Assembly (NCBI GenBank): GCA_964230215.1
Contig: CAXRGQ010000006.1
Coordinates: 174,106-238,105, forward strand
Length of the DNA: 64,000 bases
Direction of reading: 5' to 3'
DNA from: Flavobacteriales bacterium
GTDB lineage: Bacteria > Bacteroidota > Bacteroidia > Flavobacteriales_D > JAUILH01
Shown: positions 1 to 64,000 of the stretch, one piece after another
How positions within the stretch are numbered: position 1 is the first letter of the stretch
How the letters are laid out: each line of letters begins with the position of its first letter
Notes under the pieces: generated by a model
What the model was told of the DNA's origin: nothing
Seen by the model: the letters and a program-made list of their open reading frames with translations, nothing else
Databases searched by the model: none
Program-made: the position numbers and the translations under genes

Positions 1-42
1 GAAGAAGGATTTCAATTTGTCTTTGAATTTTTCTTTCTCCAT
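1..42 (-). CDS. 5' end of an ORF running off the window (MEKEKFKDKLKSFF...)
   Basis: ATG at 40-42 (minus strand), 7 nt after the stop of the upstream gene. The frame stays open to the window edge. Confidence 0.3.
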   Translation of the reverse strand, partial: MEKEKFKDKLKSFF

Positions 43-49
43 ACTCAGA

Positions 50-799
50 TTATTGGATTTCAACGATACTCAACGCATTATAAGCCCCGTTTTTAAGCGT
101 GTACTGGTTTCCATTCACTTCCTGGAAGAATTCCACCATTAAAAGGAACAAATCAGTACCTGCACCAGCTGCTGCAGCTGCAGGAGTTAATACTACATTC
201 GTTGAGGTTGCATCAATCGGAAGATTGACAGCATTACTCTCCTGAACATCAGTATCACCCGTTGCAAAATCAACCTTTGCCCATGCACCTCTTAATGTGA
301 TGTGAGTAGCCCCCGGAGGAGTATTCAAATCATTAATCGGGATTAGGTCATCTAAGGTGATCACACCCGTTCCCAAGTCAACATCAAAAGGATTGAACAG
401 GATTGATCCCAGGATAGCCTTATCATTGAAATTGAAGCCTTTTAAGATAGCTTGTGCTGCAGGTGCAGCAATCGCAACTCCAACATTTCTGGCACCTCTC
501 GCACTAATTCCATCCAGATTTTTGATCTGAGTCATCAACTTGGTCAAACGAGAAGTAACACGGCTATCGGATGCATTCTGCATCATGGTACGAACTGCAT
601 CTCTGAGCAACTTACCGGATCTTGCAGAGCCACCAAATTCAGATCCGTTTTCGCGTGTACGCTCAAACGCAGGATCATTTTTGATACGAGAAGCATCAAC
701 GCCTCCCTTTTCTCGGGCCAGATATCCATCTTTGCTCTTGTAGAAGGAAATATCTCCGATTTTTCCTTCCAGTTTGATTATGCCTTTCTGTCTTGCCAT
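50..799 (-). CDS. conserved hypothetical protein, 249 aa
   Basis: Long ORF. The overlapping plus-strand ORFs (452..814, 540..743) are low-complexity antisense artefacts. No recognisable catalytic motif. Confidence 0.6.
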   Translation of the reverse strand: MARQKGIIKLEGKIGDISFYKSKDGYLAREKGGVDASRIKNDPAFERTRENGSEFGGSARSGKLLRDAVRTMMQNASDSRVTSRLTKLMTQIKNLDGISARGARNVGVAIAAPAAQAILKGFNFNDKAILGSILFNPFDVDLGTGVITLDDLIPINDLNTPPGATHITLRGAWAKVDFATGDTDVQESNAVNLPIDATSTNVVLTPAAAAAGAGTDLFLLMVEFFQEVNGNQYTLKNGAYNALSIVEIQ

Positions 800-1014
800 A
801 ATTCGTGTTGTTGATAATTACAGGTCTGTTTTCTGGCCGACCATTTCACCAGTGCACAACACAAAATTCAGGGCAGCACCCCACATTTGAAAATTTCCCG
901 TTCCGCATAGAACTGAACCCGGGTATTTATTCCGAAAAAGAACTTCTGTACAGCCCCTTAGAATGAATATCTTTGCTATATCAACCGTATGGGTTAAGTA
1001 TGGATAATGTATGA

Positions 1015-1215
1015 ATGAGTAAACTGAATAGGATATGCATATACCCAAAGGATGTACAAAGAATTACAGGCAGAAGTGAGCGTTACGGACGAAAGCTGTT
1101 ACAGAAGATCAGAAGACATTTTGAGAAGGATCAGCACCAGTTCGTCACTATAAAAGAGTTCAGTGAATACACAGGAATTAATGAAGCCGAAATCGAACAA
1201 TACATCCTGGACTAA
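1015..1215 (+). CDS. small helix-turn-helix DNA-binding protein (excisionase/MerR-like HTH), 66 aa
   Basis: The pattern 'IYPKDVQRITGRSERYGRKLLQKIRR...VTIKEFSEYTG' resembles small HTH proteins of Bacteroidota mobile elements. The assignment is by resemblance only. Confidence 0.45.
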   Translation: MSKLNRICIYPKDVQRITGRSERYGRKLLQKIRRHFEKDQHQFVTIKEFSEYTGINEAEIEQYILD

Positions 1216-1596
1216 GGTTAAAATAAAGCGTTGAATTTCCCCCGCTTAAATCTCATAAAATTTACTTCAATTTATTGCGTTTTAGCTATGCTAAAACATT
1301 GGTTTTCATTAAATTTGTACTAATTGAGTTCTTTAAAAGGAAACAATACCGATCAAACGGTGAGGTACCAAAATCGGTAACAGTTTTAAGATACTCTGAT
1401 TTAAGTGTTTGATACTAAATGTGTTAAAATATAGGTCTCGGTCTCGTCCGGACCGCTTTAAAAATACGCCTCTATGGCTGGAGGAATAGAAAAACCCAAG
1501 GATGTATCAATGTCTTTGGGTTTTTTGTTTAACTCGTAATAGATACCAATTTGAGTATTCCATTTCTTTCCTTAAATTCATCATTTTAAACACATT

Positions 1597-2592
1597 ATGA
1601 AAAACCTTATTATAATAGTATGCTGCTTGGGTTTAGCGAGCTGCACCTTTTCTTACAACGAAGAGACTACAAGTTCAACAAAAACAGAGATTACGCGTGT
1701 TGAAAAAGACAAAGACGAAATAGCCCTTGGCTCGATTAACATGTTATTGGATAAACAAGAGGGTCCTAAAGCGCTTGTTCAACTCAAGAAGTACTTCCCA
1801 CTGCCAACTAGCAACGATGAAGCTCTGCACGCTTATGCGAAGGCATATTTCTATATTGGCGATTACGACAGTGCCTTATACTCCGTTAATGAAGCACTTG
1901 AAATTGATCCTGATTTCCAAGGCTACTACACCACCAGAGGGTATATTCATCATTCGCGGGGAGATGAAGGAGATTTAAAAATTGCCCATGACAATTACGT
2001 GCAAGCAATTCAAATTAGCCCTAGTTCAGAGCAAGCTTATATCAACCTAATCGAATTGTACAATCAAGTAGGAGACTCAGTTGGTGTATATACAGCATCA
2101 AAAACGTTTATTACTAACGTTCAAACAGCACAGAGTTACGCAAAGATGGCGGATGCTTATTTACTGTATAATGATTTAGATAGCGCTCGAATTCTTTGTG
2201 ATATGTCGTTAGAAAGTGATGAAAAATATGGTTATGCTTGGTATAAATTAATGGTAGTTAATTTCAGAGAAGGCAATATGGACAAGGCCTTGGCGTCATA
2301 TGGTTCGTACAAGGCAAATACTGACAAAGAAGACATTTCTTACAGAGATGGTTACCTAATTTATCTGGAACTAGAGGATTTTGAAAAAGCCATACAAGAA
2401 GGCGAATTAGCTATAAAATATAGCCCAAATGATTTCGAGATGATAGCGGCACTTGGCAATCTATATAAAAATCAAAACAGGTGCGAAGATGCATGTCGTG
2501 TATGGCAAGCGCTTATTGACAATGAAATTAAATTAGCTGAAGAGCTTAAAAACAACCTGAAATCGTGCGCTTGTCTTGAAGCAGGTGTGTAA
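1597..2592 (+). CDS. TPR-repeat lipoprotein
   Basis: Signal peptide ending in LASC (lipobox). Repeated A/Y-rich 34-aa TPR-like units. Confidence 0.7.
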   Translation: MKNLIIIVCCLGLASCTFSYNEETTSSTKTEITRVEKDKDEIALGSINMLLDKQEGPKALVQLKKYFPLPTSNDEALHAYAKAYFYIGDYDSALYSVNEALEIDPDFQGYYTTRGYIHHSRGDEGDLKIAHDNYVQAIQISPSSEQAYINLIELYNQVGDSVGVYTASKTFITNVQTAQSYAKMADAYLLYNDLDSARILCDMSLESDEKYGYAWYKLMVVNFREGNMDKALASYGSYKANTDKEDISYRDGYLIYLELEDFEKAIQEGELAIKYSPNDFEMIAALGNLYKNQNRCEDACRVWQALIDNEIKLAEELKNNLKSCACLEAGV

Positions 2593-2596
2593 AAAG

Positions 2597-3535
2597 CTAT
2601 TTCAGCTCGCTTCCGCCCCACTCTACATATCGAAATCCTTTATCTAATCGCTTTACTTTAGTTTGTTTTAGCTTAGATAGGTCGGTGGGCTTAGCACTTT
2701 GCCAACCCTCAAAGACCATGTATAATCGTATGGTTTGATCGGGCTTGATGCTACTAGAAAAAGGTGCGGCTCTGTCATAATCTGCGCCTTCTAAAAAGAG
2801 AATTCTGTAGTAGTTGTCATGCATCATACGCGGAGCCCAATAGGTAACAAAATCCGCTATTTCTCTATCGTTAAAACCTGCATTGGTGAGGTAGTTTTCC
2901 AGAAACTCGGTTACTTTAGCTTTCTCTACTACTATCCACTCATCAGCTTTGGCAACTAGGTCTGATTGTTTGTATGATGCATCCCAAAACAAATATGCGT
3001 AAGATTTCCCGTCACAGCTTAAACTACCATCATCTTCTATAGTCACATTCCAACCATCCTTGTATGTTGGATATGAGAACTTCAATTCACCCTTAATATC
3101 TAGTTTCACATCCACTGACATGGATTTATCACTATATAAATAGATAACTGGTTTTTCAGCCTCAACCATATACATTACCAGATATGCTTCCAACTGAATG
3201 GCTTCATTCGCCTTAACATCATAAAGCCGAATAGTTAAAGATTCATAATCATAGGAACTTGAACTCAGAGTAATTTGAACTGTGTCAGCTGGATCAATTT
3301 CTAGCTCAAAAGAAGTTTTTACAGTCATAACAGTTTCTCCGTATGTAACAAGGATGTCGCCGTAGATATCAGGTTTTTCTGAATGTGCATCTAGGATGTT
3401 ACCCTTTACAGTCGCTTTACCATTCCCGGTTTTCATTACGCTGCGTTTAGTGACCTCAAAATAACTAGGCATGTATTCTTTAGCAGTCACGGACATTGCC
3501 ACTAAAGCAATTATTAAAACACTTAAAACTCTCAT
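2597..3535 (-). CDS. secreted protein, paralog 4 of a tandem family (unknown C-terminal domain)
   Basis: Signal peptide. Carries the shared motifs KPVIYLY, F(S/T)YP, YxYLFW, REIADFVTYWAPRMM and YVEWGGSE. Its start overlaps the upstream paralog by 4 nt. Confidence 0.75.
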   Translation of the reverse strand: MRVLSVLIIALVAMSVTAKEYMPSYFEVTKRSVMKTGNGKATVKGNILDAHSEKPDIYGDILVTYGETVMTVKTSFELEIDPADTVQITLSSSSYDYESLTIRLYDVKANEAIQLEAYLVMYMVEAEKPVIYLYSDKSMSVDVKLDIKGELKFSYPTYKDGWNVTIEDDGSLSCDGKSYAYLFWDASYKQSDLVAKADEWIVVEKAKVTEFLENYLTNAGFNDREIADFVTYWAPRMMHDNYYRILFLEGADYDRAAPFSSSIKPDQTIRLYMVFEGWQSAKPTDLSKLKQTKVKRLDKGFRYVEWGGSELK

Positions 3536-4491
3536 AGCTGGTCTTCTTTGATTAGTTGATCATAGGCACCTCCGCCCCACTCAACATAAACGCTCCCTTC
3601 ACGCTTAACCGAGCATTCGACTTGTCCACGCGACTCTACTTCCGTGTCTAATCCCTGATATAGCATGTATAACTTTATAGTCGAATCAAACGAATAAGAA
3701 CAGTCATGTGACGCCACGGTCTTGTTATAGTCCTCACCTTCTAAAAACACTATATAGTTGAACGGATTCTGCATTAATTTAGGTGCCCAGAATGTTATAA
3801 AGTCTTGTTTTTCGCGATAATTTAAGCCATATCTATCTAATTGTGTTTCTAGATAGTTAACCGTCTCTTCCCCTCTTACACAATCACCTACGATTTCAGG
3901 CACATCATAAGAAGATTGTACACCCTCCCAGAATAAATAATCATAGGACTTATCGCCTATTTTTAGTGTCCCATCTGGATTTGCATCTACTAGCCATTCA
4001 CCTTCATATTTCGGATAGGTAAAGGTGAATTTCCCAACAGGCATTACTTTTAAGCTTATCTGAGTCGACTCTGATGGGTATAAGTACACTACTGGCTTGT
4101 ACACCACATGCTCAATTGCTCTTTCTTGAATCTTTTCGTACAGATTGGCATGCCCCTCAACAAAATGTTGAGATTTCAGTTCGATTTTCCTCTCCACAGA
4201 AACATAGCCCCTCGCAAAAATTGTCATATCATATACTCCCGAATCCAGCTCAAACACATAGCTACCTTCCGTTTTACTTTGATTTTTATTCGTTTTTATT
4301 CCTTCACCAGTGCGAGAATTAGTTAAAATGACTTTAGCATTTGCAGGGTACACATCAATCTTTAATATTGCTTGCCCGACTTGCACGCTGTCGTCAAGCT
4401 CATCCACGTTTATATACCAAGATGGCATTTGGTCTGCCTTTACTGTATTGACAGCAAATAGTAGACTGAATAGTAGTACTAAATTTTTCAT
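3532..4491 (-). CDS. secreted protein, paralog 3 of the tandem family
   Basis: Signal peptide and an N-terminal beta-sandwich-like region. Motifs KPVVYLYP, FTYPKYEGEW, YDYLFWEG, REKQDFITFWAP, YVEWGGG. Confidence 0.75.
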   Translation of the reverse strand: MKNLVLLFSLLFAVNTVKADQMPSWYINVDELDDSVQVGQAILKIDVYPANAKVILTNSRTGEGIKTNKNQSKTEGSYVFELDSGVYDMTIFARGYVSVERKIELKSQHFVEGHANLYEKIQERAIEHVVYKPVVYLYPSESTQISLKVMPVGKFTFTYPKYEGEWLVDANPDGTLKIGDKSYDYLFWEGVQSSYDVPEIVGDCVRGEETVNYLETQLDRYGLNYREKQDFITFWAPKLMQNPFNYIVFLEGEDYNKTVASHDCSYSFDSTIKLYMLYQGLDTEVESRGQVECSVKREGSVYVEWGGGAYDQLIKEDQL

Positions 4492-5447
4492 AATGATTGA
4501 ATTGATTCATTAATTTGACTGATTTCTCCTCCGCCCCATTCAACCAAACTTAAACCCGATCTTTCAAACGCGGGTAAATCTTGCTCCTTAACGTCTATCC
4601 GATCATTAAGTGGCTCATACGCCATGAACACTCTCAGTTCTGATTCAAATTCGACAGAGCTATCATAGCTCGCAATCTTAGTGTCGTACTTATCTCCAAC
4701 TACAAAATTCACATAGTTATAAGGGTTTTCCTGCATGATCGGCGCCCAAAAAGTGATGAAATCTTGCATTTCACGATCGTTAAAGCCAAGAGCACTTAAC
4801 TTTTCTTCTAAAAACTCAACAACGCCTACTCCTGCCACACAGTAACCATAATCTGTATCAACAGTAAGCTGCTCTTGCTCACCTTCCCAGAATAAATAAT
4901 CATACGTTTTATCCGCAATTTCTAGTGTGCCGTCACTATTTGCCGTGAAGTTCCACCCATCCTTTTCGTGCTGTGGATAGGTAAAGGTAAATTCGCCAAC
5001 TGGCTTAATCTTTAACGATACATCCATAGTTTCAGGTGCATACACATAGATTACTGGTTTCTTAACTCCTACAGGACGTGGTTTATACAGATATACATCC
5101 ACCTCCATGTAATAGCCTCCCTGAGCATGTAGTCTTCGTGTAACCGTTTGTTTACCAGGCGCTTCAATTTTTAATCGATAATGACCAGAATCTAAGCTGA
5201 AGATATTCTTGTCTCCCTCTTTCAGCACAGCATATTTAGCCCAATCATCGCCATTGTGCACGTACAGCGTAGATTTTTCACTTGGATTAATCTTTATGGT
5301 GAATTTACCTTGTGGCACATCCTCATCTAGTTCATTCATAACTACACGCCAAGACGGCATACGCTTTGATTCCGGTCCTAAATTAATTGTATACGCAACT
5401 GATGATGAGATTAGTAATATGCTTGCAAATAGAAATTTCATAATCAT
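4488..5447 (-). CDS. secreted protein, paralog 2 of the tandem family
   Basis: Same motif set (KPVIYVY, FTYPQHEKDGW, YDYLFWEG, REMQDFITFWAP, LVEWGGGE). Overlaps its neighbour by 4 nt. Confidence 0.75.
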   Translation of the reverse strand: MIMKFLFASILLISSSVAYTINLGPESKRMPSWRVVMNELDEDVPQGKFTIKINPSEKSTLYVHNGDDWAKYAVLKEGDKNIFSLDSGHYRLKIEAPGKQTVTRRLHAQGGYYMEVDVYLYKPRPVGVKKPVIYVYAPETMDVSLKIKPVGEFTFTYPQHEKDGWNFTANSDGTLEIADKTYDYLFWEGEQEQLTVDTDYGYCVAGVGVVEFLEEKLSALGFNDREMQDFITFWAPIMQENPYNYVNFVVGDKYDTKIASYDSSVEFESELRVFMAYEPLNDRIDVKEQDLPAFERSGLSLVEWGGGEISQINESIQSL

Positions 5448-5482
5448 TGTTTGTAGTTATTACACTCTAATAGTGCCTTGGT

Positions 5483-6514
5483 TCAATCTTGTTTTATTTG
5501 GCTGTAATATGGCTTAGGCATTTCGGATCCGCCCCATTCAATTACGTGGAAACCATCACGATTTGCCGCCTGTATATTTTGTTCCTTCATTTCAACGGGT
5601 GCATCAACTCCTTCATACACCATAAACATCCTATACAAATTTTGTGCCTTTGGTAAGACCTCCAACTCTGCAAGGTTATTTGCATACCAATCGTTGAAGT
5701 AAAAGCGAATTTTGCAATACTTTTCTTGCATCATTCTTGGTACCCAATAGGTAATAAAATCTTGTTTTTCTCGATGGTTAAGATTCATCATATCCAATTT
5801 CTCCTCGAAGAAATCAAGTAAGTCGCCTGATGCAACAACAAAACCTTCGTCAAACGACACTCCATTGTACATATCCCAACCATGATTGCCTTCCCAAAAC
5901 AAATAATCAAGCTGTTTACCGTCTACGGTCAATTTGCTACCAGGCGAAACCTGAAGGCTCCAGTTGTCTTCATATTTCGGATAGGCAAAACGAATATCAC
6001 CGTTAACATCCAACTTTATTGAAACATCCATTTTCTCTTCTGGATAAAGGTATATTACTGGTTTGTCTGAAATAATATTAATGGATGATTCAAGGTACAC
6101 AACCAGTTTTAATCTATGCTGCGACTTTACAACGATATTGCTGGCTATCTTATCGTAATAACCAGCTGTTCCCACACCCCATTCTGTTATACATGTATCA
6201 CATGATTCTACATAATTCAAATCATGAAACTGAAATTCGATGGTGTCTGACTTCACTTTAGTTTTTGCATAGCCATCTTTATTACTTGTAGTCAGTACTT
6301 TGTCATTGGCGGAATTAATTACTTGCACTCCTGTAAGGTCATATTGCGGTCCCTGAGAGATAAACGTAAACTCAACGATTCCAAATCCTTCTGGAATGGA
6401 CGCGTCCAATGTATCCCATTCGACATAATGGGAAACGTATTTTCTCAGTTCAGTTTTCTCTGCCCTTGCAGAATAAGCAAGCAATAGACATGATAATATT
6501 AGTAGGTTTTTCAT
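5483..6514 (-). CDS. secreted protein, paralog 1 of the tandem family
   Basis: Same motif set (KPVIYLYP, FAYPKYEDNW, LDYLFWEG, REKQDFITYWVPRMM, VIEWGGSE). Confidence 0.75.
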   Translation of the reverse strand: MKNLLILSCLLLAYSARAEKTELRKYVSHYVEWDTLDASIPEGFGIVEFTFISQGPQYDLTGVQVINSANDKVLTTSNKDGYAKTKVKSDTIEFQFHDLNYVESCDTCITEWGVGTAGYYDKIASNIVVKSQHRLKLVVYLESSINIISDKPVIYLYPEEKMDVSIKLDVNGDIRFAYPKYEDNWSLQVSPGSKLTVDGKQLDYLFWEGNHGWDMYNGVSFDEGFVVASGDLLDFFEEKLDMMNLNHREKQDFITYWVPRMMQEKYCKIRFYFNDWYANNLAELEVLPKAQNLYRMFMVYEGVDAPVEMKEQNIQAANRDGFHVIEWGGSEMPKPYYSQIKQD

Positions 6515-7614
6515 TATTCAGCTGTATATAAGTAATCAAATAAATCTGCATCTTCGGTAGCCTTAACCGAATTTACCTTAGCGGTATAAGCTATTGATCC
6601 ACCCGTTGCTACAGATGTTGTGTTGACGTTCCCACTATAGGTATTAGCACTATTGAAAGTTACGGTTTTTTCCATCTCATCTGATAATTCTTCACTTACC
6701 GTTTCTGCATCAACAACAGTGATATCGCTCGTTACTTCTTTCCTGTCTACGCTCTTTTTATTGCTGCGCTCAGTCGCGTCATTTTTAGACAATTCGTTAT
6801 CAGCACGGTTAAAATCACCACTTCCAAATGCCATGTCCGCATCATTGAAGCTTGAGAAATCATCACTCTTTTCATCGTCAGTATCGTTAAAGCTATACCC
6901 CTCGGCTGGTGCGGGCGCCAGCTCTTTATCGCGGTTATCTGCTATACCGCCACTCGTCTTAGGTAAACCACCAGCAAGGGCATCACCTGACGGCATATTC
7001 TCATTTGACATGTCCTTAGCACTTTCTGCTTGGTCTAAAACAAATAAATCTTCAAGCTCTGACTTAAGACCATCAATTGTCTCCACTGGCTGCTCTTCAG
7101 CAGTTTCAAGATGTTTAACGGCATCCTCTTCATCTACTAAGGTCTCTGGCTTCTTATCTGAGATCTGTATTTCATTAGATTTACCATCTTCAAGGCGCTT
7201 TTCATCCTGAACTTGTTCTACACTTTTTTCTGATGTTTCGTTCTCAGCCAAGTTATTTGTCTTATCTAAGTCATTATCCATTCCGTTAAAAACGAAAATT
7301 GCAATAACCACAATGGTAGCCATGGAAAGCATCTGAACTCCCGGCGTTTGATACCAAGACTTATCTTTTGGCCAAAGCAGCAACCAAAAGCTGTTTAACC
7401 AAACTAATCTGTCTTTCGAGTGCTGAGCCTTAAAATCGGCCAATAACTGCTTTTTAAAAGCAGGATTAGGTGCCATATCGTCTTCATCCCAAGCATCCAT
7501 TGCTTGCATGAAGCTCTCTATGTTCTCTGCCTCTTTTGAAGACACTGAGTCATCATCCGCAATCATTTGACGGATAAAGGCATCATCATCTTTGAATTTA
7601 TGTTTGTTAGCCAT
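6514..7614 (-). CDS. putative anti-sigma factor (single-pass membrane protein with an acidic low-complexity ectodomain)
   Basis: Overlaps the ECF sigma gene by 8 nt. Short N-terminal cytoplasmic segment, one TM helix (SMATIVVIAIFVF), then a D/E/S-rich tail. Confidence 0.6.
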   Translation of the reverse strand: MANKHKFKDDDAFIRQMIADDDSVSSKEAENIESFMQAMDAWDEDDMAPNPAFKKQLLADFKAQHSKDRLVWLNSFWLLLWPKDKSWYQTPGVQMLSMATIVVIAIFVFNGMDNDLDKTNNLAENETSEKSVEQVQDEKRLEDGKSNEIQISDKKPETLVDEEDAVKHLETAEEQPVETIDGLKSELEDLFVLDQAESAKDMSNENMPSGDALAGGLPKTSGGIADNRDKELAPAPAEGYSFNDTDDEKSDDFSSFNDADMAFGSGDFNRADNELSKNDATERSNKKSVDRKEVTSDITVVDAETVSEELSDEMEKTVTFNSANTYSGNVNTTSVATGGSIAYTAKVNSVKATEDADLFDYLYTAE

Positions 7615-8215
7615 GATAGACCTCCTCTTGTTTTAATGGGTTGTACTCTTCCAATTGAGCACTTAATTTCTTTACGCAGTAGAATATTCTGGATTTCACA
7701 GTTCCATCCGAAATCTCTAAGCTATCTGCGATTTCTTTTATAGACAAATTCATTTTAAAACGCATGATAAAAACCGTTCTGTGCTTCTCTTCCAGTTCAC
7801 CTAGCGCCGAATCTAGTGCCGAGTTAAAATCCTTTATATGCAGTTGTTTTGCCTGTGAATCGTAATTTCCATCACTCACCTGCATACCGTCATCAATCGT
7901 ATTTCTTGTATCCTTGCGCACCTCTTGCTTTCTATATTCATTCTTACACATATTGTGCGCAACACTATATAACCATGTTTTAAAGGTTCTCTTTGGATCA
8001 AACGAATCGGGCTTTTGCACAATCTTAGCAAACAAGTCCTGCATAAAGTCTTCCGCCTTCTCTCGATCTTGCCACAGCATTTTATAGAAGTAAGCAAGCA
8101 TAGCTTTAGAGTAACGATCATATATCAATTCGAATGCATACGCATCACCCTTGATTACCATGCGCATCAAATCTTCGTCTGAGCTAGTTTTATATGTCGA
8201 TTTAAAAAGTTTCAA
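7607..8215 (-). CDS. ECF-type RNA polymerase sigma-70 family factor
   Basis: Region 2 (FELIYDRYSKAMLAYFYKML...AEDFMQDLF) and region 4 HTH (LSIKEIADSLEISDGTVKSRIFYCVKKL). Confidence 0.85.
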   Translation of the reverse strand: MKLFKSTYKTSSDEDLMRMVIKGDAYAFELIYDRYSKAMLAYFYKMLWQDREKAEDFMQDLFAKIVQKPDSFDPKRTFKTWLYSVAHNMCKNEYRKQEVRKDTRNTIDDGMQVSDGNYDSQAKQLHIKDFNSALDSALGELEEKHRTVFIMRFKMNLSIKEIADSLEISDGTVKSRIFYCVKKLSAQLEEYNPLKQEEVYHG

Positions 8216-8218
8216 GAC

Positions 8219-9346
8219 CTACTCATACTTAGATGCAATCTTTGCCCAAATTCCATTTTCTTCTGCAATACTTTTTGCAAGCGATTTGTACATTTTCGCC
8301 TTGCTTTTATCACTCACTTTATAATAATCATAGAGAAGTGATGTCATGAATAAATAATTGTTACTCAGTTTTTTATCTTCTCTTGATTTATTCTTTTCTT
8401 TAAGTTTTTGAAAATCTTGCTTTTCTGCTGCTTTTTGTGTTAAATCAATGTTGTTTGAAGCCGAATTTGAGTAAATAAACGTTAGTCCGCATGCATACAA
8501 TTTAGACTGGATATTTTTCAAAACACTCGGATTAACGGTCATGGCAATATGAATCGATTTGCCTGGATTGTTTTGTAATAATCCTTTCACAAATGACACA
8601 TCATTCGCATTATAATTCCCTCTTAAACCAGCAGTGGATGAAAAGCTCGTCCAATAAGACTTATTCCGAGCAAAATCCAAGTTAATAACATGTACATCTT
8701 TCCGTACGCCCTGTACCATTTGTAAATACAAAATTGGGTAGGTATCCACCTCTCCATTAACTATCAGCACTCCATTCGGATTAATTGATTCCAGTGTATT
8801 CTTTGCGTATTCATATTTGAATGGAGAATATTTTGCTGAGGATTTTATCTTTTTAAGAAATTCTACACTTTCTTGGGTTTTACCGTCAATCAAGTGCATA
8901 GCAACGAGTTCATCGTACAGTTCGCTCTTATTCGAACTCAAATTATAGGCTTTTTTGAGAGCAGCTGAGTTAAAGTCTGCATAGCCATCGTTCACAAATT
9001 TCAAGTAGTGATAAGTATAGGAGGCCTCAATATTTTTTCCCATTTCAGCAATTATAGAATCTAATTGTTTTTGATTGGAAACAGAGGGCACTTTGTTGTA
9101 TTTAGATACCGCTTGTCTCCTATTTGTCATATAAAGACTTTCCCACGCCACCTCACTCTTGGGATTCATCTGAACATTCGACTCCCATATCTGCTGCTGA
9201 TTGTTGGCCGGAGCACCTGGAGCTGATCGCCCGGCATCTTCGGCACTACTCGTTTTTTGAGCCTCCCGCTTAGCCTTAGTTTCTACTTGCCCTTGAGCAA
9301 AAGCTTGAGACGCAAGCAGGATTAATAGTATAAATAGAACTTTCAT
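8219..9346 (-). CDS. secreted hypothetical protein, 375 aa; first gene of the ECF operon
   Basis: Signal peptide (LASQAFAQ). Ends 3 nt upstream of the sigma gene. Confidence 0.6.
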   Translation of the reverse strand: MKVLFILLILLASQAFAQGQVETKAKREAQKTSSAEDAGRSAPGAPANNQQQIWESNVQMNPKSEVAWESLYMTNRRQAVSKYNKVPSVSNQKQLDSIIAEMGKNIEASYTYHYLKFVNDGYADFNSAALKKAYNLSSNKSELYDELVAMHLIDGKTQESVEFLKKIKSSAKYSPFKYEYAKNTLESINPNGVLIVNGEVDTYPILYLQMVQGVRKDVHVINLDFARNKSYWTSFSSTAGLRGNYNANDVSFVKGLLQNNPGKSIHIAMTVNPSVLKNIQSKLYACGLTFIYSNSASNNIDLTQKAAEKQDFQKLKEKNKSREDKKLSNNYLFMTSLLYDYYKVSDKSKAKMYKSLAKSIAEENGIWAKIASKYE

Positions 9347-9480
9347 TTATCTTATTTTGCCATTGGTACACGGCACTTTAAAAAAGGTTCACTACAATTT
9401 AATTTTTTTATTCCAGCTGACAATACCGCCTATCATAAGTATATACTTTTGTTAATAAGCATTGCTTATCTTTGTTACGC

Positions 9481-10107
9481 ATGATTAAGACTGAGGGGCT
9501 GACATACACCTATTCTGGAGGAACAAAAATAAGTTTCACGGATTTTATTATTCATCCAGGGGAAGAATGCTTAATTATTGGCTCTAGTGGATGCGGTAAG
9601 ACTACTTTACTTCATTTATTATCAGGTTTACTTGTTTCAAAGGATGGTGTGCTTGAGATAAACGGGAGTCACTACAGCTCAATGTCTTCTTATAAAATAG
9701 ATAGATTTAGAGGTAAGCACATTGGCTTAGTATTTCAGGAGTCACATTTCATCTCGTCTTTAACCGTAATAGATAATTTGCTACTAGCTCAGAAACTGGC
9801 GGGAATAAAGAAGGATAAAAGTTCGGCCATGCACTTACTAGACAAACTACAGCTCAATCAAAGAGCGTATTATCTGCCACAAAAACTCAGTATTGGTGAG
9901 AGACAGCGAGCCAGCATAGCACGAGCAATTGTGCACAATCCAGATTACATTTTAGCAGATGAACCCACTTCTGCCTTAGACGATGAAAATGCAGATCGTG
10001 TATTAGAACTATTAAGAGAGCAAGCTAAAGCACGAAACAGCGCCTTAATTATAGTCACGCACGATAGCAGACTAAAAGATAAAATCTCCAAAAGAATAGA
10101 GCTATAA
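9481..10107 (+). CDS. ABC transporter ATP-binding protein (MacB/LolD-like)
   Basis: Walker A GSSGCGKTT, signature LSIGERQR, Walker B ILADEPTSALD. I prefer ATG 9481 over the track's TTG 9472. TAnnTTTG-like boxes lie at ~9443 and ~9461. Confidence 0.85.
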   Translation: MIKTEGLTYTYSGGTKISFTDFIIHPGEECLIIGSSGCGKTTLLHLLSGLLVSKDGVLEINGSHYSSMSSYKIDRFRGKHIGLVFQESHFISSLTVIDNLLLAQKLAGIKKDKSSAMHLLDKLQLNQRAYYLPQKLSIGERQRASIARAIVHNPDYILADEPTSALDDENADRVLELLREQAKARNSALIIVTHDSRLKDKISKRIEL

Positions 10108-11888
10108 TGTTAAAGATTGCCTGGAGAAATATCATTCACAACCCGCTAACCAGCCTACTATCTGCTGTATTATTTGCCATTAGTATTGTAATAATTATTC
10201 TACTAAGCCTTGTAGGGCATCAGTTAGATGAAAAGTTTAGTGCAAGTAAAAAACGTGTTAATCTTGTGGTTGGTGCGCCAGGAAGCGAGATGGACTTAAT
10301 ATTGAGTAGCATATACCATATCAGCCCTCCTGTTCAAAATATTAAAATAAAAGACGCTGCATTTATACTTGCTGATCCTTCAGTTAAGGCGGTGCCTCTG
10401 GCAATGGGAGATCATTGGGCTGAAGACGGAGGAACTTCACATAATGCGGAAGTACAAAGGAGACGCATTGTAGGCACCGATACTTCTTACTTGAGTCTAT
10501 ATGACGCTAAGATTGATGAAGGTCGTATTTGGGACACAACCATGGAAGTTGTCATAGGTGCAGAAGTCCATAGTTTAGGCTTAGACATTGGAGATAAATT
10601 CGCTGGTGTTCATGGACTAGTTGGTGGCGGTGCGGACGCTCATGTGCACGAGGATCAATTGTACACAGTAGTTGGAATACTAGAAGGAACGGGTACTGTA
10701 TTAGACCAGCTTATTCTTTGTAACATTCAATCAGTTTGGGCAGTTCACGAGGGACATGGACATGGTGAAGATGACACACCAGTTCAGATAGCAGGCCCTA
10801 AATACACTCAAGTTGAGACTCCCGAGAGATCACAATATCGCTTGCTGAGTGCACAGGAGAAAGATTCGTTACATCTAGTTATTAAGGAAAAAGCAAGCAA
10901 CCTGACTAAATTCAATGATTTCGATAGCTACAACTTAAAATCGCCTACCGATAGCCTTGACAAGTTTAATAATCAACTTTTAAGATTACGATCCAATGTC
11001 AAGTCGATTATAGCAGCAAGTACGCTGCTGAATGCGTCAGATATCACTGCCATAAGCGAGGATCATGAGAATGGCGCCTCAATTAGCGTTCAAGATAGTA
11101 TTCCAATGGCACTAAAAGCTGGGTATGAAGAGATAGGTAGACTTGTAGATTTGTGTAATAATGCAGACTTAAGTCCAAGTGAGATGCTCAAACATGCTCA
11201 ACGTATTGAGGTACTAACGCACGAGCTAATGAATGCCTATAAACTGTTGGAACATGATGCCAATATGCAGGCCAGAAGAAAAATGATGGAAGCACGTGGG
11301 GTAAAGATTAAGCGCCATTATCTATTTGATTACATGGACAAAGAAATTACTTCCATTCTTGTGACATTTAAAGATGGGGCTGGCGGATTTAGATTAGTGG
11401 GACGCATCAAAGAAGATTACCAAAACAAATTGGGTGTAGCTCTGGTAGACGCTCAGGTATCTCAGCTATTTTCGATTATTGAGCCTGCGGTGGACTATCT
11501 TACATTACTTGCGTATATCATCATGTCTATTTCGGGCATAAGCATTCTAATTTCACTATTAAAGTCACTTAGAGAGCGCAAATATGAAATGGCACTGATG
11601 CGGGTAATGGGAGCGACACGGATAAAAATCTTTTCACTGGTTATTATCGAAGGGATTATACTATCCATCCTAGGCTTTATTCTTGGATTTGTATTAGCTC
11701 ATCTGCTGGGAGAAGTGATGAGCAATTACTTAGAAGCAGAATACCACTATAAGTTTAGTGGATTTATTGTGTTAAAATCAGAGTTATATGTATTATTGGG
11801 AACGATTGGTATAGGAATTGCATCTGCTATATTGCCTGCCATATTGGCTATGAGAACTAATATATCATCAACATTAAGCAACAAATAA
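10107..11888 (+). CDS. ABC transporter permease, FtsX/MacB family, with an enlarged His-rich periplasmic domain
   Basis: N-terminal TM helix, a ~430 aa extracytoplasmic insert, and a C-terminal FtsX-type three-TM bundle. Contains GGGADAHVHED and HEGHGHGEDD. Confidence 0.75.
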   Translation: MLKIAWRNIIHNPLTSLLSAVLFAISIVIIILLSLVGHQLDEKFSASKKRVNLVVGAPGSEMDLILSSIYHISPPVQNIKIKDAAFILADPSVKAVPLAMGDHWAEDGGTSHNAEVQRRRIVGTDTSYLSLYDAKIDEGRIWDTTMEVVIGAEVHSLGLDIGDKFAGVHGLVGGGADAHVHEDQLYTVVGILEGTGTVLDQLILCNIQSVWAVHEGHGHGEDDTPVQIAGPKYTQVETPERSQYRLLSAQEKDSLHLVIKEKASNLTKFNDFDSYNLKSPTDSLDKFNNQLLRLRSNVKSIIAASTLLNASDITAISEDHENGASISVQDSIPMALKAGYEEIGRLVDLCNNADLSPSEMLKHAQRIEVLTHELMNAYKLLEHDANMQARRKMMEARGVKIKRHYLFDYMDKEITSILVTFKDGAGGFRLVGRIKEDYQNKLGVALVDAQVSQLFSIIEPAVDYLTLLAYIIMSISGISILISLLKSLRERKYEMALMRVMGATRIKIFSLVIIEGIILSILGFILGFVLAHLLGEVMSNYLEAEYHYKFSGFIVLKSELYVLLGTIGIGIASAILPAILAMRTNISSTLSNK

Positions 11889-12331
11889 TGCGCATATTAA
11901 TAGTACTATCCCTTCTAGTTAGCTCATTCACTGGGTATTCTCAGTCTGAATTGACATGGTCAGATTTGGAAGATGTAAGGATAACAAAAGATTTAGACCC
12001 AGATTACGGGGTTGAAATTGAATATCCGACTTTTGGAAGCGGCGTAAAAAAATTCGATAATAGTGAAGTCTATATTAGAGGTTATTTGGTTCCCATTGAA
12101 ATTGAAGACGGACGTTATGCCCTGTCAGCCAGCCCATATAAATCTTGTTATTTCTGTGGTAAAGCTGGTCAGTGGACGGTAATCGAACTAAACTTAAGTT
12201 CTAAAAGACGCTATTTAGGCTATAAATTGGACCAAGTTCTAACGTTTAAAGGCACATTTAAGCTAAACGAAACGGACGTAACTAAACTAATCTACGTATT
12301 AGATGACGCGGAGCTTTATTACGGTAATTAG
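11888..12331 (+). CDS. small secreted protein with a C-x-x-C motif (DUF3299-like)
   Basis: Signal peptide. Motif SPYKSCYFCGKAG. Paralog of the next gene. ATGA overlap with the permease. Confidence 0.6.
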   Translation: MRILIVLSLLVSSFTGYSQSELTWSDLEDVRITKDLDPDYGVEIEYPTFGSGVKKFDNSEVYIRGYLVPIEIEDGRYALSASPYKSCYFCGKAGQWTVIELNLSSKRRYLGYKLDQVLTFKGTFKLNETDVTKLIYVLDDAELYYGN

Positions 12332-12896
12332 TTCGGTGTTTCTTCTGCTGGGAATCGCTGCATGTAGCTCCAATAGCGAAAAGAAGGAATACAAAACAGG
12401 CTCTTTGTTACTTCCTGAGCATCAGGATACAACGACCATTTATCAACCACTTCCTGACAGTGTCTTTTATGGTGTTAGTTATAACAATCCACAGAATTAT
12501 AAGGGTAAACTATATAACCGAATCACCTTTAAGCATTTAGCAAAAGTAACCAGGGTTTTGGTTCCTATGGAGGAAGATGTGCCGATTGAAGTACTGGATT
12601 TTAGCGATGAAGTAAAAAACCTAGATGGACAAGAAATAATCATCAAAGGGTTCTTGCTACCAGCCATTCACACAAAAGACATGTACGTATTATCTGCCCA
12701 TCCATATAGTAAGTGCTTCTTTTGTAATAAGGCTGGCGTAGAGAGTATCATGGAGATGCATATGGAGAAACCTATTCCCAACCGACCAAAGGTAGACCAG
12801 ATTGTAATTGTTAAAGGACGCCTAAAATTGTACAATATGGATCCTAATCACCTACCGTACACCTTGGAAAATTCGCAAATCATCGGCTATTTATAA
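12303..12896 (+). CDS. lipoprotein with a C-x-x-C motif (DUF3299-like paralog)
   Basis: Lipobox LLGIAAC. Motif HPYSKCFFCNKAG aligns with the upstream paralog. Confidence 0.6.
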   Translation: MTRSFITVISSVFLLLGIAACSSNSEKKEYKTGSLLLPEHQDTTTIYQPLPDSVFYGVSYNNPQNYKGKLYNRITFKHLAKVTRVLVPMEEDVPIEVLDFSDEVKNLDGQEIIIKGFLLPAIHTKDMYVLSAHPYSKCFFCNKAGVESIMEMHMEKPIPNRPKVDQIVIVKGRLKLYNMDPNHLPYTLENSQIIGYL

Positions 12897-12978
12897 CCGC
12901 TTATCTTAAAGCTTGGATATTGTAAGGCTAAGACGCTTATAATTGGTAAATTAGCGGCTCTTAAAAAAGTAACAAGGT

Positions 12979-15168
12979 ATGAAAATTAGAAAGATAGTAG
13001 GCTTAAGTCTGTTCAGTATTATGCTGAGTACACAGGCTATGGCCGACGAAGGGATGTGGCTCTTAACTATGCTTGGTGACAAGTATAAAGACATGAAAGC
13101 CCACGGATTAAAACTTAAGGCAAAAGACATTTATGACATCAACAATTCCAGCCTTAAAGATGCAATTTGTACAATGAATCATGGTTCTTGTACGGCTGAA
13201 GTAATATCAAAAGACGCTTTAGTTCTAACCAATCACCATTGTGGATATGGAGCTATTCAACAGTTCAGTAGCGAAGAGAATGATTACTTAACCGATGGTT
13301 TCTGGGCTATGAAACGATCTGAAGAACTGCATGTGCCAGATATGACCTACACCTTCTTAATTCGCGTTGAGCAAGTTACAGCTAAGGTCTTAGAAGGCGT
13401 TACACCAGAAATGAGTGAAGCACAAAGAGCTCAAATCATTGAAAAAAACGCAGAGACCATTAAAGCTGAGGCTATTAAAGACACACACTATGAGGCTGAA
13501 ATCAAGCCGTTTTATGATGGGAACGACTACTACCTATTCGTTAATGAAACGTTTACGGATGTTAGATTAGTTGGTGCTCCTCCCTCTTCTATTGGTAAAT
13601 ATGGTGGTGATACTGATAACTGGATGTGGCCACGTCACACGGGAGATTTCTCCATGTTCAGAATCTATGCAGGTAAAGATGGAAAGCCAGCTGAGTACAG
13701 CAAAGACAACGTTCCTATGCAAGCTAAGCACCACTTACCAATCAATATCGCTGGGGTACAGCCTGGAGATTTCGCCATGATTCTTGGTTACCCAGGCTCA
13801 ACAGACAGATTCTTGACTTCCTATGGCGTTCAATTAGCTATCGAGAAAGATCAGCCTGCAAGAATTAAAATTAGAGCTAAGAAATTAGAATTGATGAAGC
13901 AAGACATGGACAAGAGCGACAAGGTTCGTATACAGTATGCTTCTAAATACGCTCAGGTAAGTAACTATTGGAAATACTTTATTGGACAAAGTTCGCAGTT
14001 AGTAAACAACAACGTATACGATAAGAAAAAGGCCTTAGAAGACAAGTTTGAAGCTTGGGTGAACAAAGATGAGTCACGCAAGAAAGTATACGGTAATGTA
14101 ATTAAAGACATTGCAGATGCCTATAAAGCAAAAGAGAGCTACTGGTTTATTAGCACCTACCTTGGTGAAGCGGTTATTGGATCTGACTTAAATAAGTTTA
14201 TGTATCGCAACTTACTTGCGAATCTAGGTACACTTGGATCGGAAGATGAGGCTACACTAAAAGCTACAAGAGAATCGATAAAAGAAAGTGCAGAAGCTTA
14301 TTTTAAAGATTACAATGCCTCTACTGATAAAAACATTTATGCTGCAATGATGGCTATTTACACCGAGGATATTCCATCTAACATGCATCCAGAAGAGCTT
14401 ACATCAATTAACGAGGATTACAAAGGAGATATGAGCGCTTTTGCAGAAGATGTTTTTGCTAGCTCTATTTTCACGGATGAAAAACGTTTTAACGAAAATA
14501 TAGACAAACTGACAATGGACATGCTTAAAGATGATAAAGCATTCCAACTAATGTTAGGTTTCATGAAACAGTATGCTGGAAAGGTACAACCAATGTCTGC
14601 CGCGAATGAAGCAAAATTAGAAAGAGCTACACGTTTATTCGTAGATGGTTTGAGAAAGATGGAACCGGGTAAGATATACTCTCCAAACGCCAACTCAACC
14701 TTGCGTTTAACATACGGTAACGTAGGTGGGTATCAAGCTAGAGACGCTGTATACTACACACATTACACAACACTTGACGGTTTAATGGCTAAAGAAGACC
14801 CAACAAACCCTGAGTTTATTGTTCCTGAGAAACTAAGTGAACTCCACAAGAGTAAAGACTATGGTCGATATGCAGAGGATGGCGAATTACACACATGTTT
14901 TATCTCAAACAACGATATAACTGGTGGGAACTCAGGTAGTCCTGTTATAAATGCGCGTGGCGAATTGATTGGTTGTGCATTTGATGGAAACTGGGAAGCC
15001 ATGAGTGGTGACATATTCTTTGAAGATGAATTACAAAGAACCATTAGTGTTGATATTCGCTATGTTCTTTTCATAATCGAGAAGTATGCCGGTGCTAAGC
15101 ACTTAATCGACGAAATGACGATAGTGAACAAGCCAACAAAGCCAATGAAAATGAAGAAAAAGGCTTAG
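12979..15168 (+). CDS. S46 family dipeptidyl-peptidase (DPP7/DPP11-like serine peptidase)
   Basis: Mature N-terminus DEGMWL. Catalytic His in TNHHCGY and Ser in GGNSGSPV. Length is ~720 aa. Confidence 0.9.
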   Translation: MKIRKIVGLSLFSIMLSTQAMADEGMWLLTMLGDKYKDMKAHGLKLKAKDIYDINNSSLKDAICTMNHGSCTAEVISKDALVLTNHHCGYGAIQQFSSEENDYLTDGFWAMKRSEELHVPDMTYTFLIRVEQVTAKVLEGVTPEMSEAQRAQIIEKNAETIKAEAIKDTHYEAEIKPFYDGNDYYLFVNETFTDVRLVGAPPSSIGKYGGDTDNWMWPRHTGDFSMFRIYAGKDGKPAEYSKDNVPMQAKHHLPINIAGVQPGDFAMILGYPGSTDRFLTSYGVQLAIEKDQPARIKIRAKKLELMKQDMDKSDKVRIQYASKYAQVSNYWKYFIGQSSQLVNNNVYDKKKALEDKFEAWVNKDESRKKVYGNVIKDIADAYKAKESYWFISTYLGEAVIGSDLNKFMYRNLLANLGTLGSEDEATLKATRESIKESAEAYFKDYNASTDKNIYAAMMAIYTEDIPSNMHPEELTSINEDYKGDMSAFAEDVFASSIFTDEKRFNENIDKLTMDMLKDDKAFQLMLGFMKQYAGKVQPMSAANEAKLERATRLFVDGLRKMEPGKIYSPNANSTLRLTYGNVGGYQARDAVYYTHYTTLDGLMAKEDPTNPEFIVPEKLSELHKSKDYGRYAEDGELHTCFISNNDITGGNSGSPVINARGELIGCAFDGNWEAMSGDIFFEDELQRTISVDIRYVLFIIEKYAGAKHLIDEMTIVNKPTKPMKMKKKA

Positions 15169-15193
15169 TCCTTATCCTATATTAATACTTGAA

Positions 15194-15221
15194 CCCTCAC
15201 ACTTGTTGTGAGGGTTTTTTG
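15194..15221 (+). terminator. rho-independent terminator
   Basis: Hairpin CCCTCACA / TGTGAGGG followed by a T-run. Confidence 0.7.
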
Positions 15222-15257
15222 TATCTTGTTGTCTCGAAAAATCTAAATAGACATTAA

Positions 15258-16487
15258 ATGAAATATATAATATTCACCGTGGGAGCCCTTTTGAGCTTTA
15301 AGACATTTGCGCAGAACGATAAGGTAGAGTTCAAAAAGTATAAGCCAGGGTATTATCAAAACACCATCCTTAAAGGCATTAATCAATACGAATCTACCCA
15401 GGAACCGGAAGAGGAACATAAACGTGTTAAGGTTGATCTTAAGGGCAAAGACTTACCGAATGATCCAGCCTTATACAAAACAATTTGGCATACCAATCCA
15501 ATTTCTCAAGGGAACACTGGGACATGTTGGTGTTTTTCTACAACATCTTTTTATGAGAGTGAAGTAAAAAGATTAACGGGTAAAGAAGTTAAGCTTAGCG
15601 AAATGTTCACTGTGTATTGGGAATACGTAGAAAGAGCAAAATATTTCGTTAAACACAGAGGTGACATGACCTTAGGTGAAGGAAGTGAAACGAATGCAGT
15701 TGCCAAGATTGTCTCACAATATGGTATAGTTCCGCGAGAGAATTATACAGGTATGCTAGAAGGTCAAACATTCCATTCTCATGAAGTTATGTTTTCCGAA
15801 ATCAATGATTATTTGAGAACGGTGCAGAAAAACAATCAGTGGAATGAAGCATTGGTGGTAGAAACGGTTAAAAGCATTCTAAATCATCATATGGGCGAGC
15901 CTCCATCAAAAATCACCGTTGGTGGAAAAAGCATGACACCTATCGAATATAGAGACAATGTGATTAAACTGGACATGAGCAAGTATGTAAACCTTATGTC
16001 TCTTATGGAGAAACCGTATAATACGCATGCCGAATATGATGTGCCGGATAACTGGTGGAACAGTGCAGATTATAAAAACCTTATGCTGGATGATTTTATG
16101 AAGGCAGTAAAAGGTGCAATAAAAAATGGATACGGTGTAAGTATTGGTGGAGATGTATCAGAAGCTGGATTCGATACCGACGAGCAAGTAGCTATTATCC
16201 CAAGTTTTGATATTCCTTCTGATGCGATTGATGAAAACGCACGTCAATTCAGATTCTCCAACAATACAACTACTGATGATCACGCCATGCATATGGTAGG
16301 TTATTATGAGAAAGATGGCAAGACTTGGTTCCTGATAAAAGACTCAGGTAGCGGAAGTAGAAATTGTGGTCCAGATTGTAAGCAGTTTGGTTATTACTTC
16401 TTCCATGAAGATTACGTAAAGCTAAAAATGATGACCATCACGGTGCATCAGGATGCTGTTAAAGACATTATAAAAAAGGTAAAGTAA
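15258..16487 (+). CDS. C1 family cysteine peptidase (aminopeptidase C / bleomycin hydrolase-like)
   Basis: QGNTGTCWCFS (catalytic Cys) and DHAMHMVGY (His). Signal peptide present. Confidence 0.8.
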   Translation: MKYIIFTVGALLSFKTFAQNDKVEFKKYKPGYYQNTILKGINQYESTQEPEEEHKRVKVDLKGKDLPNDPALYKTIWHTNPISQGNTGTCWCFSTTSFYESEVKRLTGKEVKLSEMFTVYWEYVERAKYFVKHRGDMTLGEGSETNAVAKIVSQYGIVPRENYTGMLEGQTFHSHEVMFSEINDYLRTVQKNNQWNEALVVETVKSILNHHMGEPPSKITVGGKSMTPIEYRDNVIKLDMSKYVNLMSLMEKPYNTHAEYDVPDNWWNSADYKNLMLDDFMKAVKGAIKNGYGVSIGGDVSEAGFDTDEQVAIIPSFDIPSDAIDENARQFRFSNNTTTDDHAMHMVGYYEKDGKTWFLIKDSGSGSRNCGPDCKQFGYYFFHEDYVKLKMMTITVHQDAVKDIIKKVK

Positions 16488-16491
16488 GCTC

Positions 16492-18543
16492 TTGACTACT
16501 TACTTAATAGTACTTGGTTTTCTCGTCGGCTTCATGGTCTTTTTGGAGAGAAGCCAAAAATCGATTAAACTCCCCATTTTAAAGCGCTTTAGAAAAGCGC
16601 TTTATTTGGTTTTTATCGGTGTGATTCCGCTTGCCTACGTGCAATTTAGTTTACCTGATATCCCCGAAAACAAAGGCGACTATTATCTACGTCTGGGTGA
16701 ACACAACAATGATGACATTTACAGAATAAAGGGCTATAAGTACAAATGTATAGAAGACCCTTCATTCTCGAATTTCCTAGCATTATTCGAATTAAACGGA
16801 GAGCATTACTTTGATTATGGCTTAAGTCTTGAAGAAGTCCTCGAAAAATCAGAAATAGATGGACACGAGCTACTGGTTGTTATGTCTTTACATAGTGTTG
16901 TGGCCGAATCAAAACCACTTGATTTAGAGTCATTGGCTTTGCTGGACGAATCAGCGCCGGGCACCAACTTTGTTCTTAGCAAGCAAGCCATTCTTAAAGG
17001 CTATTATAATGAGGCCATAGATTACACCACAAAGGAGACGGAGCATGAAGAGCTGCGTTCTGAAGCATATAATCAATTACAATTTCTCTATCACCCCTAC
17101 CCTGATTCGCTGGAAGCTCTTTATCTAAACTGGGAAGCTGCCAAGTATTTACCTTCACGTGATAAACGCACCTTCTTTTTCGAAAACGGTTATATGGGGC
17201 ATTATTTTAAGCACCTGTACTATGACGCTTATGAGGACACGACTACCCTTGCGCTAATTATAGCGCTAATTGTATGTGCTATTTGGCTGCTGTACATTCG
17301 TAGTTTAGACATCTTTGCACCCGAAAAATGGTTAAACATTCTTTTAGTATTTGCAAGTTCATGGCTGCTGACGGAAGTATGCTTACTTGGCTATGATTTT
17401 GCTCACTTGAGTTTAGACTTCTATCCTGATGGGACTTGGCAAACCGACATCCTATATTGTGTTTTTGTGATTGGAGGCTCCGAGGAAATTGTAAAAGCAC
17501 TTCCATGGTTGCTCTTTGTCTTGATCTTCCGAAAAAAGCGAGAACCATATGATTACATTGTCTATGCAAGTGCATCTGCCCTGGGCTTTGCAGGTGCTGA
17601 AAATGTAATGTATTTCGAAAATTATGACTTTAGTGTAATCGGTGCACGCTTTATCATGTCTACCGTGGGACACATGTTTGACGCCTCCTTAGTAGCTTAT
17701 GGTTTCATTTTAATGAAATACAGATATGTTGATAAAAAATGGGCACCCCTCCTACCCTTTGGTGGATTTGTTGCGGCACTATTAGCACATGGGTTTTATG
17801 ACTTTTGGCTGTTAAGCTCATCTGTTCAAGGCTTATGGATTCTCACCTACGTGTTCTTCATTATCAGCCTGCATATTTGGTTTACTTTCAAGAATAACGC
17901 ATTAAACAACTCTCAATATTATTCGGGTAAAGTTGTTTTAAGGCGAACGTATAGTAGCTTTATACTGCTCGCTGGCTTTGTAACTGCATTAATGATTGAA
18001 TATATAGTTATAAGTAAAACCTTCGGCACAAATAGCGGTGACTCCATACTTAGAAGCAGCTCACTTTTCCTAGGCTTTTTCGGTATGTATCTTATTTCTA
18101 CCTTTGAAAGTTTCACACTAAAACAAGGCGTCTGGGGTAAAGTAAACTTTAGATTAACGAGACGTTTTTCTTCTCTATTCAAATTATCTCACGTAGAAGG
18201 CAAAAACAGAATTGGAGAGGCATATAGACTTTTTACTTCTAAGTCTAACCCTTATGTCGGAAGTCAGTTTCCAGTGTCAGGCGTAATTATCAAGGACGAC
18301 ATTATAATGAATGACAACAATCAGTGGTGCCTATTAGATTTAAATTCAAGCATATTTCTCAATGGAAAAACCATATTTAAAGTCCTAATTAGACCTAACA
18401 TTCCAAGCGAATCACTCGATACTGACAAATTAGAAATACTTTGTTTATTAATTGATAATGAAAACAGAATACATTCAAACGACAAGCTAATCGAAGAATT
18501 TAGCTATATTGGTAAAGTATATAGTAGACCCATAACTAATTAA
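16492..18543 (+). CDS. PrsW-family intramembrane metalloprotease-like membrane protein with extra N- and C-terminal domains
   Basis: Multi-TM core with motifs GGSEEIVKALP, GFAGAENVMY, VGHMFDAS and AHGFYDFW. The track start is TTG, so the true start is uncertain. Confidence 0.6.
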   Translation: MTTYLIVLGFLVGFMVFLERSQKSIKLPILKRFRKALYLVFIGVIPLAYVQFSLPDIPENKGDYYLRLGEHNNDDIYRIKGYKYKCIEDPSFSNFLALFELNGEHYFDYGLSLEEVLEKSEIDGHELLVVMSLHSVVAESKPLDLESLALLDESAPGTNFVLSKQAILKGYYNEAIDYTTKETEHEELRSEAYNQLQFLYHPYPDSLEALYLNWEAAKYLPSRDKRTFFFENGYMGHYFKHLYYDAYEDTTTLALIIALIVCAIWLLYIRSLDIFAPEKWLNILLVFASSWLLTEVCLLGYDFAHLSLDFYPDGTWQTDILYCVFVIGGSEEIVKALPWLLFVLIFRKKREPYDYIVYASASALGFAGAENVMYFENYDFSVIGARFIMSTVGHMFDASLVAYGFILMKYRYVDKKWAPLLPFGGFVAALLAHGFYDFWLLSSSVQGLWILTYVFFIISLHIWFTFKNNALNNSQYYSGKVVLRRTYSSFILLAGFVTALMIEYIVISKTFGTNSGDSILRSSSLFLGFFGMYLISTFESFTLKQGVWGKVNFRLTRRFSSLFKLSHVEGKNRIGEAYRLFTSKSNPYVGSQFPVSGVIIKDDIIMNDNNQWCLLDLNSSIFLNGKTIFKVLIRPNIPSESLDTDKLEILCLLIDNENRIHSNDKLIEEFSYIGKVYSRPITN

Positions 18544-18544
18544 G

Positions 18545-19438
18545 ATGAAGCATTTATCCCTTTTAGCCCTCGCATTCATAGCTCTAGCCCCTATTGTTAG
18601 TAACGCGCAGGACGACGACTTTGATTTCGATTTAGACGGAGAAGAAGGTCCAAGTAAAATCACGAACTTTTATGACACTCGAGTTATTAATGCACATTCG
18701 GTTGAAGTATTGGATGCAAAAACATTAGACTTTAGAATTACGCATAGATTCGGAGAAATAGCTACACCAGCATCACCACGTACATTATTTGGCCTGGATA
18801 ACTCATCTGATATCCGCATAGCCTTCGAGTATGGAATTACAGATAATTTAACGGTTGGTGCAGGACGTTCAAAAGGTTCTGGCCCATACAGTCAATACTG
18901 GGATGGTGTGGCGAAATATAAAATCTTGCAACAAACAGATGATATGCCTGTGTCTTTATCTGTATGTGGATCTGCCTTCTTTACAAGTATGAAAGAGGAC
19001 CCAATCCCAACATCAATTACATCATTTACTAAAACTGCGCATAGATTTGCTTATTATACTCAGATTATCGTATCTAAACGATTTGGAGACCTTGCTAGCC
19101 TGCAATTAGCACCTGGTTATATGCACAGAAATTATGTCCTAGCTGAAGATGATAATGGATTCTTATCAATTGGAGCTGTTGGAAAAATTAAAGTTTACAA
19201 GAAAATAAGCTTTGTTGCCGAGTACAATTACAACCTAAGAAAAGAAACGCTTCTTCAAGGAACTCAATACAGAAATCCACTTGGATTTGGTGTTGAAATT
19301 AAAACATATGCCCATGTATTCCAGTTAAGTTTCATGAACTCTCGCGGGATTGGTGAAGGTCAGTTTATTCCCTTTACCAGCTCGGATTGGGGCGAAGGGC
19401 AATTCAGATTCGGATTTACAATTTCAAGACATTTCTAA
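18545..19438 (+). CDS. outer-membrane beta-barrel-like protein (DUF5777-like)
   Basis: Signal peptide, alternating beta-strand pattern, C-terminal aromatic residue (ISRHF). Confidence 0.55.
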   Translation: MKHLSLLALAFIALAPIVSNAQDDDFDFDLDGEEGPSKITNFYDTRVINAHSVEVLDAKTLDFRITHRFGEIATPASPRTLFGLDNSSDIRIAFEYGITDNLTVGAGRSKGSGPYSQYWDGVAKYKILQQTDDMPVSLSVCGSAFFTSMKEDPIPTSITSFTKTAHRFAYYTQIIVSKRFGDLASLQLAPGYMHRNYVLAEDDNGFLSIGAVGKIKVYKKISFVAEYNYNLRKETLLQGTQYRNPLGFGVEIKTYAHVFQLSFMNSRGIGEGQFIPFTSSDWGEGQFRFGFTISRHF

Positions 19439-19504
19439 GTTGGCAAGGAATTTGTTAACTTGGGTCAACATAAATAATTAATATTCAACATCAAACACAA
19501 AGAA

Positions 19505-20026
19505 ATGAAAGCAAAATCTCTACTTCTATGTTTAGCATTTGTAGCTCTAGGGCTAGGTGCTAAAGCACAAAACATTCCAATTGACACTGATAAGGCAACT
19601 GTGAAATTCACATTTGTTAGCGAAAACACAGATGGCACAATTGGCGGCATTAATGCAAGTATCAACCTTGACAAAGACAATTTAGACAACTCATCTATTA
19701 AAGGATCGGCAGATGTTAACACTATCTCAACTGGAAACGATAAGCGAGATGCTCACTTAAAAGCTGCTGATAAGTTTGATGCTAAAAAATACCCTAAAAT
19801 TAAATTCGAAAGCACTGGCTTATCGCTTGGTGATAAGGAAGTGTATACAATGAAGGGGAAAATGACCATCAAAGGAGTAACAAAAGATGTTACTTTTAAA
19901 TTTAGATATGATGGTAAAGCCTTTAAGGGTAAAACGGTAATATACACAAATGACTTTGGCGTTCATTCTCAAAAGAAAAGAGAAGACAGCAAAGTAGTAG
20001 TATCGGTTAATCTACCAGTAAAATAG
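19505..20026 (+). CDS. YceI family protein
   Basis: Signal peptide. YceI-like motifs (KFTFVS..., DKRDAHLK, MTIKGVTKDVTF). Confidence 0.75.
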   Translation: MKAKSLLLCLAFVALGLGAKAQNIPIDTDKATVKFTFVSENTDGTIGGINASINLDKDNLDNSSIKGSADVNTISTGNDKRDAHLKAADKFDAKKYPKIKFESTGLSLGDKEVYTMKGKMTIKGVTKDVTFKFRYDGKAFKGKTVIYTNDFGVHSQKKREDSKVVVSVNLPVK

Positions 20027-20052
20027 GTATCCAACAAATCGAAAAATAATTC

Positions 20053-20083
20053 GCCCCAAGGTGCACACCTTGGGGCTTTTTTG
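20053..20083 (+). terminator. rho-independent terminator
   Basis: 11-bp stem GCCCCAAGGTG / CACCTTGGGGC followed by TTTTTT. Confidence 0.8.
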
Positions 20084-20099
20084 TTGCTAATTTTGCCGA

Positions 20100-20720
20100 A
20101 TGAATAATCAGGTAAACGCCATCATTAAATCTGCACTTGAAACAGCTATTCCTTATGAAAGCTATGATGCAAGTATGGAAAAGCATGTGGCTGATGGCAC
20201 AACGAGCGGAACAAATCAAAGCGAAAGCTATATTCATTACACTAAGATGAATGCATCCAGAATGAAGCGATGGAATAAAACCTTAGAGCTTAATGAGACT
20301 AGTAAAGCCATACTGCAGTCAGTCGATTCAAATCAAACTTGGTTGATTATAACTGAAGCTTGGTGCGGAGACGCTGCGCATATTCTGCCAGTGATTGCCA
20401 AAATGGGTGATGAAGCCAATGTGGATTTGAAAGTAGTTTACAGAGACGAGCATCCCGAATTAATGGAGCACTTCCTTACCGATGGTGGTCAATCAATTCC
20501 AATAATCATCTGTCTAGACAAGGAGATGAACTATATCTCTCATTGGGGGCCACGTCCAACTGAGCCGCAAAAAATGGTCTTAGAAAGAAAGGCACAAGAA
20601 AATCCTGAGCCTTATGACACCTTCTCAATTAAACTACAGAAGTGGTATAGTTCTGACAAAGGCCAAGCCATTCAGGAAGAATTTTTAGCCAGCTTGAGGG
20701 TCAATTCCAGTGCTCATTAG
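20100..20720 (+). CDS. thioredoxin-fold family protein
   Basis: ITEAWCGDAAHILP motif in a ~200 aa thioredoxin-like protein. Confidence 0.6.
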   Translation: MNNQVNAIIKSALETAIPYESYDASMEKHVADGTTSGTNQSESYIHYTKMNASRMKRWNKTLELNETSKAILQSVDSNQTWLIITEAWCGDAAHILPVIAKMGDEANVDLKVVYRDEHPELMEHFLTDGGQSIPIIICLDKEMNYISHWGPRPTEPQKMVLERKAQENPEPYDTFSIKLQKWYSSDKGQAIQEEFLASLRVNSSAH

Positions 20721-21572
20721 ATATAGGTCTTTTGCACTCTTGGTTCTATACAGTTTCATTGTCTCACTAAAGATTTTAGTGCCGGATAATTCGTCTAAGG
20801 AGTTAATGACGCTCAATAAATTATCATCTTCCATGCGCTTAGTTGACTGATACGTCTTTAATATATCAAGTAGCGATAGATTCTTCTCTTGAAGCAATTG
20901 CTCCACATAGGTGAAGTACGTCACTCCACCCCAATACAAGGCGCCATATTTTCTGTTATACATGTGATCTTTCAACACATCAATCATTCGCTCATCCCTG
21001 TTGAATTCGCGCGCGTATTTTTCATATTTGGCCGTAAACTTATTGTTCACTTCACTTTTAGTCCAAGCATCCATAGCCAATAGCACTTGATGCTGCATAT
21101 AGGTGGCAAAACCTTCACTAAACCACATGTTTGATCTGCCCACAAAAGGAAGTGCTAAATGGCTCAACTCGTGCGGTGCTGTCCAATCTTTCATGAATAA
21201 TGAATCATCATAGGGCATTCCTATGTACAAATGCACACCTTGTTCAAACGAGCGGGTAGTATGTGCCCACGGAATTGGTTCTGAGCCACTGTAAGTATGC
21301 ATATAGACATGAACAGGAAAAGGATACCGTCCAAAGGTCGACTCTATGCCCCTCTTTACCTTACTAAGATATGAGACAAGCAATTTTTGCTGATGAATTT
21401 CGAATTTATTTTCCCAGTGGAAGACATATTCGTTTAATGAATCCTTTATGTCTTCCTCTACTTTAGCACTTTTTTCAAGCTGATTAGATTGACTTATGCC
21501 ATCATTTGATGCTTCATTGGCTTGCTTATCGCATCCGATTAATAGCAATAAAAGAGGTAATATATAGCGCAC
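20685..21572 (-). CDS. gluzincin metallopeptidase-like lipoprotein (M1/MA-clan motif)
   Basis: HELSH...WFSEGFATY (HExxH followed by a downstream E in an NEGFA-like motif). Lipobox LLLIGC. Confidence 0.6.
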   Translation of the reverse strand: MRYILPLLLLLIGCDKQANEASNDGISQSNQLEKSAKVEEDIKDSLNEYVFHWENKFEIHQQKLLVSYLSKVKRGIESTFGRYPFPVHVYMHTYSGSEPIPWAHTTRSFEQGVHLYIGMPYDDSLFMKDWTAPHELSHLALPFVGRSNMWFSEGFATYMQHQVLLAMDAWTKSEVNNKFTAKYEKYAREFNRDERMIDVLKDHMYNRKYGALYWGGVTYFTYVEQLLQEKNLSLLDILKTYQSTKRMEDDNLLSVINSLDELSGTKIFSETMKLYRTKSAKDLYLMSTGIDPQAG

Positions 21573-22150
21573 TACTCCTCCTTATATGGTGATTCGTACG
21601 TTTTTTGAAAATCTTCCCAAGATGTAGTCTTATACACGCCGTTCAAATACTTTAGAATAGGATGTAGGTCTTGTGCCGTTTTATAACCAGGCATTGGTTG
21701 AAGCACATTCAGATTTTCATCTAGATAGACGATAGTCGGATAACTCATTTTTCCTTGCATAAACCCAGCTGCCAATTCGTGATAGCCTCTTCTGCCGTTA
21801 GGCACGAATTTGTAGGTCTTATCTCCCCATACAATTTCGCGTTTAGCCTCACCATCAAACTTTACCGCATAGTAATTAGCATTTACCTCCTCACCAATAA
21901 TTTTATCTGAAAACGTGCCTGCGTCCATGCGTTTGCACCATCCACACCAATCGGTATAGACATCAATTATCCAAGGTCTAGGATCTGTTTTTTGTTTTTC
22001 AAGTGCTTCTTCTATTGTAAGCCATTGTATATCGCCCGTTTTCTTATGCTTGTGCGTAGTATCGCTTGTTGAAGTATAAGAAGGTGTTGCGTGATAAGCA
22101 GCTACGCTAAACACACCAATGCTCAAAAAGATTAAAAAGAATTTATTCAT
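21572..22150 (-). CDS. thioredoxin-fold protein (DUF255/thiol:disulfide interchange-like)
   Basis: Motif YTDWCGWCKRMD. I prefer the start at MNKFFLIFL (signal peptide) over the track's 22180. Confidence 0.65.
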   Translation of the reverse strand: MNKFFLIFLSIGVFSVAAYHATPSYTSTSDTTHKHKKTGDIQWLTIEEALEKQKTDPRPWIIDVYTDWCGWCKRMDAGTFSDKIIGEEVNANYYAVKFDGEAKREIVWGDKTYKFVPNGRRGYHELAAGFMQGKMSYPTIVYLDENLNVLQPMPGYKTAQDLHPILKYLNGVYKTTSWEDFQKTYESPYKEE

Positions 22151-22197
22151 AGTAGTAAAGTTACGCAATGAATAGGCCAAAGCTGCCCGTCTTTAGA

Positions 22198-22557
22198 TTA
22201 TTTAACATATTCTTGCCTTTCCACGATTGCAATAGTATCGTCCTCCAGAACTAAATAGCCATAATCGTAACAAAAATAGTAGACTTTGCCAGCTTTTGTG
22301 CGGTATATATTGGTGAAATAGTTGAAATTAAATCCTTCCAATAGCAAGTCGTCGCGCTTAACTTTTGAGGTGCCATCGGGGTTTAGACCTGCAAGAATAC
22401 GTCTGTTTTTTCGTAAAGTGTTGTTTATATTCCTAACAAACTTTGTGGCGTCCGAATTGAGCTTATTGTTATAGGAATTGCGGCATGCGTCTGAGCAGAA
22501 TTTTTTATCCACCCTGCCAAAAAGCTTATCACCACATTCTAAACACTCTTCTGCCAT
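22198..22557 (-). CDS. zinc-ribbon protein, conserved hypothetical
   Basis: N-terminal CLECG...FCSDAC four-Cys ribbon. Confidence 0.55.
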   Translation of the reverse strand: MAEECLECGDKLFGRVDKKFCSDACRNSYNNKLNSDATKFVRNINNTLRKNRRILAGLNPDGTSKVKRDDLLLEGFNFNYFTNIYRTKAGKVYYFCYDYGYLVLEDDTIAIVERQEYVK

Positions 22558-22674
22558 AATTAACTGTTACATAATTCCCTTGTTACCAATATACAAAAAC
22601 TAAATATTTCCATTATTTATAGTTTGCGAAATATTTTGAATTTAAATTTGATACACATCTAAGAAAACAGAAAT

Positions 22675-23733
22675 ATGAAACTTATTACCCTATCAACACT
22701 ATTACTATTCGTTGTAGCTACACAGGCCCAATATACACCTGAAGATCGTTTTACGGTTAAGCACACACTTGAAGACTTTGGTTTAAAAGGAAATGTGAAG
22801 TCATTTAAGGTGACTCATTATGCTATGAACTATGAAGGGAAGGAGGTTTTATCTGGTTTTCCGCCGAAAGCACACTACCACTTTAACGAGGATGGAAAAC
22901 TGACAAATATGACAGAAATCAATTCGGAAAACGGGGTTAATGCTACTATGACGCTGAAGTATAATGAAGCAGGTCAGTTATTGCATGTAGAATACGACAA
23001 GTCATACAGTGATTATGTAATCAACTTTAATTATGGGAATGATGGCGTACTAAACAGTATATCAAAGACTCAATATCGCACTTACTATGAAAAACAGTTC
23101 ATTTATAATGAGCTTGGAGATATTGAGCGTGTTAAATTCAAAGAAATGCCAATAAGTAAGCAAAATGGCAATGTTGTGGTTAATATCAACAGTACCATAG
23201 AAGAGAAATGGACGGAAACTTGGGTTTATAAGTACGATAAAGAAGGAAAAGTCATATCAATTGAGAAAAAATACCCTGAGCGAGACAATGATGACGACTT
23301 TAACGGTTATGGGGATAATCATGTGAGCTATTTCGAATATCACAAAAATGGGAACATAGCAAAAATGGAGAATAAGGTAGAGGATGAGCAGGAATGGTAC
23401 CCGAGGGTTAAGCAGACCTATAATAAAGATGGTAAGCAAGTTCATTATTACGAAGGAGACTCAATTACCTCACCTCAAATATTCAGCCATGACAAGTATT
23501 ATTATGACAAGGACGGTGAAATGATTGCATCATACAATCATTACACGGGAGATGGTGAGTTTGAGTACTTCAACAAATTCGAGCACACTAGGGACGAGCA
23601 AGGAAACTGGACTGAATGGAAGACCTTGACCAAGTCAACTGCGATTCACCGTAAGCTTGATGATAAGAAAGAGAAAATAGACTACAAGCTTAACAGTCGG
23701 GATGTGCGCGAAATTGAGTATTATGAGGAGTAG
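22675..23733 (+). CDS. secreted repeat protein (MORN/YwqK-like repeats)
   Basis: Signal peptide. Repeated 'Y(N/D)K(D/E)GK...' units throughout. Confidence 0.55.
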   Translation: MKLITLSTLLLFVVATQAQYTPEDRFTVKHTLEDFGLKGNVKSFKVTHYAMNYEGKEVLSGFPPKAHYHFNEDGKLTNMTEINSENGVNATMTLKYNEAGQLLHVEYDKSYSDYVINFNYGNDGVLNSISKTQYRTYYEKQFIYNELGDIERVKFKEMPISKQNGNVVVNINSTIEEKWTETWVYKYDKEGKVISIEKKYPERDNDDDFNGYGDNHVSYFEYHKNGNIAKMENKVEDEQEWYPRVKQTYNKDGKQVHYYEGDSITSPQIFSHDKYYYDKDGEMIASYNHYTGDGEFEYFNKFEHTRDEQGNWTEWKTLTKSTAIHRKLDDKKEKIDYKLNSRDVREIEYYEE

Positions 23734-23745
23734 GTGTAAGTGAAA

Positions 23746-24369
23746 CTATTCAGCACCCAGGTACATAGCATCTCCGCCATATAGTATGCCATACACACTT
23801 CCTGTCGGTTTCTGAAATTGAGACTTGTATATAGAACCTTCGTATGAGCTAGAAACAATAGCGTCATCCTTAAAACTATATTTTATACGTAGACGAATAT
23901 TCGTTTTAAAATCTCCTTTATCCCGCCAAACAGGGAAGAGTACAGTTTTTCCAGACTCCAATATTAATGGATCAAAATAACTATTACCACATCCGCTTGG
24001 CACCCAATACTCTATTGCCTTCCACTTCCCATTTTCATCCTGAGCTTCTTTTATCATCATTAAGCTTCCATCTTGTCTGATTGCTTTGAAAGTAGAATCT
24101 GTTGTATTAATCAGATATCCTGAAAAAAAACGTGGATCACCTTTATCTAGCAACTTGCGGTTTGATGGTTTGATGTCATTTTGCAGTTCTTCTTGATTAA
24201 AGTGGAAGTAGACCTTATTATGAACATAGTTTATAATAGATGTGTCTATAATATCTGGCTCATTGCAGGGATAATATGCGCTCTCTGCCCCTATTGAAGC
24301 CGTATCATTTTGACAAAACGCTGGACCAATACATATAATGTAGGATGTTATTATTAAATAAATCTTCAT
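23746..24369 (-). CDS. secreted hypothetical protein
   Basis: I prefer the start at MKIYLIITSYIICIGPAFCQ (signal peptide). The track's start is 48 nt further upstream. Confidence 0.5.
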   Translation of the reverse strand: MKIYLIITSYIICIGPAFCQNDTASIGAESAYYPCNEPDIIDTSIINYVHNKVYFHFNQEELQNDIKPSNRKLLDKGDPRFFSGYLINTTDSTFKAIRQDGSLMMIKEAQDENGKWKAIEYWVPSGCGNSYFDPLILESGKTVLFPVWRDKGDFKTNIRLRIKYSFKDDAIVSSSYEGSIYKSQFQKPTGSVYGILYGGDAMYLGAE

Positions 24370-24469
24370 AGTTAGTTCGTTAATTTGGTTATTAGCTTTA
24401 ATGAATAACCGTAACAATTGTTACATTAAATATACCGTGTTCGATACTGCGCTGTATTATTTTGCCAGC

Positions 24470-24775
24470 TTAATCAGCTTCTGGAATCTGCTTAATCAAG
24501 TCCACATTCTGATTGTGTTTTGAACTATACGACATCACCAAGGTACCTTTTACCCCATCATTGGCCTCAATTCCAAACACAATGGAATCATCTTGGGGAT
24601 TGGTCATTCCTTCAAATCTAAAAGTATGCACAATGCTTAATTCGCTAGGCAAGTATTTGTTATCTGCATTCCGTGCAACTATTCTTTTATCCTCTGCTCT
24701 GAATCCATCCGTGAAACCTTCTTTAGTAAGGGCGTTTATTGCTAATGAAAGGGATTCGTAACTCTTCGCTATCAT
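24470..24775 (-). CDS. conserved hypothetical protein, 101 aa
   Basis: Clean ORF. The overlapping plus-strand ORF 24513..24761 is antisense. Confidence 0.5.
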   Translation of the reverse strand: MIAKSYESLSLAINALTKEGFTDGFRAEDKRIVARNADNKYLPSELSIVHTFRFEGMTNPQDDSIVFGIEANDGVKGTLVMSYSSKHNQNVDLIKQIPEAD

Positions 24776-24911
24776 TCAATTGTGTTTTATGTGTTCTTAG
24801 TTCAATCTATGCTGGTGTTGTTATTCCCATGCACATTTATAGTATACAAAATAAAACTGTGAATATCAAGCCGAATGATGAGCTCAAGATTAGGTGATAT
24901 TCCTTTGTTAA

Positions 24912-25976
24912 CTAGATTAAGAACCTTTCAAATGTCTCTCCATTGAATTTATACACGCCATTTTTGTGTGTCCCCAACCAAAGCACTCCATTGTTATCTT
25001 TATAGATATAGAAGAGTTCGATATTTTCATTGTTTACCTTAACCGGGTAATGCGTGATTTCTGATCCATCGTATTTCCAAACCCCATCTAAATAGGTCAC
25101 AAACCACAAGTTACCATCATCATCTATTGTCGTTGAGAGGAATTCATCTAAACCGCTTTCTGGATTTCCGTCTAAAGCTCCTATACTCTGACGTCTTGTA
25201 TAAAATTCATCGCTTTTTATTGTGGTGCTATCATAAATGCTATAGCGGTTTTCTGTGTTGAACCAAAAGTCACCATTTTTATCTTCCACTATGCCACGCA
25301 CGCCATTTGCACCTTCATCTCGAAACTCCGTTACATCCTCTTCTGTAATCCAATCCCATGACTCACCATTGTACCGACAAACACCAACTGGATTAGAACC
25401 AAACCACATATTTCCCATTCTGTCTTTATAAATGCTATAGATCTCAAACGAATTGGAAAGATTCGGTGGTTTTGGAATCTGTAATTCGTGCAAGGTGGTT
25501 CCGTCATAACGATAGACTTTCTCGTTTCCGTAGGCATGTTTAAACCAGACGTCTGTTGGATTTAGTTGCCAATCATTACTTGCTACTACAGGCAATGTTG
25601 TTATACTTTCACCGTCAAACTTGGCTATTACAGACTTTGGATGACAGCTGGTAAAGTAAATATTGCCATCAGCATCTTCTTTTATCTCATCTATCCTATT
25701 GTTAGGCAGACCGTGCTCGGTTGTAAAATTAGTCAAGGTTTCGCCGTCATACATATATATGCCCGTATTCCAGCTACCGAACCAATAGTGGTTCTTTTTA
25801 TCTTGATAAATGATCATTATACTGCTCCCGAATTTGGTTACCTTCTCTCCTACTTCAGCTACCTTCTCTCTTGTTTCACTTTTATCTGATTTTACGGATT
25901 GTTCGGTAGCCTGTCCCTTGCAAGCCGTCATTAGAACTAGTGCTGACAGAAGTGTTGCTATGATGGGTTTTAGCAT
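24912..25976 (-). CDS. beta-propeller lipoprotein (two-component-regulator propeller repeats)
   Basis: Lipobox LMTAC. Repeated 'G(N/D)(L/M)WFG(S/T)...GV..Y(D/N)G' blades. Confidence 0.7.
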   Translation of the reverse strand: MLKPIIATLLSALVLMTACKGQATEQSVKSDKSETREKVAEVGEKVTKFGSSIMIIYQDKKNHYWFGSWNTGIYMYDGETLTNFTTEHGLPNNRIDEIKEDADGNIYFTSCHPKSVIAKFDGESITTLPVVASNDWQLNPTDVWFKHAYGNEKVYRYDGTTLHELQIPKPPNLSNSFEIYSIYKDRMGNMWFGSNPVGVCRYNGESWDWITEEDVTEFRDEGANGVRGIVEDKNGDFWFNTENRYSIYDSTTIKSDEFYTRRQSIGALDGNPESGLDEFLSTTIDDDGNLWFVTYLDGVWKYDGSEITHYPVKVNNENIELFYIYKDNNGVLWLGTHKNGVYKFNGETFERFLI

Positions 25977-26028
25977 GGGCTTGATTTCAGTTTACAATGT
26001 ATTGAACAATAACAGAAAAACTTAAAGC

Positions 26029-26508
26029 TTATTGTACTTCATTCTTTTCGCCTGAGGACCATGAATGAATAACCGGCGGCTTCTCAAACAAGTGCCCATA
26101 GTGTTCGGCTAAAATCCTGTAAAGCTCTGGATATTTTGCCTCTCCCATCTGCGACAGGTAGATAATATCGGTTTTGTTTTTCCCCTTAATTTCTAGCAAT
26201 GCGTTTTTAGGCATCATACCCGAATTTTGAGCCAAAGTATTCCCCTTAATGGATTGGCCTATGCTTGCAATATCTTCTTTTTTGATTGTTTTCCCCGTTT
26301 TTTGAAGTACTCTTCGGGCATTTACCTCATAAGGTGTTATGGTGATTGTTCTAATAGAGAGAAACAGAATCACGCTTATTGCGAAAAAGATGAAAGCTAG
26401 CCACCACGGAAGGATGGATTGGTCTACTACAATTAAAGCAATTCCAATACCCAAGCATATAACTATGGGGGTGATGTTGTTAGACGATTTAGAGATTACT
26501 TTTTCCAC
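26029..26508 (-). CDS. membrane protein, hypothetical
   Basis: Two N-terminal TM helices followed by a soluble domain. Confidence 0.5.
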   Translation of the reverse strand: MEKVISKSSNNITPIVICLGIGIALIVVDQSILPWWLAFIFFAISVILFLSIRTITITPYEVNARRVLQKTGKTIKKEDIASIGQSIKGNTLAQNSGMMPKNALLEIKGKNKTDIIYLSQMGEAKYPELYRILAEHYGHLFEKPPVIHSWSSGEKNEVQ

Positions 26509-26553
26509 CCATTAATTGTTCTGACGTTTCTTCCTGCTACTAAAGATATACCT

Positions 26554-27360
26554 TTATTCTACTTTATTATTAAGGACCTCCATAGTTTGAATAATTTCAA
26601 TAACGGAATCCTCATTTAAATCCTCTTCTTTGTATTTTGATAATTCAGAGGGTGTTAGCAATCTATAATACTCCCGATATAAGTTTAGGTAACAGTAAAC
26701 ATCTTTATTTGATTCATTATGATTATAACTGCTACTAAACAAATCTTTAAGATAATCCAATAGTTCCTTATACTTGCCAGCATTGTATAATAACTCTGCT
26801 TTTCTTGAGCATAATGAGGATTCTGATTCACAACTACATGCGTTTACTCCTTGTTCAATAGATCTAAGAATTAATTTATCACAATAAAAGATGGCGCTAT
26901 CATACTCTTTGTTAGACTCATGCATAGCGAGTAATCTATAATAGACTTGCTTAGTTAGCATGTCTCTCTCGTCTTTTTCAATCACTATTTTATAATCATG
27001 TACGGCCTTGTCATGCTCGTTTATAGCGAAATAATAGTTTGCTCGTGTATAATAATAGTGGGCTATCGTAACTTCCTTAAAGCCTTCTAGCTCTATCTCA
27101 TTGTCAATTAAGAGGCCTATGTCATTGAGAAAATCATTGTGAAGGGTTTTCCTTTCTGATTTACTTAATTGTTCTGATCCACCCAACATTCTGCCAAGTA
27201 ATTTTGCTCTTCTCCAATGCAGGACATAATTAGTAGAATCTGACTTATTTATTTTCTGATTTAATGCATCCAGGTTTTGCTTATTGAACATGTTAGGGTC
27301 TGGTTGAGCCAAAACAAAAGACACAGATAATAGTACCAGCAGTAGTGAAATCAACTTCAT
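26554..27360 (-). CDS. secreted TPR-like repeat protein
   Basis: Signal peptide and helical repeats rich in Y/A/K. Confidence 0.55.
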   Translation of the reverse strand: MKLISLLLVLLSVSFVLAQPDPNMFNKQNLDALNQKINKSDSTNYVLHWRRAKLLGRMLGGSEQLSKSERKTLHNDFLNDIGLLIDNEIELEGFKEVTIAHYYYTRANYYFAINEHDKAVHDYKIVIEKDERDMLTKQVYYRLLAMHESNKEYDSAIFYCDKLILRSIEQGVNACSCESESSLCSRKAELLYNAGKYKELLDYLKDLFSSSYNHNESNKDVYCYLNLYREYYRLLTPSELSKYKEEDLNEDSVIEIIQTMEVLNNKVE

Positions 27361-27393
27361 ATATTGTGATACAGATTAGGAGGGAAATCGTTC

Positions 27394-27511
27394 AAGGTAA
27401 TGGGCTAAAATGTGGTTGCCCCAAGGCTTTATTTTGTATAAAAAAAATTAAATTTCTGCTACATACTGGCATAGAGACCTGAGGGTGTATGCAATTATGG
27501 TGTTGTTGGCA
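27394..27511 (-). repeat. attC-like site A (decayed terminal copy of the ~127-bp family)
   Basis: Aligns to sites B, C and D (GGGC..TAAAATG..TGCCCCAAGG, GAGACCTGAGGGTGTATGCAATTATGGTGTTGTTGGC). The right box GTTGGCA is at 27505-27511. The left AAC box is lost. It starts 10 nt after the stop of ORF 27522..27827. Confidence 0.5.
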
Positions 27512-27521
27512 ATAATTACCT

Positions 27522-27827
27522 TTATCTACGTCTTGTTTTATTTTGTCTGTTTTTCTCTCGAATTTTCTCTTTCCTCTCAGCATCAGCAGCTTCTTTTTTA
27601 TATTCCTTATGCATCCAGCTTATGATAAATATGCAAATGATAAAAGGACATAATGTTATAAAGAAACCCCAAAATCGGTTCCGAGTGTGCTGAGCACTTC
27701 CCCATTCATCGTATTGTTTCAAGTCTTTTCCCCATGGTGTAGAATAAAAACCTGAATAAATACAATATAGGTAGTTTATAATAAAGTTACCTGCCAATAA
27801 AAACAACCATATTGTCGAGGATTTCAT
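27522..27827 (-). CDS. cassette ORF: small membrane protein, 101 aa, with a basic tail
   Basis: Three hydrophobic helices. The ATG lies 6 nt from the box of site B and the stop lies 10 nt from site A. Confidence 0.6.
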   Translation of the reverse strand: MKSSTIWLFLLAGNFIINYLYCIYSGFYSTPWGKDLKQYDEWGSAQHTRNRFWGFFITLCPFIICIFIISWMHKEYKKEAADAERKEKIREKNRQNKTRRR

Positions 27828-27833
27828 AATTGT

Positions 27834-27960
27834 TGCTAACGGGGCAGGGTAAAACGCGTGTGCCCCAACGTTTAGTTTATCTAATATACGTATTATTGTT
27901 TTGGGTACTCATTATTCGTTTGGAGACGTGTGGGCATATGCGATTTACCCGTTGTTGTGG
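27834..27960 (-). repeat. attC-like site B (127 bp)
   Basis: Plus strand reads TGCTAAC-GGGGCAGGGTAAAACGCGTGTGCCCC...GGGCATATGCGATTTACCC-GTT-GTTGTGG. The arms form a ~19-25 bp imperfect stem with a 3/6-nt unpaired spacer next to the AAC/GTT boxes. Confidence 0.65.
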
Positions 27961-28229
27961 TGCGTTTTTATTTTTTCTTCGATTAATTTCTTCGCTATTA
28001 TTAGACAATGTTCACGACTTCCAATAACCCCAATCGTTTCGGTTTCAATTTTATAAAGTCTGTCCGCAATTTCTTTCTCTGTTTTATTGTGAATTAGTAA
28101 GGAGAAAATTTCTGGCACGTAACTTTGATACTCATCTCTGGGTGCAAAGTCATTCACTCCAATCGGGTCCCATTCGTTCCATAGGATTTCGTCAACAGAA
28201 TTATATAATTTTTTTTGCTCGCTCGTCAT
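27945..28229 (-). CDS. cassette ORF, 94 aa hypothetical (WDPIGV...DEY motif, immunity-protein-like)
   Basis: Overlaps the upstream ORF by 4 nt. Its stop codon lies inside site B (GGGTAAATCGC). Confidence 0.55.
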   Translation of the reverse strand: MTSEQKKLYNSVDEILWNEWDPIGVNDFAPRDEYQSYVPEIFSLLIHNKTEKEIADRLYKIETETIGVIGSREHCLIIAKKLIEEKIKTHHNNG

Positions 28230-28513
28230 TCTTTGTCTTCTTGCGATACAAATGGATATTCGGAAAAATAGACATCCATACCAATCATTCCCATTGTTTT
28301 CATTGATGCGGCGTTCAATACTCCACCGCCACCGTTTGCGTCTTTCCTTATGTCAAATCCAATGTCAGCTATATATTTACTTGGCTTTAATGTTTTCCCT
28401 TTATCCATCAGCCAAGTTTCAAGAGCATCAATTTGTGTAGGTAAATCCCATGCTTCATCACATAGCCATTCCAATTTTTCTCCTGAGTCTTCGATATAAA
28501 TATTTATTGGCAT
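28226..28513 (-). CDS. cassette ORF, 95 aa hypothetical
   Basis: The ATG lies 20 nt from the CCACAAC box of site C. Translationally coupled to the next ORF. Confidence 0.55.
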   Translation of the reverse strand: MPINIYIEDSGEKLEWLCDEAWDLPTQIDALETWLMDKGKTLKPSKYIADIGFDIRKDANGGGGVLNAASMKTMGMIGMDVYFSEYPFVSQEDKE

Positions 28514-28533
28514 TTCTCGGTTCTTTTAATGCA

Positions 28534-28660
28534 CCACAACGGGGCAGGGTAAAACGCGTGCCCCAAAACGTTTTGTTTATCTAAAAATACAAAATATAAT
28601 TTCAGCTACTAATTATACGTCTGAAGACGCGAGGGGTATGCGATTTACCCGTTGTTAGGC
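28534..28660 (-). repeat. attC-like site C (127 bp) with a canonical GTTAGGC core
   Basis: Reads CCACAAC-GGGGCAGGGTAAAACGCGTG-CCCC...GGGGTATGCGATTTACCC-GTT-GTTAGGC. It shares 23-nt and 20-nt identical arm segments with site B. Confidence 0.7.
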
Positions 28661-28841
28661 TTAGTTACATAAAAATCATTAAATTCATTTCTTTTGAAAA
28701 ATTATCGGATTACTACAAAAAATAAAAGGTAAAACAAGCGTTTGGCAAGCCATAGTAATTGCGTTTTTTATTGGATGCGCAATTTGGGCTTATTGGCAAG
28801 AAAGGGAATTAAAGGAAAATCATGTATATTGTATAGGGACG

Positions 28842-29087
28842 GTGATAAAAAAGTGGAGAATGGTGAGTGGTAGACAAGTGCGGGTTAAATTTTATTATCG
28901 TGGAAAGTGGCGAACCGCCTCCGAAAATCAGGGGAATCATAAATTAGAAATAGGGGATAGAGTTTATGTGAAAATTAACCCGGAAAATGAATACACCCGA
29001 ATAATGCATGAGTATATTGCTTGCGATAGCCTAGAAACGGGACAACAGCCAACAGAAGGTTGGAAAGAAATACCATGCTTAAAATAA
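28842..29087 (+). CDS. hypothetical protein (DUF3592-like: TM helix plus beta domain); start unresolved, possibly frameshifted
   Basis: The frame is open from 28698 and encodes a TM helix (WQAIVIAFFIGCAIWAYW), but it has no ATG, GTG or TTG before 28842. A TTG at 28694 opens a 12-codon frame that would join after a 1-nt shift in an A-run. Confidence 0.4.
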   Translation: MIKKWRMVSGRQVRVKFYYRGKWRTASENQGNHKLEIGDRVYVKINPENEYTRIMHEYIACDSLETGQQPTEGWKEIPCLK

Positions 29088-29089
29088 TA

Positions 29090-29578
29090 CTACCTTACGT
29101 TTATAGCTATAAGCCAGGAAATAAGACCTGACAAAAGAATTGTAGTAATCGCAAATGCTATAGGATACCTTGTTGCTAGGTTATCGTTGAGATTTAGATT
29201 ATTAATTTCTTTATCAATTTGTTCCCTAACTAGAGGTGCTATTTCTTTCTGAAATTTTAGCGCATCAAATTCAAGTTGCTGCTTTTCCTTGTTTTCTTTT
29301 AATTCTTGCTGTAGCTTTTTAACATGCAATAAGTAACCACCAAAATCAACTATGTCAATACCATGTTGAGTTATATAAATTTCGTTTTGATGTCTAGGTG
29401 TACCTTTTATTATTAATCGATCACTTATCATTTCTGTAATTAATGCATTTTTCTCAATGTCATTCATATTAATATCACACGCTTCAAAAACTTTGAGATA
29501 ATGCTTTGCGTCTGCACAGTCACGTAAGTAATTAAGTATTGCGTCTATATTTTTATGTTTTGAGCTATTCTCGGTCAT
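29090..29578 (-). CDS. cassette ORF, 162 aa, coiled-coil protein with a C-terminal TM anchor
   Basis: I moved the start to MTENSSKHK (ATG 29576-29578), 8 nt inside the GCCTAAC box. The track's 29665 start would read across the recombination-site-like sequence. Confidence 0.55.
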   Translation of the reverse strand: MTENSSKHKNIDAILNYLRDCADAKHYLKVFEACDINMNDIEKNALITEMISDRLIIKGTPRHQNEIYITQHGIDIVDFGGYLLHVKKLQQELKENKEKQQLEFDALKFQKEIAPLVREQIDKEINNLNLNDNLATRYPIAFAITTILLSGLISWLIAINVR

Positions 29579-29586
29579 AGAATTAA

Positions 29587-29636
29587 GCCTAACTACGGGA
29601 TAAACCCAATTAACAAATAAATCTACATATAAATCC
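29587..29636 (-). other. attI-like half-site 1 (R box, L box and direct repeats)
   Basis: GCCTAAC (complement of site C's GTTAGGC), then TAC, then GGGATAAACCC. The motif ATAAAYC occurs three times (29600, 29617, 29629). No partner arm is present. Confidence 0.5.
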
Positions 29637-29685
29637 ATCAACAAGCAAAAAAGAACTAATAGCATGATTTACAAATACATATGTA

Positions 29686-29872
29686 TTTACAAACGACTGT
29701 AAACGTCATTTAAATACTTATCTACCGACTAGTACTTTTCAACTCCCCCATCTTTGCACCGTCGATTGAAACAAAGCCGGCTTGTGACAAAAGACACCGT
29801 GCCTAATGTGCAGATAACTAATAACGAAAACATACATACACATTAGGAAATGTTAAACCTTAATTTTTTAAA
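29686..29872 (+). promoter_or_regulatory. conserved ssb leader/promoter region, copy 1
   Basis: Near-identical in both copies. It has a CATCTTTG box (TAnnTTTG-like), the palindrome AAGCCGGCTT (29773-29782), and a 9-bp hairpin CCTAATGTG (29802-29810) / CACATTAGG (29839-29847). Confidence 0.45.
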
Positions 29873-30205
29873 ATGAACAACTTAAGAAACAAAGTACAGT
29901 TAATCGGGAATGCGGGAATGGAACCTGAAATTAAAGATGTAAACGGAAGTAAATTGGCTAAACTATCCATTGCTACCAACGAAACATACACCAACAAATC
30001 AGGTGAACGTGTTACAGACACACAATGGCACAACATTGTTGCCTGGGGAAAGACAGCCGAGTTAATTGAACGTTTCGTTACAAAAGGTAAAGAAATAGCG
30101 ATTGAAGGCAAACTAAACACTCGCTCATACGAAGATCAAGATGGTAATAAACGTTATGTGACGGAGATTATCATGAATGATTTCTTGCTGTTGGGTGCTA
30201 AGTAA
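29873..30205 (+). CDS. ssb: single-stranded DNA-binding protein, short form (110 aa, no acidic C-terminal tip)
   Basis: OB-fold SSB pattern: NKVQLIGNAG..PE...LAKLSIATNE...GERVTDTQWHNIVAWGKTAELIERFVTKGKEIAIEGKLNTRSYEDQDG.KRYVTEI. Confidence 0.85.
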   Translation: MNNLRNKVQLIGNAGMEPEIKDVNGSKLAKLSIATNETYTNKSGERVTDTQWHNIVAWGKTAELIERFVTKGKEIAIEGKLNTRSYEDQDGNKRYVTEIIMNDFLLLGAK

Positions 30206-30238
30206 ATGGAGTAGCCCATATTTTCTCTCATAAACTTA

Positions 30239-30273
30239 AGTCCTGTTCTGAAATTTTCGAAGCAGGACTTTTA
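30239..30273 (+). terminator. rho-independent terminator of ssb copy 1
   Basis: AGTCCTGTTCTG...AGCAGGACT followed by TTTT. The stem is homologous to the copy-2 terminator. Confidence 0.7.
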
Positions 30274-30280
30274 TTGCATA

Positions 30281-30853
30281 TTAAAAGTCTTTTAAAACTA
30301 AGCCTTTGCCAGTGTAATCAACTAATAATTGCTTACCCTTCAATCCCATCCTCTCTAATTCTTCATCTTCTGGCGCAAAATGATGATTTATATTTAGGTA
30401 GATTTCGTTCAGTCCATCTGCATCAAAATCATGAACTACAAAAGCCGGTAAGTATTCTCCTATTTCATTTGAATGCTGTATTTCCTCTGGATAAGGGAAG
30501 TCCGTATAAATAATTGGGAACTCAATACGCTGAGCAACTGTGGACAAGCCGACTTCAAGGTGATAGTATGCATGAGCGCCACCATTACTGATAAAACATA
30601 TTGTGTCTTTTATACCATCCTCATCAAGATCCCACAAATCTGTATATTCATAATGCAAAAGGTCCACTGCCAAAGTCGAATCGTACACATAATGTGCGTA
30701 TTGTGAATTTGGGAGGTCTACAAACTGACTATCTTCAATTGAGTGTGCCTTTACAGTTGACGAATCTATACTTTCATTGCTTGCATGAACTTCTGGTTTT
30801 TTCTCAGAATTACACGCGATTGCAATGACTAGTATAGGGATATATTTCTTCAT
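30281..30853 (-). CDS. lipoprotein, hypothetical (D-x-D-x-DG calcium-binding-like motifs)
   Basis: Lipobox VIAIAC. Contains DLDEDGIKD and DFDADGLNE. Confidence 0.5.
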   Translation of the reverse strand: MKKYIPILVIAIACNSEKKPEVHASNESIDSSTVKAHSIEDSQFVDLPNSQYAHYVYDSTLAVDLLHYEYTDLWDLDEDGIKDTICFISNGGAHAYYHLEVGLSTVAQRIEFPIIYTDFPYPEEIQHSNEIGEYLPAFVVHDFDADGLNEIYLNINHHFAPEDEELERMGLKGKQLLVDYTGKGLVLKDF

Positions 30854-30915
30854 ACTAATGACTTTACAAATATATCATCTCATCAAATAAATATTGATAA
30901 GGTCGGCCTAGAAAC

Positions 30916-31332
30916 TCAATTTAGCCGTCTAAAGCCAATTGTCTGATTGGTTGTTTTAAGTAAGAAGTGGTCATGATCAACAAAGTTTATTTGACCAAAA
31001 ATAAACGTGTCTTTTTTAGCGCTTGACACCGAGAAAGTAGTCAAAGTGCTATCACGTATCATCCATTCGTAATAGTGTGAACTATCAATTTCAATAGGTA
31101 CTAAGTAGTTCTGCTCAAATATACCGTCCTTATGAAAGCTGAATACATAGCCATCCATTTCTGAATAATCAATTGATAAAAATGTAAATCCTTCTTTAGG
31201 GATGCCCTCAAAATTATTCTCAACAGAAACTAGATTCCAGCTACCCACAATATCGTTTGTTACGTTTTTCGTATCCTCCAGTGATGAACAGGCAGCCATC
31301 AAAATAATTGCTATGTAAATAAAGCTTTTCAT
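30916..31332 (-). CDS. lipoprotein, hypothetical (lipocalin-like size)
   Basis: I prefer the start at MKSFIYIAIILMAAC (lipobox). This removes the overlap with hipA. Confidence 0.5.
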   Translation of the reverse strand: MKSFIYIAIILMAACSSLEDTKNVTNDIVGSWNLVSVENNFEGIPKEGFTFLSIDYSEMDGYVFSFHKDGIFEQNYLVPIEIDSSHYYEWMIRDSTLTTFSVSSAKKDTFIFGQINFVDHDHFLLKTTNQTIGFRRLN

Positions 31333-31339
31333 ATCTGGA

Positions 31340-32653
31340 TTATTTAAATCTAGGAGCAATTAAGGTGTTTAAAATCAAATCCCTTAGTTCTTGTGACACA
31401 TTTGTCTTCGTGGCGTACTCTCTCCAGTTACACACCACTGATTTAATCTCTTCAATTATCTTTTCGCCCTTTTTTATGCTGTTATCTGAGGCAATTTTAA
31501 TTAAGTCTGAAGTATTAATGTCCTTGTGTTTCCCACAAATACTTAGCGTATGCTGACTTACCCAAACGTTTTTTGGATCGTACGAATAGCAGACATCATA
31601 GGCTGGCGCCAACTCCCATTTTCCATGTTGTTTCAACATGAATGAAAAGTTCTTGGTGTGGTCGTCATAATTAGTCGCCATCACATTAAACACCATTCTT
31701 CTGAACATCTGCTCGGCCTCTGGATAGGTCATTCTTAACATCCGCATAGTCTGAAATAGCTGCTCATAACTGTAGCCGTATAGGTTGTTGTAGTCGAAAT
31801 GTTGAATGCCGCAGAATGTCTGAATATGATGCTTATCATTATTCCCCTCCCTATCAAAACGTTTGGTCATAAAATGTGCCCTATCATTCTCCTCTAACAA
31901 TTTACTTTCCATCATTTCAATGCCACAGTCTCTAGCCATCAAGTAATAGGCATACTCTACTCTTCCGTAACCAGAACTAACACCGAATTGCGTATCACTT
32001 ACACCATCAAGTTTAATTAACCAGTGTTCGAATCCTTTGGGGACATTGCTCTGACCAGACCTTACTTCACCCGTTTTTTGATTATAAGCGATTACAGCTT
32101 TTGGCCTAGCACCGCCTGCAGAAGTACCAATAGTGAGTATCTCACGCATTGCCTTTTGCTCATCTTTATGCAGGTTGGTTTCGAACTTCTCTCTGTTCGA
32201 CAACATTTTGTGTGCTATGTCTACTAAGCTTTTAATTTCGATAGCAAACGTTCTTTCTTTAGGTTTTATCTGTGCAGGCTCAAATTCCAAAGCACCCATT
32301 CCCCTTGAGCCAATGAAACAAAGTTGTTCGACAGGGTTCATACTATTCGGTGCGCGACCTTCTTGTGCTAACCAGATATTTATCAATTGATTTCCATATT
32401 TATCTGGCAGTGCATCTGCCAATAAACCCGGAAGCCCTTTGAAAGTGGATGTCTCTTCCCCTTTCTGTTTTCTCAATTCCGGAAAACTGTATATGCGGTC
32501 TCCATTACTTATAGGCATTTTTAATGGAGATAGGTCAATGTCCTTTGCAAGAAACTTTTTATCAAATTGAAAACTGGCTAGCTGACGATTTTCGTCCCAG
32601 CGAGCGGCACCTACGAGTTGTCCCCAAATTTTTATTTCTACTACATCTACCAT
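31340..32653 (-). CDS. hipA: HipA-family serine/threonine kinase toxin (type II TA)
   Basis: 437 aa. N-terminal HipA-coupling region and a C-terminal kinase core with GGARPK and DDHTKNFSF. Confidence 0.85.
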   Translation of the reverse strand: MVDVVEIKIWGQLVGAARWDENRQLASFQFDKKFLAKDIDLSPLKMPISNGDRIYSFPELRKQKGEETSTFKGLPGLLADALPDKYGNQLINIWLAQEGRAPNSMNPVEQLCFIGSRGMGALEFEPAQIKPKERTFAIEIKSLVDIAHKMLSNREKFETNLHKDEQKAMREILTIGTSAGGARPKAVIAYNQKTGEVRSGQSNVPKGFEHWLIKLDGVSDTQFGVSSGYGRVEYAYYLMARDCGIEMMESKLLEENDRAHFMTKRFDREGNNDKHHIQTFCGIQHFDYNNLYGYSYEQLFQTMRMLRMTYPEAEQMFRRMVFNVMATNYDDHTKNFSFMLKQHGKWELAPAYDVCYSYDPKNVWVSQHTLSICGKHKDINTSDLIKIASDNSIKKGEKIIEEIKSVVCNWREYATKTNVSQELRDLILNTLIAPRFK

Positions 32654-32994
32654 TCGGATGCCTCATTAGATGAATCGCCTTTGCTGCTAGCTCTACTTCT
32701 TTTGTTTTTCTGAAGTTTGGCATATTCAATTGGACTTATTTCATCATTAACTTTAAAAGCGTCCATTATAAACAGTAGGTCTAACACTCTTAACACTTGA
32801 ATCAGACTCATCAAGTTCACCTTTTCACCACGCTCTAAAAGACTCAGTGTAGAACGGCTAATATTTGCAGCTTCAGCCACTTCATTTTGAGATTTGTTCT
32901 GATTTAAGCGGTGATGTTGGACAAATTTCCCTATGGTTTCAACGAGCGATTTATCACTCATCGAATACCAATCAATGTATGAATTATCATTCAT
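32647..32994 (-). CDS. XRE-family HTH antitoxin (HipB-like)
   Basis: Overlaps hipA by 8 nt. HTH segment KSQNEVAEAANISRSTLSLLERGE. Confidence 0.75.
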   Translation of the reverse strand: MNDNSYIDWYSMSDKSLVETIGKFVQHHRLNQNKSQNEVAEAANISRSTLSLLERGEKVNLMSLIQVLRVLDLLFIMDAFKVNDEISPIEYAKLQKNKRSRASSKGDSSNEASEW

Positions 32995-33013
32995 ATTACG
33001 CTTTTTATATTAT

Positions 33014-33023
33014 TAACGCGTTA
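33014..33023. promoter_or_regulatory. candidate operator palindrome upstream of the hipB-like gene
   Basis: Perfect 10-bp palindrome TAACGCGTTA, 20 nt upstream of the start codon. Confidence 0.3.
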
Positions 33024-33170
33024 TATATCATTCAAATATACACATAAGATTTCAGACACACAACACTTGATGAATGATTTATCACTCACTAACTTCAAAT
33101 TAAAAGCCTAGTGAATTGTTTTTCATTCAAAACAAAGACACATATATCTTGTTTGAACAAAAATATACAA

Positions 33171-33542
33171 CTACCTATGCTGATCAATCAGAATAGCATT
33201 GCCATCAGGGTCTTTAAGCACTATGCTCGCTGGTCCGTTAGTGCTTTCGTCTGCTCTGCTGTCCAGTACTATTCCTTGTGACTCAAGGTGCTTTTGAATA
33301 TCTCTTACATCCTCAAACGGGTCTACGTTTTGTGCACTCTGGTCCCAGCCTGGGTTAAAAGTGAGAATATTGCCTTCAAACATGCCTTGGAAAAGACCTA
33401 TAACGGTTTCTCCGTTTTTCATTATCAGGTAGTTTTGTTCCATGTTGCCTGCAAACATTTCGAATCCCAATTTCTCATAGAATTCCTTTGATGTTTGTAA
33501 GTCTTTTACGCTTAGACTGATTGAGTGTGCTCCCAGTTTCAT
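33171..33542 (-). CDS. VOC (glyoxalase/bleomycin-resistance) family protein
   Basis: 123 aa. [20 protein letters not shown] and DPDGNAILI are typical of the VOC fold. Confidence 0.75.
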
Positions 33543-33606
33543 GTTTTGTTAGTTTGATTTGATTGCTTTTTTAATATTAATCTTGCTTAATGATATTTGA
33601 CAAATT

Positions 33607-34260
33607 CTAATCCCGCACAAAAAATGTCTTAGAGATAATTTCTTGATAACTGTTATTCCTTTTACCATTTAAACGAAAAACGATAATATCATTATCACCT
33701 GGTAATACCAGATAACATGATTTAACTCTGTCAAGGCCAATGCATCCTTCACATGTTAGTGTTACCTCAGTGAATTCAGGATCATAAGCAGTAAAGATTT
33801 TATTTTCTTCGCTTCTAATGAGGGTGTCGCTTTCAGATTCGTTATAAATTCTATTAAGCGATGAATCAGGTGCAGCATTATAAATAAAATATCTGGTAGA
33901 GACTAACTGTCTATGTCCTGTATTTAGCGTGAATTGTAATTGATATGGTTTTTTGATTTCGGTCTTATCTGAAAGTAATTTAAACGGAAGTTCTATTTGT
34001 CCCAATTCCTCACTTGGAATTAAGTGTGTGCCTATACCATACACTGTCCCATATATCCCAACAAGATTTGCGTTAATCGTATACTGGGCAGTACTATCAA
34101 AATCTGCTGAGTCAATAGCATATTCAAATCCAACCTTAAATTTATCAGGTAATACTTCATCATTATTAACGGGCTGAGAAATTACCTCTAAGTATCCCTG
34201 TGCTTCACATGGTATCGCTAAAGCAAATAAGATGGAGCTGGTTATTATAAATCGAAACAT
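33607..34260 (-). CDS. secreted hypothetical protein, 217 aa
   Basis: Signal peptide (LFALAIPCEAQ). Confidence 0.5.
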   Translation of the reverse strand: MFRFIITSSILFALAIPCEAQGYLEVISQPVNNDEVLPDKFKVGFEYAIDSADFDSTAQYTINANLVGIYGTVYGIGTHLIPSEELGQIELPFKLLSDKTEIKKPYQLQFTLNTGHRQLVSTRYFIYNAAPDSSLNRIYNESESDTLIRSEENKIFTAYDPEFTEVTLTCEGCIGLDRVKSCYLVLPGDNDIIVFRLNGKRNNSYQEIISKTFFVRD

Positions 34261-34463
34261 TCAATTTTTATTTAATTTATTGGACTACAAAATACATTAT
34301 TCTAACGTCTATTTCCACTCTTATTAGACGCCATCTTCTTCTGTATTGTATCATTAGCGGTATACTGCCAATGCTCTTTCAATTTAAGTAATAATTCTCT
34401 GGCGTCATAATAATCACAGTAAGCGGCTAAGGGAAACTTTTTACAGGAAATTATATTCTGTGC

Positions 34464-35003
34464 TTAGAAACTTTGTGGCGCTTGAAGCTGTGACCTTATT
34501 ATTTGAACAAACTTATCATATTTCTCTGGTCCCAGTAGTTGCTTTGATATAATATCGAACAATTCATTATTTGCCAGATACAAGTATACATCATCACCAT
34601 TAATTGAATATGATCTTATGGCTGTCCATTTGGTTTCCGAATTATGATTTTCAGACACGTATTTAATTGTATTTGAGTCAAAGTAAAATGTATAAGCCAT
34701 ATCCATGGATTTATTTCGCTGGTCTAATTCTTTTAAAGATCTGTCCCTTACTAATTGAAAGCGAATGAGAAATACTAACAGATACAATACTGAAATGCCA
34801 ATACTAACACAACCTATTATCCATAGTATGCGAATCTTTAGAGCTAATCCTGATGCAATCAAAGCACAACACACTAAAGCCCCAAGCCAAACGGGCAACT
34901 TCTTTAATTCACGTTGCTGTTCATACTTGAAATACTTCTCAAATATCTGCCTAGTTCTTTCTTTATCATATATTATCCTTACTTCCTCCAAGTCTAAAAT
35001 CAT
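34464..35003 (-). CDS. YcxB-like membrane protein
   Basis: Two central TM helices followed by a C-terminal beta-rich domain. Confidence 0.45.
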   Translation of the reverse strand: MILDLEEVRIIYDKERTRQIFEKYFKYEQQRELKKLPVWLGALVCCALIASGLALKIRILWIIGCVSIGISVLYLLVFLIRFQLVRDRSLKELDQRNKSMDMAYTFYFDSNTIKYVSENHNSETKWTAIRSYSINGDDVYLYLANNELFDIISKQLLGPEKYDKFVQIIRSQLQAPQSF

Positions 35004-35085
35004 TTAAGTAAAGTGGTGCACATACAGGTATTTTATACGTTTTATGTTTAATAATTTAATATTTAGCACGTATCATATTCCTAAA

Positions 35086-35640
35086 CTATTGAATCAATCT
35101 TAAATCAGAAATATTAAGACTTAATACTACCAAACCTATTTTATTGAATTCTATTTGGGTCTCAGTAGATATTTTGGTGATTACCTTATTTAGGTTTTGT
35201 AAAATCTCTTCAGATTGCATTTTACTCAAAACCTCCCGTGACCTTCCGATAGAAATATCTTCAACAAGGTGAGTTATATCTGCACGTGAACAGCCAAGCA
35301 ACCTTTCCACAGCATTCATGGTATATTTGGGATCAGTCGAAATGGCTGCTTTAATTGTTGTTGCCATCCTAACACGTTTGTTATCTTCTGTGATATACAT
35401 AGCTGAGTTGATATCCACATGATATGGGGTTAAATCTAGAAAATCATATTCTTGAATGATAGGCCAAACAAAAGCTCTCCCCCCGTGAACAAGCTTATAT
35501 AACTCTCCTGTTTCAATCTTCCCGTATATAACCATTATTTTATCTGGAGGACACTTAATTAACCGTTTGAATAATACAACTATCCATAGAACTAGCATTA
35601 ATCCAAATGCCCCAAGAAAGATAAGAAGTGAGTCGTCCAT
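35086..35640 (-). CDS. SPFH/band-7 (flotillin N-terminal-like) domain membrane protein, short form
   Basis: N-terminal TM helix, then IKCPPDKIMVIYGK...GGRAFVWPIIQEYDFLDLTP. Only ~184 aa, lacking the flotillin coiled-coil. Confidence 0.55.
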   Translation of the reverse strand: MDDSLLIFLGAFGLMLVLWIVVLFKRLIKCPPDKIMVIYGKIETGELYKLVHGGRAFVWPIIQEYDFLDLTPYHVDINSAMYITEDNKRVRMATTIKAAISTDPKYTMNAVERLLGCSRADITHLVEDISIGRSREVLSKMQSEEILQNLNKVITKISTETQIEFNKIGLVVLSLNISDLRLIQ

Positions 35641-35691
35641 TGTTATTGTTTTAGGTAAGAGAGTTTGGTTTTCGTGATGTAAATCTTATCC

Positions 35692-36225
35692 TTAACGCCT
35701 TTTCCTTTTAGAAATCTTTTTAGGTTTATATTCAACTATTTCAAATCCGAGTTTATCACTAAGCTCCTTGATTTTACTTTTGGCGGCAGATAATGAATCA
35801 GCTTGTTGTATTACAAACTTGCTTAAATGATTGTCATTAAGTAAAACGATTGTAAACACCTGGTCACTAAACTGGCTTGGCAATGCTCCTCTCATGTTCA
35901 TGTTATAAGCAACATTGGTACTGGTTATTGCCAAATACTTGTATGGGTTTAAGTCTCTCCATTTACCCCATTTTAACCCAAGTGATGAAGAGAATTTGCG
36001 CAATTTCTTTTTCTCTAAGTCAATTTCAACGCCTTCATATGAGCTCAGAATAAATGCACCCGCTATAAAAGCTACAATACCTGCGATTGGTCTTGCAGAA
36101 GGACTAACCGCTATTTCTACTTTATCAGGTGTGGAGATTAATACAATACCAAATATTATAAGCAAAACAGCAACTACAATGAACATCACTGGGAAAGTCA
36201 AGCCGAAATTTTCTTTTATTCTCAT
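35692..36225 (-). CDS. membrane protein, hypothetical
   Basis: I prefer the start at MRIKENFG. Two TM helices, a soluble domain and a basic tail. Confidence 0.45.
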   Translation of the reverse strand: MRIKENFGLTFPVMFIVVAVLLIIFGIVLISTPDKVEIAVSPSARPIAGIVAFIAGAFILSSYEGVEIDLEKKKLRKFSSSLGLKWGKWRDLNPYKYLAITSTNVAYNMNMRGALPSQFSDQVFTIVLLNDNHLSKFVIQQADSLSAAKSKIKELSDKLGFEIVEYKPKKISKRKRR

Positions 36226-36281
36226 AATGATTTTCAAACAAGCCAAGTGGCATTGATTAAGAATGAATTATATCCGTTTTT

Positions 36282-36566
36282 TTAGTTACCACAGTTTTCT
36301 TGAGCTTTCAGGTATTCTTTCTCCGCCAGATCTTCAAGTTCTTGAATCTCATTTTCCTTCATCCCAGATTCTTTCGCATCTTCAATCACTTCTAGAATTC
36401 TATTCTCAGCTTCTACCATGCCCTGCTCATCCCTTTCGCACCAAGCTTGACCTTTATCCATTGCATATTCCTTAATTAGCTCTTTCGGTTTCTTGGAGTT
36501 ACATGAGGATATGACAATTCCTCCTGTAACAATTAATGCTTGTATTAATCTTAAACTGAATATCAT
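36282..36566 (-). CDS. small acidic lipoprotein
   Basis: I moved the start to MIFSLRLIQALIVTGGIVISSC (lipobox), 9 nt from site D. The track's N-terminal extension reads into the repeat. Confidence 0.5.
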   Translation of the reverse strand: MIFSLRLIQALIVTGGIVISSCNSKKPKELIKEYAMDKGQAWCERDEQGMVEAENRILEVIEDAKESGMKENEIQELEDLAEKEYLKAQENCGN

Positions 36567-36575
36567 ATTAAACAA

Positions 36576-36708
36576 TACTAACGGGGCAGGATATAGCGGA
36601 TGCCCCACAGGTTTAGTTTATCTAATATACGGATTATTATTTCGGGTAATTATTGTCTGTTTGGAGACCTAAGGGCACATGCAGTTTAATCATTGCTGCA
36701 TGTTAGTC
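36576..36708 (-). repeat. attC-like site D (133 bp, same family as B and C)
   Basis: TACTAAC-GGGGCAGGATATAGCGGATGCCCC. The central GTTTAGTTTATCTAATATAC...GTTTGGAGAC is shared with B. The site ends ...GGGCACATGCAGTTTAATCATTGCTGCAT-GTTAGTC. The hepT stop codon TAA sits inside the GACTAAC box. Confidence 0.65.
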
Positions 36709-37044
36709 ATCTAGAAACTTCTTTACTTCAGGTAATAACTTAGGCAGGTCTTTGGTTACAATGGCCCAAATTATTGCATCCGAAATTGTGTCATAACCAT
36801 GTATTATTCTATTTCTTGTATCCACAATTTTTCGTGCGTTTTCAATTGGGAAATCACTTTGGAGTTTTAGAATTCGATTTACTGCTTCTCCTATAATTTC
36901 AAGACTTCTCTCAATTGCTCGCTTAGTCTTTAAATCATTCTGGAATTCAAAATAATTCCTTTTTTCTGGCAGGAATGAGTTAATCTCTAGTATGGCGTCA
37001 TGAATATCAATTAACCAAACTTTAATTTCTTTCTCCATACACAA
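36703..37044 (-). CDS. hepT: HepT (DUF86) ribonuclease toxin
   Basis: R-x4-H-x-Y motif (RNRIIHGY). 113 aa. Overlaps mntA. Confidence 0.8.
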   Translation of the reverse strand: MCMEKEIKVWLIDIHDAILEINSFLPEKRNYFEFQNDLKTKRAIERSLEIIGEAVNRILKLQSDFPIENARKIVDTRNRIIHGYDTISDAIIWAIVTKDLPKLLPEVKKFLDD

Positions 37045-37330
37045 GAACTTTTGATTTATCTATTTCAGATTTTAAAAGCTGATTTCTGATAGCTCCATCC
37101 TCTAATAGATCAATCTTTCTATTAAGAAGTTTTTCCAGTTGGAATTTCAGATTAAAGTATTTTTCCGAATAAGAAATGGGATCACTATCCTCAATGGATA
37201 CAATAAGATCAATGTCGCTTTCGTCATTAAATCTATCAGTTGTTACTGAACCAAAAGCGAATAATGTAGACACCCTATTACTAGAGCATAACTCCTTAAT
37301 TTGGGCAATATATTTATCCAAATATGCCAT
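37022..37330 (-). CDS. mntA: MntA nucleotidyltransferase antitoxin
   Basis: GSVTTDRFNDESDIDLIV (GS...DxD). I moved the start to MAYLDKYIAQ. The track's extension to 37447 reads through site E. Confidence 0.75.
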   Translation of the reverse strand: MAYLDKYIAQIKELCSSNRVSTLFAFGSVTTDRFNDESDIDLIVSIEDSDPISYSEKYFNLKFQLEKLLNRKIDLLEDGAIRNQLLKSEIDKSKVLVYGERN

Positions 37331-37388
37331 CCTCATCCAAAGATACGAATAGTAAGGTAAAGTAGTTTCAGTCCTATTGGTTAATGTG

Positions 37389-37455
37389 ATGCAACGGTCC
37401 GTGTATGTTGTCGTAGCATCCCAAAGGGTGCTATGCAATATACACATTGTTGTGT
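37389..37455 (-). repeat. attC-like site E (67-bp short hairpin type)
   Basis: ATGCAAC-GGTCC-GTGTAT-GT-TG-TCG-TAGCA [loop TCCCAAAGGG] TGCTA-TG-CA-AT-ATACAC-ATT-GTTGTGT. It is an imperfect palindrome with bulges and AAC/GTT ends. Confidence 0.6.
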
Positions 37456-37584
37456 TTTCGTGCTTTATTTAATTCTTTTTCAGCGGTGGTAAAGCCATAC
37501 TCTTTTACAATTTTTGGTTATAGCGTTGGCTGGTGCGAATTGCAAATGTGTATGGTTTTAAGCGTTGGGTTGATTTCTGAGTGT

Positions 37585-37610
37585 TACTTATAGTCTTTGA
37601 TTTATAGTCC
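37585..37610 (+). promoter_or_regulatory. tandem C-boxes (controller-protein operator)
   Basis: TACTTATAGTC-TTTGA-TTTATAGTC matches the GACTnnnAGTC x2 architecture of R-M controller operators. It lies ~23 nt upstream of the C-gene start. Confidence 0.6.
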
Positions 37611-37632
37611 ACATTTCCTCAAATTTGCAACT

Positions 37633-37869
37633 GTGGAAATAAAATCAAAAATAGGAGCTCGGATCAAAGAATTGAGGGATGATAAGCAAATGTCTCAAAA
37701 AGATTTAGCTTATGCTTCTGATTTAGACCGCAGTTACATTGCAAGTGTTGAAAATGGTCAAAGAAATATATCAATTGTCAATATTGAAAAAATTGCTGTT
37801 GCACTTGGAGTTACATTAAAAGATTTTTTTAGGAATGACAAATTTGATAACGATACAACAAGCAGTTGA
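37633..37869 (+). CDS. R-M controller (C) protein, XRE-family HTH
   Basis: HTH segment MSQKDLAYASDLDRSYIASVENGQRNIS. I prefer GTG 37633 (78 aa, close to the C-boxes). Overlaps the next gene by 35 nt. Confidence 0.7.
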   Translation: MEIKSKIGARIKELRDDKQMSQKDLAYASDLDRSYIASVENGQRNISIVNIEKIAVALGVTLKDFFRNDKFDNDTTSS

Positions 37870-38644
37870 TGGATTTAAAGAACTTATAGAAACTTCAATT
37901 GTTGAAGGTGGAATTAAAGCAAAAGAAGCAATTATTAGGTCATCACGACCAATTAACTTTATTCACGAGGCTGTCAAAGCCGATTTTATTAGAAAAAGAA
38001 TTTCTCCTGATAGAATCCATCCACCTCTTGGAGAATCAAAACCTGAACTTAAATTAGCTGGTTTTATTAAACAGAAACATCAAGATGTTTGCGTTGCACC
38101 TGAAGGATATGTTCCAGAATCTGAAACAATGACTGAAGGGATTTTAAGAGAAGCAACTGATTATTATGGTAAAGATTATACAGAACGTACAATTTCTGTA
38201 AACATTAGAAGTCAAATGAGTTCTCTTGCTAAAAACTTTGACACACTTTATGAAAGAACTATTGCCGAAGCTCAAAACCTGCACGTTAGATGTCAGAAAA
38301 TGGTGCTTGGAGAAGTTTATATGATTCCTGTAAAAGAATATGATGCGTCTGTAATGGATGAAAAAAGAGTTGAATTTATTGACCGAATAGGCGCAGTTGA
38401 GAAATATATCAAATCATTCCAAGCAATTAACGGAAGACCTAATCATGAACGAGAAGATTACAAGTATGAACGAGTTTGCTTGCTGCTTGTAGACTTTCAA
38501 CAAGCACCTGCAAAGATTTATAGTACAAATCAGGAACTTTATGATGATGGACTTTTAGATGAAGCTTCCGATGCCAGTATCGAAGAGCTTTCTTGGGAAA
38601 CATTTACGGATTCTATTCTAAATTCATATAAGAATAGATTCTAA
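37835..38644 (+). CDS. putative restriction endonuclease subunit 1 (269 aa)
   Basis: Lies between the C gene and the methyltransferase. Paralog of the next ORF. Shared blocks: AGFIK.K.QD, GKDYTE, VN(I/V)RSQMSS, RC.KMVLGE, EDYKYER.CL.L.DF. Confidence 0.55.
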   Translation: MTNLITIQQAVDGFKELIETSIVEGGIKAKEAIIRSSRPINFIHEAVKADFIRKRISPDRIHPPLGESKPELKLAGFIKQKHQDVCVAPEGYVPESETMTEGILREATDYYGKDYTERTISVNIRSQMSSLAKNFDTLYERTIAEAQNLHVRCQKMVLGEVYMIPVKEYDASVMDEKRVEFIDRIGAVEKYIKSFQAINGRPNHEREDYKYERVCLLLVDFQQAPAKIYSTNQELYDDGLLDEASDASIEELSWETFTDSILNSYKNRF

Positions 38645-39597
38645 TGGCTAAAAGCAAAATTTTAAGTAAAAGAAAATCTGCTCAACTCGAGAGAGTTAAG
38701 GCTACCGCCCATCATAATATCGTTAATGCAACACCACAAAATATATTGCAGGTTGCTTGCGATAATTTCAAATTTGTATTTGAACAAGCAGTTAGAATTG
38801 GAGGTGTTAAAGGAAAACAAAGTTTAACGACTTCAAGCAAGCACATTAACTTGTTTCATGAGGTGGTGAAATCAGAATTAATACGTAATGGAGTTAGAGC
38901 AGATTTGGTTTTTCCATCACAATATAATTCTACTGGTGAAATAAATTTTGCAGGATTTATTAAAGCAAAAAAGCAAGATATTTCGGCAGTTCCATCAGCT
39001 TTCATCAATAATGAAACCCCTGAAACCATAACAGTTGGTATGATGACAGGGGAAACAGACCCATTTGGGAAAGATTATACTGAAAATTCTCTTGTTGTAA
39101 ATGTGCGAAGTCAAATGAGTAGTATTGGGAAGAACAACGATACTATTGTGGAAAGAGCTTTTGCTGAAACTCTTAATCTTCATATGAGATGTCCGAAAAT
39201 GGTATTAGGTGAATTTTTTATTCTTCCAATAACTGGTTTTAACATGGATGAAGTGAAAAAACATAACCCAGCTTATGAAAGCATAATTACTACAAAAGTT
39301 AATAGTAGAAGTAAAACAACCGCTGAATCAATTGAGAAAACGATTAATACCTATGCTTCTATAAACAACAGAAACATTAGTAATGGCGAAGATTATAAAT
39401 ACGAGAGATTGTGTTTAATCTTGGCAGATTTTAGTCAAAGCCCAGTAAAAATATATAGAAATGATGCTGATTTAATTTCGGATAACTTGTTACCACCAAA
39501 CACTACAGCAACTTTAAATGGTTTAGGTTATGATAGTTTTATTTCAGATTTACTGGCTATTTATTCGACAAGGTTTGGTACAGGTAAGTTTAGTTGA
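38644..39597 (+). CDS. putative restriction endonuclease subunit 2 (317 aa, paralog)
   Basis: Its ATG overlaps the subunit-1 stop. Roughly 35-40% identity to subunit 1 by eye. Confidence 0.55.
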   Translation: MAKSKILSKRKSAQLERVKATAHHNIVNATPQNILQVACDNFKFVFEQAVRIGGVKGKQSLTTSSKHINLFHEVVKSELIRNGVRADLVFPSQYNSTGEINFAGFIKAKKQDISAVPSAFINNETPETITVGMMTGETDPFGKDYTENSLVVNVRSQMSSIGKNNDTIVERAFAETLNLHMRCPKMVLGEFFILPITGFNMDEVKKHNPAYESIITTKVNSRSKTTAESIEKTINTYASINNRNISNGEDYKYERLCLILADFSQSPVKIYRNDADLISDNLLPPNTTATLNGLGYDSFISDLLAIYSTRFGTGKFS

Positions 39598-41438
39598 TAT
39601 TTTTCAACTAAAAATTCGTCAATCTCTATTTTGTCATTAAGACTTTTTAGTAGCTCAATTTCATTTTGAGTGAAATTTGGAATACTAAACTTTTCAATGA
39701 AGTTCTTTTGATAGCAAGGGAAACCGCCTTGAATAGAAACACTCGTGTTACTTACATAATAGTCCATTACAATAGAGTTCAATATTTTTTGAACAACCAA
39801 AATATTTTCTTCTTTTGACATTGGATGAGTTACATCATCAAATAACATTGCCTTATTTGAATGATCTCTATCAAAATAAATTCCGTAACCGTTTGTATAA
39901 TAAGCATCTTCCTCTTGCACAAATAAAAATCTTGGGTGTTTACTAAATGTTGGATTCAATAATTTTTTACCAAATCTTGTAATTCCTTGTGTTCTTCCCC
40001 AGGCATAAAATGGAGTAAATATTTTTTTTCCTTTTCCTCTTCCTTCTAATTTCTCCTTTTCAGAAAGAAGGTATTCGTAGCATTTCGGATATATTATTTT
40101 GAATTCATCCTCCAAAATTGGAACTGCATTTTTCGAGTCTGTTTGATAAGGAGTAATAATTCTTAAAGTGTTGTTTTCAATATCTTTTTGATTTTTAAAT
40201 TGAGATATTTTGTAAACTGGTTTTGTGATTTCTTTTTCTATTAAAAATGTTCCGTTTTCTGTGCTTTTAGTTAGATAACCATTTTTTTGGTTTGCAGAAT
40301 CTATAAAAAAGACTTCATCTTTTAAGGTTGCAATTCCAACAGCAATATTGAATAATTGTTTTATTGGAGTTCCAATATTTTCAATGATTTTGATATTTTC
40401 TTGTTCTTGGGTTTTAAGTAAACGCCATTTATTTACATTGAGGTTTTCTAGATAGTTTGGCGAACCATTTGCAGATATTAAAAAGTTTGCACAAGTCTGT
40501 TCATCTTTGATTTTATCGAATAGAATAGAATCGTTTTTCTTCTTGTCCAAGAATGTAATTGCGGTATAAGTTTGAGCGTCAAAAACCTTTTTATGCCTAA
40601 AATCTACAATTCGTGTAACGCATTTATTTTGCAGAAAATATTGACGAAGCGATAAACCTGCCAGTGATGTAAAGTAATTGTTTGGCGTTATATAGCCTAG
40701 CTTTCCTTCTTTTTCTAAAAGTTTATGCCCCAATTCAAAAAAAGCAAAATATAAATTGAAAGTTCCGTTTTCAATACTTTTCCAATTGTTTATTAAATAA
40801 TGCCTGTTTTCATCACTTAAATCTTGAAACTTGACATATGGTGGATTCCCAACAATAATTTCAAATTTAGTTGACCAATCAGCTTTTAAGCTATCTTGAT
40901 TGAAGATATTAAAGTCAGATTCTTCTATTATCTCATTTTTTAGAAGTCCATAGAGTGATAAAATTATTTTTGAGCGTTTTACATTGTAGTCCAATATATC
41001 AGATCCATAAATATTTTCTCGGATAGTTGCCTTGATACTTTTATTAAAAGTCTTTTGGTAATATTCAGCCAAGCCAATTAAAAATGCCCCACAACCACAG
41101 CTTGGGTCTAAGCATTTGTCATTTTCTTTTGGTGATACTTCATTGATAATAAAATCAACAACGTATGTTGGTGTAAAAAATGCTCCATTAACTTTTCTGT
41201 CGTTTTTAGGAATTAAAAGTTCAAGATAATTCTCTAATAGTTTTAAATCCTTAATCTCAAGAGTTGAAACAAGTAAGTAGATTTCAGACTCTGGTTTAAA
41301 GTCCATTAATATTTCCGAAATTATTGGACTTTTTGTTGAAGCTAAATCATTGTTTTGAAGAAAAGAATAAATGAGATGTTTCTCAACAAGGTTAATCTCG
41401 TGAGAGTTAAGTAATTCATTTATTACACTTTTTTTCAT
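39561..41438 (-). CDS. N6-adenine DNA methyltransferase (Eco57I/TaqI-like gamma class), 625 aa
   Basis: Motif I LDPSCGCGAFL, motif IV VGNPPYV, and a long C-terminal target-recognition region. Convergent with the nuclease genes. Confidence 0.8.
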   Translation of the reverse strand: MKKSVINELLNSHEINLVEKHLIYSFLQNNDLASTKSPIISEILMDFKPESEIYLLVSTLEIKDLKLLENYLELLIPKNDRKVNGAFFTPTYVVDFIINEVSPKENDKCLDPSCGCGAFLIGLAEYYQKTFNKSIKATIRENIYGSDILDYNVKRSKIILSLYGLLKNEIIEESDFNIFNQDSLKADWSTKFEIIVGNPPYVKFQDLSDENRHYLINNWKSIENGTFNLYFAFFELGHKLLEKEGKLGYITPNNYFTSLAGLSLRQYFLQNKCVTRIVDFRHKKVFDAQTYTAITFLDKKKNDSILFDKIKDEQTCANFLISANGSPNYLENLNVNKWRLLKTQEQENIKIIENIGTPIKQLFNIAVGIATLKDEVFFIDSANQKNGYLTKSTENGTFLIEKEITKPVYKISQFKNQKDIENNTLRIITPYQTDSKNAVPILEDEFKIIYPKCYEYLLSEKEKLEGRGKGKKIFTPFYAWGRTQGITRFGKKLLNPTFSKHPRFLFVQEEDAYYTNGYGIYFDRDHSNKAMLFDDVTHPMSKEENILVVQKILNSIVMDYYVSNTSVSIQGGFPCYQKNFIEKFSIPNFTQNEIELLKSLNDKIEIDEFLVEKYQLNLPVPNLVE

Positions 41439-41601
41439 TCTTCTTTCTGTTGACTATAAGTAACAAAATTATGGTTTTTATCCGAGCTATCCAAATTGTA
41501 GAGTTGGGAAAATTTTAGCTCTTTTGGTTTTTTCAGCATTGGGAAAGATCGTGGGCAAAAACCAAATGTGCTAAATGTGCGGCTGGATTTTTTTGCATGA
41601 A

Positions 41602-41651
41602 ACACAACTACTGGGATAAACCCAATTACCACATAAATCTAATCAAAATCC
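41602..41651 (-). other. attI-like half-site 2
   Basis: ACACAAC (complement of site E's GTTGTGT), then TACT, then GGGATAAACCC. ATAAACC is at 41616, ATAAATC at 41633 and CAAAATC at 41644. The first ~33 nt are ~90% identical to half-site 1. Confidence 0.5.
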
Positions 41652-41700
41652 TATCAAGACACAAAATTCATTAAAAATCTATCTTTCAATAATATATCCA

Positions 41701-41888
41701 TTTACAAACGACTGTAAACGTCATTTAAATACTTATCTACCGACTAGTACTTTTCCACTCCCCCATCTTTGCACCGTCGATTGAAACAAAGCCGGCTTGT
41801 GACAAAAGACACTGTGCCTAATGTGCAGAATATTAATAACGAAAACATACATACACATTAGGAAATGTTAAACATTAATTTTTATAAA
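41701..41888 (+). promoter_or_regulatory. conserved ssb leader/promoter region, copy 2
   Basis: Same elements as copy 1. The hairpin is CCTAATGTG (41817-41825) / CACATTAGG (41854-41862), and the substitutions between copies fall in its loop. Confidence 0.45.
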
Positions 41889-42221
41889 ATGAACAACTTA
41901 AGAAACAAAGTACAGTTAATCGGGAATGCGGGAATGGAACCTGAAATTAAAGATGTAAACGGAAGTAAATTGGCTAAACTATCCATTGCTACCAACGAAA
42001 CCTACACCAACAAATCAGGTGAACGTGTTACAGACACACAATGGCACAACATTGTTGCCTGGGGAAAGACAGCCGAATTAATCGAACGTTTCGTAACTAA
42101 AGGCAAAGAAATGGCTATTGAAGGTAAACTAAACACTCGCTCATACGAAGATCAAGATGGTAAGAAACGTTATGTGACGGAAATTATCATGAACGATTTC
42201 TTGCTGTTGGGTGCTAAGTAA
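41889..42221 (+). CDS. ssb: single-stranded DNA-binding protein, short form (110 aa), second copy
   Basis: Start set by alignment with copy 1 (MNNLRNK). Only two aa differ (I>M, N>K) against ~12 nt differences. Confidence 0.85.
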   Translation: MNNLRNKVQLIGNAGMEPEIKDVNGSKLAKLSIATNETYTNKSGERVTDTQWHNIVAWGKTAELIERFVTKGKEMAIEGKLNTRSYEDQDGKKRYVTEIIMNDFLLLGAK

Positions 42222-42286
42222 TTAGCCCAAACTGTTAATACTTTGTTGATATTCAGCACAGTAATAAATAACAATTCTTTAATTCA

Positions 42287-42322
42287 AGTCCTGTTCTGTA
42301 TTATCAGAGCAGGACTTTTTTT
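42287..42322 (+). terminator. rho-independent terminator of ssb copy 2
   Basis: 12-bp stem AGTCCTGTTCTG / CAGAGCAGGACT followed by TTTTTTT. Confidence 0.8.
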
Positions 42323-42970
42323 ATGTATTTTAGTTCTGTGATAGATTTACCTAAACAAATCCATAAGTATATTTCAAGCGATGGCTTACCAGGTGAATCT
42401 GCTCATAAACACTTAATACCGGGAAACCGCCCCAGCGCTAAACACATCCAACAAGACGGAAACATTAAAGCTAAGCGCTCTGCGGTACTCATCCTACTCT
42501 ACCCCAAAGCGGGCGAATGGCACAATGTACTCATCAAACGGCCTGTGTATCCAGGGACACATTCTGGTCAGGTTAGCTTTCCAGGCGGAAAAGTTGAGAA
42601 ACAAGATCCCACAACTAGCGCGACAGCCCTGCGTGAAGCCAACGAAGAAATTGGTGTAGAAATTCAGGACATCACCATCATAGATGAACTTACAGATATC
42701 TATATTCCGCCAAGTAATTTCTTAGTCCACCCCTACCTTGCATGTATAGATTATACACCGGACTTTATTCCCGACAATCATGAGGTAGCCAGCATCATCG
42801 AGTATGAGGTAATGAATCTCACGGATCCTAATCTGCTTAAGAAAAAAGACATCACATTCGCCAATGGCTTTACCATGAATACGCCCTACTTTGATATTCA
42901 TGAACATACCGTTTGGGGGGCCACTGGCATTATGCTTAGCGAACTGAAAGAGATTCTGAAAGCTTTTTAA
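42323..42970 (+). CDS. NUDIX hydrolase (CoA pyrophosphatase-like)
   Basis: Nudix box GGKVEKQDPTTSATALREANEEIGV. Confidence 0.8.
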   Translation: MYFSSVIDLPKQIHKYISSDGLPGESAHKHLIPGNRPSAKHIQQDGNIKAKRSAVLILLYPKAGEWHNVLIKRPVYPGTHSGQVSFPGGKVEKQDPTTSATALREANEEIGVEIQDITIIDELTDIYIPPSNFLVHPYLACIDYTPDFIPDNHEVASIIEYEVMNLTDPNLLKKKDITFANGFTMNTPYFDIHEHTVWGATGIMLSELKEILKAF

Positions 42971-42989
42971 AGAATTTGTACATTTAAGT

Positions 42990-44069
42990 ATGAAAATTGG
43001 CGTTTTTACTGGACTGCTTGTGCTCTTAATGAGCATTGCATGTAACAAAGATAAAGCAGATGACGATGACGATGAACCTTCTGCTGAATGCTCCATGGCA
43101 GCTATCTCAGCGAGCTCAAATGTGATGGGGTATAATCTGCTGGATAAGGTGAGTGGTATTTGGAATGGCCCTGTTTACTCACCCACACCGCTGGGCAGTT
43201 ATCCCGAGTGGATTGTAGATTTCAGACCAATCTCCAGCGCACAGGTTTCGGCTAAAAACGAACTAGATTCGCTCAACGATATTCACATGAGTTTCTTTGT
43301 AGTTAAACATGATTGTGCTTACAAAATGGCCTTCAGAAATGGCGGTGGTTTTGCTGGAAACGTACGCAATTCCTATTTAATTATTGATAGTGTCTCAGAG
43401 CAAAGCTCTCACTCGTTTTACCGCTTTTCTGACCCACAAGCAGGTAGAGACCGCGTATATGCAGATGTGACATTTAAAGACGATAGTTTGATTATGCATG
43501 TGTACACCAATAATTACAATCAATACAGCTCACCACAAACCCACATGCGTTGGACGGCAGATCTAAGAGACTCTAGTTCATGTCAAAACGCAATCAACCA
43601 CTTTAATTTTCCGCAAAAAGCACTAGTACAAGATTTCTCGAGCACTTTTGACGGCATGGATGATGCTATTTTCTTTAGCAATAATTCGGACCCCTACCCT
43701 GAGCAAGATCAACCATATCTTGGCAATACGGATGTAAACATTACGGTCAGTAATCCTGCGACCGTAGATCCGAATAAAAAAGTCTTGATTATTATAAGTA
43801 CCCAGCCACTCTTCAACGGTGGTGTATTTGACCCATCAAAACTGGATTATCGTTCACGTTATGTTTTTGTGAATGCGGCAAGTTCGAACAGCTTCAACTT
43901 CAATTACATGCATCCAGGTGATTATTATGTAAACGCTATTTATGATGAGAATGGTGACCTCAATTTTTCAAGCGGAGACTATATTAACGCTTCCTTTGAT
44001 GTTCCTTTTAGTCTGAGTGCAGAGGGTAACAGCTCAGCCAATGTGAATATTAATTTCCAAATACCTTAA
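42990..44069 (+). CDS. lipoprotein, hypothetical, 359 aa
   Basis: Lipobox LMSIAC followed by an acidic linker. Confidence 0.55.
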   Translation: MKIGVFTGLLVLLMSIACNKDKADDDDDEPSAECSMAAISASSNVMGYNLLDKVSGIWNGPVYSPTPLGSYPEWIVDFRPISSAQVSAKNELDSLNDIHMSFFVVKHDCAYKMAFRNGGGFAGNVRNSYLIIDSVSEQSSHSFYRFSDPQAGRDRVYADVTFKDDSLIMHVYTNNYNQYSSPQTHMRWTADLRDSSSCQNAINHFNFPQKALVQDFSSTFDGMDDAIFFSNNSDPYPEQDQPYLGNTDVNITVSNPATVDPNKKVLIIISTQPLFNGGVFDPSKLDYRSRYVFVNAASSNSFNFNYMHPGDYYVNAIYDENGDLNFSSGDYINASFDVPFSLSAEGNSSANVNINFQIP

Positions 44070-44071
44070 AT

Positions 44072-44488
44072 ATGATTAGAGTGTTAGCGCAAGTTCCGTG
44101 CACTGCAGAACAAGCATGGAATTTCTTTACAGATGAAGCGCACATTTGTAAGTGGAATTTCGCGAGTGACGAATGGGCATGTCCCTCAGCCATAAACGAA
44201 TTAAAAAAAGGCGGCAAAATAGATTGGCGCATGGAAGCTAAAGACGGTTCAATGGGCTTTAATCTTACAGGCATTTATAAGACAGTTGACGTCAATAGGC
44301 ACTTGGCTTACGAATTCACAGATGGCCGAAAAGTTTTCTTAACACTTGAAGAAATGCCTAATTCAACTATTCTGACATGGGAATTCGAACCAGAAAACAT
44401 GAATCCAATCGAGATGCAGGAAGCAGGTTGGCAAGCCATATTAAATAACTACGTAAAATATGTTACAGAACAAGTTAATACGCAATAG
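44072..44488 (+). CDS. SRPBCC/AHSA1-like protein
   Basis: 138 aa. Its pattern resembles the Activator-of-Hsp90-ATPase-homolog-like fold. Confidence 0.55.
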   Translation: MIRVLAQVPCTAEQAWNFFTDEAHICKWNFASDEWACPSAINELKKGGKIDWRMEAKDGSMGFNLTGIYKTVDVNRHLAYEFTDGRKVFLTLEEMPNSTILTWEFEPENMNPIEMQEAGWQAILNNYVKYVTEQVNTQ

Positions 44489-44954
44489 TTTTTTCGGTTT
44501 AATCAGTGGACTTTTAGCCCTTTCTACCGCATGCAGTACAAGCGAAGATGTGGTTTATTCGCAGTATAACCGTGAACTACATCCCACCGTTATGGAGTTT
44601 ATGGACAGTGTGGTTAATGTGGTAGAAGCAGGCGATGAAACCGCCATTTTTGATTTATTGGATAAACAATATGTAAAAGACCAACACGACTCATTCTTAG
44701 AAGGGCGCACCGATCAATTTTTAACAGAGTTACTATGTGGTCAAGCTACAAATGGCAAAGGCTTTAAATGTCCTGGACTCGGCAATATTTCGAAAATGAC
44801 CATAGATAGCTTTGATAATCGGGATGATTACAAATACATGCATTTCACCCTACACTCAAAAGGAAAGAAATATGAAGGGTTTATAACCGTCATAGCAACA
44901 CCAAAAATTGGTGAAGATGGTTATGTATATAAGCTGGTGGGTGCTTCTGGCTAA
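44460..44954 (+). CDS. lipoprotein, hypothetical
   Basis: Lipobox LALSTAC. Confidence 0.5.
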   Translation: MLQNKLIRNSFFGLISGLLALSTACSTSEDVVYSQYNRELHPTVMEFMDSVVNVVEAGDETAIFDLLDKQYVKDQHDSFLEGRTDQFLTELLCGQATNGKGFKCPGLGNISKMTIDSFDNRDDYKYMHFTLHSKGKKYEGFITVIATPKIGEDGYVYKLVGASG

Positions 44955-44957
44955 ACC

Positions 44958-45341
44958 CTAGCTAGCAATCGGAAGTTTGCTAACAATCTTCTCAATAACA
45001 GATTCGAAACCAGAAGTTTTAGAAATATACTCAATGCCTTCTCTCTCAATTTCTTCTCTATGATTGTCAGCACCCGATAAAATCACGAATGGCACGGGCT
45101 GTTCGAATGGGTTGTTGTTGATTTGATCAAATACATCAATTCCGTTATATACCGGCATTTTAAAATCACAAATTACAAGGTCTGGACGCTTTAGAGTGGC
45201 ACTAACAATAGCCGAATCTGGTTCGCTATATACTTTACAATGAGCGCCTAACTTTTCAAGTTTGTATTTGAGTAAATGAAGAACCTCTTCATTATCGTCG
45301 ATTATAATTACGTTGAGCATAGGTGTAGGTTTGTCGTACAA
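44958..45341 (-). CDS. single-domain response regulator (receiver)
   Basis: DD pair at the N-terminus, phospho-acceptor in LVICDFKMP, and a conserved K region. Confidence 0.75.
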   Translation of the reverse strand: MYDKPTPMLNVIIIDDNEEVLHLLKYKLEKLGAHCKVYSEPDSAIVSATLKRPDLVICDFKMPVYNGIDVFDQINNNPFEQPVPFVILSGADNHREEIEREGIEYISKTSGFESVIEKIVSKLPIAS

Positions 45342-45460
45342 ATTAAAGCCTTTCGTTCAAATTTTATACCCTTTTTATGTTAGGAATATCTTAACTCGAG
45401 TAATATTTATACACAGCTTTCATAGTTTTTCACCAATTTACCTAATCTTTGTAGCTGTCT

Positions 45461-46033
45461 ATGAATCAACTGAATGACCATTATTTTCTTGAAGTACCTA
45501 GTTTTAACCTAGGAGATATTCGCTTACGCCAACAGAATGAAAAGGATGCCGCCTATATTTTTCGCTTAAGAAGTGATGAGACCGTAAATCAGTACTTAGA
45601 TCAGGATCTTTTCACTAGCATAGAAAGAGCGGAGGAATTTCTCCGACAGAACTTAGATAAATTCGCTAAAAAAGAAGGGTTGTTTTGGGTGATAGAAGAC
45701 GTGGCAAGCGGTCAATCCATTGGAGATTTCACACTTTGGGATATCGACAGAAAACATTTACGTGCTGAATTAGGCTATACACTTCATCCAGACTTCTGGG
45801 GCAAAGGTATAATGAGTCGCGTGGCACATACCATAGTCCCATTCGCCTTTAATGAATTAGGTATTCACAGCCTTAAAGCGGATATAAACCCAAACAATGA
45901 TAGCTCTCGCAAATTACTGCTTAAGTTAGGATTCAAGAAAGAAGGCTACTTCAGGGAAAGTTATCACTACAACAATCAATTTCTGGACACGGAAGTGTAC
46001 GGTTTGCTCCAAGGCGATTACCAAAAGATTTAA
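45461..46033 (+). CDS. GNAT family N-acetyltransferase (RimJ/RimL-like)
   Basis: 190 aa. Contains W...GKG and SxxLLxKLGF motifs. Confidence 0.7.
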   Translation: MNQLNDHYFLEVPSFNLGDIRLRQQNEKDAAYIFRLRSDETVNQYLDQDLFTSIERAEEFLRQNLDKFAKKEGLFWVIEDVASGQSIGDFTLWDIDRKHLRAELGYTLHPDFWGKGIMSRVAHTIVPFAFNELGIHSLKADINPNNDSSRKLLLKLGFKKEGYFRESYHYNNQFLDTEVYGLLQGDYQKI

Positions 46034-46120
46034 GGATTTACGCCTCAAACAATTCTATTCAACTATCTTTGCGCGCTTAATCAAAAACAGGCTCGGCAAA
46101 TGAGCCTTGAATACTAAGGC

Positions 46121-47695
46121 ATGACAAAGTACCTGCAATTATTTGACCTCAAGCAAAAAGTAAATTACAAATCTGAAATTCTCTCTGGATTAACCGTAGC
46201 ATTGGCTTTGGTGCCAGAAGCGGTTGCCTTTGCGCTTATAGCGGGATTATCGCCATTAACGGGATTGTATGCAGCCTTTGTAATGGGCTTGGTAACCGCT
46301 ATTTTGGGCGGAAGACCGGGAATGATCTCGGGTGCGACGGGTGCTGTTGCGGTTGTATTTGTAGGCTTGATTAGCGAACTGAAAGAAAAAACGCCTGGTA
46401 TCGGAATAGACGAAATTACACAGTACGTGTTTGTGACGGTTATTCTGGCGGGAATAATTCAGTTGATAGCGGGATTTTTGCGCTTAGGGAAATTCATGCG
46501 TCTTGTGCCCCATCCTGTGATATACGGCTTTGTAAACGGATTAGCCATTATCATATTCACGGCACAGTTAGCACAGTTCAAGACAGACAGTACAAACCCA
46601 GATGCTCCTTGGATGCAGGGTGCAGACCTCTTCTCATTTATGGGCTTGGTGGCTCTTGCAATGCTCATTATTTGGGGCTTACCTAAACTTACCAAAGCAA
46701 TTCCATCAGGACTTGTTGCTATTCTAGCCATTTTTGGTGTCGTTTACTTTTTTAACATTGAGACCTCAACGGTGGGTGATATAGCCTCAGTGAGCGGTGG
46801 CTTCCCCACCCCAACAATTCCGGATGTACCATTTACTTGGGACACCTTTATGCTGGTGCTACCTTATGCTGCCATTGTGGCCGGTGTTGGACTAATCGAA
46901 AGCTTATTGACACTGAATATTATTGATGAGATTACGCAGACGCGCGGGCGTGGAAACAAAGAAGCTGTCGCACAGGGAACGGCAAATATCTTGTCAGGCT
47001 TCTTACTTGGCATGGGTGGTTGTGCCATGATAGGTCAGAGTTTGATAAATATTTCTTCGGGGGCACGTGCTCGCTTATCAGGTATTGTGGCCGCTGTAAT
47101 GTTACTTTTATTCGTGATGTTCGGCTCGGATATCATTGAAAAATTACCAATGGCAGCATTAACTGGTCTTATGATTATGGTATCAATAGGTACTTTTGAA
47201 TGGGCAAGTTTAAGGACATTTAAACGAATGCCACGATCGGATGTGTTTGTGATTGTTTTGGTGACCTTGGTAACGGTATTCCTACACAACCTAGCTTTAG
47301 CGGTATTAGTGGGTGTAATTATCTCAGCATTAGTATTTGCATGGGACAATGCTAAGCGTATTCGTGCTCGTAAGCATATAGACGAGCAAGGAGTAAAACA
47401 TTACGAGATCTATGGCCCACTATTCTTTGGTTCGGTTGATGTATTCTTGGACAAGTTTGATTCAGAAAACGACCCTGATGAAGTAATTGTTGATTTTAAG
47501 GAAAGTCGTGTTGTTGATATGTCTGCCATTGATGCGCTTAACAGATTGACAGAACGCTACAAGAACGCTAAAAAAGTAATCCATCTTAAACATTTGAGTC
47601 CAGACTGTGTGCGTCTAATAGACAATGCGGATAAGTTGATTGACGTAAATGTGATGGAAGATCCTACTTATAAGGTATTGACAGACGAGATCTAA
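46121..47695 (+). CDS. SulP family anion permease with a C-terminal STAS domain
   Basis: Multi-TM protein with a SulP N-terminal signature region and a STAS-like tail (YEIYGPLFFGS...). Confidence 0.85.
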   Translation: MTKYLQLFDLKQKVNYKSEILSGLTVALALVPEAVAFALIAGLSPLTGLYAAFVMGLVTAILGGRPGMISGATGAVAVVFVGLISELKEKTPGIGIDEITQYVFVTVILAGIIQLIAGFLRLGKFMRLVPHPVIYGFVNGLAIIIFTAQLAQFKTDSTNPDAPWMQGADLFSFMGLVALAMLIIWGLPKLTKAIPSGLVAILAIFGVVYFFNIETSTVGDIASVSGGFPTPTIPDVPFTWDTFMLVLPYAAIVAGVGLIESLLTLNIIDEITQTRGRGNKEAVAQGTANILSGFLLGMGGCAMIGQSLINISSGARARLSGIVAAVMLLLFVMFGSDIIEKLPMAALTGLMIMVSIGTFEWASLRTFKRMPRSDVFVIVLVTLVTVFLHNLALAVLVGVIISALVFAWDNAKRIRARKHIDEQGVKHYEIYGPLFFGSVDVFLDKFDSENDPDEVIVDFKESRVVDMSAIDALNRLTERYKNAKKVIHLKHLSPDCVRLIDNADKLIDVNVMEDPTYKVLTDEI

Positions 47696-47790
47696 GAGCA
47701 AGCAAAACTCATTGTATTATACACATAATTTGTGCAGTCATTTAGCCACGCTGTACACTGAATGATACTATTTTTGGAAAAACAACTTCA

Positions 47791-48513
47791 ATGAAACTAT
47801 TAAACGTATTATTGATTTCAATAATGACGGCATGTAACTCCGGAAATGCCTCAAAAAACAATGCACCGATGAATGAAAATAAAATTAAGATTGTATACGT
47901 ATATGACGCCTTGTGTGGATGGTGTTACGGCTTTAGTCCTGTTATTGAACAAATCAAGGAGAACTATCAGGATGATTTTGAGTTTGAAATAGTCAGTGGT
48001 GGACTAAAAATTGGTGATGCTGTAGGTCCCATCGGGGTGGTAGCGCCCTACATTAAAGAAGGTGCCTATAAAAAAGTTGAACAAACATGTGGAGTAAAAT
48101 TTGGAGACGCGTTTATTAACGGTCCTCTTGAGGAAGGAACCATGATTGCGAATTCAGAGCCCCCTGCAATTGCACTGTCCATTGTGAAAGATAAAATGCC
48201 AGAAAAAGCATTCGAATTTGGGTCGATTCTTCATAAAGCTCTCTACGTAGATGGAATGGAACCAGAGGATACCGCTAGCTATGGTGGCTATGCAGAAAAA
48301 ATTGGATTGGATAGTTCGGTTTTTGTGGCAGATATGAAAGACCCAAAGTATCGCTACTCAGCCATCAGTGATTTTAATCGTGCACAACAATTGGGAGTTA
48401 CTGGCTTCCCTGCATTAATTGCCCAAACTTCAGATACGGCTTATCTAATTAGCTCAGGCTATCGTGATTATAAATCTATTAGCAAGGTCTTGGATCAGAT
48501 TAAGGGTCTATAA
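47791..48513 (+). CDS. DsbA-family thioredoxin-fold lipoprotein
   Basis: CGWC active-site motif and lipobox IMTAC. Confidence 0.7.
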   Translation: MKLLNVLLISIMTACNSGNASKNNAPMNENKIKIVYVYDALCGWCYGFSPVIEQIKENYQDDFEFEIVSGGLKIGDAVGPIGVVAPYIKEGAYKKVEQTCGVKFGDAFINGPLEEGTMIANSEPPAIALSIVKDKMPEKAFEFGSILHKALYVDGMEPEDTASYGGYAEKIGLDSSVFVADMKDPKYRYSAISDFNRAQQLGVTGFPALIAQTSDTAYLISSGYRDYKSISKVLDQIKGL

Positions 48514-48590
48514 CTTTTTTAACGATCAATTTTATCGTTAATCATGTGAACAAAATTGTCATGTAAATAAAGTGTTATAAGATGAAACAC

Positions 48591-48625
48591 AAAAAAGCCC
48601 GAAGGGAGACCTTCAGGCTTTTTTG
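48591..48625. terminator. bidirectional rho-independent terminator
   Basis: AAAAAA-AGCCCGAAGG-GAGA-CCTTCAGGCT-TTTTT, located between convergent genes. Confidence 0.75.
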
Positions 48626-48645
48626 TGGATAAACAAATAGCAGTA

Positions 48646-49080
48646 TTAACTGCCTGGCGACAATGAGTAACTTCCATCACCGTTAAAATTATTAAGTATT
48701 AGTTCTACTTTCCACATACCTGGTTTACCTTCTTCCGAAACTCCAGAAAACGAATCTTCACCATTGTTTGGTAGAGTTTGATCAATAACTACATTTCCTT
48801 TTTTATCGTACACTTTCATTTGTACTGTTCCACCGCTTGTTGTAACATCAAAATTGGCGTTACATTTACTATTCTTGTTCTCCCACGCAAACGAATATGT
48901 TCCAGAGTCTCCATTACCGGTAAAGTCTCCTCCAGGATCTGCCCCGGTTGATCCGACATCAACAGTTCCTGAATATGTGTTTTCAATTACTTCATTGTTA
49001 TCAAATTTTCTGTATTTACCACAAGAAGAGATACCTAACGTTAAAGCTGTAACTAAGGCTAGAGCAATAATATTTTTCAT
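48646..49080 (-). CDS. small lipoprotein, hypothetical
   Basis: Lipobox LGISSC. Confidence 0.55.
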   Translation of the reverse strand: MKNIIALALVTALTLGISSCGKYRKFDNNEVIENTYSGTVDVGSTGADPGGDFTGNGDSGTYSFAWENKNSKCNANFDVTTSGGTVQMKVYDKKGNVVIDQTLPNNGEDSFSGVSEEGKPGMWKVELILNNFNGDGSYSLSPGS

Positions 49081-49155
49081 AATACTTTGGTTTAATTAAT
49101 TACTATTTACCCTAAGATGCTTGTCATTGAGCAATGGTTGGAAAACCGAAGAAAA

Positions 49156-50616
49156 TTATTTAGACTTTTTTGAGGGAGCGAATCTTAAAGCAGTGTATAG
49201 GCCAACGCCAAAGGTCCTTGTAACATTGAAATCAGATGGCAAAAACTTGTCACCTGCAAAAATATTAAATAGTCCTATGCTCGATTTCATTCCATACTCA
49301 AGCTCAAATCGATCAAGTTGCTTAACCTGACCAACAGACAATGACGTTAGCGGATTAATGTTTTTATAAAACACCTCATTCATTCTTTTGTCATCTGAGT
49401 ATGTATTTGAACCATTCACGAGAAAATCTATCCCTATCCCCGCGCTTATGTTAAGAACGTTATCACTATTGCCTTGTAGTGGCTTATTTAAACCATATGA
49501 AACCTCTCCTGATATTAGATTTAGTCTAGATCTCTTTTCAAAATAACGTCCAGACCTGTAATTACCTACTACTTGATTATATTGTGTCATCCCAAGCCTA
49601 AAATCAAGAAAACTATTTCTATTGATGTCATAGTTAAAATTAGCTCCTGTACTCCATGAAACACTTGGCTTTAAAGCTATCAAACTACTTGCCACGAGTC
49701 CCTTCCTACTTTCATTATTCCATAGCATCCCATAAAATGGACTAGCATATGCTCCGTATGACCAAGCATTTTTAGTCTCGTTAGACGCCATATCAAACGA
49801 CATAGATGGAACTGTGTCTAAAATGATCTGGATTGGAACCGGCGTTAAGGCTATCAATGTCACATTATCTTTATGAGGGTTCTGATTGTCAACGGTCGTT
49901 GTGAACTCACCTACACCTTGTGCGGACCGCTCGGTATCGACTATACCTTCGTTGCTATGCATATCTAACGCTACATGATATGCTCGCGAATTGACAGGAT
50001 TATGTGAAGCTATAGATTCATTCGCTAACTTACGTTCTGGCTGTGTATGACTCTGATATCGTCTTAATCCATCTCCTTCAGATCCTTGGCCAACTAAATT
50101 CTTATCTAACAAATCATCAGCCTTAACAATTTGGTTGAGTGTATCATTAATGGACTCAGTTAAATACTCCTTTTGCTCAGAATCAGCATTCGTTTGGGTA
50201 GCTTCTTCATCATTGAACATATTGTTCTCAGTGGATAATGCTCTTTTAGTGTCTGCGTCAAGCGTTTGTTGCCAATAGTAAATAGTAGCCGATCCTCCAA
50301 TTAAAAGTAACAAAACCACGGCAATACGCCATCTAAACCATAGCAATCTACGTCTTGTTCGTCCATTCAAATAGGCATTTAATCTGCTCCATACCGTATC
50401 TATATTCAATTGCTTGTTAATCCCTCCCCAAATTTCCTTTGGTACTGTATGGTTAAGTGAATCGAAACTTGCCTTTACACTAGCGTCAATCGCTTGAGGT
50501 ATAGGACTTATATTATCATCAATGGCACTCCATAAATCACTGGGCACTTTTTTAGACGAAGAAGCAAAAGCTCCTCTAACAGCATCATCGATATGGTCGT
50601 TTTTATTCTCGCTCAT
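49156..50616 (-). CDS. anti-sigma-like membrane protein with a beta-barrel-like C-terminal domain
   Basis: Overlaps the sigma gene by 4 nt. Has a TM helix (IAVVLLLLIGGSATIYYW) and a C-terminal alternating-strand region ending in an aromatic-rich segment. Confidence 0.55.
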   Translation of the reverse strand: MSENKNDHIDDAVRGAFASSSKKVPSDLWSAIDDNISPIPQAIDASVKASFDSLNHTVPKEIWGGINKQLNIDTVWSRLNAYLNGRTRRRLLWFRWRIAVVLLLLIGGSATIYYWQQTLDADTKRALSTENNMFNDEEATQTNADSEQKEYLTESINDTLNQIVKADDLLDKNLVGQGSEGDGLRRYQSHTQPERKLANESIASHNPVNSRAYHVALDMHSNEGIVDTERSAQGVGEFTTTVDNQNPHKDNVTLIALTPVPIQIILDTVPSMSFDMASNETKNAWSYGAYASPFYGMLWNNESRKGLVASSLIALKPSVSWSTGANFNYDINRNSFLDFRLGMTQYNQVVGNYRSGRYFEKRSRLNLISGEVSYGLNKPLQGNSDNVLNISAGIGIDFLVNGSNTYSDDKRMNEVFYKNINPLTSLSVGQVKQLDRFELEYGMKSSIGLFNIFAGDKFLPSDFNVTRTFGVGLYTALRFAPSKKSK

Positions 50617-51140
50617 AAGGATGCTAGTTTGTCTTGGAGCATTGCTCGTGCTCGACTAAGCTGAGATTTAGATGTACCTGTAGAGATACTTAAATGATTT
50701 GCTATTTCTTGATGAGAATACCCCTCAATGGCATATAATTTTAAGATTAATCCAGCCTTGGTTGGCAATTGATTTACCAATTTTATGATATCGGCAACAT
50801 TAAAGTCATTTAAAACATTTTTTTGGAACTCTGTACTATCATACTTTGAATCTGCAATTATTTCAGAATAGCGCTTACGTTTTCTACATGCTTCTAATGC
50901 CGTATTCACAACTATTCGGCGAATCCAACCTTCAAATGAACCATTAAAATTATATTTCTGAAGGTTTCTGAATACTTTGATAAAACTATCCTGTAAAATA
51001 TCACATGCTTCATCATCGTCCACAGCATATGTGAGAGCAACATTAAACATCTTATCAGCATATTTGCGATATAGTTGCTCCTGGTACTCACGTTTGTCCT
51101 TGAGACAATTTTCAATCAATATTTCTAAAGATACACTCAT
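50613..51140 (-). CDS. ECF-type sigma-70 family factor
   Basis: Region 2 (QEQLYRKYADKMFNVALTY..DEACDILQDSFIKVF) and region 4 (YSHQEIANHLSISTGTSKSQLSRARAML). I prefer the start at MSVSLEIL. Confidence 0.8.
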   Translation of the reverse strand: MSVSLEILIENCLKDKREYQEQLYRKYADKMFNVALTYAVDDDEACDILQDSFIKVFRNLQKYNFNGSFEGWIRRIVVNTALEACRKRKRYSEIIADSKYDSTEFQKNVLNDFNVADIIKLVNQLPTKAGLILKLYAIEGYSHQEIANHLSISTGTSKSQLSRARAMLQDKLASL

Positions 51141-51144
51141 TGAA

Positions 51145-51843
51145 TTACAGTGCTGCCTCTGCAGACTCATCTACTCTATCGGCTATAATATCAAATATGT
51201 CAGAGTTTTCACTATCACTAATTACAATAGTTGGAACTCCGCTTATGTTAGTCAAATCAGCGTTCTCCAGCATAGATATGCTCACCAATTGGAACCAATA
51301 AACTGGGTCTAATTCAATTGCTAGAGTTGATACAACATCTTTGTCAAGTATTATAGCTGGACCACCATCGTTAGACTCCGCAAATACTTCAAAGGTTTCT
51401 GCGTCCAAGAATTCAAATCGCAACGGTATGTCTGCTCCACTTTGATTAGTATAGATTCCTTCAACTAGAATAGATATATCCCCGTTATCATCAAATGTTT
51501 CAAAGTCAAGCTCAAATAAGGTATAGCTGCCTTGGGGGATATCATAGTCCAACTGGCTTTGAAACGCACTGTTGTCAAAGTTAATTACCGCTCCATTTGA
51601 CCATTCTTGATTAAAATAGATATCATCCCCCTGTTCTCTTTGACCTTGAATTGAAAAAGAGGCCAAGCGGATATAACCACCTGTAAAGCGCAGATTACCA
51701 GATGAACTTGAAAGTCTATTGATATCCATGATGGTTTTCACATCAGTTGGCTTTTTCCATTTATTTTTTCTGCACGAGCTTATTGGTAGGGCTAATAATA
51801 TCGCCATAAGCAGTATGGTGTATCGTGTGTTTAATGAGCTCAT
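51145..51843 (-). CDS. lipoprotein, hypothetical
   Basis: Lipobox LALPISSC when started at MSSLNTRY. Confidence 0.5.
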   Translation of the reverse strand: MSSLNTRYTILLMAILLALPISSCRKNKWKKPTDVKTIMDINRLSSSSGNLRFTGGYIRLASFSIQGQREQGDDIYFNQEWSNGAVINFDNSAFQSQLDYDIPQGSYTLFELDFETFDDNGDISILVEGIYTNQSGADIPLRFEFLDAETFEVFAESNDGGPAIILDKDVVSTLAIELDPVYWFQLVSISMLENADLTNISGVPTIVISDSENSDIFDIIADRVDESAEAAL

Positions 51844-52063
51844 AATAGTATATACAAGGTACAAACTATTATTTAGATGCATATCAAATAGGAAAGGTTG
51901 GAAAAGATGAGTTTCTTTTTTTATTCAAGCGGAAGATCGGTTTAATTTCATTGGACCGTGTATCTTCTGTTGGGACCTCAGTCGAAAAGTTAATCGGACT
52001 ATCGTCCGCTCGCTTTTTTGCCGCCCAAATTCGCTTTGAAATAAATTTCACGCGACTTTGGAC

Positions 52064-52095
52064 AACAAAAAAAGTCCCTAGCTACGCTAAGGACT
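52064..52095 (-). terminator. terminator downstream of tRNA-His
   Basis: Minus-strand hairpin AGTCCTTAGC / GCTAGGGACT followed by a T-run. Confidence 0.6.
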
Positions 52096-52103
52096 TTTCT
52101 CTG

Positions 52104-52178
52104 GGTGGAAGATGGGTCTCGAACCCACGACCTCCTGAACCACAATCAGGCGCTCTAACCAACTGAGCTACAACCACC
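52104..52178 (-). tRNA. tRNA-His (anticodon GTG) with a G-1
   Basis: Hand-folded cloverleaf. D arm GCTC/GAGC, anticodon stem CCTGA/TCAGG with loop TTGTGGT, T arm GTGGG-TTCGAGA-CCCAT. An extra 5' G pairs with discriminator C. CCA is not encoded. The acceptor stem has two adjacent U-U mismatches. Confidence 0.8.
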
Positions 52179-52302
52179 ATGTTAACCAAAACTTAATTTG
52201 CATTGCATTTTGGTGGGTGCAAATATAAGCATAATTCGATTTACGCAAATTGTTATTCAATCTTTTTACGGTTTTTGCGTTATATCTTTACTTTTGGACT
52301 GC

Positions 52303-53232
52303 TTGAAAATTGCAATTGTTATATCTACTGGGCTGGGCAACGCTATTATGATGGTGCCTATGATGAACGACCTTAAGCGTGCAGGGCATAATTTAATCGG
52401 CATATTTACTAGCGAATTCGGCTGTGAGGAACTCTTTAGACTCAGTTCAATACTTGATGATCATATCGTTCTTGGCTCTAAAACTAAGTTGGCAGCATTC
52501 GGTATTGCCAATGTGAATCGTTTTGATGGTATTATTCTTGACCAATTCGCCGCTACCAAAAAACATTTCGTTTTAGCTAGACTGATCGCTAAACAAGCGT
52601 GGATTCAGCAAGGCCCCACTCCTATTCCATCTGTCTTGAGTAAGAAATCGAAGATTACTTCTGTCAATTCGGAGCACGGAGTTTTACAGTTGAAACACTT
52701 AGTCCAAGACCTAGCTAACTTTGATTCGATTGATTATAGTTTTATACCCAAGATTAAGCCTCAAAACCATATCATATTTCAACCAGGCAGTGGCAACAAT
52801 CGTACACCGTGGAAAAACTGGCCCATCGATAATTGGATTGGGGTGCTTAAAGAAATCCAGCAGCCCATTGTAGCTATAGGCGACACAAGCGAAACCGCAT
52901 TTATTCCTCAACTTGAAGCTGCCAAACTACCTCATCTCGAGATTAAAATTGGTAAACAAAGTCTTGAGGATTTGCTGAATGACATTAATTCGGCCACCGC
53001 GTATATCGGACATGATAGCGGCCCAATGCACATGGCGGTCGCATGTAATGTGCCTACATTTACTATTTGGGGCGGCTCTCCAAAAAACATCTATGCTTAC
53101 GACGAGTTGTTGCCAGAGAAAAATAAAGTTATTGTCGGAAAAGCGTCTGAAGGAAAAGCTGAAATGATCTCAGATTTAACTCCTAAGCATGTGCTAAACG
53201 AACTAAATAGTTTTCTCGATGAGCTCGCCTAG
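52303..53232 (+). CDS. glycosyltransferase family 9 (heptosyltransferase-like)
   Basis: GHDSGPMHMA motif. I prefer TTG 52303 (MKIAIVISTGLGNAI) because the track's upstream extension runs toward the tRNA. Confidence 0.7.
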   Translation: MKIAIVISTGLGNAIMMVPMMNDLKRAGHNLIGIFTSEFGCEELFRLSSILDDHIVLGSKTKLAAFGIANVNRFDGIILDQFAATKKHFVLARLIAKQAWIQQGPTPIPSVLSKKSKITSVNSEHGVLQLKHLVQDLANFDSIDYSFIPKIKPQNHIIFQPGSGNNRTPWKNWPIDNWIGVLKEIQQPIVAIGDTSETAFIPQLEAAKLPHLEIKIGKQSLEDLLNDINSATAYIGHDSGPMHMAVACNVPTFTIWGGSPKNIYAYDELLPEKNKVIVGKASEGKAEMISDLTPKHVLNELNSFLDELA

Positions 53233-54469
53233 TCTTTCAAAACGCATTATTGGAAGCATGAGCGCAAATTTTGTGCTCCTAATCGTGCAGCTTGCTATGT
53301 TGATAATTCGGAGTAGAGAATTGAGTGTGTCTGAGCAGGGCTTGAGTGCGCTTTTTATTGTAAACATTGACTTAATTGCTCAACTAAGTATGTTCATCGG
53401 GGGCAGTGCTCTAGTGTATATGGCGAGCAGAGCGAATATGAAATCACTAGCTGTTATTAGTTATGGCTGGAGCTTAATTGCAGCATTCATAATGTTTGGC
53501 GTGTTATATCTTGTAGGCCAGCTGGACGACCAGTACTTGCTGCCTTTCTTTATCACAGGACTATTACAATGTATATATGCGGCCAATCTTAACTTGGTGC
53601 TGGGGCTGAACAGAATTTCATGGTACAATTCGCTACAAGTTATTTTAGCTGGCTCTACCCTAGGTTTACTGATTTATTTCTTTCAGGATAATGGCGCATC
53701 ATTCGAAGACTTTCTTTATGCCTATTTAGGAGGTATTGGTGTGAGCACATTCTTATCATTTATTCCTCTTTGGGGACGCATTGATTGGAAAGATAAACTG
53801 GACTTGTCGGTTTTGAAAGAACTCGGAAATTATGGATTTGTAATTCAGTTAGGCAACTTTGCACAACGCCTAAATAATCGCCTTGCTCTCTATTTGCTTG
53901 AAGCTAGTTACCTTGTGGGATTGGCCCTAGTAGGTCTATTCTCAAATGGTCAATCCAGTATAGAGAAATTAATGCTTGCCTCCAGATCACTGTCAAGTGT
54001 GCAGTATGCCGAGATCTCTAATTCACGCGACGAGAAAAAAGCAGCACAACTTAGTCTGCGATTCATGCGCATCTGTATAGCACTTACATTACTCGGTATC
54101 CTTATAGTACTGCTTATTCCAGAAAGCTTATGGCTCATAGTGTTTAGCGAGAAATACGTGGGCATAAAAGATATCATGTTAGGACTTTCGCCAGCCGTTT
54201 TTATTCTTGCAGTGAGCAATATTTTTAGTCACTATTTTTCTGGTCTTGGGAACTATCGCATCAATACTGCAGCTTCTGTCTTAGGATTGGTAGTTACTGT
54301 ACTATGCGGCTATGCCATTATCCCACAATACGGTATAGAGGGTTGTATTTATACAATTTCGGCTAGTTATGCCACTACATGCTGTTTCCAGTTGTTTTAT
54401 TTCAGAAAAGATGTAAAGATTTCGCTCAAAGACTTCATCTTGCGCTTAGAAGACTTGAAAATGAAATAA
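53219..54469 (+). CDS. polysaccharide flippase-like membrane protein (MOP/Wzx superfamily)
   Basis: 416 aa with ~12 predicted TM helices, adjacent to the GT9 gene. Confidence 0.6.
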   Translation: MSSPSLSKRIIGSMSANFVLLIVQLAMLIIRSRELSVSEQGLSALFIVNIDLIAQLSMFIGGSALVYMASRANMKSLAVISYGWSLIAAFIMFGVLYLVGQLDDQYLLPFFITGLLQCIYAANLNLVLGLNRISWYNSLQVILAGSTLGLLIYFFQDNGASFEDFLYAYLGGIGVSTFLSFIPLWGRIDWKDKLDLSVLKELGNYGFVIQLGNFAQRLNNRLALYLLEASYLVGLALVGLFSNGQSSIEKLMLASRSLSSVQYAEISNSRDEKKAAQLSLRFMRICIALTLLGILIVLLIPESLWLIVFSEKYVGIKDIMLGLSPAVFILAVSNIFSHYFSGLGNYRINTAASVLGLVVTVLCGYAIIPQYGIEGCIYTISASYATTCCFQLFYFRKDVKISLKDFILRLEDLKMK

Positions 54470-54470
54470 A

Positions 54471-55517
54471 CTAAGCTAGTTTTTCAAGAAATTTCATTGT
54501 ATCCACACCATCTGCATAGTCCGCTAAATCTGGTAACTGTGCAGCTCCAAATGGAATATAGTTTTTGCCTACAACTGCCTGAATCTTTTCTTGGTGTTCC
54601 TTCAAATAGCTCTCAACTTCACTTTCGGATTGATAGCGTTGATAAAACATTACGGCCAATGGCGAATTTAAGTCAGTCGTCTCTCTAAGTATCAAAAAAC
54701 CATTCTCAAGAATAGGCTCCTGATTCATCAAATAAATCGCTTTGTTATAATCATAGTTGTTCACGTATTTATTATGATTGATAACTTCTTTATGCTCATA
54801 TATACCTTTAAAGAAGGTGTCTAGATCGTAATCCTGGGGAATAAATATCTTGCTCACATTTCTGCAGCCTAAGCCAAAATAGGCAAATATGTCATCTCCT
54901 AATCCTCTCAGCTCTGCTTCATCTTCATCACCTGTTAGAATAGCTACACTGGTTCTGTTTTTCCGAATGATGTTCGGCACATGACCAAAATAGCTCTCGA
55001 AATAACGGGCCGAATTATCGCTACCCGTTGCAATAACAGCATCAAAGTTTTTCATTCGATCTACCACTAAGTGCATATAGGATATATCATCCGACAACTT
55101 AGACATTAATTCAAGTACCATTGGCCACAATAGCTGATCTTCGCTCGACAACTTAATCAGTGCATTATGACCCGATAGTGCTACACACAGCACATCATGA
55201 AAACCAACAAGCGGAATATTACCCGCCATTATAATACCCACATTTTTTGGCGTATCCGTTAAATTGTATTGATCTAGCCATGATCTCAGCTTGTCTTCTT
55301 CAAGCATATACGAAAGTCCTAATAGCGCACGTTTGAGGTTTGCTGAATCAAACCAAGGGTTAAAAATACTCGCTTTGTTAAGCGTAGCCTTACAAGCATC
55401 AAATTCGCTCTGATTAAGACCAGAAGAATAGTCTGTCCACTCCTCTTTTGTTGCTACATCCTTAAAGATTTTTCCTAATGTAACAAAGCAATTAATTCTT
55501 TCGTTAACGTGAACCAT
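54471..55517 (-). CDS. acyl-CoA reductase (LuxC-like)
   Basis: 348 aa. The assignment is by overall resemblance to the Bacteroidota LuxC-like family. Confidence 0.5.
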   Translation of the reverse strand: MVHVNERINCFVTLGKIFKDVATKEEWTDYSSGLNQSEFDACKATLNKASIFNPWFDSANLKRALLGLSYMLEEDKLRSWLDQYNLTDTPKNVGIIMAGNIPLVGFHDVLCVALSGHNALIKLSSEDQLLWPMVLELMSKLSDDISYMHLVVDRMKNFDAVIATGSDNSARYFESYFGHVPNIIRKNRTSVAILTGDEDEAELRGLGDDIFAYFGLGCRNVSKIFIPQDYDLDTFFKGIYEHKEVINHNKYVNNYDYNKAIYLMNQEPILENGFLILRETTDLNSPLAVMFYQRYQSESEVESYLKEHQEKIQAVVGKNYIPFGAAQLPDLADYADGVDTMKFLEKLA

Positions 55518-55576
55518 ACAGTAACTTAGTTGTTATATTTGCTGCGAAATTGCAACTAAAATTTTAAATAAAGAAA

Positions 55577-55927
55577 ATGGCCATAATTATTACGGATGAA
55601 TGTATTAACTGTGGGGCATGCGAACCAGAATGTCCGAACAACGCTATATACGAAGGAGGAACTGAGTGGAGATTTGCTGATGGAACAACCTTAGCGGGTA
55701 TGTTTACAGGAGCTAATACTGGTGTTGAAGTAGATGCTGATCACGAAAATGAGCCAGTTGATATGGATGTATATTATATCGTTCCTGATAAATGTACAGA
55801 ATGTGTTGGATTCCACGACGAACCGCAATGTGCAGCTGTTTGTCCAGTGGACTGTTGCGTGGATGACCCTGACCATAGAGAATCTGAAGAGCAATTATTA
55901 CAGAAGAAAGAAAGCCTACACCTATAG
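55577..55927 (+). CDS. 4Fe-4S dicluster ferredoxin
   Basis: CINCGACEPECP and CTEC...CAAVCP cysteine clusters. Confidence 0.85.
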   Translation: MAIIITDECINCGACEPECPNNAIYEGGTEWRFADGTTLAGMFTGANTGVEVDADHENEPVDMDVYYIVPDKCTECVGFHDEPQCAAVCPVDCCVDDPDHRESEEQLLQKKESLHL

Positions 55928-55984
55928 TCTGGCTTCATTCTTGTTACCTTTTTGACTTAATAAGTCTATAATCAAATTAGATGT

Positions 55985-56908
55985 ATGAGGTATCTGAGTG
56001 TTATCGTGTTCCTATTTGTTTCCTCGCTTGTGAGCGGGCAAAACGTCCTACGTCAGGATTTGGTGACAATGGAAGACACACTCAAAAACCAGCTTAAGAG
56101 ATTACGCGCTGCAGAAACCGATGAAGATCGATTTGCCGCTAATGAGTTACTTAAGTCTACGTTAAAAAAGGTGATAGTCGTTAAAGAAGCCTTCACCTAC
56201 CCTTTTGATTCGCTCACAACTATGGGCACTTTAACTAGCCCAGACAATGAGTTCAGATTATTCAATTGGAACATTGAAAACGAAGACGGTACGCATCAAT
56301 ACCATTGTTTTGTTGTGCGCGAAGAACGTGGCGATCTTAATTCATATGTTGAACTTGAAGACAAATCAAGTCAAATGGTATCACAACCCAAAAGCCAAGG
56401 ATTATCCCATGACAATTGGTACGGTGCCTTATACTACAAAATCATCCCTACAAAAAAGGGGGGTAAAAAACTCTACACGCTTTTGGCTATAGACCCCAAT
56501 AACAGAATGTCATGTAAAAAAGTGATAGAAGTAATGTATTTTGCAGGTAAACGTATTAAGTTTGGTTATCCTATTATTCGCGATAAAAATGGCACTTACA
56601 AACGTTACTTTTTAGAATACCAAGCTGGGCAATACGTGGGGCTAAAACATCACACTCAGAAAGTAAAAAAGGAGGAAGTTGAATACATAGTCTTCGATCA
56701 TTTATCACCAAAAGCAGAGCAATTAGAAGGCATGTACGAATACTATGTAACAGATGGAAGTTATGATGCTTTCGAGCTAGATAGTCGTGGTTATTGGGTT
56801 CTAAAAGAAGACGTTGATCAGCGTAACCCTTCTCAGAAAGGCAAGTTTAATGATCCACTGAAAAACAACTACGATCACGAGGAGAAAAACTTCTTTGACA
56901 ACAAGTAG
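55985..56908 (+). CDS. secreted hypothetical protein, 307 aa
   Basis: Signal peptide. Confidence 0.5.
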   Translation: MRYLSVIVFLFVSSLVSGQNVLRQDLVTMEDTLKNQLKRLRAAETDEDRFAANELLKSTLKKVIVVKEAFTYPFDSLTTMGTLTSPDNEFRLFNWNIENEDGTHQYHCFVVREERGDLNSYVELEDKSSQMVSQPKSQGLSHDNWYGALYYKIIPTKKGGKKLYTLLAIDPNNRMSCKKVIEVMYFAGKRIKFGYPIIRDKNGTYKRYFLEYQAGQYVGLKHHTQKVKKEEVEYIVFDHLSPKAEQLEGMYEYYVTDGSYDAFELDSRGYWVLKEDVDQRNPSQKGKFNDPLKNNYDHEEKNFFDNK

Positions 56909-57008
56909 TTCCTCAATGTTGAGAACTTCACATCATTCTTAAAATATAGGTAAGCTTAGTTTTAAAATAATTGTGACCTTTGTGTCGAATTAAAACTAAA
57001 CTAAGGCT

Positions 57009-58079
57009 ATGGCTAAAATTCACAATTATAGTGCAGGACCGTGCATCTTACCTCAAGAAGTATTCAAAGAAGCATCTCAAGCAGTATTAGACTTTAACGG
57101 ACTCTCAATTCTGGAAATTTCCCACAGAAGTAAGGACTTTGTGGCGGTAATGGAAGAAGCACGTGAGCTAGTGAAAGAAGTATTAAACGTTCCGAGTGGC
57201 TACACCGTTCTATTCCTACAAGGTGGCGCGAGTACAGGATTCTTAATGACCGCATACAACATGATGCGTGATAACAAGAAAGCAGCTTATGTAAATACTG
57301 GAGCGTGGGCTGGCAAAGCCATCAAGGAGGTAAAATATGCTGGTGGTGAAGCAGTAGTTGTAGCAAGCTCTGAAGACAAGAACTTCAACTACATTCCGAA
57401 AGGATATGATATTCCTGCAGATTGTGATTATCTGCACTTAACGAGTAACAACACGATTTTCGGAACTCAATTCAAATCATTCCCTAACAGCAATATTCCC
57501 GTTGTATGCGATATGTCATCGGACATCTTTAGTAAGGCTGTAGACGTTTCTAAATTTGATTTGATTTACGCAGGTGCTCAAAAGAACTTGGGTCCAGCAG
57601 GAACTACTGTGTACATTGTAAAAGAAGATGTATTAGGAAAATCTAGTGTAGAGATTCCGACTATGCTAAACCTAAATACACACTACAAAAAGGATAGTAT
57701 GTTTAATACACCTCCTGTGTTCTCTGTATACGTATCAATGTTGAATTTAAGATGGTTAAAAGCCAATGGAGGAATTGATTGGATTGCAAAAGTAAATAGA
57801 GATAAAGCCGATTTACTTTACAACGAAATTGACAGAAACCCATTGTTTGAAGGGACTGCCGCCAAAGAAGACAGAAGTGATATGAACGTGACATTCGTTC
57901 TTAAAGATGAAGCACACAAAGAAGCCTTCGATCAACTTTGGAATGATGCTAATATTAGCGGAATTAAAGGACACAGATCTGTTGGTGGATATAGAGCATC
58001 TATGTACAATGCCCTTCCGCTTGAGAGCGTACAAGTCTTAGTAGATACAATGAAAGAACTAGAAAACAAAAGAGGATAA
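57009..58079 (+). CDS. serC: phosphoserine aminotransferase
   Basis: 356 aa. Contains YSAGPC, the PLP-lysine region [10 protein letters not shown], and a C-terminal [10 protein letters not shown]. Confidence 0.9.
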
Positions 58080-59035
58080 TGAAGATTCTAGCAAATGACG
58101 GAATTGCACCAGCTGGTGTAGAATTATTAGAAAAAAACGGCTTCACAGTCGTAACAGAAAAAGTTGAACAAGACGATTTAATTGAGGCCATCAATAATGA
58201 AAATTATGTTGGTTTATTGGTGAGAAGTGCCACCAAAGTTAGACAGAACATCATTGATGCTTGCCCTGGTCTTAAGCTTATAGGTAGAGGCGGTGTAGGT
58301 ATGGACAATATTGACGTTGACTACGCACGATCAAAAGGATTGCATGTGATTAACACCCCAGCTGCTAGCTCACAATCAGTAGCAGAGTTAGTCATGGGAC
58401 AACTTTTCTCGATTTCTCGTGGATTGTATGATGCGTCTTTACACATGCCAAGCAAAGGCGCCAGCGATTTCAAAGTATTGAAGAAGAAGTACGCTAAAGG
58501 TGTTGAATTGAGAGGCAAAACCATTGCTATTGTAGGTTTCGGCCGAATTGGACAGTCGTTAGCTTCATACGCCTTGGGGTGTGGAATGAATGTTATTGCT
58601 GTTGACAGTAATTCGTATACCACGAGTATACCTGTTACGGTAAATGGTCAAACTATTAATGTTGATATTCAAACTACAAGCTCTTTAGATGAGGTGCTTC
58701 CTAAAGCTGACTACATTTCGCTACATGTCCCAAAACAATCAAATGGTGGGGCTGTAATCGGAGCATCTGAACTAAACAAAATGAAAGATGGTGTCAGAAT
58801 CGTAAATGCGGCGCGTGGTGGAGTTATTGATGAAGACGCCATTCTTGCAGCTGTACATTCGGGCAAAGTTGCTGCAGCAGCGTTGGATGTATTCGAAAAT
58901 GAACCGACACCAAGAGAAGACTTATTAAAAGCCAACAACATAGCGACTACTCCACATATTGGAGCAGCAACAGTTGAAGCTCAAGATCGAATTGGAGAAG
59001 AGCTGGCTAATCAAATCATAGAATTACTTAAATAG
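58079..59035 (+). CDS. serA: D-3-phosphoglycerate dehydrogenase (short 2-hydroxyacid dehydrogenase type)
   Basis: NAD fold VGFGRIGQ and catalytic region NAARGG...D...TPHIG. Coupled to serC. Confidence 0.8.
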   Translation: MKILANDGIAPAGVELLEKNGFTVVTEKVEQDDLIEAINNENYVGLLVRSATKVRQNIIDACPGLKLIGRGGVGMDNIDVDYARSKGLHVINTPAASSQSVAELVMGQLFSISRGLYDASLHMPSKGASDFKVLKKKYAKGVELRGKTIAIVGFGRIGQSLASYALGCGMNVIAVDSNSYTTSIPVTVNGQTINVDIQTTSSLDEVLPKADYISLHVPKQSNGGAVIGASELNKMKDGVRIVNAARGGVIDEDAILAAVHSGKVAAAALDVFENEPTPREDLLKANNIATTPHIGAATVEAQDRIGEELANQIIELLK

Positions 59036-59072
59036 AAAGTATTCTTATATTTAAGAACAAAACAGAGTAAGG

Positions 59073-59963
59073 ATGAAAAATATAGCAGTAATTGGAGCAG
59101 GAACTATGGGTAACGGAATTGCACACGTGTTTGCACAGTGCGGTTACCAGGTGAATTTAGTAGATATATCACAAGACTCGCTTGATCGTGCCATAGCAAC
59201 TATTACCAAAAACTTAGATAGACAGATTAAGAAAGAAAAGATCACTGAAGCTGATAAAACGTCTACTTTAGGAAACATCACTTGTGTAACAGACATGTCT
59301 GCAGGTGTTGCTAATGCTGATCTAGTGGTTGAAGCAGCTACAGAAAACGTAGATCTAAAACTTAAAATATTTAAGGATTTAGACAGTATGACAAATGCTG
59401 ACTGCGTTTTAGCTACTAACACATCTTCAATTTCGATTACTAAGATTGCTGCTCAAACCTCTAAGCCAGACAAGGTAATAGGAATGCATTTTATGAACCC
59501 TGTTCCGGTAATGAAATTGGTAGAGGTTATTCGTGGATATGCAACAAGCGACAAGGTATGTAGCGACATTATGGAATTATCAAAGAATCTTGGTAAGGTA
59601 CCTGTTGAAGTAAATGATTACCCTGGTTTCGTTGCAAACAAGATTTTAATGCCAATGATTAATGAGGCGATTATTACACTTCATGAAGGCACTGCAGGCG
59701 TTGAAGAAATTGACACCGTGATGAAATTAGGTATGGCACACCCTATGGGTCCACTTCAACTTGCGGATTTTATTGGATTAGACGTATGCCTATCGATACT
59801 AAGAGTACTGCAAGATGGCTATGGTGATGGTAAGTATGCGCCATGTCCGCTACTCGTAAATATGGTAACCGCTGGGAAACTTGGTATTAAATCAGGTGAA
59901 GGTTTTTACAGCTGGGGACATGGCACAAAAGATTTAATTGTAGCCGATACATTTAAGAAATAA
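59073..59963 (+). CDS. hbd: 3-hydroxybutyryl-CoA / 3-hydroxyacyl-CoA dehydrogenase
   Basis: IGAGTMGNGIA Rossmann motif, HFMNPVP, and a C-terminal dimerisation domain. Confidence 0.85.
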   Translation: MKNIAVIGAGTMGNGIAHVFAQCGYQVNLVDISQDSLDRAIATITKNLDRQIKKEKITEADKTSTLGNITCVTDMSAGVANADLVVEAATENVDLKLKIFKDLDSMTNADCVLATNTSSISITKIAAQTSKPDKVIGMHFMNPVPVMKLVEVIRGYATSDKVCSDIMELSKNLGKVPVEVNDYPGFVANKILMPMINEAIITLHEGTAGVEEIDTVMKLGMAHPMGPLQLADFIGLDVCLSILRVLQDGYGDGKYAPCPLLVNMVTAGKLGIKSGEGFYSWGHGTKDLIVADTFKK

Positions 59964-60682
59964 TGAGAAGAATACTATTCGTTTTAGGAGCAACCCTGTC
60001 AATCTCTTGGCAGGGTTTTTCGCAAGATATAGAGGCCTTGTCCTCAAATGCAATCAAATTGGTTAAAGAAGTTCAATATCACGGAAATCTGGATCAATTT
60101 ATAATGCCTGAGGATGTGTTCAAGTTCTATGCAGAATTCAAGGGTAACCAGTTTACTCAAGAAATGTATGAAGCTTATAAATCAAGTGTGAACAAATACT
60201 TTAAATCTATCTGTTCAACTCACATGGCAGAGAACTTTGAAATAAAGGATTTTACAACATCCAACATTTCAATTAAGGGTAATTCGCGTGATAAAATCTA
60301 TTCAGCAAATATTAATGTTGAGTACTTGTTTAACACAAAAGACAAGACAACTGAACTTACTGATTTACTCTGGATAAAAGGAAAATGGTATGTAAGCGCG
60401 AGTAAAGACATGGGGCTAGCAATGATTGGTCTATCACAGGACAAAATTTGCATGTGCGTTACCATGGAGCAAAAAATGGAGCAGGAATTGGATCAAGCTG
60501 GTAATGATGAAACCCAGATTAAGAAAATAGAAGACAATTATAAAGCTATTGAAAAGGAGTGCAAAGAATTAGGCGATAAGTTTGCTTCTTACTTTGAAGA
60601 ACTCAGCGATAATGAAAAAGAAGAGGTAATATCAACGATTGAGAAATGCATGGAGGAATTACCAAAACTTGAAGAGGAGTAA
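59963..60682 (+). CDS. secreted hypothetical protein with a Cys-containing acidic C-terminus
   Basis: Signal peptide. Paralogous to the next ORF (WYV motif, C-x-C, E/K-rich tail). Confidence 0.5.
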   Translation: MRRILFVLGATLSISWQGFSQDIEALSSNAIKLVKEVQYHGNLDQFIMPEDVFKFYAEFKGNQFTQEMYEAYKSSVNKYFKSICSTHMAENFEIKDFTTSNISIKGNSRDKIYSANINVEYLFNTKDKTTELTDLLWIKGKWYVSASKDMGLAMIGLSQDKICMCVTMEQKMEQELDQAGNDETQIKKIEDNYKAIEKECKELGDKFASYFEELSDNEKEEVISTIEKCMEELPKLEEE

Positions 60683-60685
60683 ATT

Positions 60686-61747
60686 ATGATAATTAGACTG
60701 CGATACATAGTACTAGCATTATTAATTCTTGGTCAGAGCAGAGCAGATGGACAGGATTTTGGTAATACAGAAAAGTTCGGGAAGGCCTTTTTAAAAGCCA
60801 TTCAGAAAGAAAAAAAGGACAAAAAAATCATTTCGTCTCCCAAAGTCTTTCAGGGCATTTTTGATGAAATGTATAATAGCCTCACATCAGATGATGTTGA
60901 GGATAAAGAATTTGCGACAGAATTTGCAGAGCAAATGAAAAAGTTTGATGTAGACTCTTTGCAACAAGAACTGAGCGGTAAGGTAAAAACTAGTATGGCG
61001 GACGTTCGCTCAAAATTAGCAGAGAAGGATATTGAACTAAAATCACTTGAGTATAATTATGTGCAGATAGAACTTGAGGACTTGTATCCATTTGATTTAA
61101 TATCAGGATCTATTACCCTTTTTGCAAAATCTGGTGAGCATGATGTAATTGTGACAGCATACAATTGCATCTATTATGAAGACGATTGGTATGTTGGAGA
61201 TAACATTGAAGTACTTGCTGGTAAGTATGTAAAGTTCTGTAAGTGTTTGGAGCCTGAAAATAATCAGCTGCCAGAATGTGTTGAATTGAAAGACAACTTT
61301 GAATCTGTTTATAAGGCGATGAGCGAAGATGAAAAAACGCGTTTTCAAAACGAGATAGCAGAATGCATGTCATCTGGTTTATACGGTGGTGAAGGAACAG
61401 AAGAAAAAGAAGAGGCCATGGAAGAACCGGTGGATGAATATGGTTATGAAGGTGGAGGCTATGATGGAGAAGCTTATGAAGAAGAAGCCGCTGAGGCAGT
61501 TGAAGACTATGATGACGATGGTTACCCTGAGGAGGATTATAACATATCATCAGATGAAATTAAAGAAATGAGAGCTAAACTAGATAAGCAATTCCCTGAT
61601 TACTGCGAATGTCACGAGAATCACGACGAAGATGAGTGGAGAGAGAAATGTGAAGAATATGGCGTTGCTATTACAACAATGATAAAAGATGCGACAACTG
61701 AGCGAGATTCAGAAATAATACTGAGAGCTATGGCTTGCGAGGATTAA
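60686..61747 (+). CDS. secreted hypothetical protein, paralog with an extended acidic, Cys-rich C-terminus
   Basis: Signal peptide. Contains FCKCLEPENNQLPEC, DYCECHENHDEDEW and an E/Y/D-rich tract. Confidence 0.5.
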   Translation: MIIRLRYIVLALLILGQSRADGQDFGNTEKFGKAFLKAIQKEKKDKKIISSPKVFQGIFDEMYNSLTSDDVEDKEFATEFAEQMKKFDVDSLQQELSGKVKTSMADVRSKLAEKDIELKSLEYNYVQIELEDLYPFDLISGSITLFAKSGEHDVIVTAYNCIYYEDDWYVGDNIEVLAGKYVKFCKCLEPENNQLPECVELKDNFESVYKAMSEDEKTRFQNEIAECMSSGLYGGEGTEEKEEAMEEPVDEYGYEGGGYDGEAYEEEAAEAVEDYDDDGYPEEDYNISSDEIKEMRAKLDKQFPDYCECHENHDEDEWREKCEEYGVAITTMIKDATTERDSEIILRAMACED

Positions 61748-62361
61748 CGCCTCTTCTTTGCCTTACGTTCTTCCTTTGTAACTAATTTAGGCTCAGATGG
61801 AACGCTGATTTTCCCTGAGTCAACGTCTTTCATTACTCGATTAAGCGCCAAGTCTACGTTTGGGTCGAATGTCTGCTTTAAATCAGCACCACCTAATTTG
61901 GCTAAAGACTGCCAATATAGAGCTTTTACGCCCCCTCGATACTTTTTAATAATCTCGTAAGCAGTCATACCTGTTTCGCGGTGAATTAATTTACACAAAA
62001 CATCACCATCGGTTTGACTCATGTCCAAAATGGTTTGTCGAAAATCCTCTTTTAATTGCTTATTCGCTTTTTTAGCATCTCTTTTAGCCGATTTACTTAC
62101 CTCTTCGTCAGTGATGTCTTCGTCTAAAGACGTTAATAAATCAACCGCATAAATAGCGAAAGGGTACATTTTCTTGACCCTGTACCTGTAGTTTCGGTAG
62201 TAACTATCCTTTTCAACTTTCTCCAAATCCTTAAGCACAAATACCCATCCAGTGTCCATATACACCTTTTGGTATTTACTTAAGTCAATATAAGTTGAGT
62301 CATCTTGTGCACTTGACACAGACACGGACAAAACAATCGCTATGAGAAGAAAATACTTCAT
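61744..62361 (-). CDS. secreted conserved hypothetical (DUF4294-like)
   Basis: Signal peptide and a basic C-terminus. Confidence 0.5.
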   Translation of the reverse strand: MKYFLLIAIVLSVSVSSAQDDSTYIDLSKYQKVYMDTGWVFVLKDLEKVEKDSYYRNYRYRVKKMYPFAIYAVDLLTSLDEDITDEEVSKSAKRDAKKANKQLKEDFRQTILDMSQTDGDVLCKLIHRETGMTAYEIIKKYRGGVKALYWQSLAKLGGADLKQTFDPNVDLALNRVMKDVDSGKISVPSEPKLVTKEERKAKKRR

Positions 62362-62400
62362 TCTTCTTCTATTAACGTATTTAAAGGTGAAAAGTTATAT

Positions 62401-63882
62401 CTAGCCCTTTCTATTTGTTACCCAAGCGGAGGTTTTTGATTTTTCTCCCTCGCTTACAGATAACTTGCTTGAGTCTTTTAGTTCGGCAATCATAATAGCT
62501 GCTGCCAATTTTGCCTCTTCTTCATCGAACTTATTAATAACGGTCAAATCAGGCATTTCTTCGGCAACAAAGTTGGTAGTGAACGAACCATTAATAAACT
62601 TCTCCATGCCCATTACATACTTACAGAATTCTAGTGTTGTTGATACCCCACTGATTGTGTAATCGTCAATTGCACGCACCATTCGTTTAATAGCTGCCTC
62701 ACGTGTGTCTGCGTGTACAATGAGTTTGGCAATCATTGGATCGTAATAAACTGGAATTTCATCTCCTTTTTCGTAGCTATCATCTACCCTTACACCGGGT
62801 CCTTTTGGTGCAGAATAATTACTTAATGTTCCTGTTTCAGGTAGGAAGCCAGCGATAACATTCTCTGCATACACGCGTACTTCAAGTGCATGTCCGTTAA
62901 TGCTTAAATCGTCCTGAGTAAAACTTAGTTCATTACCATCTGCAACACTTATCTGTTCTGCCACTAAATCAGTTCCCGTAATCATTTCTGTTACCGGGTG
63001 TTCCACCTGCAGGCGGGTATTCATTTCAAGGAAATAGTAATTTCCATCCTCGTATAAAAATTCAACTGTACCCGCACCAACATAATTACACGATTTAGCA
63101 ATGCGCACTGCACACTCGCCCATGTCTTTTCTTAACTCTGGTGAAATTACAGCACTCGGAGCCTCTTCAATAACTTTTTGATGTCTACGCTGAATACTAC
63201 ACTCTCTTTCGAACAAATACACACAATTTCCATGCATATCTGCCATCACCTGAATTTCGATATGTTTTGGGTTCTGCGCGTACTTTTCGATGAAAACCGC
63301 ACCATCTCCAAAAGCAGATACAGCTTCACTTATCGCTCGTTCCATCTGCTCGGGTAGTTCTTTGGCATTCTGCACAATTCGCATCCCTTTTCCTCCACCA
63401 CCTGCTGAGGCTTTAATCAAAACTGGGTAACCAATTCCCTCTGCAATTTTCAATGCTTCTTCCACTGACTCAACAGCATCATCTGTACCCGGAATCATAG
63501 GAATGTCATACTTTCTGGCGAATTCTTTTGCTGCCAATTTACTTCCCATTAACTCCATGGCATCAGGAGAAGGTCCAATAAATGTGATGCCTTCTTTTTC
63601 TACTCGTCTTCTAAAGTCAGCATTCTCAGACAAGAATCCGTAGCCTGGATGTATCGCATCTGCGCCGTGCTTTTTACACGCATCAATAATTTTATCATGT
63701 ACTAAATAGCTTTCAGCTGCTGTAGTTCCTCCTAAAGCATAAGCTTCATCTGCATAATGAACAAATCGTGCAAATCTATCGGCATCACTATATACGGCCA
63801 CTGTTTTAATTCCCAATTCCTTACACGTCCTCATAACGCGAATGGCAATCTCTCCTCTGTTAGCTATCAGTACTTTTTTCAT
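62401..63882 (-). CDS. accC: biotin carboxylase subunit of acetyl-CoA (acyl-CoA) carboxylase
   Basis: MKKVLIANRGEIAIRV, ATP-grasp GGGGKGMR, and EMNTRLQVEHPVTE. Has a ~45 aa C-terminal extension. Confidence 0.9.
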   Translation of the reverse strand: MKKVLIANRGEIAIRVMRTCKELGIKTVAVYSDADRFARFVHYADEAYALGGTTAAESYLVHDKIIDACKKHGADAIHPGYGFLSENADFRRRVEKEGITFIGPSPDAMELMGSKLAAKEFARKYDIPMIPGTDDAVESVEEALKIAEGIGYPVLIKASAGGGGKGMRIVQNAKELPEQMERAISEAVSAFGDGAVFIEKYAQNPKHIEIQVMADMHGNCVYLFERECSIQRRHQKVIEEAPSAVISPELRKDMGECAVRIAKSCNYVGAGTVEFLYEDGNYYFLEMNTRLQVEHPVTEMITGTDLVAEQISVADGNELSFTQDDLSINGHALEVRVYAENVIAGFLPETGTLSNYSAPKGPGVRVDDSYEKGDEIPVYYDPMIAKLIVHADTREAAIKRMVRAIDDYTISGVSTTLEFCKYVMGMEKFINGSFTTNFVAEEMPDLTVINKFDEEEAKLAAAIMIAELKDSSKLSVSEGEKSKTSAWVTNRKG

Positions 63883-64000
63883 GCCTTAAAGATAAAAAAC
63901 TAAGTGAATTCGGCGTACATTGATTTTTGGGATTAACATAGTTGCTTAACATTCACTTTACATTTACTTAAAATTGTTGTAAATTTGGTTAAACCACATC

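What the first reader, a model, noticed from the sequence alone, without database searches (positions are those of the whole stretch)
37585..39597. C-box-controlled R-M with two paralogous nuclease subunits but a single adenine methyltransferase
**Control region**
- The tandem boxes TACTTATAGTC / GATTTATAGTC fit the GACTnnnAGTC x2 operator architecture known for controller (C) proteins.
- A 78-aa HTH gene starts ~23 nt downstream, possibly as a leaderless transcript, and overlaps the first nuclease gene.

**Nuclease genes**
- The two following ORFs (269 and 317 aa) are clear paralogs with shared blocks VN(I/V)RSQMSS, RC.KMVLGE and EDYKYER.CL.
- I do not recognise them as any named enzyme family, and no clean PD-(D/E)xK motif is obvious.
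- Paralogous subunit pairs are known from heterodimeric Type IIT enzymes (Bpu10I/BbvCI type) that cut asymmetric sites. Those systems carry two methyltransferases, whereas here there is one 625-aa gamma-class N6A enzyme.
- I infer a heterodimeric nuclease with an atypical methylation solution, or one catalytic and one regulatory paralog.
Basis: partly seen in the sequence, partly recalled or inferred. Interest (0 to 1): 0.55.

Follow-up and report, generated by a model that had tools for sequence, protein, structure and literature searches.

The report
Restriction system with two interchangeable nucleases
This is a controller-regulated restriction-modification cassette with two diverged copies of its DNA-cutting enzyme; relatives elsewhere carry either copy alone beside the same protective methylase, so the copies look like stackable, swappable alternatives rather than two halves of one enzyme.

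Summary
A C-box pair, a 78-aa controller gene, two paralogous nuclease genes (40% identity, E 2e-74) and one convergent 625-aa gamma-class N6-adenine methyltransferase form a 4.1-kb mobile cassette (window ~37477-41590).

The heterodimer/asymmetric-site interpretation is not supported. Across 120 complete related loci the core system is C + one nuclease + M.
- Near-identical cassettes carry R1 alone (Lutibacter sp. B1: R 88%, M 91%).
- Others carry R2 alone (TARA contigs: R2 86%, M 87%).
- In each case the other nuclease gene is precisely absent.
- In two cassettes about 95% identical in C, R1 and M, the second-slot nuclease belongs to unrelated-looking lineages.

Both window nucleases keep about 30 family-invariant polar residues and are under purifying selection (dN/dS 0.05-0.08). 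Both hit one PADLOC Type II REase profile (E 1e-83 and 6e-61). Both models fold as remote PD-(D/E)XK restriction enzymes.

I conclude they are two autonomous nucleases, probably of the same specificity, stacked under one methylase. Regulation is Esp1396I-like. The modular nuclease slot appears to be undescribed, a new variant of a known kind. The recognition site remains unknown.

The parts
37477..41590 (.). Whole mobile R-M cassette (C-box, C, R1, R2, M, M operator).
   Evidence: blastn homology to L008, L010, L088, L141 and L165 starts at about 37477 and ends at about 41590, while their flanks differ.
37585..37595 (+). Distal C-box O_L, TACTTATAGTC. Centred near -42 of the predicted C/R promoter; predicted activating site.
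   Evidence: Nearly invariant in about 70 loci. Fits the C-box consensus GACT(N3)AGTC(N4)GACT(N3)AGTC (PMC3488213).
37596..37599 (+). TTTG, predicted -33 element of the C/R promoter. It lies between the two boxes.
   Evidence: Conserved and lies 20 nt upstream of the -7-like box. The TTTG-N19-21-TAnnTTTG promoter layout is from my own knowledge of Bacteroidota promoters.
37599..37609 (+). Proximal C-box O_R, GATTTATAGTC. Centred near -28; predicted repressing site.
   Evidence: Conserved. A GAC-to-GAT change in the weak O_R is also described for Esp1396I (PMC3488213).
37620..37627 (+). CAAATTTG, a weak -7-like box (consensus TAnnTTTG). It predicts a transcription start at 37632/37633, i.e. a leaderless C mRNA.
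   Evidence: An nAnnTTTG box sits 5 nt before the start codon in most loci. The sigma-A box spans -12 to -5 (PMC9723704).
37633..37869 (+). Controller (C) protein gene, 78 aa, GTG start.
   Evidence: Pfam HTH_3 3.2e-14. PDB hits C.AhdI 3.4e-15, C.BclI 6.9e-15, C.Esp1396I 8e-11. PADLOC Control_protein 3.3e-24.
37835..38644 (+). Nuclease R1 (lineage T1), 269 aa. This is the common, usually sole nuclease of the family.
   Evidence: PADLOC REase_II PDLC03558 1.3e-83. AF2 pLDDT 91.8. Best Foldseek hit PspGI. 88-90% identical to the sole nucleases of L010-L012.
38644..39597 (+). Nuclease R2 (lineage T2), 317 aa, with an extra N-terminal helix. Its start overlaps the R1 stop (TAATG). Its last 37 nt overlap the 3' end of M.
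   Evidence: PADLOC PDLC03558 5.6e-61. AF2 pLDDT 94.1. Best Foldseek hit the BbvCI B subunit. It is the sole nuclease in L088/L089 (86% identical) and in L090-L098.
39561..41438 (-). Gamma-class N6-adenine DNA methyltransferase, 625 aa.
   Evidence: Pfam Eco57I and N6_Mtase. PADLOC MTase_II PDLC03335 4.8e-135. 60-63% identical over its full length to the M of single-nuclease systems.
41449..41465 (-). Single C-box O_M, TGTTACTTATAGTCAAC, on the M promoter. It covers the predicted M transcription start (about 41459); predicted site of M repression by C.
   Evidence: Exact ACTTATAGTC at 41452-41461 on the minus strand. Conserved in 86 of 110 loci. Esp1396I precedent (PMC2691842).
41464..41471 (-). 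TAATTTTG, a consensus -7 box of the M promoter. The matching -33 TTTG is at 41492-41495 (minus strand), 20 nt upstream.
   Evidence: Sequence. TAnnTTTG is conserved at this place across loci. Consensus from PMC9723704.

Best explanation
This is a horizontally mobile, controller-regulated Type II restriction-modification cassette in which two autonomous paralogous nucleases, most likely of the same specificity, share one N6-adenine methyltransferase.

**Regulation (inferred by analogy with Esp1396I)**
- After entry into a new cell, M is made first from a consensus promoter.
- C accumulates from a weak, probably leaderless promoter.
- C binds O_L and activates the C-R1-R2 operon.
- C binds O_M and shuts down M, then binds O_R and limits its own operon.

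**Nucleases**
- R1 and R2 are translationally coupled. Each is a complete PD-(D/E)XK-like restriction enzyme, presumably a homodimer, that cuts the unmethylated form of the site M protects.
- They are not obligate partners.
- The nuclease position behaves as a modular slot. At least four deep nuclease lineages (41-46% identical to one another) are swapped or stacked by recombination between the conserved C and M genes.
- Stacking plausibly gives redundancy against nuclease-specific counter-defence. This last step is speculation.
For: **Each nuclease occurs alone with the same M**
- R1 only: L010 (R 88%, M 91%), L011, L012, L141, L154, L165. Nucleotide homology covers 37477-38620 and 39568-41590, so R2 is precisely absent.
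- R2 only: L088/L089 (R2 86%, M 87%, C 88%). Homology covers 37477-37850 and 38642-41590, so R1 is precisely absent. L090-L098 are also R2-only.

**Census of 120 complete loci**
- Single nuclease: T1 87, T2 8, T3 9.
- Tandem: T1+T2 8, T1+T4 7, T1+T1 1.

**Slot swapping**
- L097 and L013 are 94.7% (C+R1) and 95.6% (M) identical in DNA, but their second nuclease is T2 in one and T4 in the other, with no nucleotide similarity.
- First-slot nucleases of tandem loci sit among single-locus nucleases at the tips of the tree.

**Both copies look functional**
- About 30 polar residues are invariant in all four lineages.
- dN/dS between tandem loci is 0.05 for R1, 0.08 for R2 and 0.09 for M.
- Both hit one Type II REase profile.
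- Both models are confident, and their top Foldseek hits are PspGI, BbvCI and SgrAI.

**Regulation**
- C resembles C.AhdI, C.BclI and C.Esp1396I.
- O_L/O_R and O_M are conserved.
- The Esp1396I mechanism is documented in PMC2691842 and PMC3488213.
Against: - Nothing here shows enzyme activity, oligomeric state or the recognition sequence.
- That single-nuclease relatives are functional is inferred only from intact genes and purifying selection.
- The advantage of carrying two nucleases of the same specificity is unexplained.
- Tandems always pair a T1 nucleases in slot 1 with a different lineage in slot 2. T4 was seen only in slot 2 (7 of 7). Both facts could hint at cooperation rather than pure redundancy.
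- Fold matches are weak (E about 6e-3, TM 0.31-0.38).
- The canonical (D/E)xK lysine is not evident. The candidate active site is D84, N123-x-R125, E140.
Confidence: 0.58

Rival explanations
1. Facultative or functional heterodimer. When co-expressed, R1 and R2 assemble into a heterodimer, alongside or instead of homodimers. The heterodimer has distinct properties, such as staggered or sequential strand cleavage or altered fidelity, but acts on the same M-protected site. This would be an early stage on the path from a Bsu36I-like homodimer to a BbvCI/Bpu10I-like Type IIT enzyme.
For: - The genes are translationally coupled in tandem (TAATG overlap), and intergenic distances are 0-20 nt in all 16 tandem loci.
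- Tandems always combine two different lineages in a fixed order.
- The best Foldseek hit of R2 is a BbvCI subunit.
- Divergent evolution of homodimeric and heterodimeric relatives (Bsu36I, Bpu10I, BbvCI) is documented (PMC4081073).
Against: - Each nuclease occurs alone with an 87-91% identical M.
- One R1 backbone (95% identical DNA) pairs with second-slot nucleases that are only about 36-41% identical to each other. That is hard to reconcile with a co-adapted interface.
- R1 in tandem loci shows no specialised subclade.
- The single M is orthologous to that of single-nuclease systems.
Confidence: 0.2
2. Nested specificities. M methylates a short or degenerate site, and each nuclease lineage cuts a different subset of it. 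Stacking two lineages would then widen the range of foreign DNA that is cut.
For: - It would give a clear selective advantage to stacking and swapping.
- Nuclease lineages are only 41-46% identical while M stays at 60% or more across the whole family.
- Any nuclease narrower than M is viable.
Against: - About 30 polar or charged residues, including RSQxSS, KNxDT..ER, NLHxR and KYER, are invariant in all lineages. This suggests one shared DNA-recognition apparatus.
- 40% identity is typical of isoschizomers (my own knowledge).
- The recognition site could not be derived. The palindrome-avoidance test gave no specific signal.
Confidence: 0.12
3. A neutral by-product of recombination between two allelic cassettes (C-R1-M and C-R2-M). 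One nuclease is redundant and on its way to being lost.
For: - Precise presence/absence polymorphism of either gene occurs in otherwise 82-89% identical cassettes.
- The junction lies in the conserved RF(G) codons and in the overlap with the M tail.
- The same R-M junction has accepted unrelated inserts in L041, L042 and L055.
Against: - All 16 tandem loci have both genes intact.
- Tandem cassettes that have diverged to 68-76% nucleotide identity (window vs L006 and L097) still keep both genes, with dN/dS of 0.04-0.16.
Confidence: 0.08

Closest known systems
Esp1396I R-M system (C.Esp1396I regulation)
   Same: - The C-R operon and the M gene are convergent, and the C gene overlaps R.
- There is a two-site C-box (O_L plus a weaker O_R carrying GAT) upstream of C.
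- A single C site on the M promoter represses M (PMC2691842, PMC3488213).
- C is homologous to C.Esp1396I (E 8e-11).
   Different: - This cassette has two nuclease genes.
- The C mRNA is predicted to be leaderless, whereas the Esp1396I transcript has a 27-nt leader.
- The promoters are of the Bacteroidota TTTG/TAnnTTTG type.
- The box spacing is 1 bp shorter.
- The 3' ends of R and M overlap by 37 nt, instead of being separated by a terminator.
- I could not test whether the R and M enzymes themselves are related to those of Esp1396I.
BbvCI / Bpu10I (Type IIT heterodimeric restriction enzymes)
   Same: - Two similar-sized paralogous PD-(D/E)XK subunit genes lie in tandem.
- BbvCI subunit B is the top Foldseek hit of R2 (E 6e-3, probability 0.97, TM 0.31-0.36).
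   Different: - Those enzymes need both subunits, cut asymmetric sites and come with two methyltransferases (PMC4081073).
- Here each nuclease occurs alone with the same single N6A methyltransferase.
PspGI / SgrAI group of PD-(D/E)XK Type IIP/IIF restriction enzymes
   Same: - PspGI is the best structural match of R1 and the fifth of R2; SgrAI also appears.
- The order of conserved residues (helix E45, strand D84, strand N123-x-R125, following helix E140) resembles, from my memory of that group, an active site whose second acidic residue sits on the helix after the third strand.
   Different: - There is no sequence similarity and TM is only 0.35-0.41.
- An arginine sits where the catalytic lysine is expected.
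PADLOC profile PDLC03558 (REase_II) with PDLC03335 (MTase_II)
   Same: - Both nucleases match the profile over its full length (1.3e-83 and 5.6e-61).
- M matches its profile at 4.8e-135.
- The enzyme families themselves are therefore already catalogued as Type II R-M components.
   Different: - The profile carries no enzyme name or recognition site.
- Pfam, NCBIfam and the PDB have nothing for the nuclease.
BslI (two different nuclease subunits, one methyltransferase, palindromic site)
   Same: Two nuclease genes serve a symmetric-site system (PMC4081073, describes BslI as an alpha2-beta2 enzyme and an unusual Type IIP). That it has a single methyltransferase is from my own memory.
   Different: - The BslI subunits are both required and, as far as I know, are not paralogs.
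- Here the subunits are paralogs and each is sufficient in relatives.

Membership tests
R-M controller (C) proteins | Small Xre-type HTH protein homologous to characterised C proteins. | tested here: met
   HTH_3 3.2e-14. C.AhdI 3.4e-15, C.BclI 6.9e-15, C.Esp1396I 8e-11. PADLOC Control_protein 3.3e-24.
R-M controller (C) proteins | [quoted passage not shown] | tested here: met
   The window has TACTTATAGTC-TTT-GATTTATAGTC at 37585-37609. It is nearly invariant across about 70 loci. Divergent loci (L037, L072, L080) carry the canonical GACTTATAGTCCGTTGACTTAAAGTC form. The spacer is 1 bp shorter than the consensus.
R-M controller (C) proteins | Co-transcribed with, and upstream of, the nuclease gene. 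| tested here: met
   C overlaps R1 by 35 nt on the same strand. The same layout occurs in 120 loci. Co-transcription itself is inferred.
R-M controller (C) proteins | Concentration-dependent activation and repression of the C/R promoter, and of the M promoter in the Esp1396I type. | not testable with these tools
   Only the positions of the operators relative to predicted promoter elements are available.
Type IIT heterodimeric restriction enzymes (BbvCI/Bpu10I type) | Two different subunits that are both required for double-strand cleavage. | tested here: not met
   Tested by comparative genomics only. R1-only and R2-only cassettes have 85-91% identical M, and second-slot lineages are swapped on one backbone. 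No biochemical test was possible.
Type IIT heterodimeric restriction enzymes (BbvCI/Bpu10I type) | Asymmetric recognition sequence. | not testable with these tools
   The recognition site is unknown. The avoidance analysis was uninformative.
Type IIT heterodimeric restriction enzymes (BbvCI/Bpu10I type) | Two methyltransferases, or a fused pair, one for each strand. | tested here: not met
   There is one 625-aa M with a single catalytic NPPY region. No second M lies in the cassette.
PD-(D/E)XK restriction endonuclease fold | An alpha-beta-beta-beta-alpha-beta core that resembles solved restriction enzymes. | tested here: inconclusive
   The models are confident (pLDDT 91.8 and 94.1) and have the right order of elements. 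The top Foldseek hits are all restriction enzymes, but at E about 6e-3 and TM 0.31-0.41.
PD-(D/E)XK restriction endonuclease fold | A catalytic D ... (D/E)xK motif. | tested here: inconclusive
   The invariant residues are D84, N123-x-R125, E140/E145 and E160. There is no canonical lysine at that place. The assignment of these residues to the active site is my inference.
Orthodox Type II R-M (separate REase and MTase) | The nuclease matches a catalogued Type II REase profile and lies adjacent to a matching Type II MTase. | tested here: met
   PDLC03558 at 1.3e-83 and 5.6e-61; PDLC03335 at 4.8e-135. The genes are convergent and adjacent.
Gamma-class N6-adenine DNA methyltransferases | The AdoMet motif (FxGxG-like) precedes NPPY, and the target-recognition domain is C-terminal. 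| tested here: met
   DPSCGCGAFL lies at about residues 111-120 and NPPY at 198-201. Pfam Eco57I and N6_Mtase. The nearest solved relatives are CamA (4e-20) and M.BseCI (1e-16).

The most novel reading that the evidence does not exclude
The nuclease position of this cassette is a diversity slot. Several anciently diverged nucleases of the same specificity are exchanged and stacked between a conserved controller gene and a conserved methyltransferase gene. The driving force would be phage or plasmid inhibitors that target the nuclease protein itself. Alternatively, the tandem is a natural snapshot of the step by which a homodimeric Type IIP enzyme starts to become a two-subunit Type IIT enzyme. 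Either reading would make nuclease stacking within one R-M system a new defence strategy.
Probability: 0.25. Interest if true: 0.75.

Novelty: new variant of a known kind. Interest (0 to 1): 0.5.

Why it matters
R-M systems are normally thought of as one nuclease matched to one methyltransferase. Here one methyltransferase and one controller serve a set of four or more deeply diverged nuclease lineages, which are swapped or stacked in otherwise near-identical cassettes.

If the nucleases share a specificity, the nuclease protein, not the recognition site, is what is being diversified. The most obvious cause would be protein-targeted anti-restriction.

If they heterodimerise, the locus is a natural intermediate in the evolution of asymmetric Type IIT enzymes and of nicking enzymes.

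The family also offers:
- an uncharacterised restriction-enzyme fold variant, with a possible N-x-R in place of (D/E)xK;
- a very clean Esp1396I-type three-operator switch adapted to Bacteroidota promoters.

The practical risk is that this turns out to be simple redundancy of little consequence.

Tried and rejected
- **Naming the nuclease family.** Pfam, NCBIfam and PHROGs gave nothing for R1 or R2. PDB sequence searches with single sequences and with a 67-sequence profile also gave nothing.
- **Annotated relatives.** A phage search found none. Plasmids gave three Firmicutes hits at about 38% identity, all annotated as hypothetical.
- **Recognition site from palindrome avoidance.** I used 707 kb of host flanks around 95 or so loci plus the window. 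All palindromes are mildly avoided. CTCGAG, CCGCGG, GTCGAC, GATATC and CTGCAG are the lowest. There is no control set and no single outlier, so the test is inconclusive.
- **Is this the BclI system?** C.BclI is the second-best match to the C protein. I rejected the idea because the BclI system is described as having several methyltransferases (PMC2094064).
- **Sigma-70 promoter and terminator scan.** No excess over shuffled sequence, and the model does not suit Bacteroidota.
- **Literature on two nuclease genes in one Type II system.** Searches found only known Type IIT cases and unrelated papers.
- **One paralog catalytically dead.** Rejected, because all invariant residues are kept in both.
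- **Heterodimer structure prediction.** Not possible: only single-chain jobs are offered, and both were used.
Full report
**1. What is in the window**

Between about 37477 and 41590 lies a compact cassette. It holds:
- two C-boxes, TACTTATAGTC at 37585-37595 and GATTTATAGTC at 37599-37609;
- a 78-aa HTH gene starting at GTG 37633, 23 nt after the second box;
- nuclease gene R1 (37835-38644, 269 aa), which overlaps the C gene by 35 nt;
- nuclease gene R2 (38644-39597, 317 aa), whose ATG overlaps the R1 stop (TAATG);
- a convergent 625-aa methyltransferase gene (39561-41438, minus strand), whose 3' end overlaps R2 by 37 nt.

R1 and R2 are clear paralogs, with 40% identity over 280 residues and E 2e-74. 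The same gene order is found in independent assemblies of the same or a very close organism: GCA_041252235.1, GCA_964216795.1 and several SRA runs. It is therefore not an assembly artefact.

**2. The parts are what they look like**

*Controller.* The C protein hits Pfam HTH_3 (3.2e-14). Its best solved relatives are the controller proteins C.AhdI (3.4e-15), C.BclI (6.9e-15) and C.Esp1396I (8e-11). It also hits PADLOC Control_protein at 3.3e-24.

*Methyltransferase.* M hits Pfam Eco57I and N6_Mtase. Motif I precedes NPPY and the recognition domain is C-terminal, which is the gamma-class layout. It hits PADLOC MTase_II PDLC03335 at 4.8e-135. Its nearest solved relatives are CamA and M.BseCI.

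*Nucleases.* R1 and R2 have no Pfam, NCBIfam, PHROGs or PDB sequence match. Both match one PADLOC Type II restriction-enzyme profile, PDLC03558, over its full length, at 1.3e-83 and 5.6e-61.

AlphaFold models built on a 67-sequence alignment are confident, with pLDDT 91.8 and 94.1. Their best Foldseek matches in the PDB are all restriction enzymes: PspGI, BbvCI subunit B, the BspD6I small subunit and SgrAI. These matches are weak, at E about 6e-3 and TM 0.31-0.41. The fold is therefore a remote PD-(D/E)XK variant.

The invariant residues fall in the expected order: helix H44/E45/K48, strand Q83-D84, strand N123-x-R125-S-Q, and the following helix E140/E145. An arginine sits where the catalytic lysine is expected, so my active-site assignment is only tentative.

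**3. Regulation**

The 32-bp region TGTTACTTATAGTCTTTGATTTATAGTCAACA is almost invariant in about 70 related loci and sits at a fixed distance from the C start codon, while the flanks diverge. A few distant loci carry the textbook form GACTTATAGTCCGTTGACTTAAAGTC. This matches the published C-box consensus GACT(N3)AGTC(N4)GACT(N3)AGTC (PMC3488213). In the common form the spacer is one base shorter.

A TTTG lies between the boxes. An nAnnTTTG box lies 20 nt further on and ends 5 nt before the start codon. The Bacteroidota sigma-A -7 box TAnnTTTG spans -12 to -5 (PMC9723704). The predicted transcription start therefore falls on the GTG, which makes the mRNA leaderless. O_L is then centred near -42 and O_R near -28. 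These are the positions expected for activation and repression respectively.

TGTTACTTATAGTCAAC lies on the minus strand at 41449-41465, about 10 nt upstream of the M start. A consensus TAATTTTG -7 box overlaps it, so the box covers the predicted M transcription start. A box within three mismatches of this 18-mer is present upstream of M in 86 of 110 loci. It is essentially absent elsewhere in the fetched DNA.

This three-operator, convergent layout is that of Esp1396I. In that system C activates and then represses the C-R operon and represses M from a single high-affinity site (PMC2691842, PMC3488213). The mechanism here is inferred by analogy, not shown.

**4. The key comparative result**

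I collected 80 loci from species-representative genomes, 80 from metagenomes and several more by exact protein look-up. Among 120 non-redundant loci with C, a nuclease and M all present, 104 have a single nuclease and 16 have two.

Average-linkage clustering gives four nuclease lineages that are 41-46% identical to one another. R1 belongs to T1 and R2 to T2. The arrangements are:

| Arrangement | Loci |
|---|---|
| T1 alone | 87 |
| T3 alone | 9 |
| T2 alone | 8 |
| T1+T2 | 8 |
| T1+T4 | 7 |
| T1+T1 | 1 |

The closest relatives of the window cassette are decisive.
- **R1-only cassettes.** Lutibacter sp. B1 (L010: R 88%, M 91%), Phaeodactylibacter luteus (L011), L012, L141, L154 and L165 have R1 only. 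Their DNA aligns to window 37477-38620 and 39568-41590, so R2 is cleanly absent.
- **R2-only cassettes.** Two TARA contigs (L088, L089) have C (88%), R2 (86%) and M (87%) but no R1. Their DNA aligns to 37477-37850 and 38642-41590. L090, L091/L092, L094-L096 and L098 are further R2-type-only systems.
- **Other lineages on a similar backbone.** L140 carries a third lineage alone with an 84% identical M. L008 carries R1 (90%) plus a different second nuclease, with a 90% identical M.
- **A clean swap.** L097 and L013 are 94.7% identical across C+R1 and 95.6% across M. Their second-slot genes are T2 and T4, with no detectable nucleotide similarity.

In the protein tree, first-slot nucleases of tandem loci sit among single-locus nucleases at the tips. 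Second-slot nucleases fall into deep separate clades.

**5. Both copies are maintained**

All 16 tandem loci have two intact genes, separated by 0-20 nt or overlapping. In every case the second gene overlaps M, by 37 nt in 15 loci and 34 nt in L047. About 30 polar or charged positions are invariant in all four lineages. Only E45 is lost, and only in T4.

| Pair compared | R1 dN/dS | R2 dN/dS | M dN/dS |
|---|---|---|---|
| window vs L097 (both tandem) | 0.05 | 0.08 | 0.09 |
| L006 vs L099 (both tandem) | 0.04 | 0.16 | 0.07 |
| window vs L088 (R2-only) | - | 0.07 | 0.07 |

Neither paralog is decaying, and neither looks like a non-catalytic regulator.

**6. Interpretation**

Either nuclease is found as the only nuclease next to an M that is 85-91% identical to the window M. 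That M is therefore the orthologue of one serving ordinary single-nuclease systems, which are presumably homodimeric. Across the family, M is 60-63% identical over its whole length, including the recognition domain, whether one or two nucleases are present.

This argues against a Bpu10I/BbvCI-type obligate heterodimer on an asymmetric site. It also argues against an unusual methylation solution. Type IIT enzymes need both subunits, cut asymmetric sites and generally come with two methyltransferases (PMC4081073). The first and third of these features are not met here. The second could not be tested.

The best-supported reading is two autonomous nucleases stacked under one methyltransferase and one controller. 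The shared invariant polar residues suggest that they have the same specificity. The nuclease position behaves as a recombination-exchangeable slot.

Three steps of this reading are inference: that the single-nuclease relatives are active, that the enzymes are homodimers, and that they share a specificity. Why stacking is kept is unknown. Redundancy against nuclease-targeted anti-restriction is my speculation.

The rivals are:
- facultative heterodimers, favoured by the fixed order and by the always-different lineages;
- nested specificities under a broader M;
- a neutral recombination by-product, disfavoured by long-term retention of both genes.

**7. What could not be resolved**

The recognition sequence is unknown. 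A palindrome-avoidance analysis on 707 kb of host flanks showed only general palindrome avoidance, with no specific outlier and no control set. The characterised prototype behind the PADLOC profiles could not be identified without REBASE. No heterodimer model could be computed.

**8. Verdict**

The regulatory reading is supported, and extended by the M-promoter operator. The heterodimer/asymmetric-site reading is not supported.

The components are known kinds: C protein, gamma-class N6A methyltransferase and a catalogued Type II nuclease family. The swappable and stackable nuclease slot is, as far as my literature searches show, not described. I rate it a new variant of a known kind, of moderate interest.

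Noticed in passing
window 37482-37569 (+) and 41500-41542 (+): An 8-mer, AGCGTTGG, and close variants occur three times at about 40-bp spacing just upstream of the C-box (37482, 37522, 37561). Two degenerate copies (41500, 41535) lie upstream of the M promoter, all in the same orientation. The only other exact copy in the 64-kb window is at 58879. A GCG[TA]TGG copy lies within 130 nt upstream of the C-box in 27 of 114 loci. It might be a cassette-end or regulatory element; its function is unknown.
   Followed up: partly
window 36703-37447 (-): A HepT-like HEPN ribonuclease gene (113 aa, PF01934, 3.2e-22) overlaps a nucleotidyltransferase gene (141 aa; Polbeta/NTP_transf_2). This is a HepT/MntA-type toxin-antitoxin pair. 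It lies directly next to the left end of the R-M cassette, so the region looks like a small defence island.
   Followed up: partly
L041 6806-9278 (also L042, L055, L035): In several single-nuclease relatives, about 2.5 kb is inserted exactly between the nuclease and M. The insert carries a D12-class (Dam-like) N6A methyltransferase (301 aa, PF02086, 4.6e-19) and a 521-aa protein with no Pfam match. The R/M junction therefore also accepts unrelated cargo.
   Followed up: partly
L016 and L021 (both from CP058707.1, about 14 kb apart): One Bacteroidota MAG chromosome carries two copies of the C + nuclease module close together. Only one of them has an adjacent M.
   Followed up: no
L001 10394-10891, L002 5008-5505: A LAGLIDADG_1 homing-endonuclease-like ORF (165 aa) lies about 1.7 kb beyond the M gene in the Ignavibacteria-type loci.
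   Followed up: no
L169 (Pontibacillus sp. ALD_SL1 plasmid NZ_CP062975.1, 158870-159715): A Firmicutes homolog of the nuclease (about 41% identical to R1) has no M homolog within 4 kb and sits next to an ATP-dependent DNA helicase gene. In the Limosilactobacillus oris plasmid NZ_CP125630.1, the nuclease homolog and a 32%-identical M lie divergently across the record origin, and no C gene was detected.
   Followed up: partly
window 39561-39597: The 3' ends of the convergent R2 and M genes overlap by 37 nt, and there is no intergenic terminator. The overlap is 37 nt in 15 of the 16 tandem loci (34 nt in L047) and in T2-only loci. It is about 25 nt in T1-only loci. Convergent transcription could itself couple R and M expression.
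   Followed up: no

Follow-up and report, generated by a model that had tools for sequence, protein, structure and literature searches.

How does a single chromosomal border come to carry different gene cassettes in different strains when no integrase gene lies beside it, and is such a border an entry site for cassettes or only their remnant? Integrons are reported to be nearly absent from Bacteroidetes (PMC9024848), and attC clusters that lack an integrase are usually treated as debris. The 64-kb stretch of DNA analysed here, hereafter the window, raises the question in a concrete form: a short conserved sequence in front of ssb abuts, on its left, a complete R-M system that has the makings of a cassette, and a related sequence heads a second run of genes upstream. 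A sequence-only reading of the window had taken the two for attI-like half-sites, that is, for the scars of site-specific insertion at a fixed crossover point. Our analysis leads to a reading to which we attach a probability of about 0.55, namely, that a cassette array without an integrase (CALIN-type), in a Flavobacteriales-like genome, has at positions 41602-41642 an attI-like recombination junction that is double-stranded, has been used more than once and was duplicated along with ssb.

The junction consists of a 7-nt box and a neighbouring platform, present in two copies (a slash within a sequence marks the switch or crossover point throughout).

41602-41608, − strand: box ACACAAC, which reads GTTGTGT on the − strand; opening 7 nt of the R-M cassette, with the presumed G/TT crossover among them
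41609-41642, no strand: platform copy 2, TACTGGGATAAACCCAATTACCACATAAATCTAA, the conserved 34 nt at the array head, with two WTAAAYC direct repeats
41643-41888, + strand: variable spacer, then the highly conserved ssb promoter and leader of copy 2 (from sequence alignment)
29587-29593, − strand: box GCCTAAC, which reads GTTAGGC on the − strand and with which cassette C begins at platform copy 1
29594-29626, no strand: platform copy 1, TAC-GGGATAAACCCAATTAACAAATAAATCTAC, with three WTAAAYC direct repeats

The sub-parts of copy 2 are TACT (41609-41612), GGGATAAACCC (41613-41623), AATTACC (41624-41630), ACATAAATCT (41631-41640) and AATCAAAATCC (41641-41651). The sequence and coordinates that had been reported for this site are right to within a few nucleotides, and the earlier estimate of about 30 identities in the first 33 nt after the box becomes, by alignment of the two platforms, 30 of 34 columns with one 1-nt indel. 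Copy 2 and the platform of a related strain, L090, agree at 33 of 34 positions. The next ~60 nt beyond the platform are about 55% identical between alleles, and the platform thus stands out as an island of conservation. The WTAAAYC motifs lie at 29600, 29617 and 29629 in copy 1 and at 41616 and 41633 in copy 2; their background frequency is 0.66 per kb per strand.

On the − strand the junction reads …GGGTTTATCCC(N)GTA-G/TTRRRY. The crossover can be placed no more finely than the invariant AAC, within which the canonical integron position is AA/C on the + strand and G/TT on the − strand. The platform has no attC-like fold in the folding analysis, and within 250 nt to its right there is neither a complementary L' or R' arm nor a GTT. 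It was therefore rejected as a full attC; its left part (…AAC-TAC-GGGATAAACCC) does resemble one arm of the local attC family. No leftward promoter of the Bacteroidota type, Pc-like and directed into the cassettes, is obvious by eye.

Contigs of related strains, reached through SSB variants at 95-99% identity, show what is constant at this border and what is exchanged. Each related strain has a single ssb module adjoining a NUDIX gene, which is the context of copy 2. In BLASTN comparisons the left core ends at position 22906 of the window and the right core starts at the platform; the strain-variable interval between them (22907-41608) measures 18.7 kb here versus 0.55 kb in L090. The junctions are as follows.

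Window, copy 1: GCCTAAC/TAC-GGG…
Window, copy 2: ACACAAC/TACTGGG…
L090, L098 and L099: TGCCAAC/TACAGGG…
L097: GCCCAAC/TAC-GGG…
L094 and L095: TATCAAC/TATAGTT…

In the alignment these five independent junctions all switch at …AAC/TA…, with homologous sequence on the right, unrelated flanks on the left and different 4-nt box cores, so that in each a constant site half is joined to a variable cassette at G/TT. The fixed switch point proposed from two copies is hence found at the same nucleotide in five junctions. The critical case is L097. Its platform is the copy-1 allele (96 of 97 positions identical over the junction-proximal 97 nt), its box is GCCCAAC, its left flank is different and it adjoins the NUDIX gene; the box therefore belongs with the cassette and not with the platform, although only one of the four variable box positions distinguishes L097 from copy 1. 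Co-variation of the box with the platform, which would have spoken against an insertion scar, was looked for across the strains and is not seen.

The constraint on the platform sequence itself is limited to the lineage, since GGGATAAACCC is replaced in L094, L095 and L096, where …TAAATYTAC… and the AAC boundary are still present. The platform-region motif …TAAATCTAC… is kept even in L096, whose SSB is only 76% identical. Two strains show further local detail. In L090 (8730-8750) a deletion extends from inside the gene for a 352-aa lipoprotein (window 22675-23733) to just before GTTGGCA, leaving a 63-aa remnant and a single cassette. In L097 (909-1013) the leader of the first cassette holds two inverted repeats, CGTGATATTTTCACG and GCGTGAAATAATCACGC, whose sequence suggests an operator or promoter of the cassette's own. 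The far end of the cassette was not found in L094 and L097, or the contig is too short to hold it. Wider searches returned nothing comparable: 80 distant ssb loci from the genome collection have neither synteny nor platform; L082, L084 and L086-L089 give no new junctions, being of the same lineage or on contigs that break inside the ssb repeat; the platform has zero matches in viral contigs and, in the plasmid collection, leads to distant ssb genes only; and the attC-family pattern AACGGGGCAGGN{20,30}GTTTATCTAA has one match in metagenomes, a chance match within a coding region.

To the left of the two platforms lie five attC-like sites in two groups, each group directly left of one platform copy (A0, A and C within 1.3 kb; D and E within 0.9 kb).

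27385-27511, no strand: site A0, degenerate, the farthest from platform 1, with no significant fold
27834-27960, no strand: site A, hairpin fold; − strand ends CCACAAC and GTTAGCA
28534-28660, no strand: site C, z = −3.5, …CCACAAC-GGGGCA-GGGTAAA…TTTACCC-GTT-GTTAGGC; − strand ends GCCTAAC and GTTGTGG
36577-36708, no strand: site D, of the A/C family, partly degenerate and with ~10 nt inserted; − strand ends GACTAAC and GTTAGTA
37389-37455, no strand: site E, z = −4.0, an imperfect hairpin of 59 nt with AAC…GTT at its base; − strand ends ACACAAC and GTTGCAT

The attC-like status of all five was judged by structure only. A generic scan of 20 kb for imperfect hairpins closed by AAC…GTT ranks E first, with A and C in the next two places, and the whole-element folds of the three have z-scores of −2.6 to −4.0. 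These three have the form expected of an attC, an imperfect hairpin of ~57-141 nt with paired R and L boxes, and D and A0 are degenerate versions of it. Both degenerate sites are the ones farthest from the platforms, as expected for old, distal cassettes. At the site ends, where attC has RYYYAAC and GTTRRRY, the AAC and GTT are invariant and the R/Y pattern is only partly followed. At Rfam gathering thresholds the sole match in the window is tRNA.

The link between hairpins and platforms is carried by the boxes. GTTGTGT (37449-37455) and GTTAGGC (28654-28660), the 7-mers with which sites E and C end, complement the copy-2 and copy-1 boxes exactly, and E and C are the attC-like sites nearest to the left of the respective platform; the rule that the box complements the outer box of its nearest left site thus withstands scrutiny in both copies. 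Complementary 7-mer pairs are common by chance, with 195 pairs in the region, and a naive search for them was set aside as uninformative; only pairs at attC ends are meaningful. At those ends the complementarity continues beyond the box, to 12 of 14 ungapped positions in copy 1 (28654 and 29593) and 13 of 15 with one indel in copy 2 (37449 and 41608). The internal cassette ends at 27954 and 28540 and at 27505 and 27840 are complementary at 12 of 14 positions each, and L090 adds a third case beside the two platforms, with GTTGGCA at 8745 and TGCCAAC at 9294 (13 of 15). Random GTT and AAC pairs used as a control reach at least 12 of 14 in 54 of 200,000 trials. Five of six cassettes, including those at both platform junctions and in L090, therefore begin with sequence complementary to their own inverse core, as cassettes with attC do; the exception is the MNT/HepT cassette (36702 and 37395), complementary at only 5 of 14 positions. 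The same A·C mismatch recurs at position 11 in two of the cassettes.

Each platform is preceded on its left by two to three cassettes bounded by attC-like hairpins, with their genes on the − strand.

37450-41601, − strand: body of the first cassette at platform 2 (R-M unit, 4.2 kb), GC 0.30-0.33
37597-37869, + strand: HTH controller of the R-M cassette
37835-38644 and 38644-39597, + strand: two paralogous ORFs of the R-M cassette
39561-41438, − strand: Eco57I/N6-type methyltransferase of the R-M cassette
36703-37388, − strand: second cassette, an MNT (nucleotidyltransferase) and HepT toxin-antitoxin pair, the HepT stop codon lying in the GACTAAC box of site D
28661-29586, − strand: cassette C, with an ORF of 162 aa without family match whose ATG is at 29578, 15 nt past the GTT box
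27961-28533, − strand: cassette with two small ORFs (95 and 94 aa), the second ending inside site A
27512-27833, − strand: cassette with a 101-aa membrane-like ORF; ends 12 of 14 complementary

The R-M unit is poorer in GC than the core (0.30-0.33 vs 0.38-0.41), and its low GC and the R-M and MNT/HepT cargo fit horizontally acquired cassettes. The two paralogous ORFs share 40% identity. Neither matches Pfam or NCBIfam, nor does the second match any PDB sequence; together they may form a restriction endonuclease that is heterodimeric and belongs to a family not yet described. The small cassette ORFs are without family matches, and none of the cassette ORFs matches an immunity family. Co-oriented − strand genes (HipBA, glyoxalase, Band_7, lipoproteins) also fill 30283-36576 and 23746-27360, which make up most of the variable region and in which no attC is recognisable. 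They include a module of the glyoxalase and a 217-aa protein that is common to L094; its homology ends exactly at the glyoxalase stop codon, and no attC is found at its ends.

The organisation of the cassette genes gives the runs a direction. Read on the − strand, each cassette opens with GTT, continues through a leader of 10-27 nt to an ATG, and ends in or beside the next attC, with one stop codon in the L box of site A and another in the GACTAAC box of site D; reading in the other direction would leave one ORF extending over the border of its cassette. On this arrangement the platform is at the 5' end of each run, the position of attI. The structure of the hairpins suggests the reverse. Within the + strand it is the 5' arm that contains the unpaired base of E and, in A and C, the longer of the two spacers; in a canonical attC, such as that of aadA, the strand built in this way is the top strand. 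The hairpins suggest + for that role, opposite to the attI reading, and the ORF organisation suggests −.

The window holds no candidate for the enzyme. Pfam and NCBIfam screens and Pfam annotations reveal no tyrosine recombinase among window ORFs of at least 150 aa or among the cassette ORFs, and Pfam annotations reveal none in the related-strain loci; tblastn with an IntI1 query finds none in either the window (64 kb) or the loci of related strains. At the left end of the variable region there is no integrase, intI or attI. One match to the IntI1 probe, in the distant locus L054, was rejected as Xer-like, below the integron-integrase cut-offs and without cassettes. A complete integron has intI adjacent to attI; here no integrase adjoins the platform or occurs anywhere in the window, and assignment of the platform to the attI family is accordingly not justified. 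The attI-like scar of the sequence-only reading survives in its central part: in five junctions the switch from a conserved platform to a variable box that comes from the cassette occurs at one fixed point. What does not survive, besides membership of the attI family, is the independence of the two sites and the conservation of GGGATAAACCC in L094 and L096. The polarity of the attC-like sites is ambiguous, their unpaired base and spacer asymmetry suggesting the orientation opposite to the one that this reading needs.

The two half-sites are not independent small sites because both are the left edges of one duplicated module. Their similarity runs for ~0.7 kb, through the complete ssb, at 93-96% identity, as a direct repeat of platform, ssb promoter and leader, ssb and terminator whose copies lie 12,016 bp apart. 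Identity between copy 1 and copy 2 is 66% over the 97 nt nearest the junction and 96% in both the leader and ssb.

41889-42221, + strand: ssb copy 2, a short SSB of 110 aa (Pfam SSB, PF00436), the native copy, adjoining the NUDIX gene
42284-42322 (approximate), + strand: terminator hairpin past ssb copy 2 (from repeat analysis)
29873-30205, + strand: ssb copy 1 (Pfam SSB, 1e-29), the ectopic copy, with a downstream flank unlike that of all other strains

Copy 2 is the native ssb, given that synteny with the NUDIX gene holds in all related strains. Copy 1 is a mosaic. Next to the junction it equals the L097 allele; in ssb it is most similar to copy 2, as gene conversion or common descent would explain; and downstream it has a flank found nowhere else among the strains. 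The joint between ssb copy 1 and the second run is unique sequence and not a repeat-mediated join, and the same arrangement was assembled independently in another assembly (L082; GCA_964216795.1). At the contig end of L082 (1-130), sequence of the neighbouring cassette ORF recurs in inverted orientation, which most likely reflects misassembly at the repeat.

The ssb gene and its leader have features of their own. The 5' leader (~29745-29872 and 41761-41888) is more conserved than the ssb coding sequence (88-96%), L094 included: it is 95-96% identical among close strains and 89-90% identical to that of L094, and it contains a long invariant stretch. Conservation of this kind suggests a regulatory leader that may be structured or bound by protein. 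The SSB is a short form of 110 aa that ends in LLLGAK and appears to be without the usual acidic C-terminal tail; its closest homologues in named genera, 63-72% identical, are widespread in Flavobacteriaceae, in unrelated contexts.

These observations can be combined into a mechanism. The 34-nt platform would be the outer edge of the conserved ssb upstream region and would act as the fixed, double-stranded partner, attI-like in function. Circular cassettes carrying a folded attC-type hairpin would recombine into it as in an attI × attC reaction, with strand exchange at G/TT on the − strand (AA/C on the +), giving the product platform/TTRRRY-leader…inverse core-attC. Everything left of the invariant AAC would then stem from the incoming cassette and be complementary to the inverse-core side of its own attC, from which the box rule would follow. 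We infer an IntI-like tyrosine recombinase as the enzyme, which would act in trans or have since been lost. Replacement of a first cassette requires a crossover at the platform junction, and the existence of five different ones argues that the site has been used repeatedly. The second platform would have arisen when the platform-ssb module was duplicated or imported; copy 1, with a platform allele seen at the native position in L097, would now head a second run 12 kb upstream.

Several other accounts of the border deserve to be weighed against this one. If the + strand is the top strand of the attC-like sites, the array would end at the platform, which would be what is left of a terminal attC, its 5' half (R''-L''), joined as a passive relic to the sequence upstream of ssb. 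Two features favour this reading: in E, A and C the unpaired base and the spacer asymmetry are placed as expected if + is the canonical top strand, and …AAC-TAC-GGGATAAACCC resembles an R''-spacer-L'' arm, which in site C reads …AAC-AAC-GGGTAAATCGC on the − strand. A truncated attC is unable to recombine, however, yet five cassettes abut the same nucleotide; the L' or R' partner and the GTT are missing within 250 nt to the right, all cassette ORFs would be antisense, with one of them running across its border, and the left end of the variable region has neither intI nor attI. We regard this account as decidedly unlikely. The border may instead date from a single ancestral insertion at an attG-type (G/WT) genomic site, followed by homologous exchange of arrays, deletions and gene conversion, the platform being kept only for regulation of ssb. 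Insertion of the attG type and integrase-less CALIN and SALIN are documented (bioRxiv 10.1101/2022.09.11.507474), the plain deletion in L090 reaches into a core gene, the mosaic identities point to homologous recombination, and retention of the TAAATCTAC motif in L096 suggests a function linked to ssb. Such a history is nonetheless unlikely: the 5' border of the first cassette is the platform, so that its replacement needs a crossover exactly there; five first cassettes keep AAC/TA, each start complementary to its own far end; and both halves of an attG matter, whereas here only the platform half is constant.

Other alternatives accept that cassettes were inserted and differ as to the machinery. 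The array could be a cassette system outside the integrons, run by another tyrosine recombinase of Bacteroidota (for example an XerD-like enzyme, as in rAID-1) that recognises similar hairpins. True integrons are very rare in Bacteroidetes (PMC9024848), the rAID-1 arrays of Bacteroidales are low in GC and co-oriented and have integron-like intergenic repeats (bioRxiv 10.1101/471110), and the small cassette ORFs have no family match, all of which would suit this account; the integron-specific GTTRRRY and RYYYAAC ends, the imperfect hairpins of 60-130 nt, the absence of an XerD-like gene at either end and the absence of immunity-family matches make it very doubtful. It is also conceivable, but improbable, that Bacteroidota have an integron-like system with a dedicated chromosomal attI-like site beside ssb and not beside intI, served in trans by an unlinked and possibly non-canonical recombinase and maybe using attC of inverted geometry. 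The linkage to ssb could then be functional, since attC sites act as folded single strands. That the pattern is a chance resemblance, or an artefact in which two strain variants were concatenated in a MAG, is scarcely credible: the source is indeed a MAG and other assemblies break their contigs inside the ssb repeat, but the joint from ssb copy 1 to the second run is unique sequence, the arrangement recurs in the independent assembly L082, and the complementarity statistics exclude chance.

The locus belongs to a known kind, the integron-type arrays and CALIN; what is new is a Flavobacteriales-like array of attC-type sites anchored to a conserved junction beside ssb. Like an integron attI (e.g., attI1 of class 1), the platform has a constant left half with a cassette-derived TTRRRY to the right of G/TT, heads a co-oriented cassette run, lacks a hairpin fold, adjoins a divergently oriented gene and contains short direct repeats, loosely comparable to DR1 and DR2. 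Unlike attI, its divergent neighbour is ssb and not intI, with no integrase within at least 20 kb; the site occurs twice, owing to the duplication of ssb; its sequence is unrelated to known attI; and binding by an integrase is putative. With CALIN as defined by IntegronFinder (PMC9024848) it shares two to three attC-like sites per run, short ORFs, toxin-antitoxin and R-M cargo and the lack of an integrase, and it has the operational hallmark of at least two clustered attC with no integrase nearby, the attC being called by structural criteria only. CALIN are usually viewed as decayed or fragmented integrons without a defined entry site, whereas here a conserved chromosomal junction is common to strains with different first cassettes.

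Two further systems offer partial parallels. Insertion into attG takes place at GWT triplets anywhere in genomes, and both halves of the site matter (bioRxiv 10.1101/2022.09.11.507474). The platform resembles attG and SALIN in being a double-stranded chromosomal site outside an integron platform, in its GTT, which fits 5'-GWT-3', and in the integrase-less outcome; attG sites, in contrast, are very numerous and cleaved centrally, and here one site recurs across lineages with only its left half constant. The rAID-1 arrays of Bacteroidales combine low GC and co-oriented genes with repetitive intergenic sequences described as 'reminiscent of integrons' (bioRxiv 10.1101/471110). The present runs come from the same phylum and are likewise low-GC, co-oriented arrays of small genes with repeated intergenic elements. 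They differ in that the repeats have integron-type core and inverse-core ends and that immunity families are missing; membership of rAID-1 was rejected on account of the absent 5' XerD-like recombinase gene by which rAID-1 is defined.

What gives the locus its interest is that cassettes which differ from strain to strain, a complete R-M system among them, have entered at a defined chromosomal junction with no local integrase. If the junction is active in trans, gene capture of the integron type would operate more widely than assumed, and a marine lineage of Flavobacteriales would gain a concrete attI-like sequence and a set of attC open to assay. Should the junction be no more than a relic, it would still be a clean natural example of cassette arrays anchored to, and exchanged at, the border of the core genome.

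A separate feature of the window lies far to the left, at 2597-5447, where three tandem paralogous ORFs with weak or no Pfam matches, each of ~315 aa, account for the repeat families D4 and D5.
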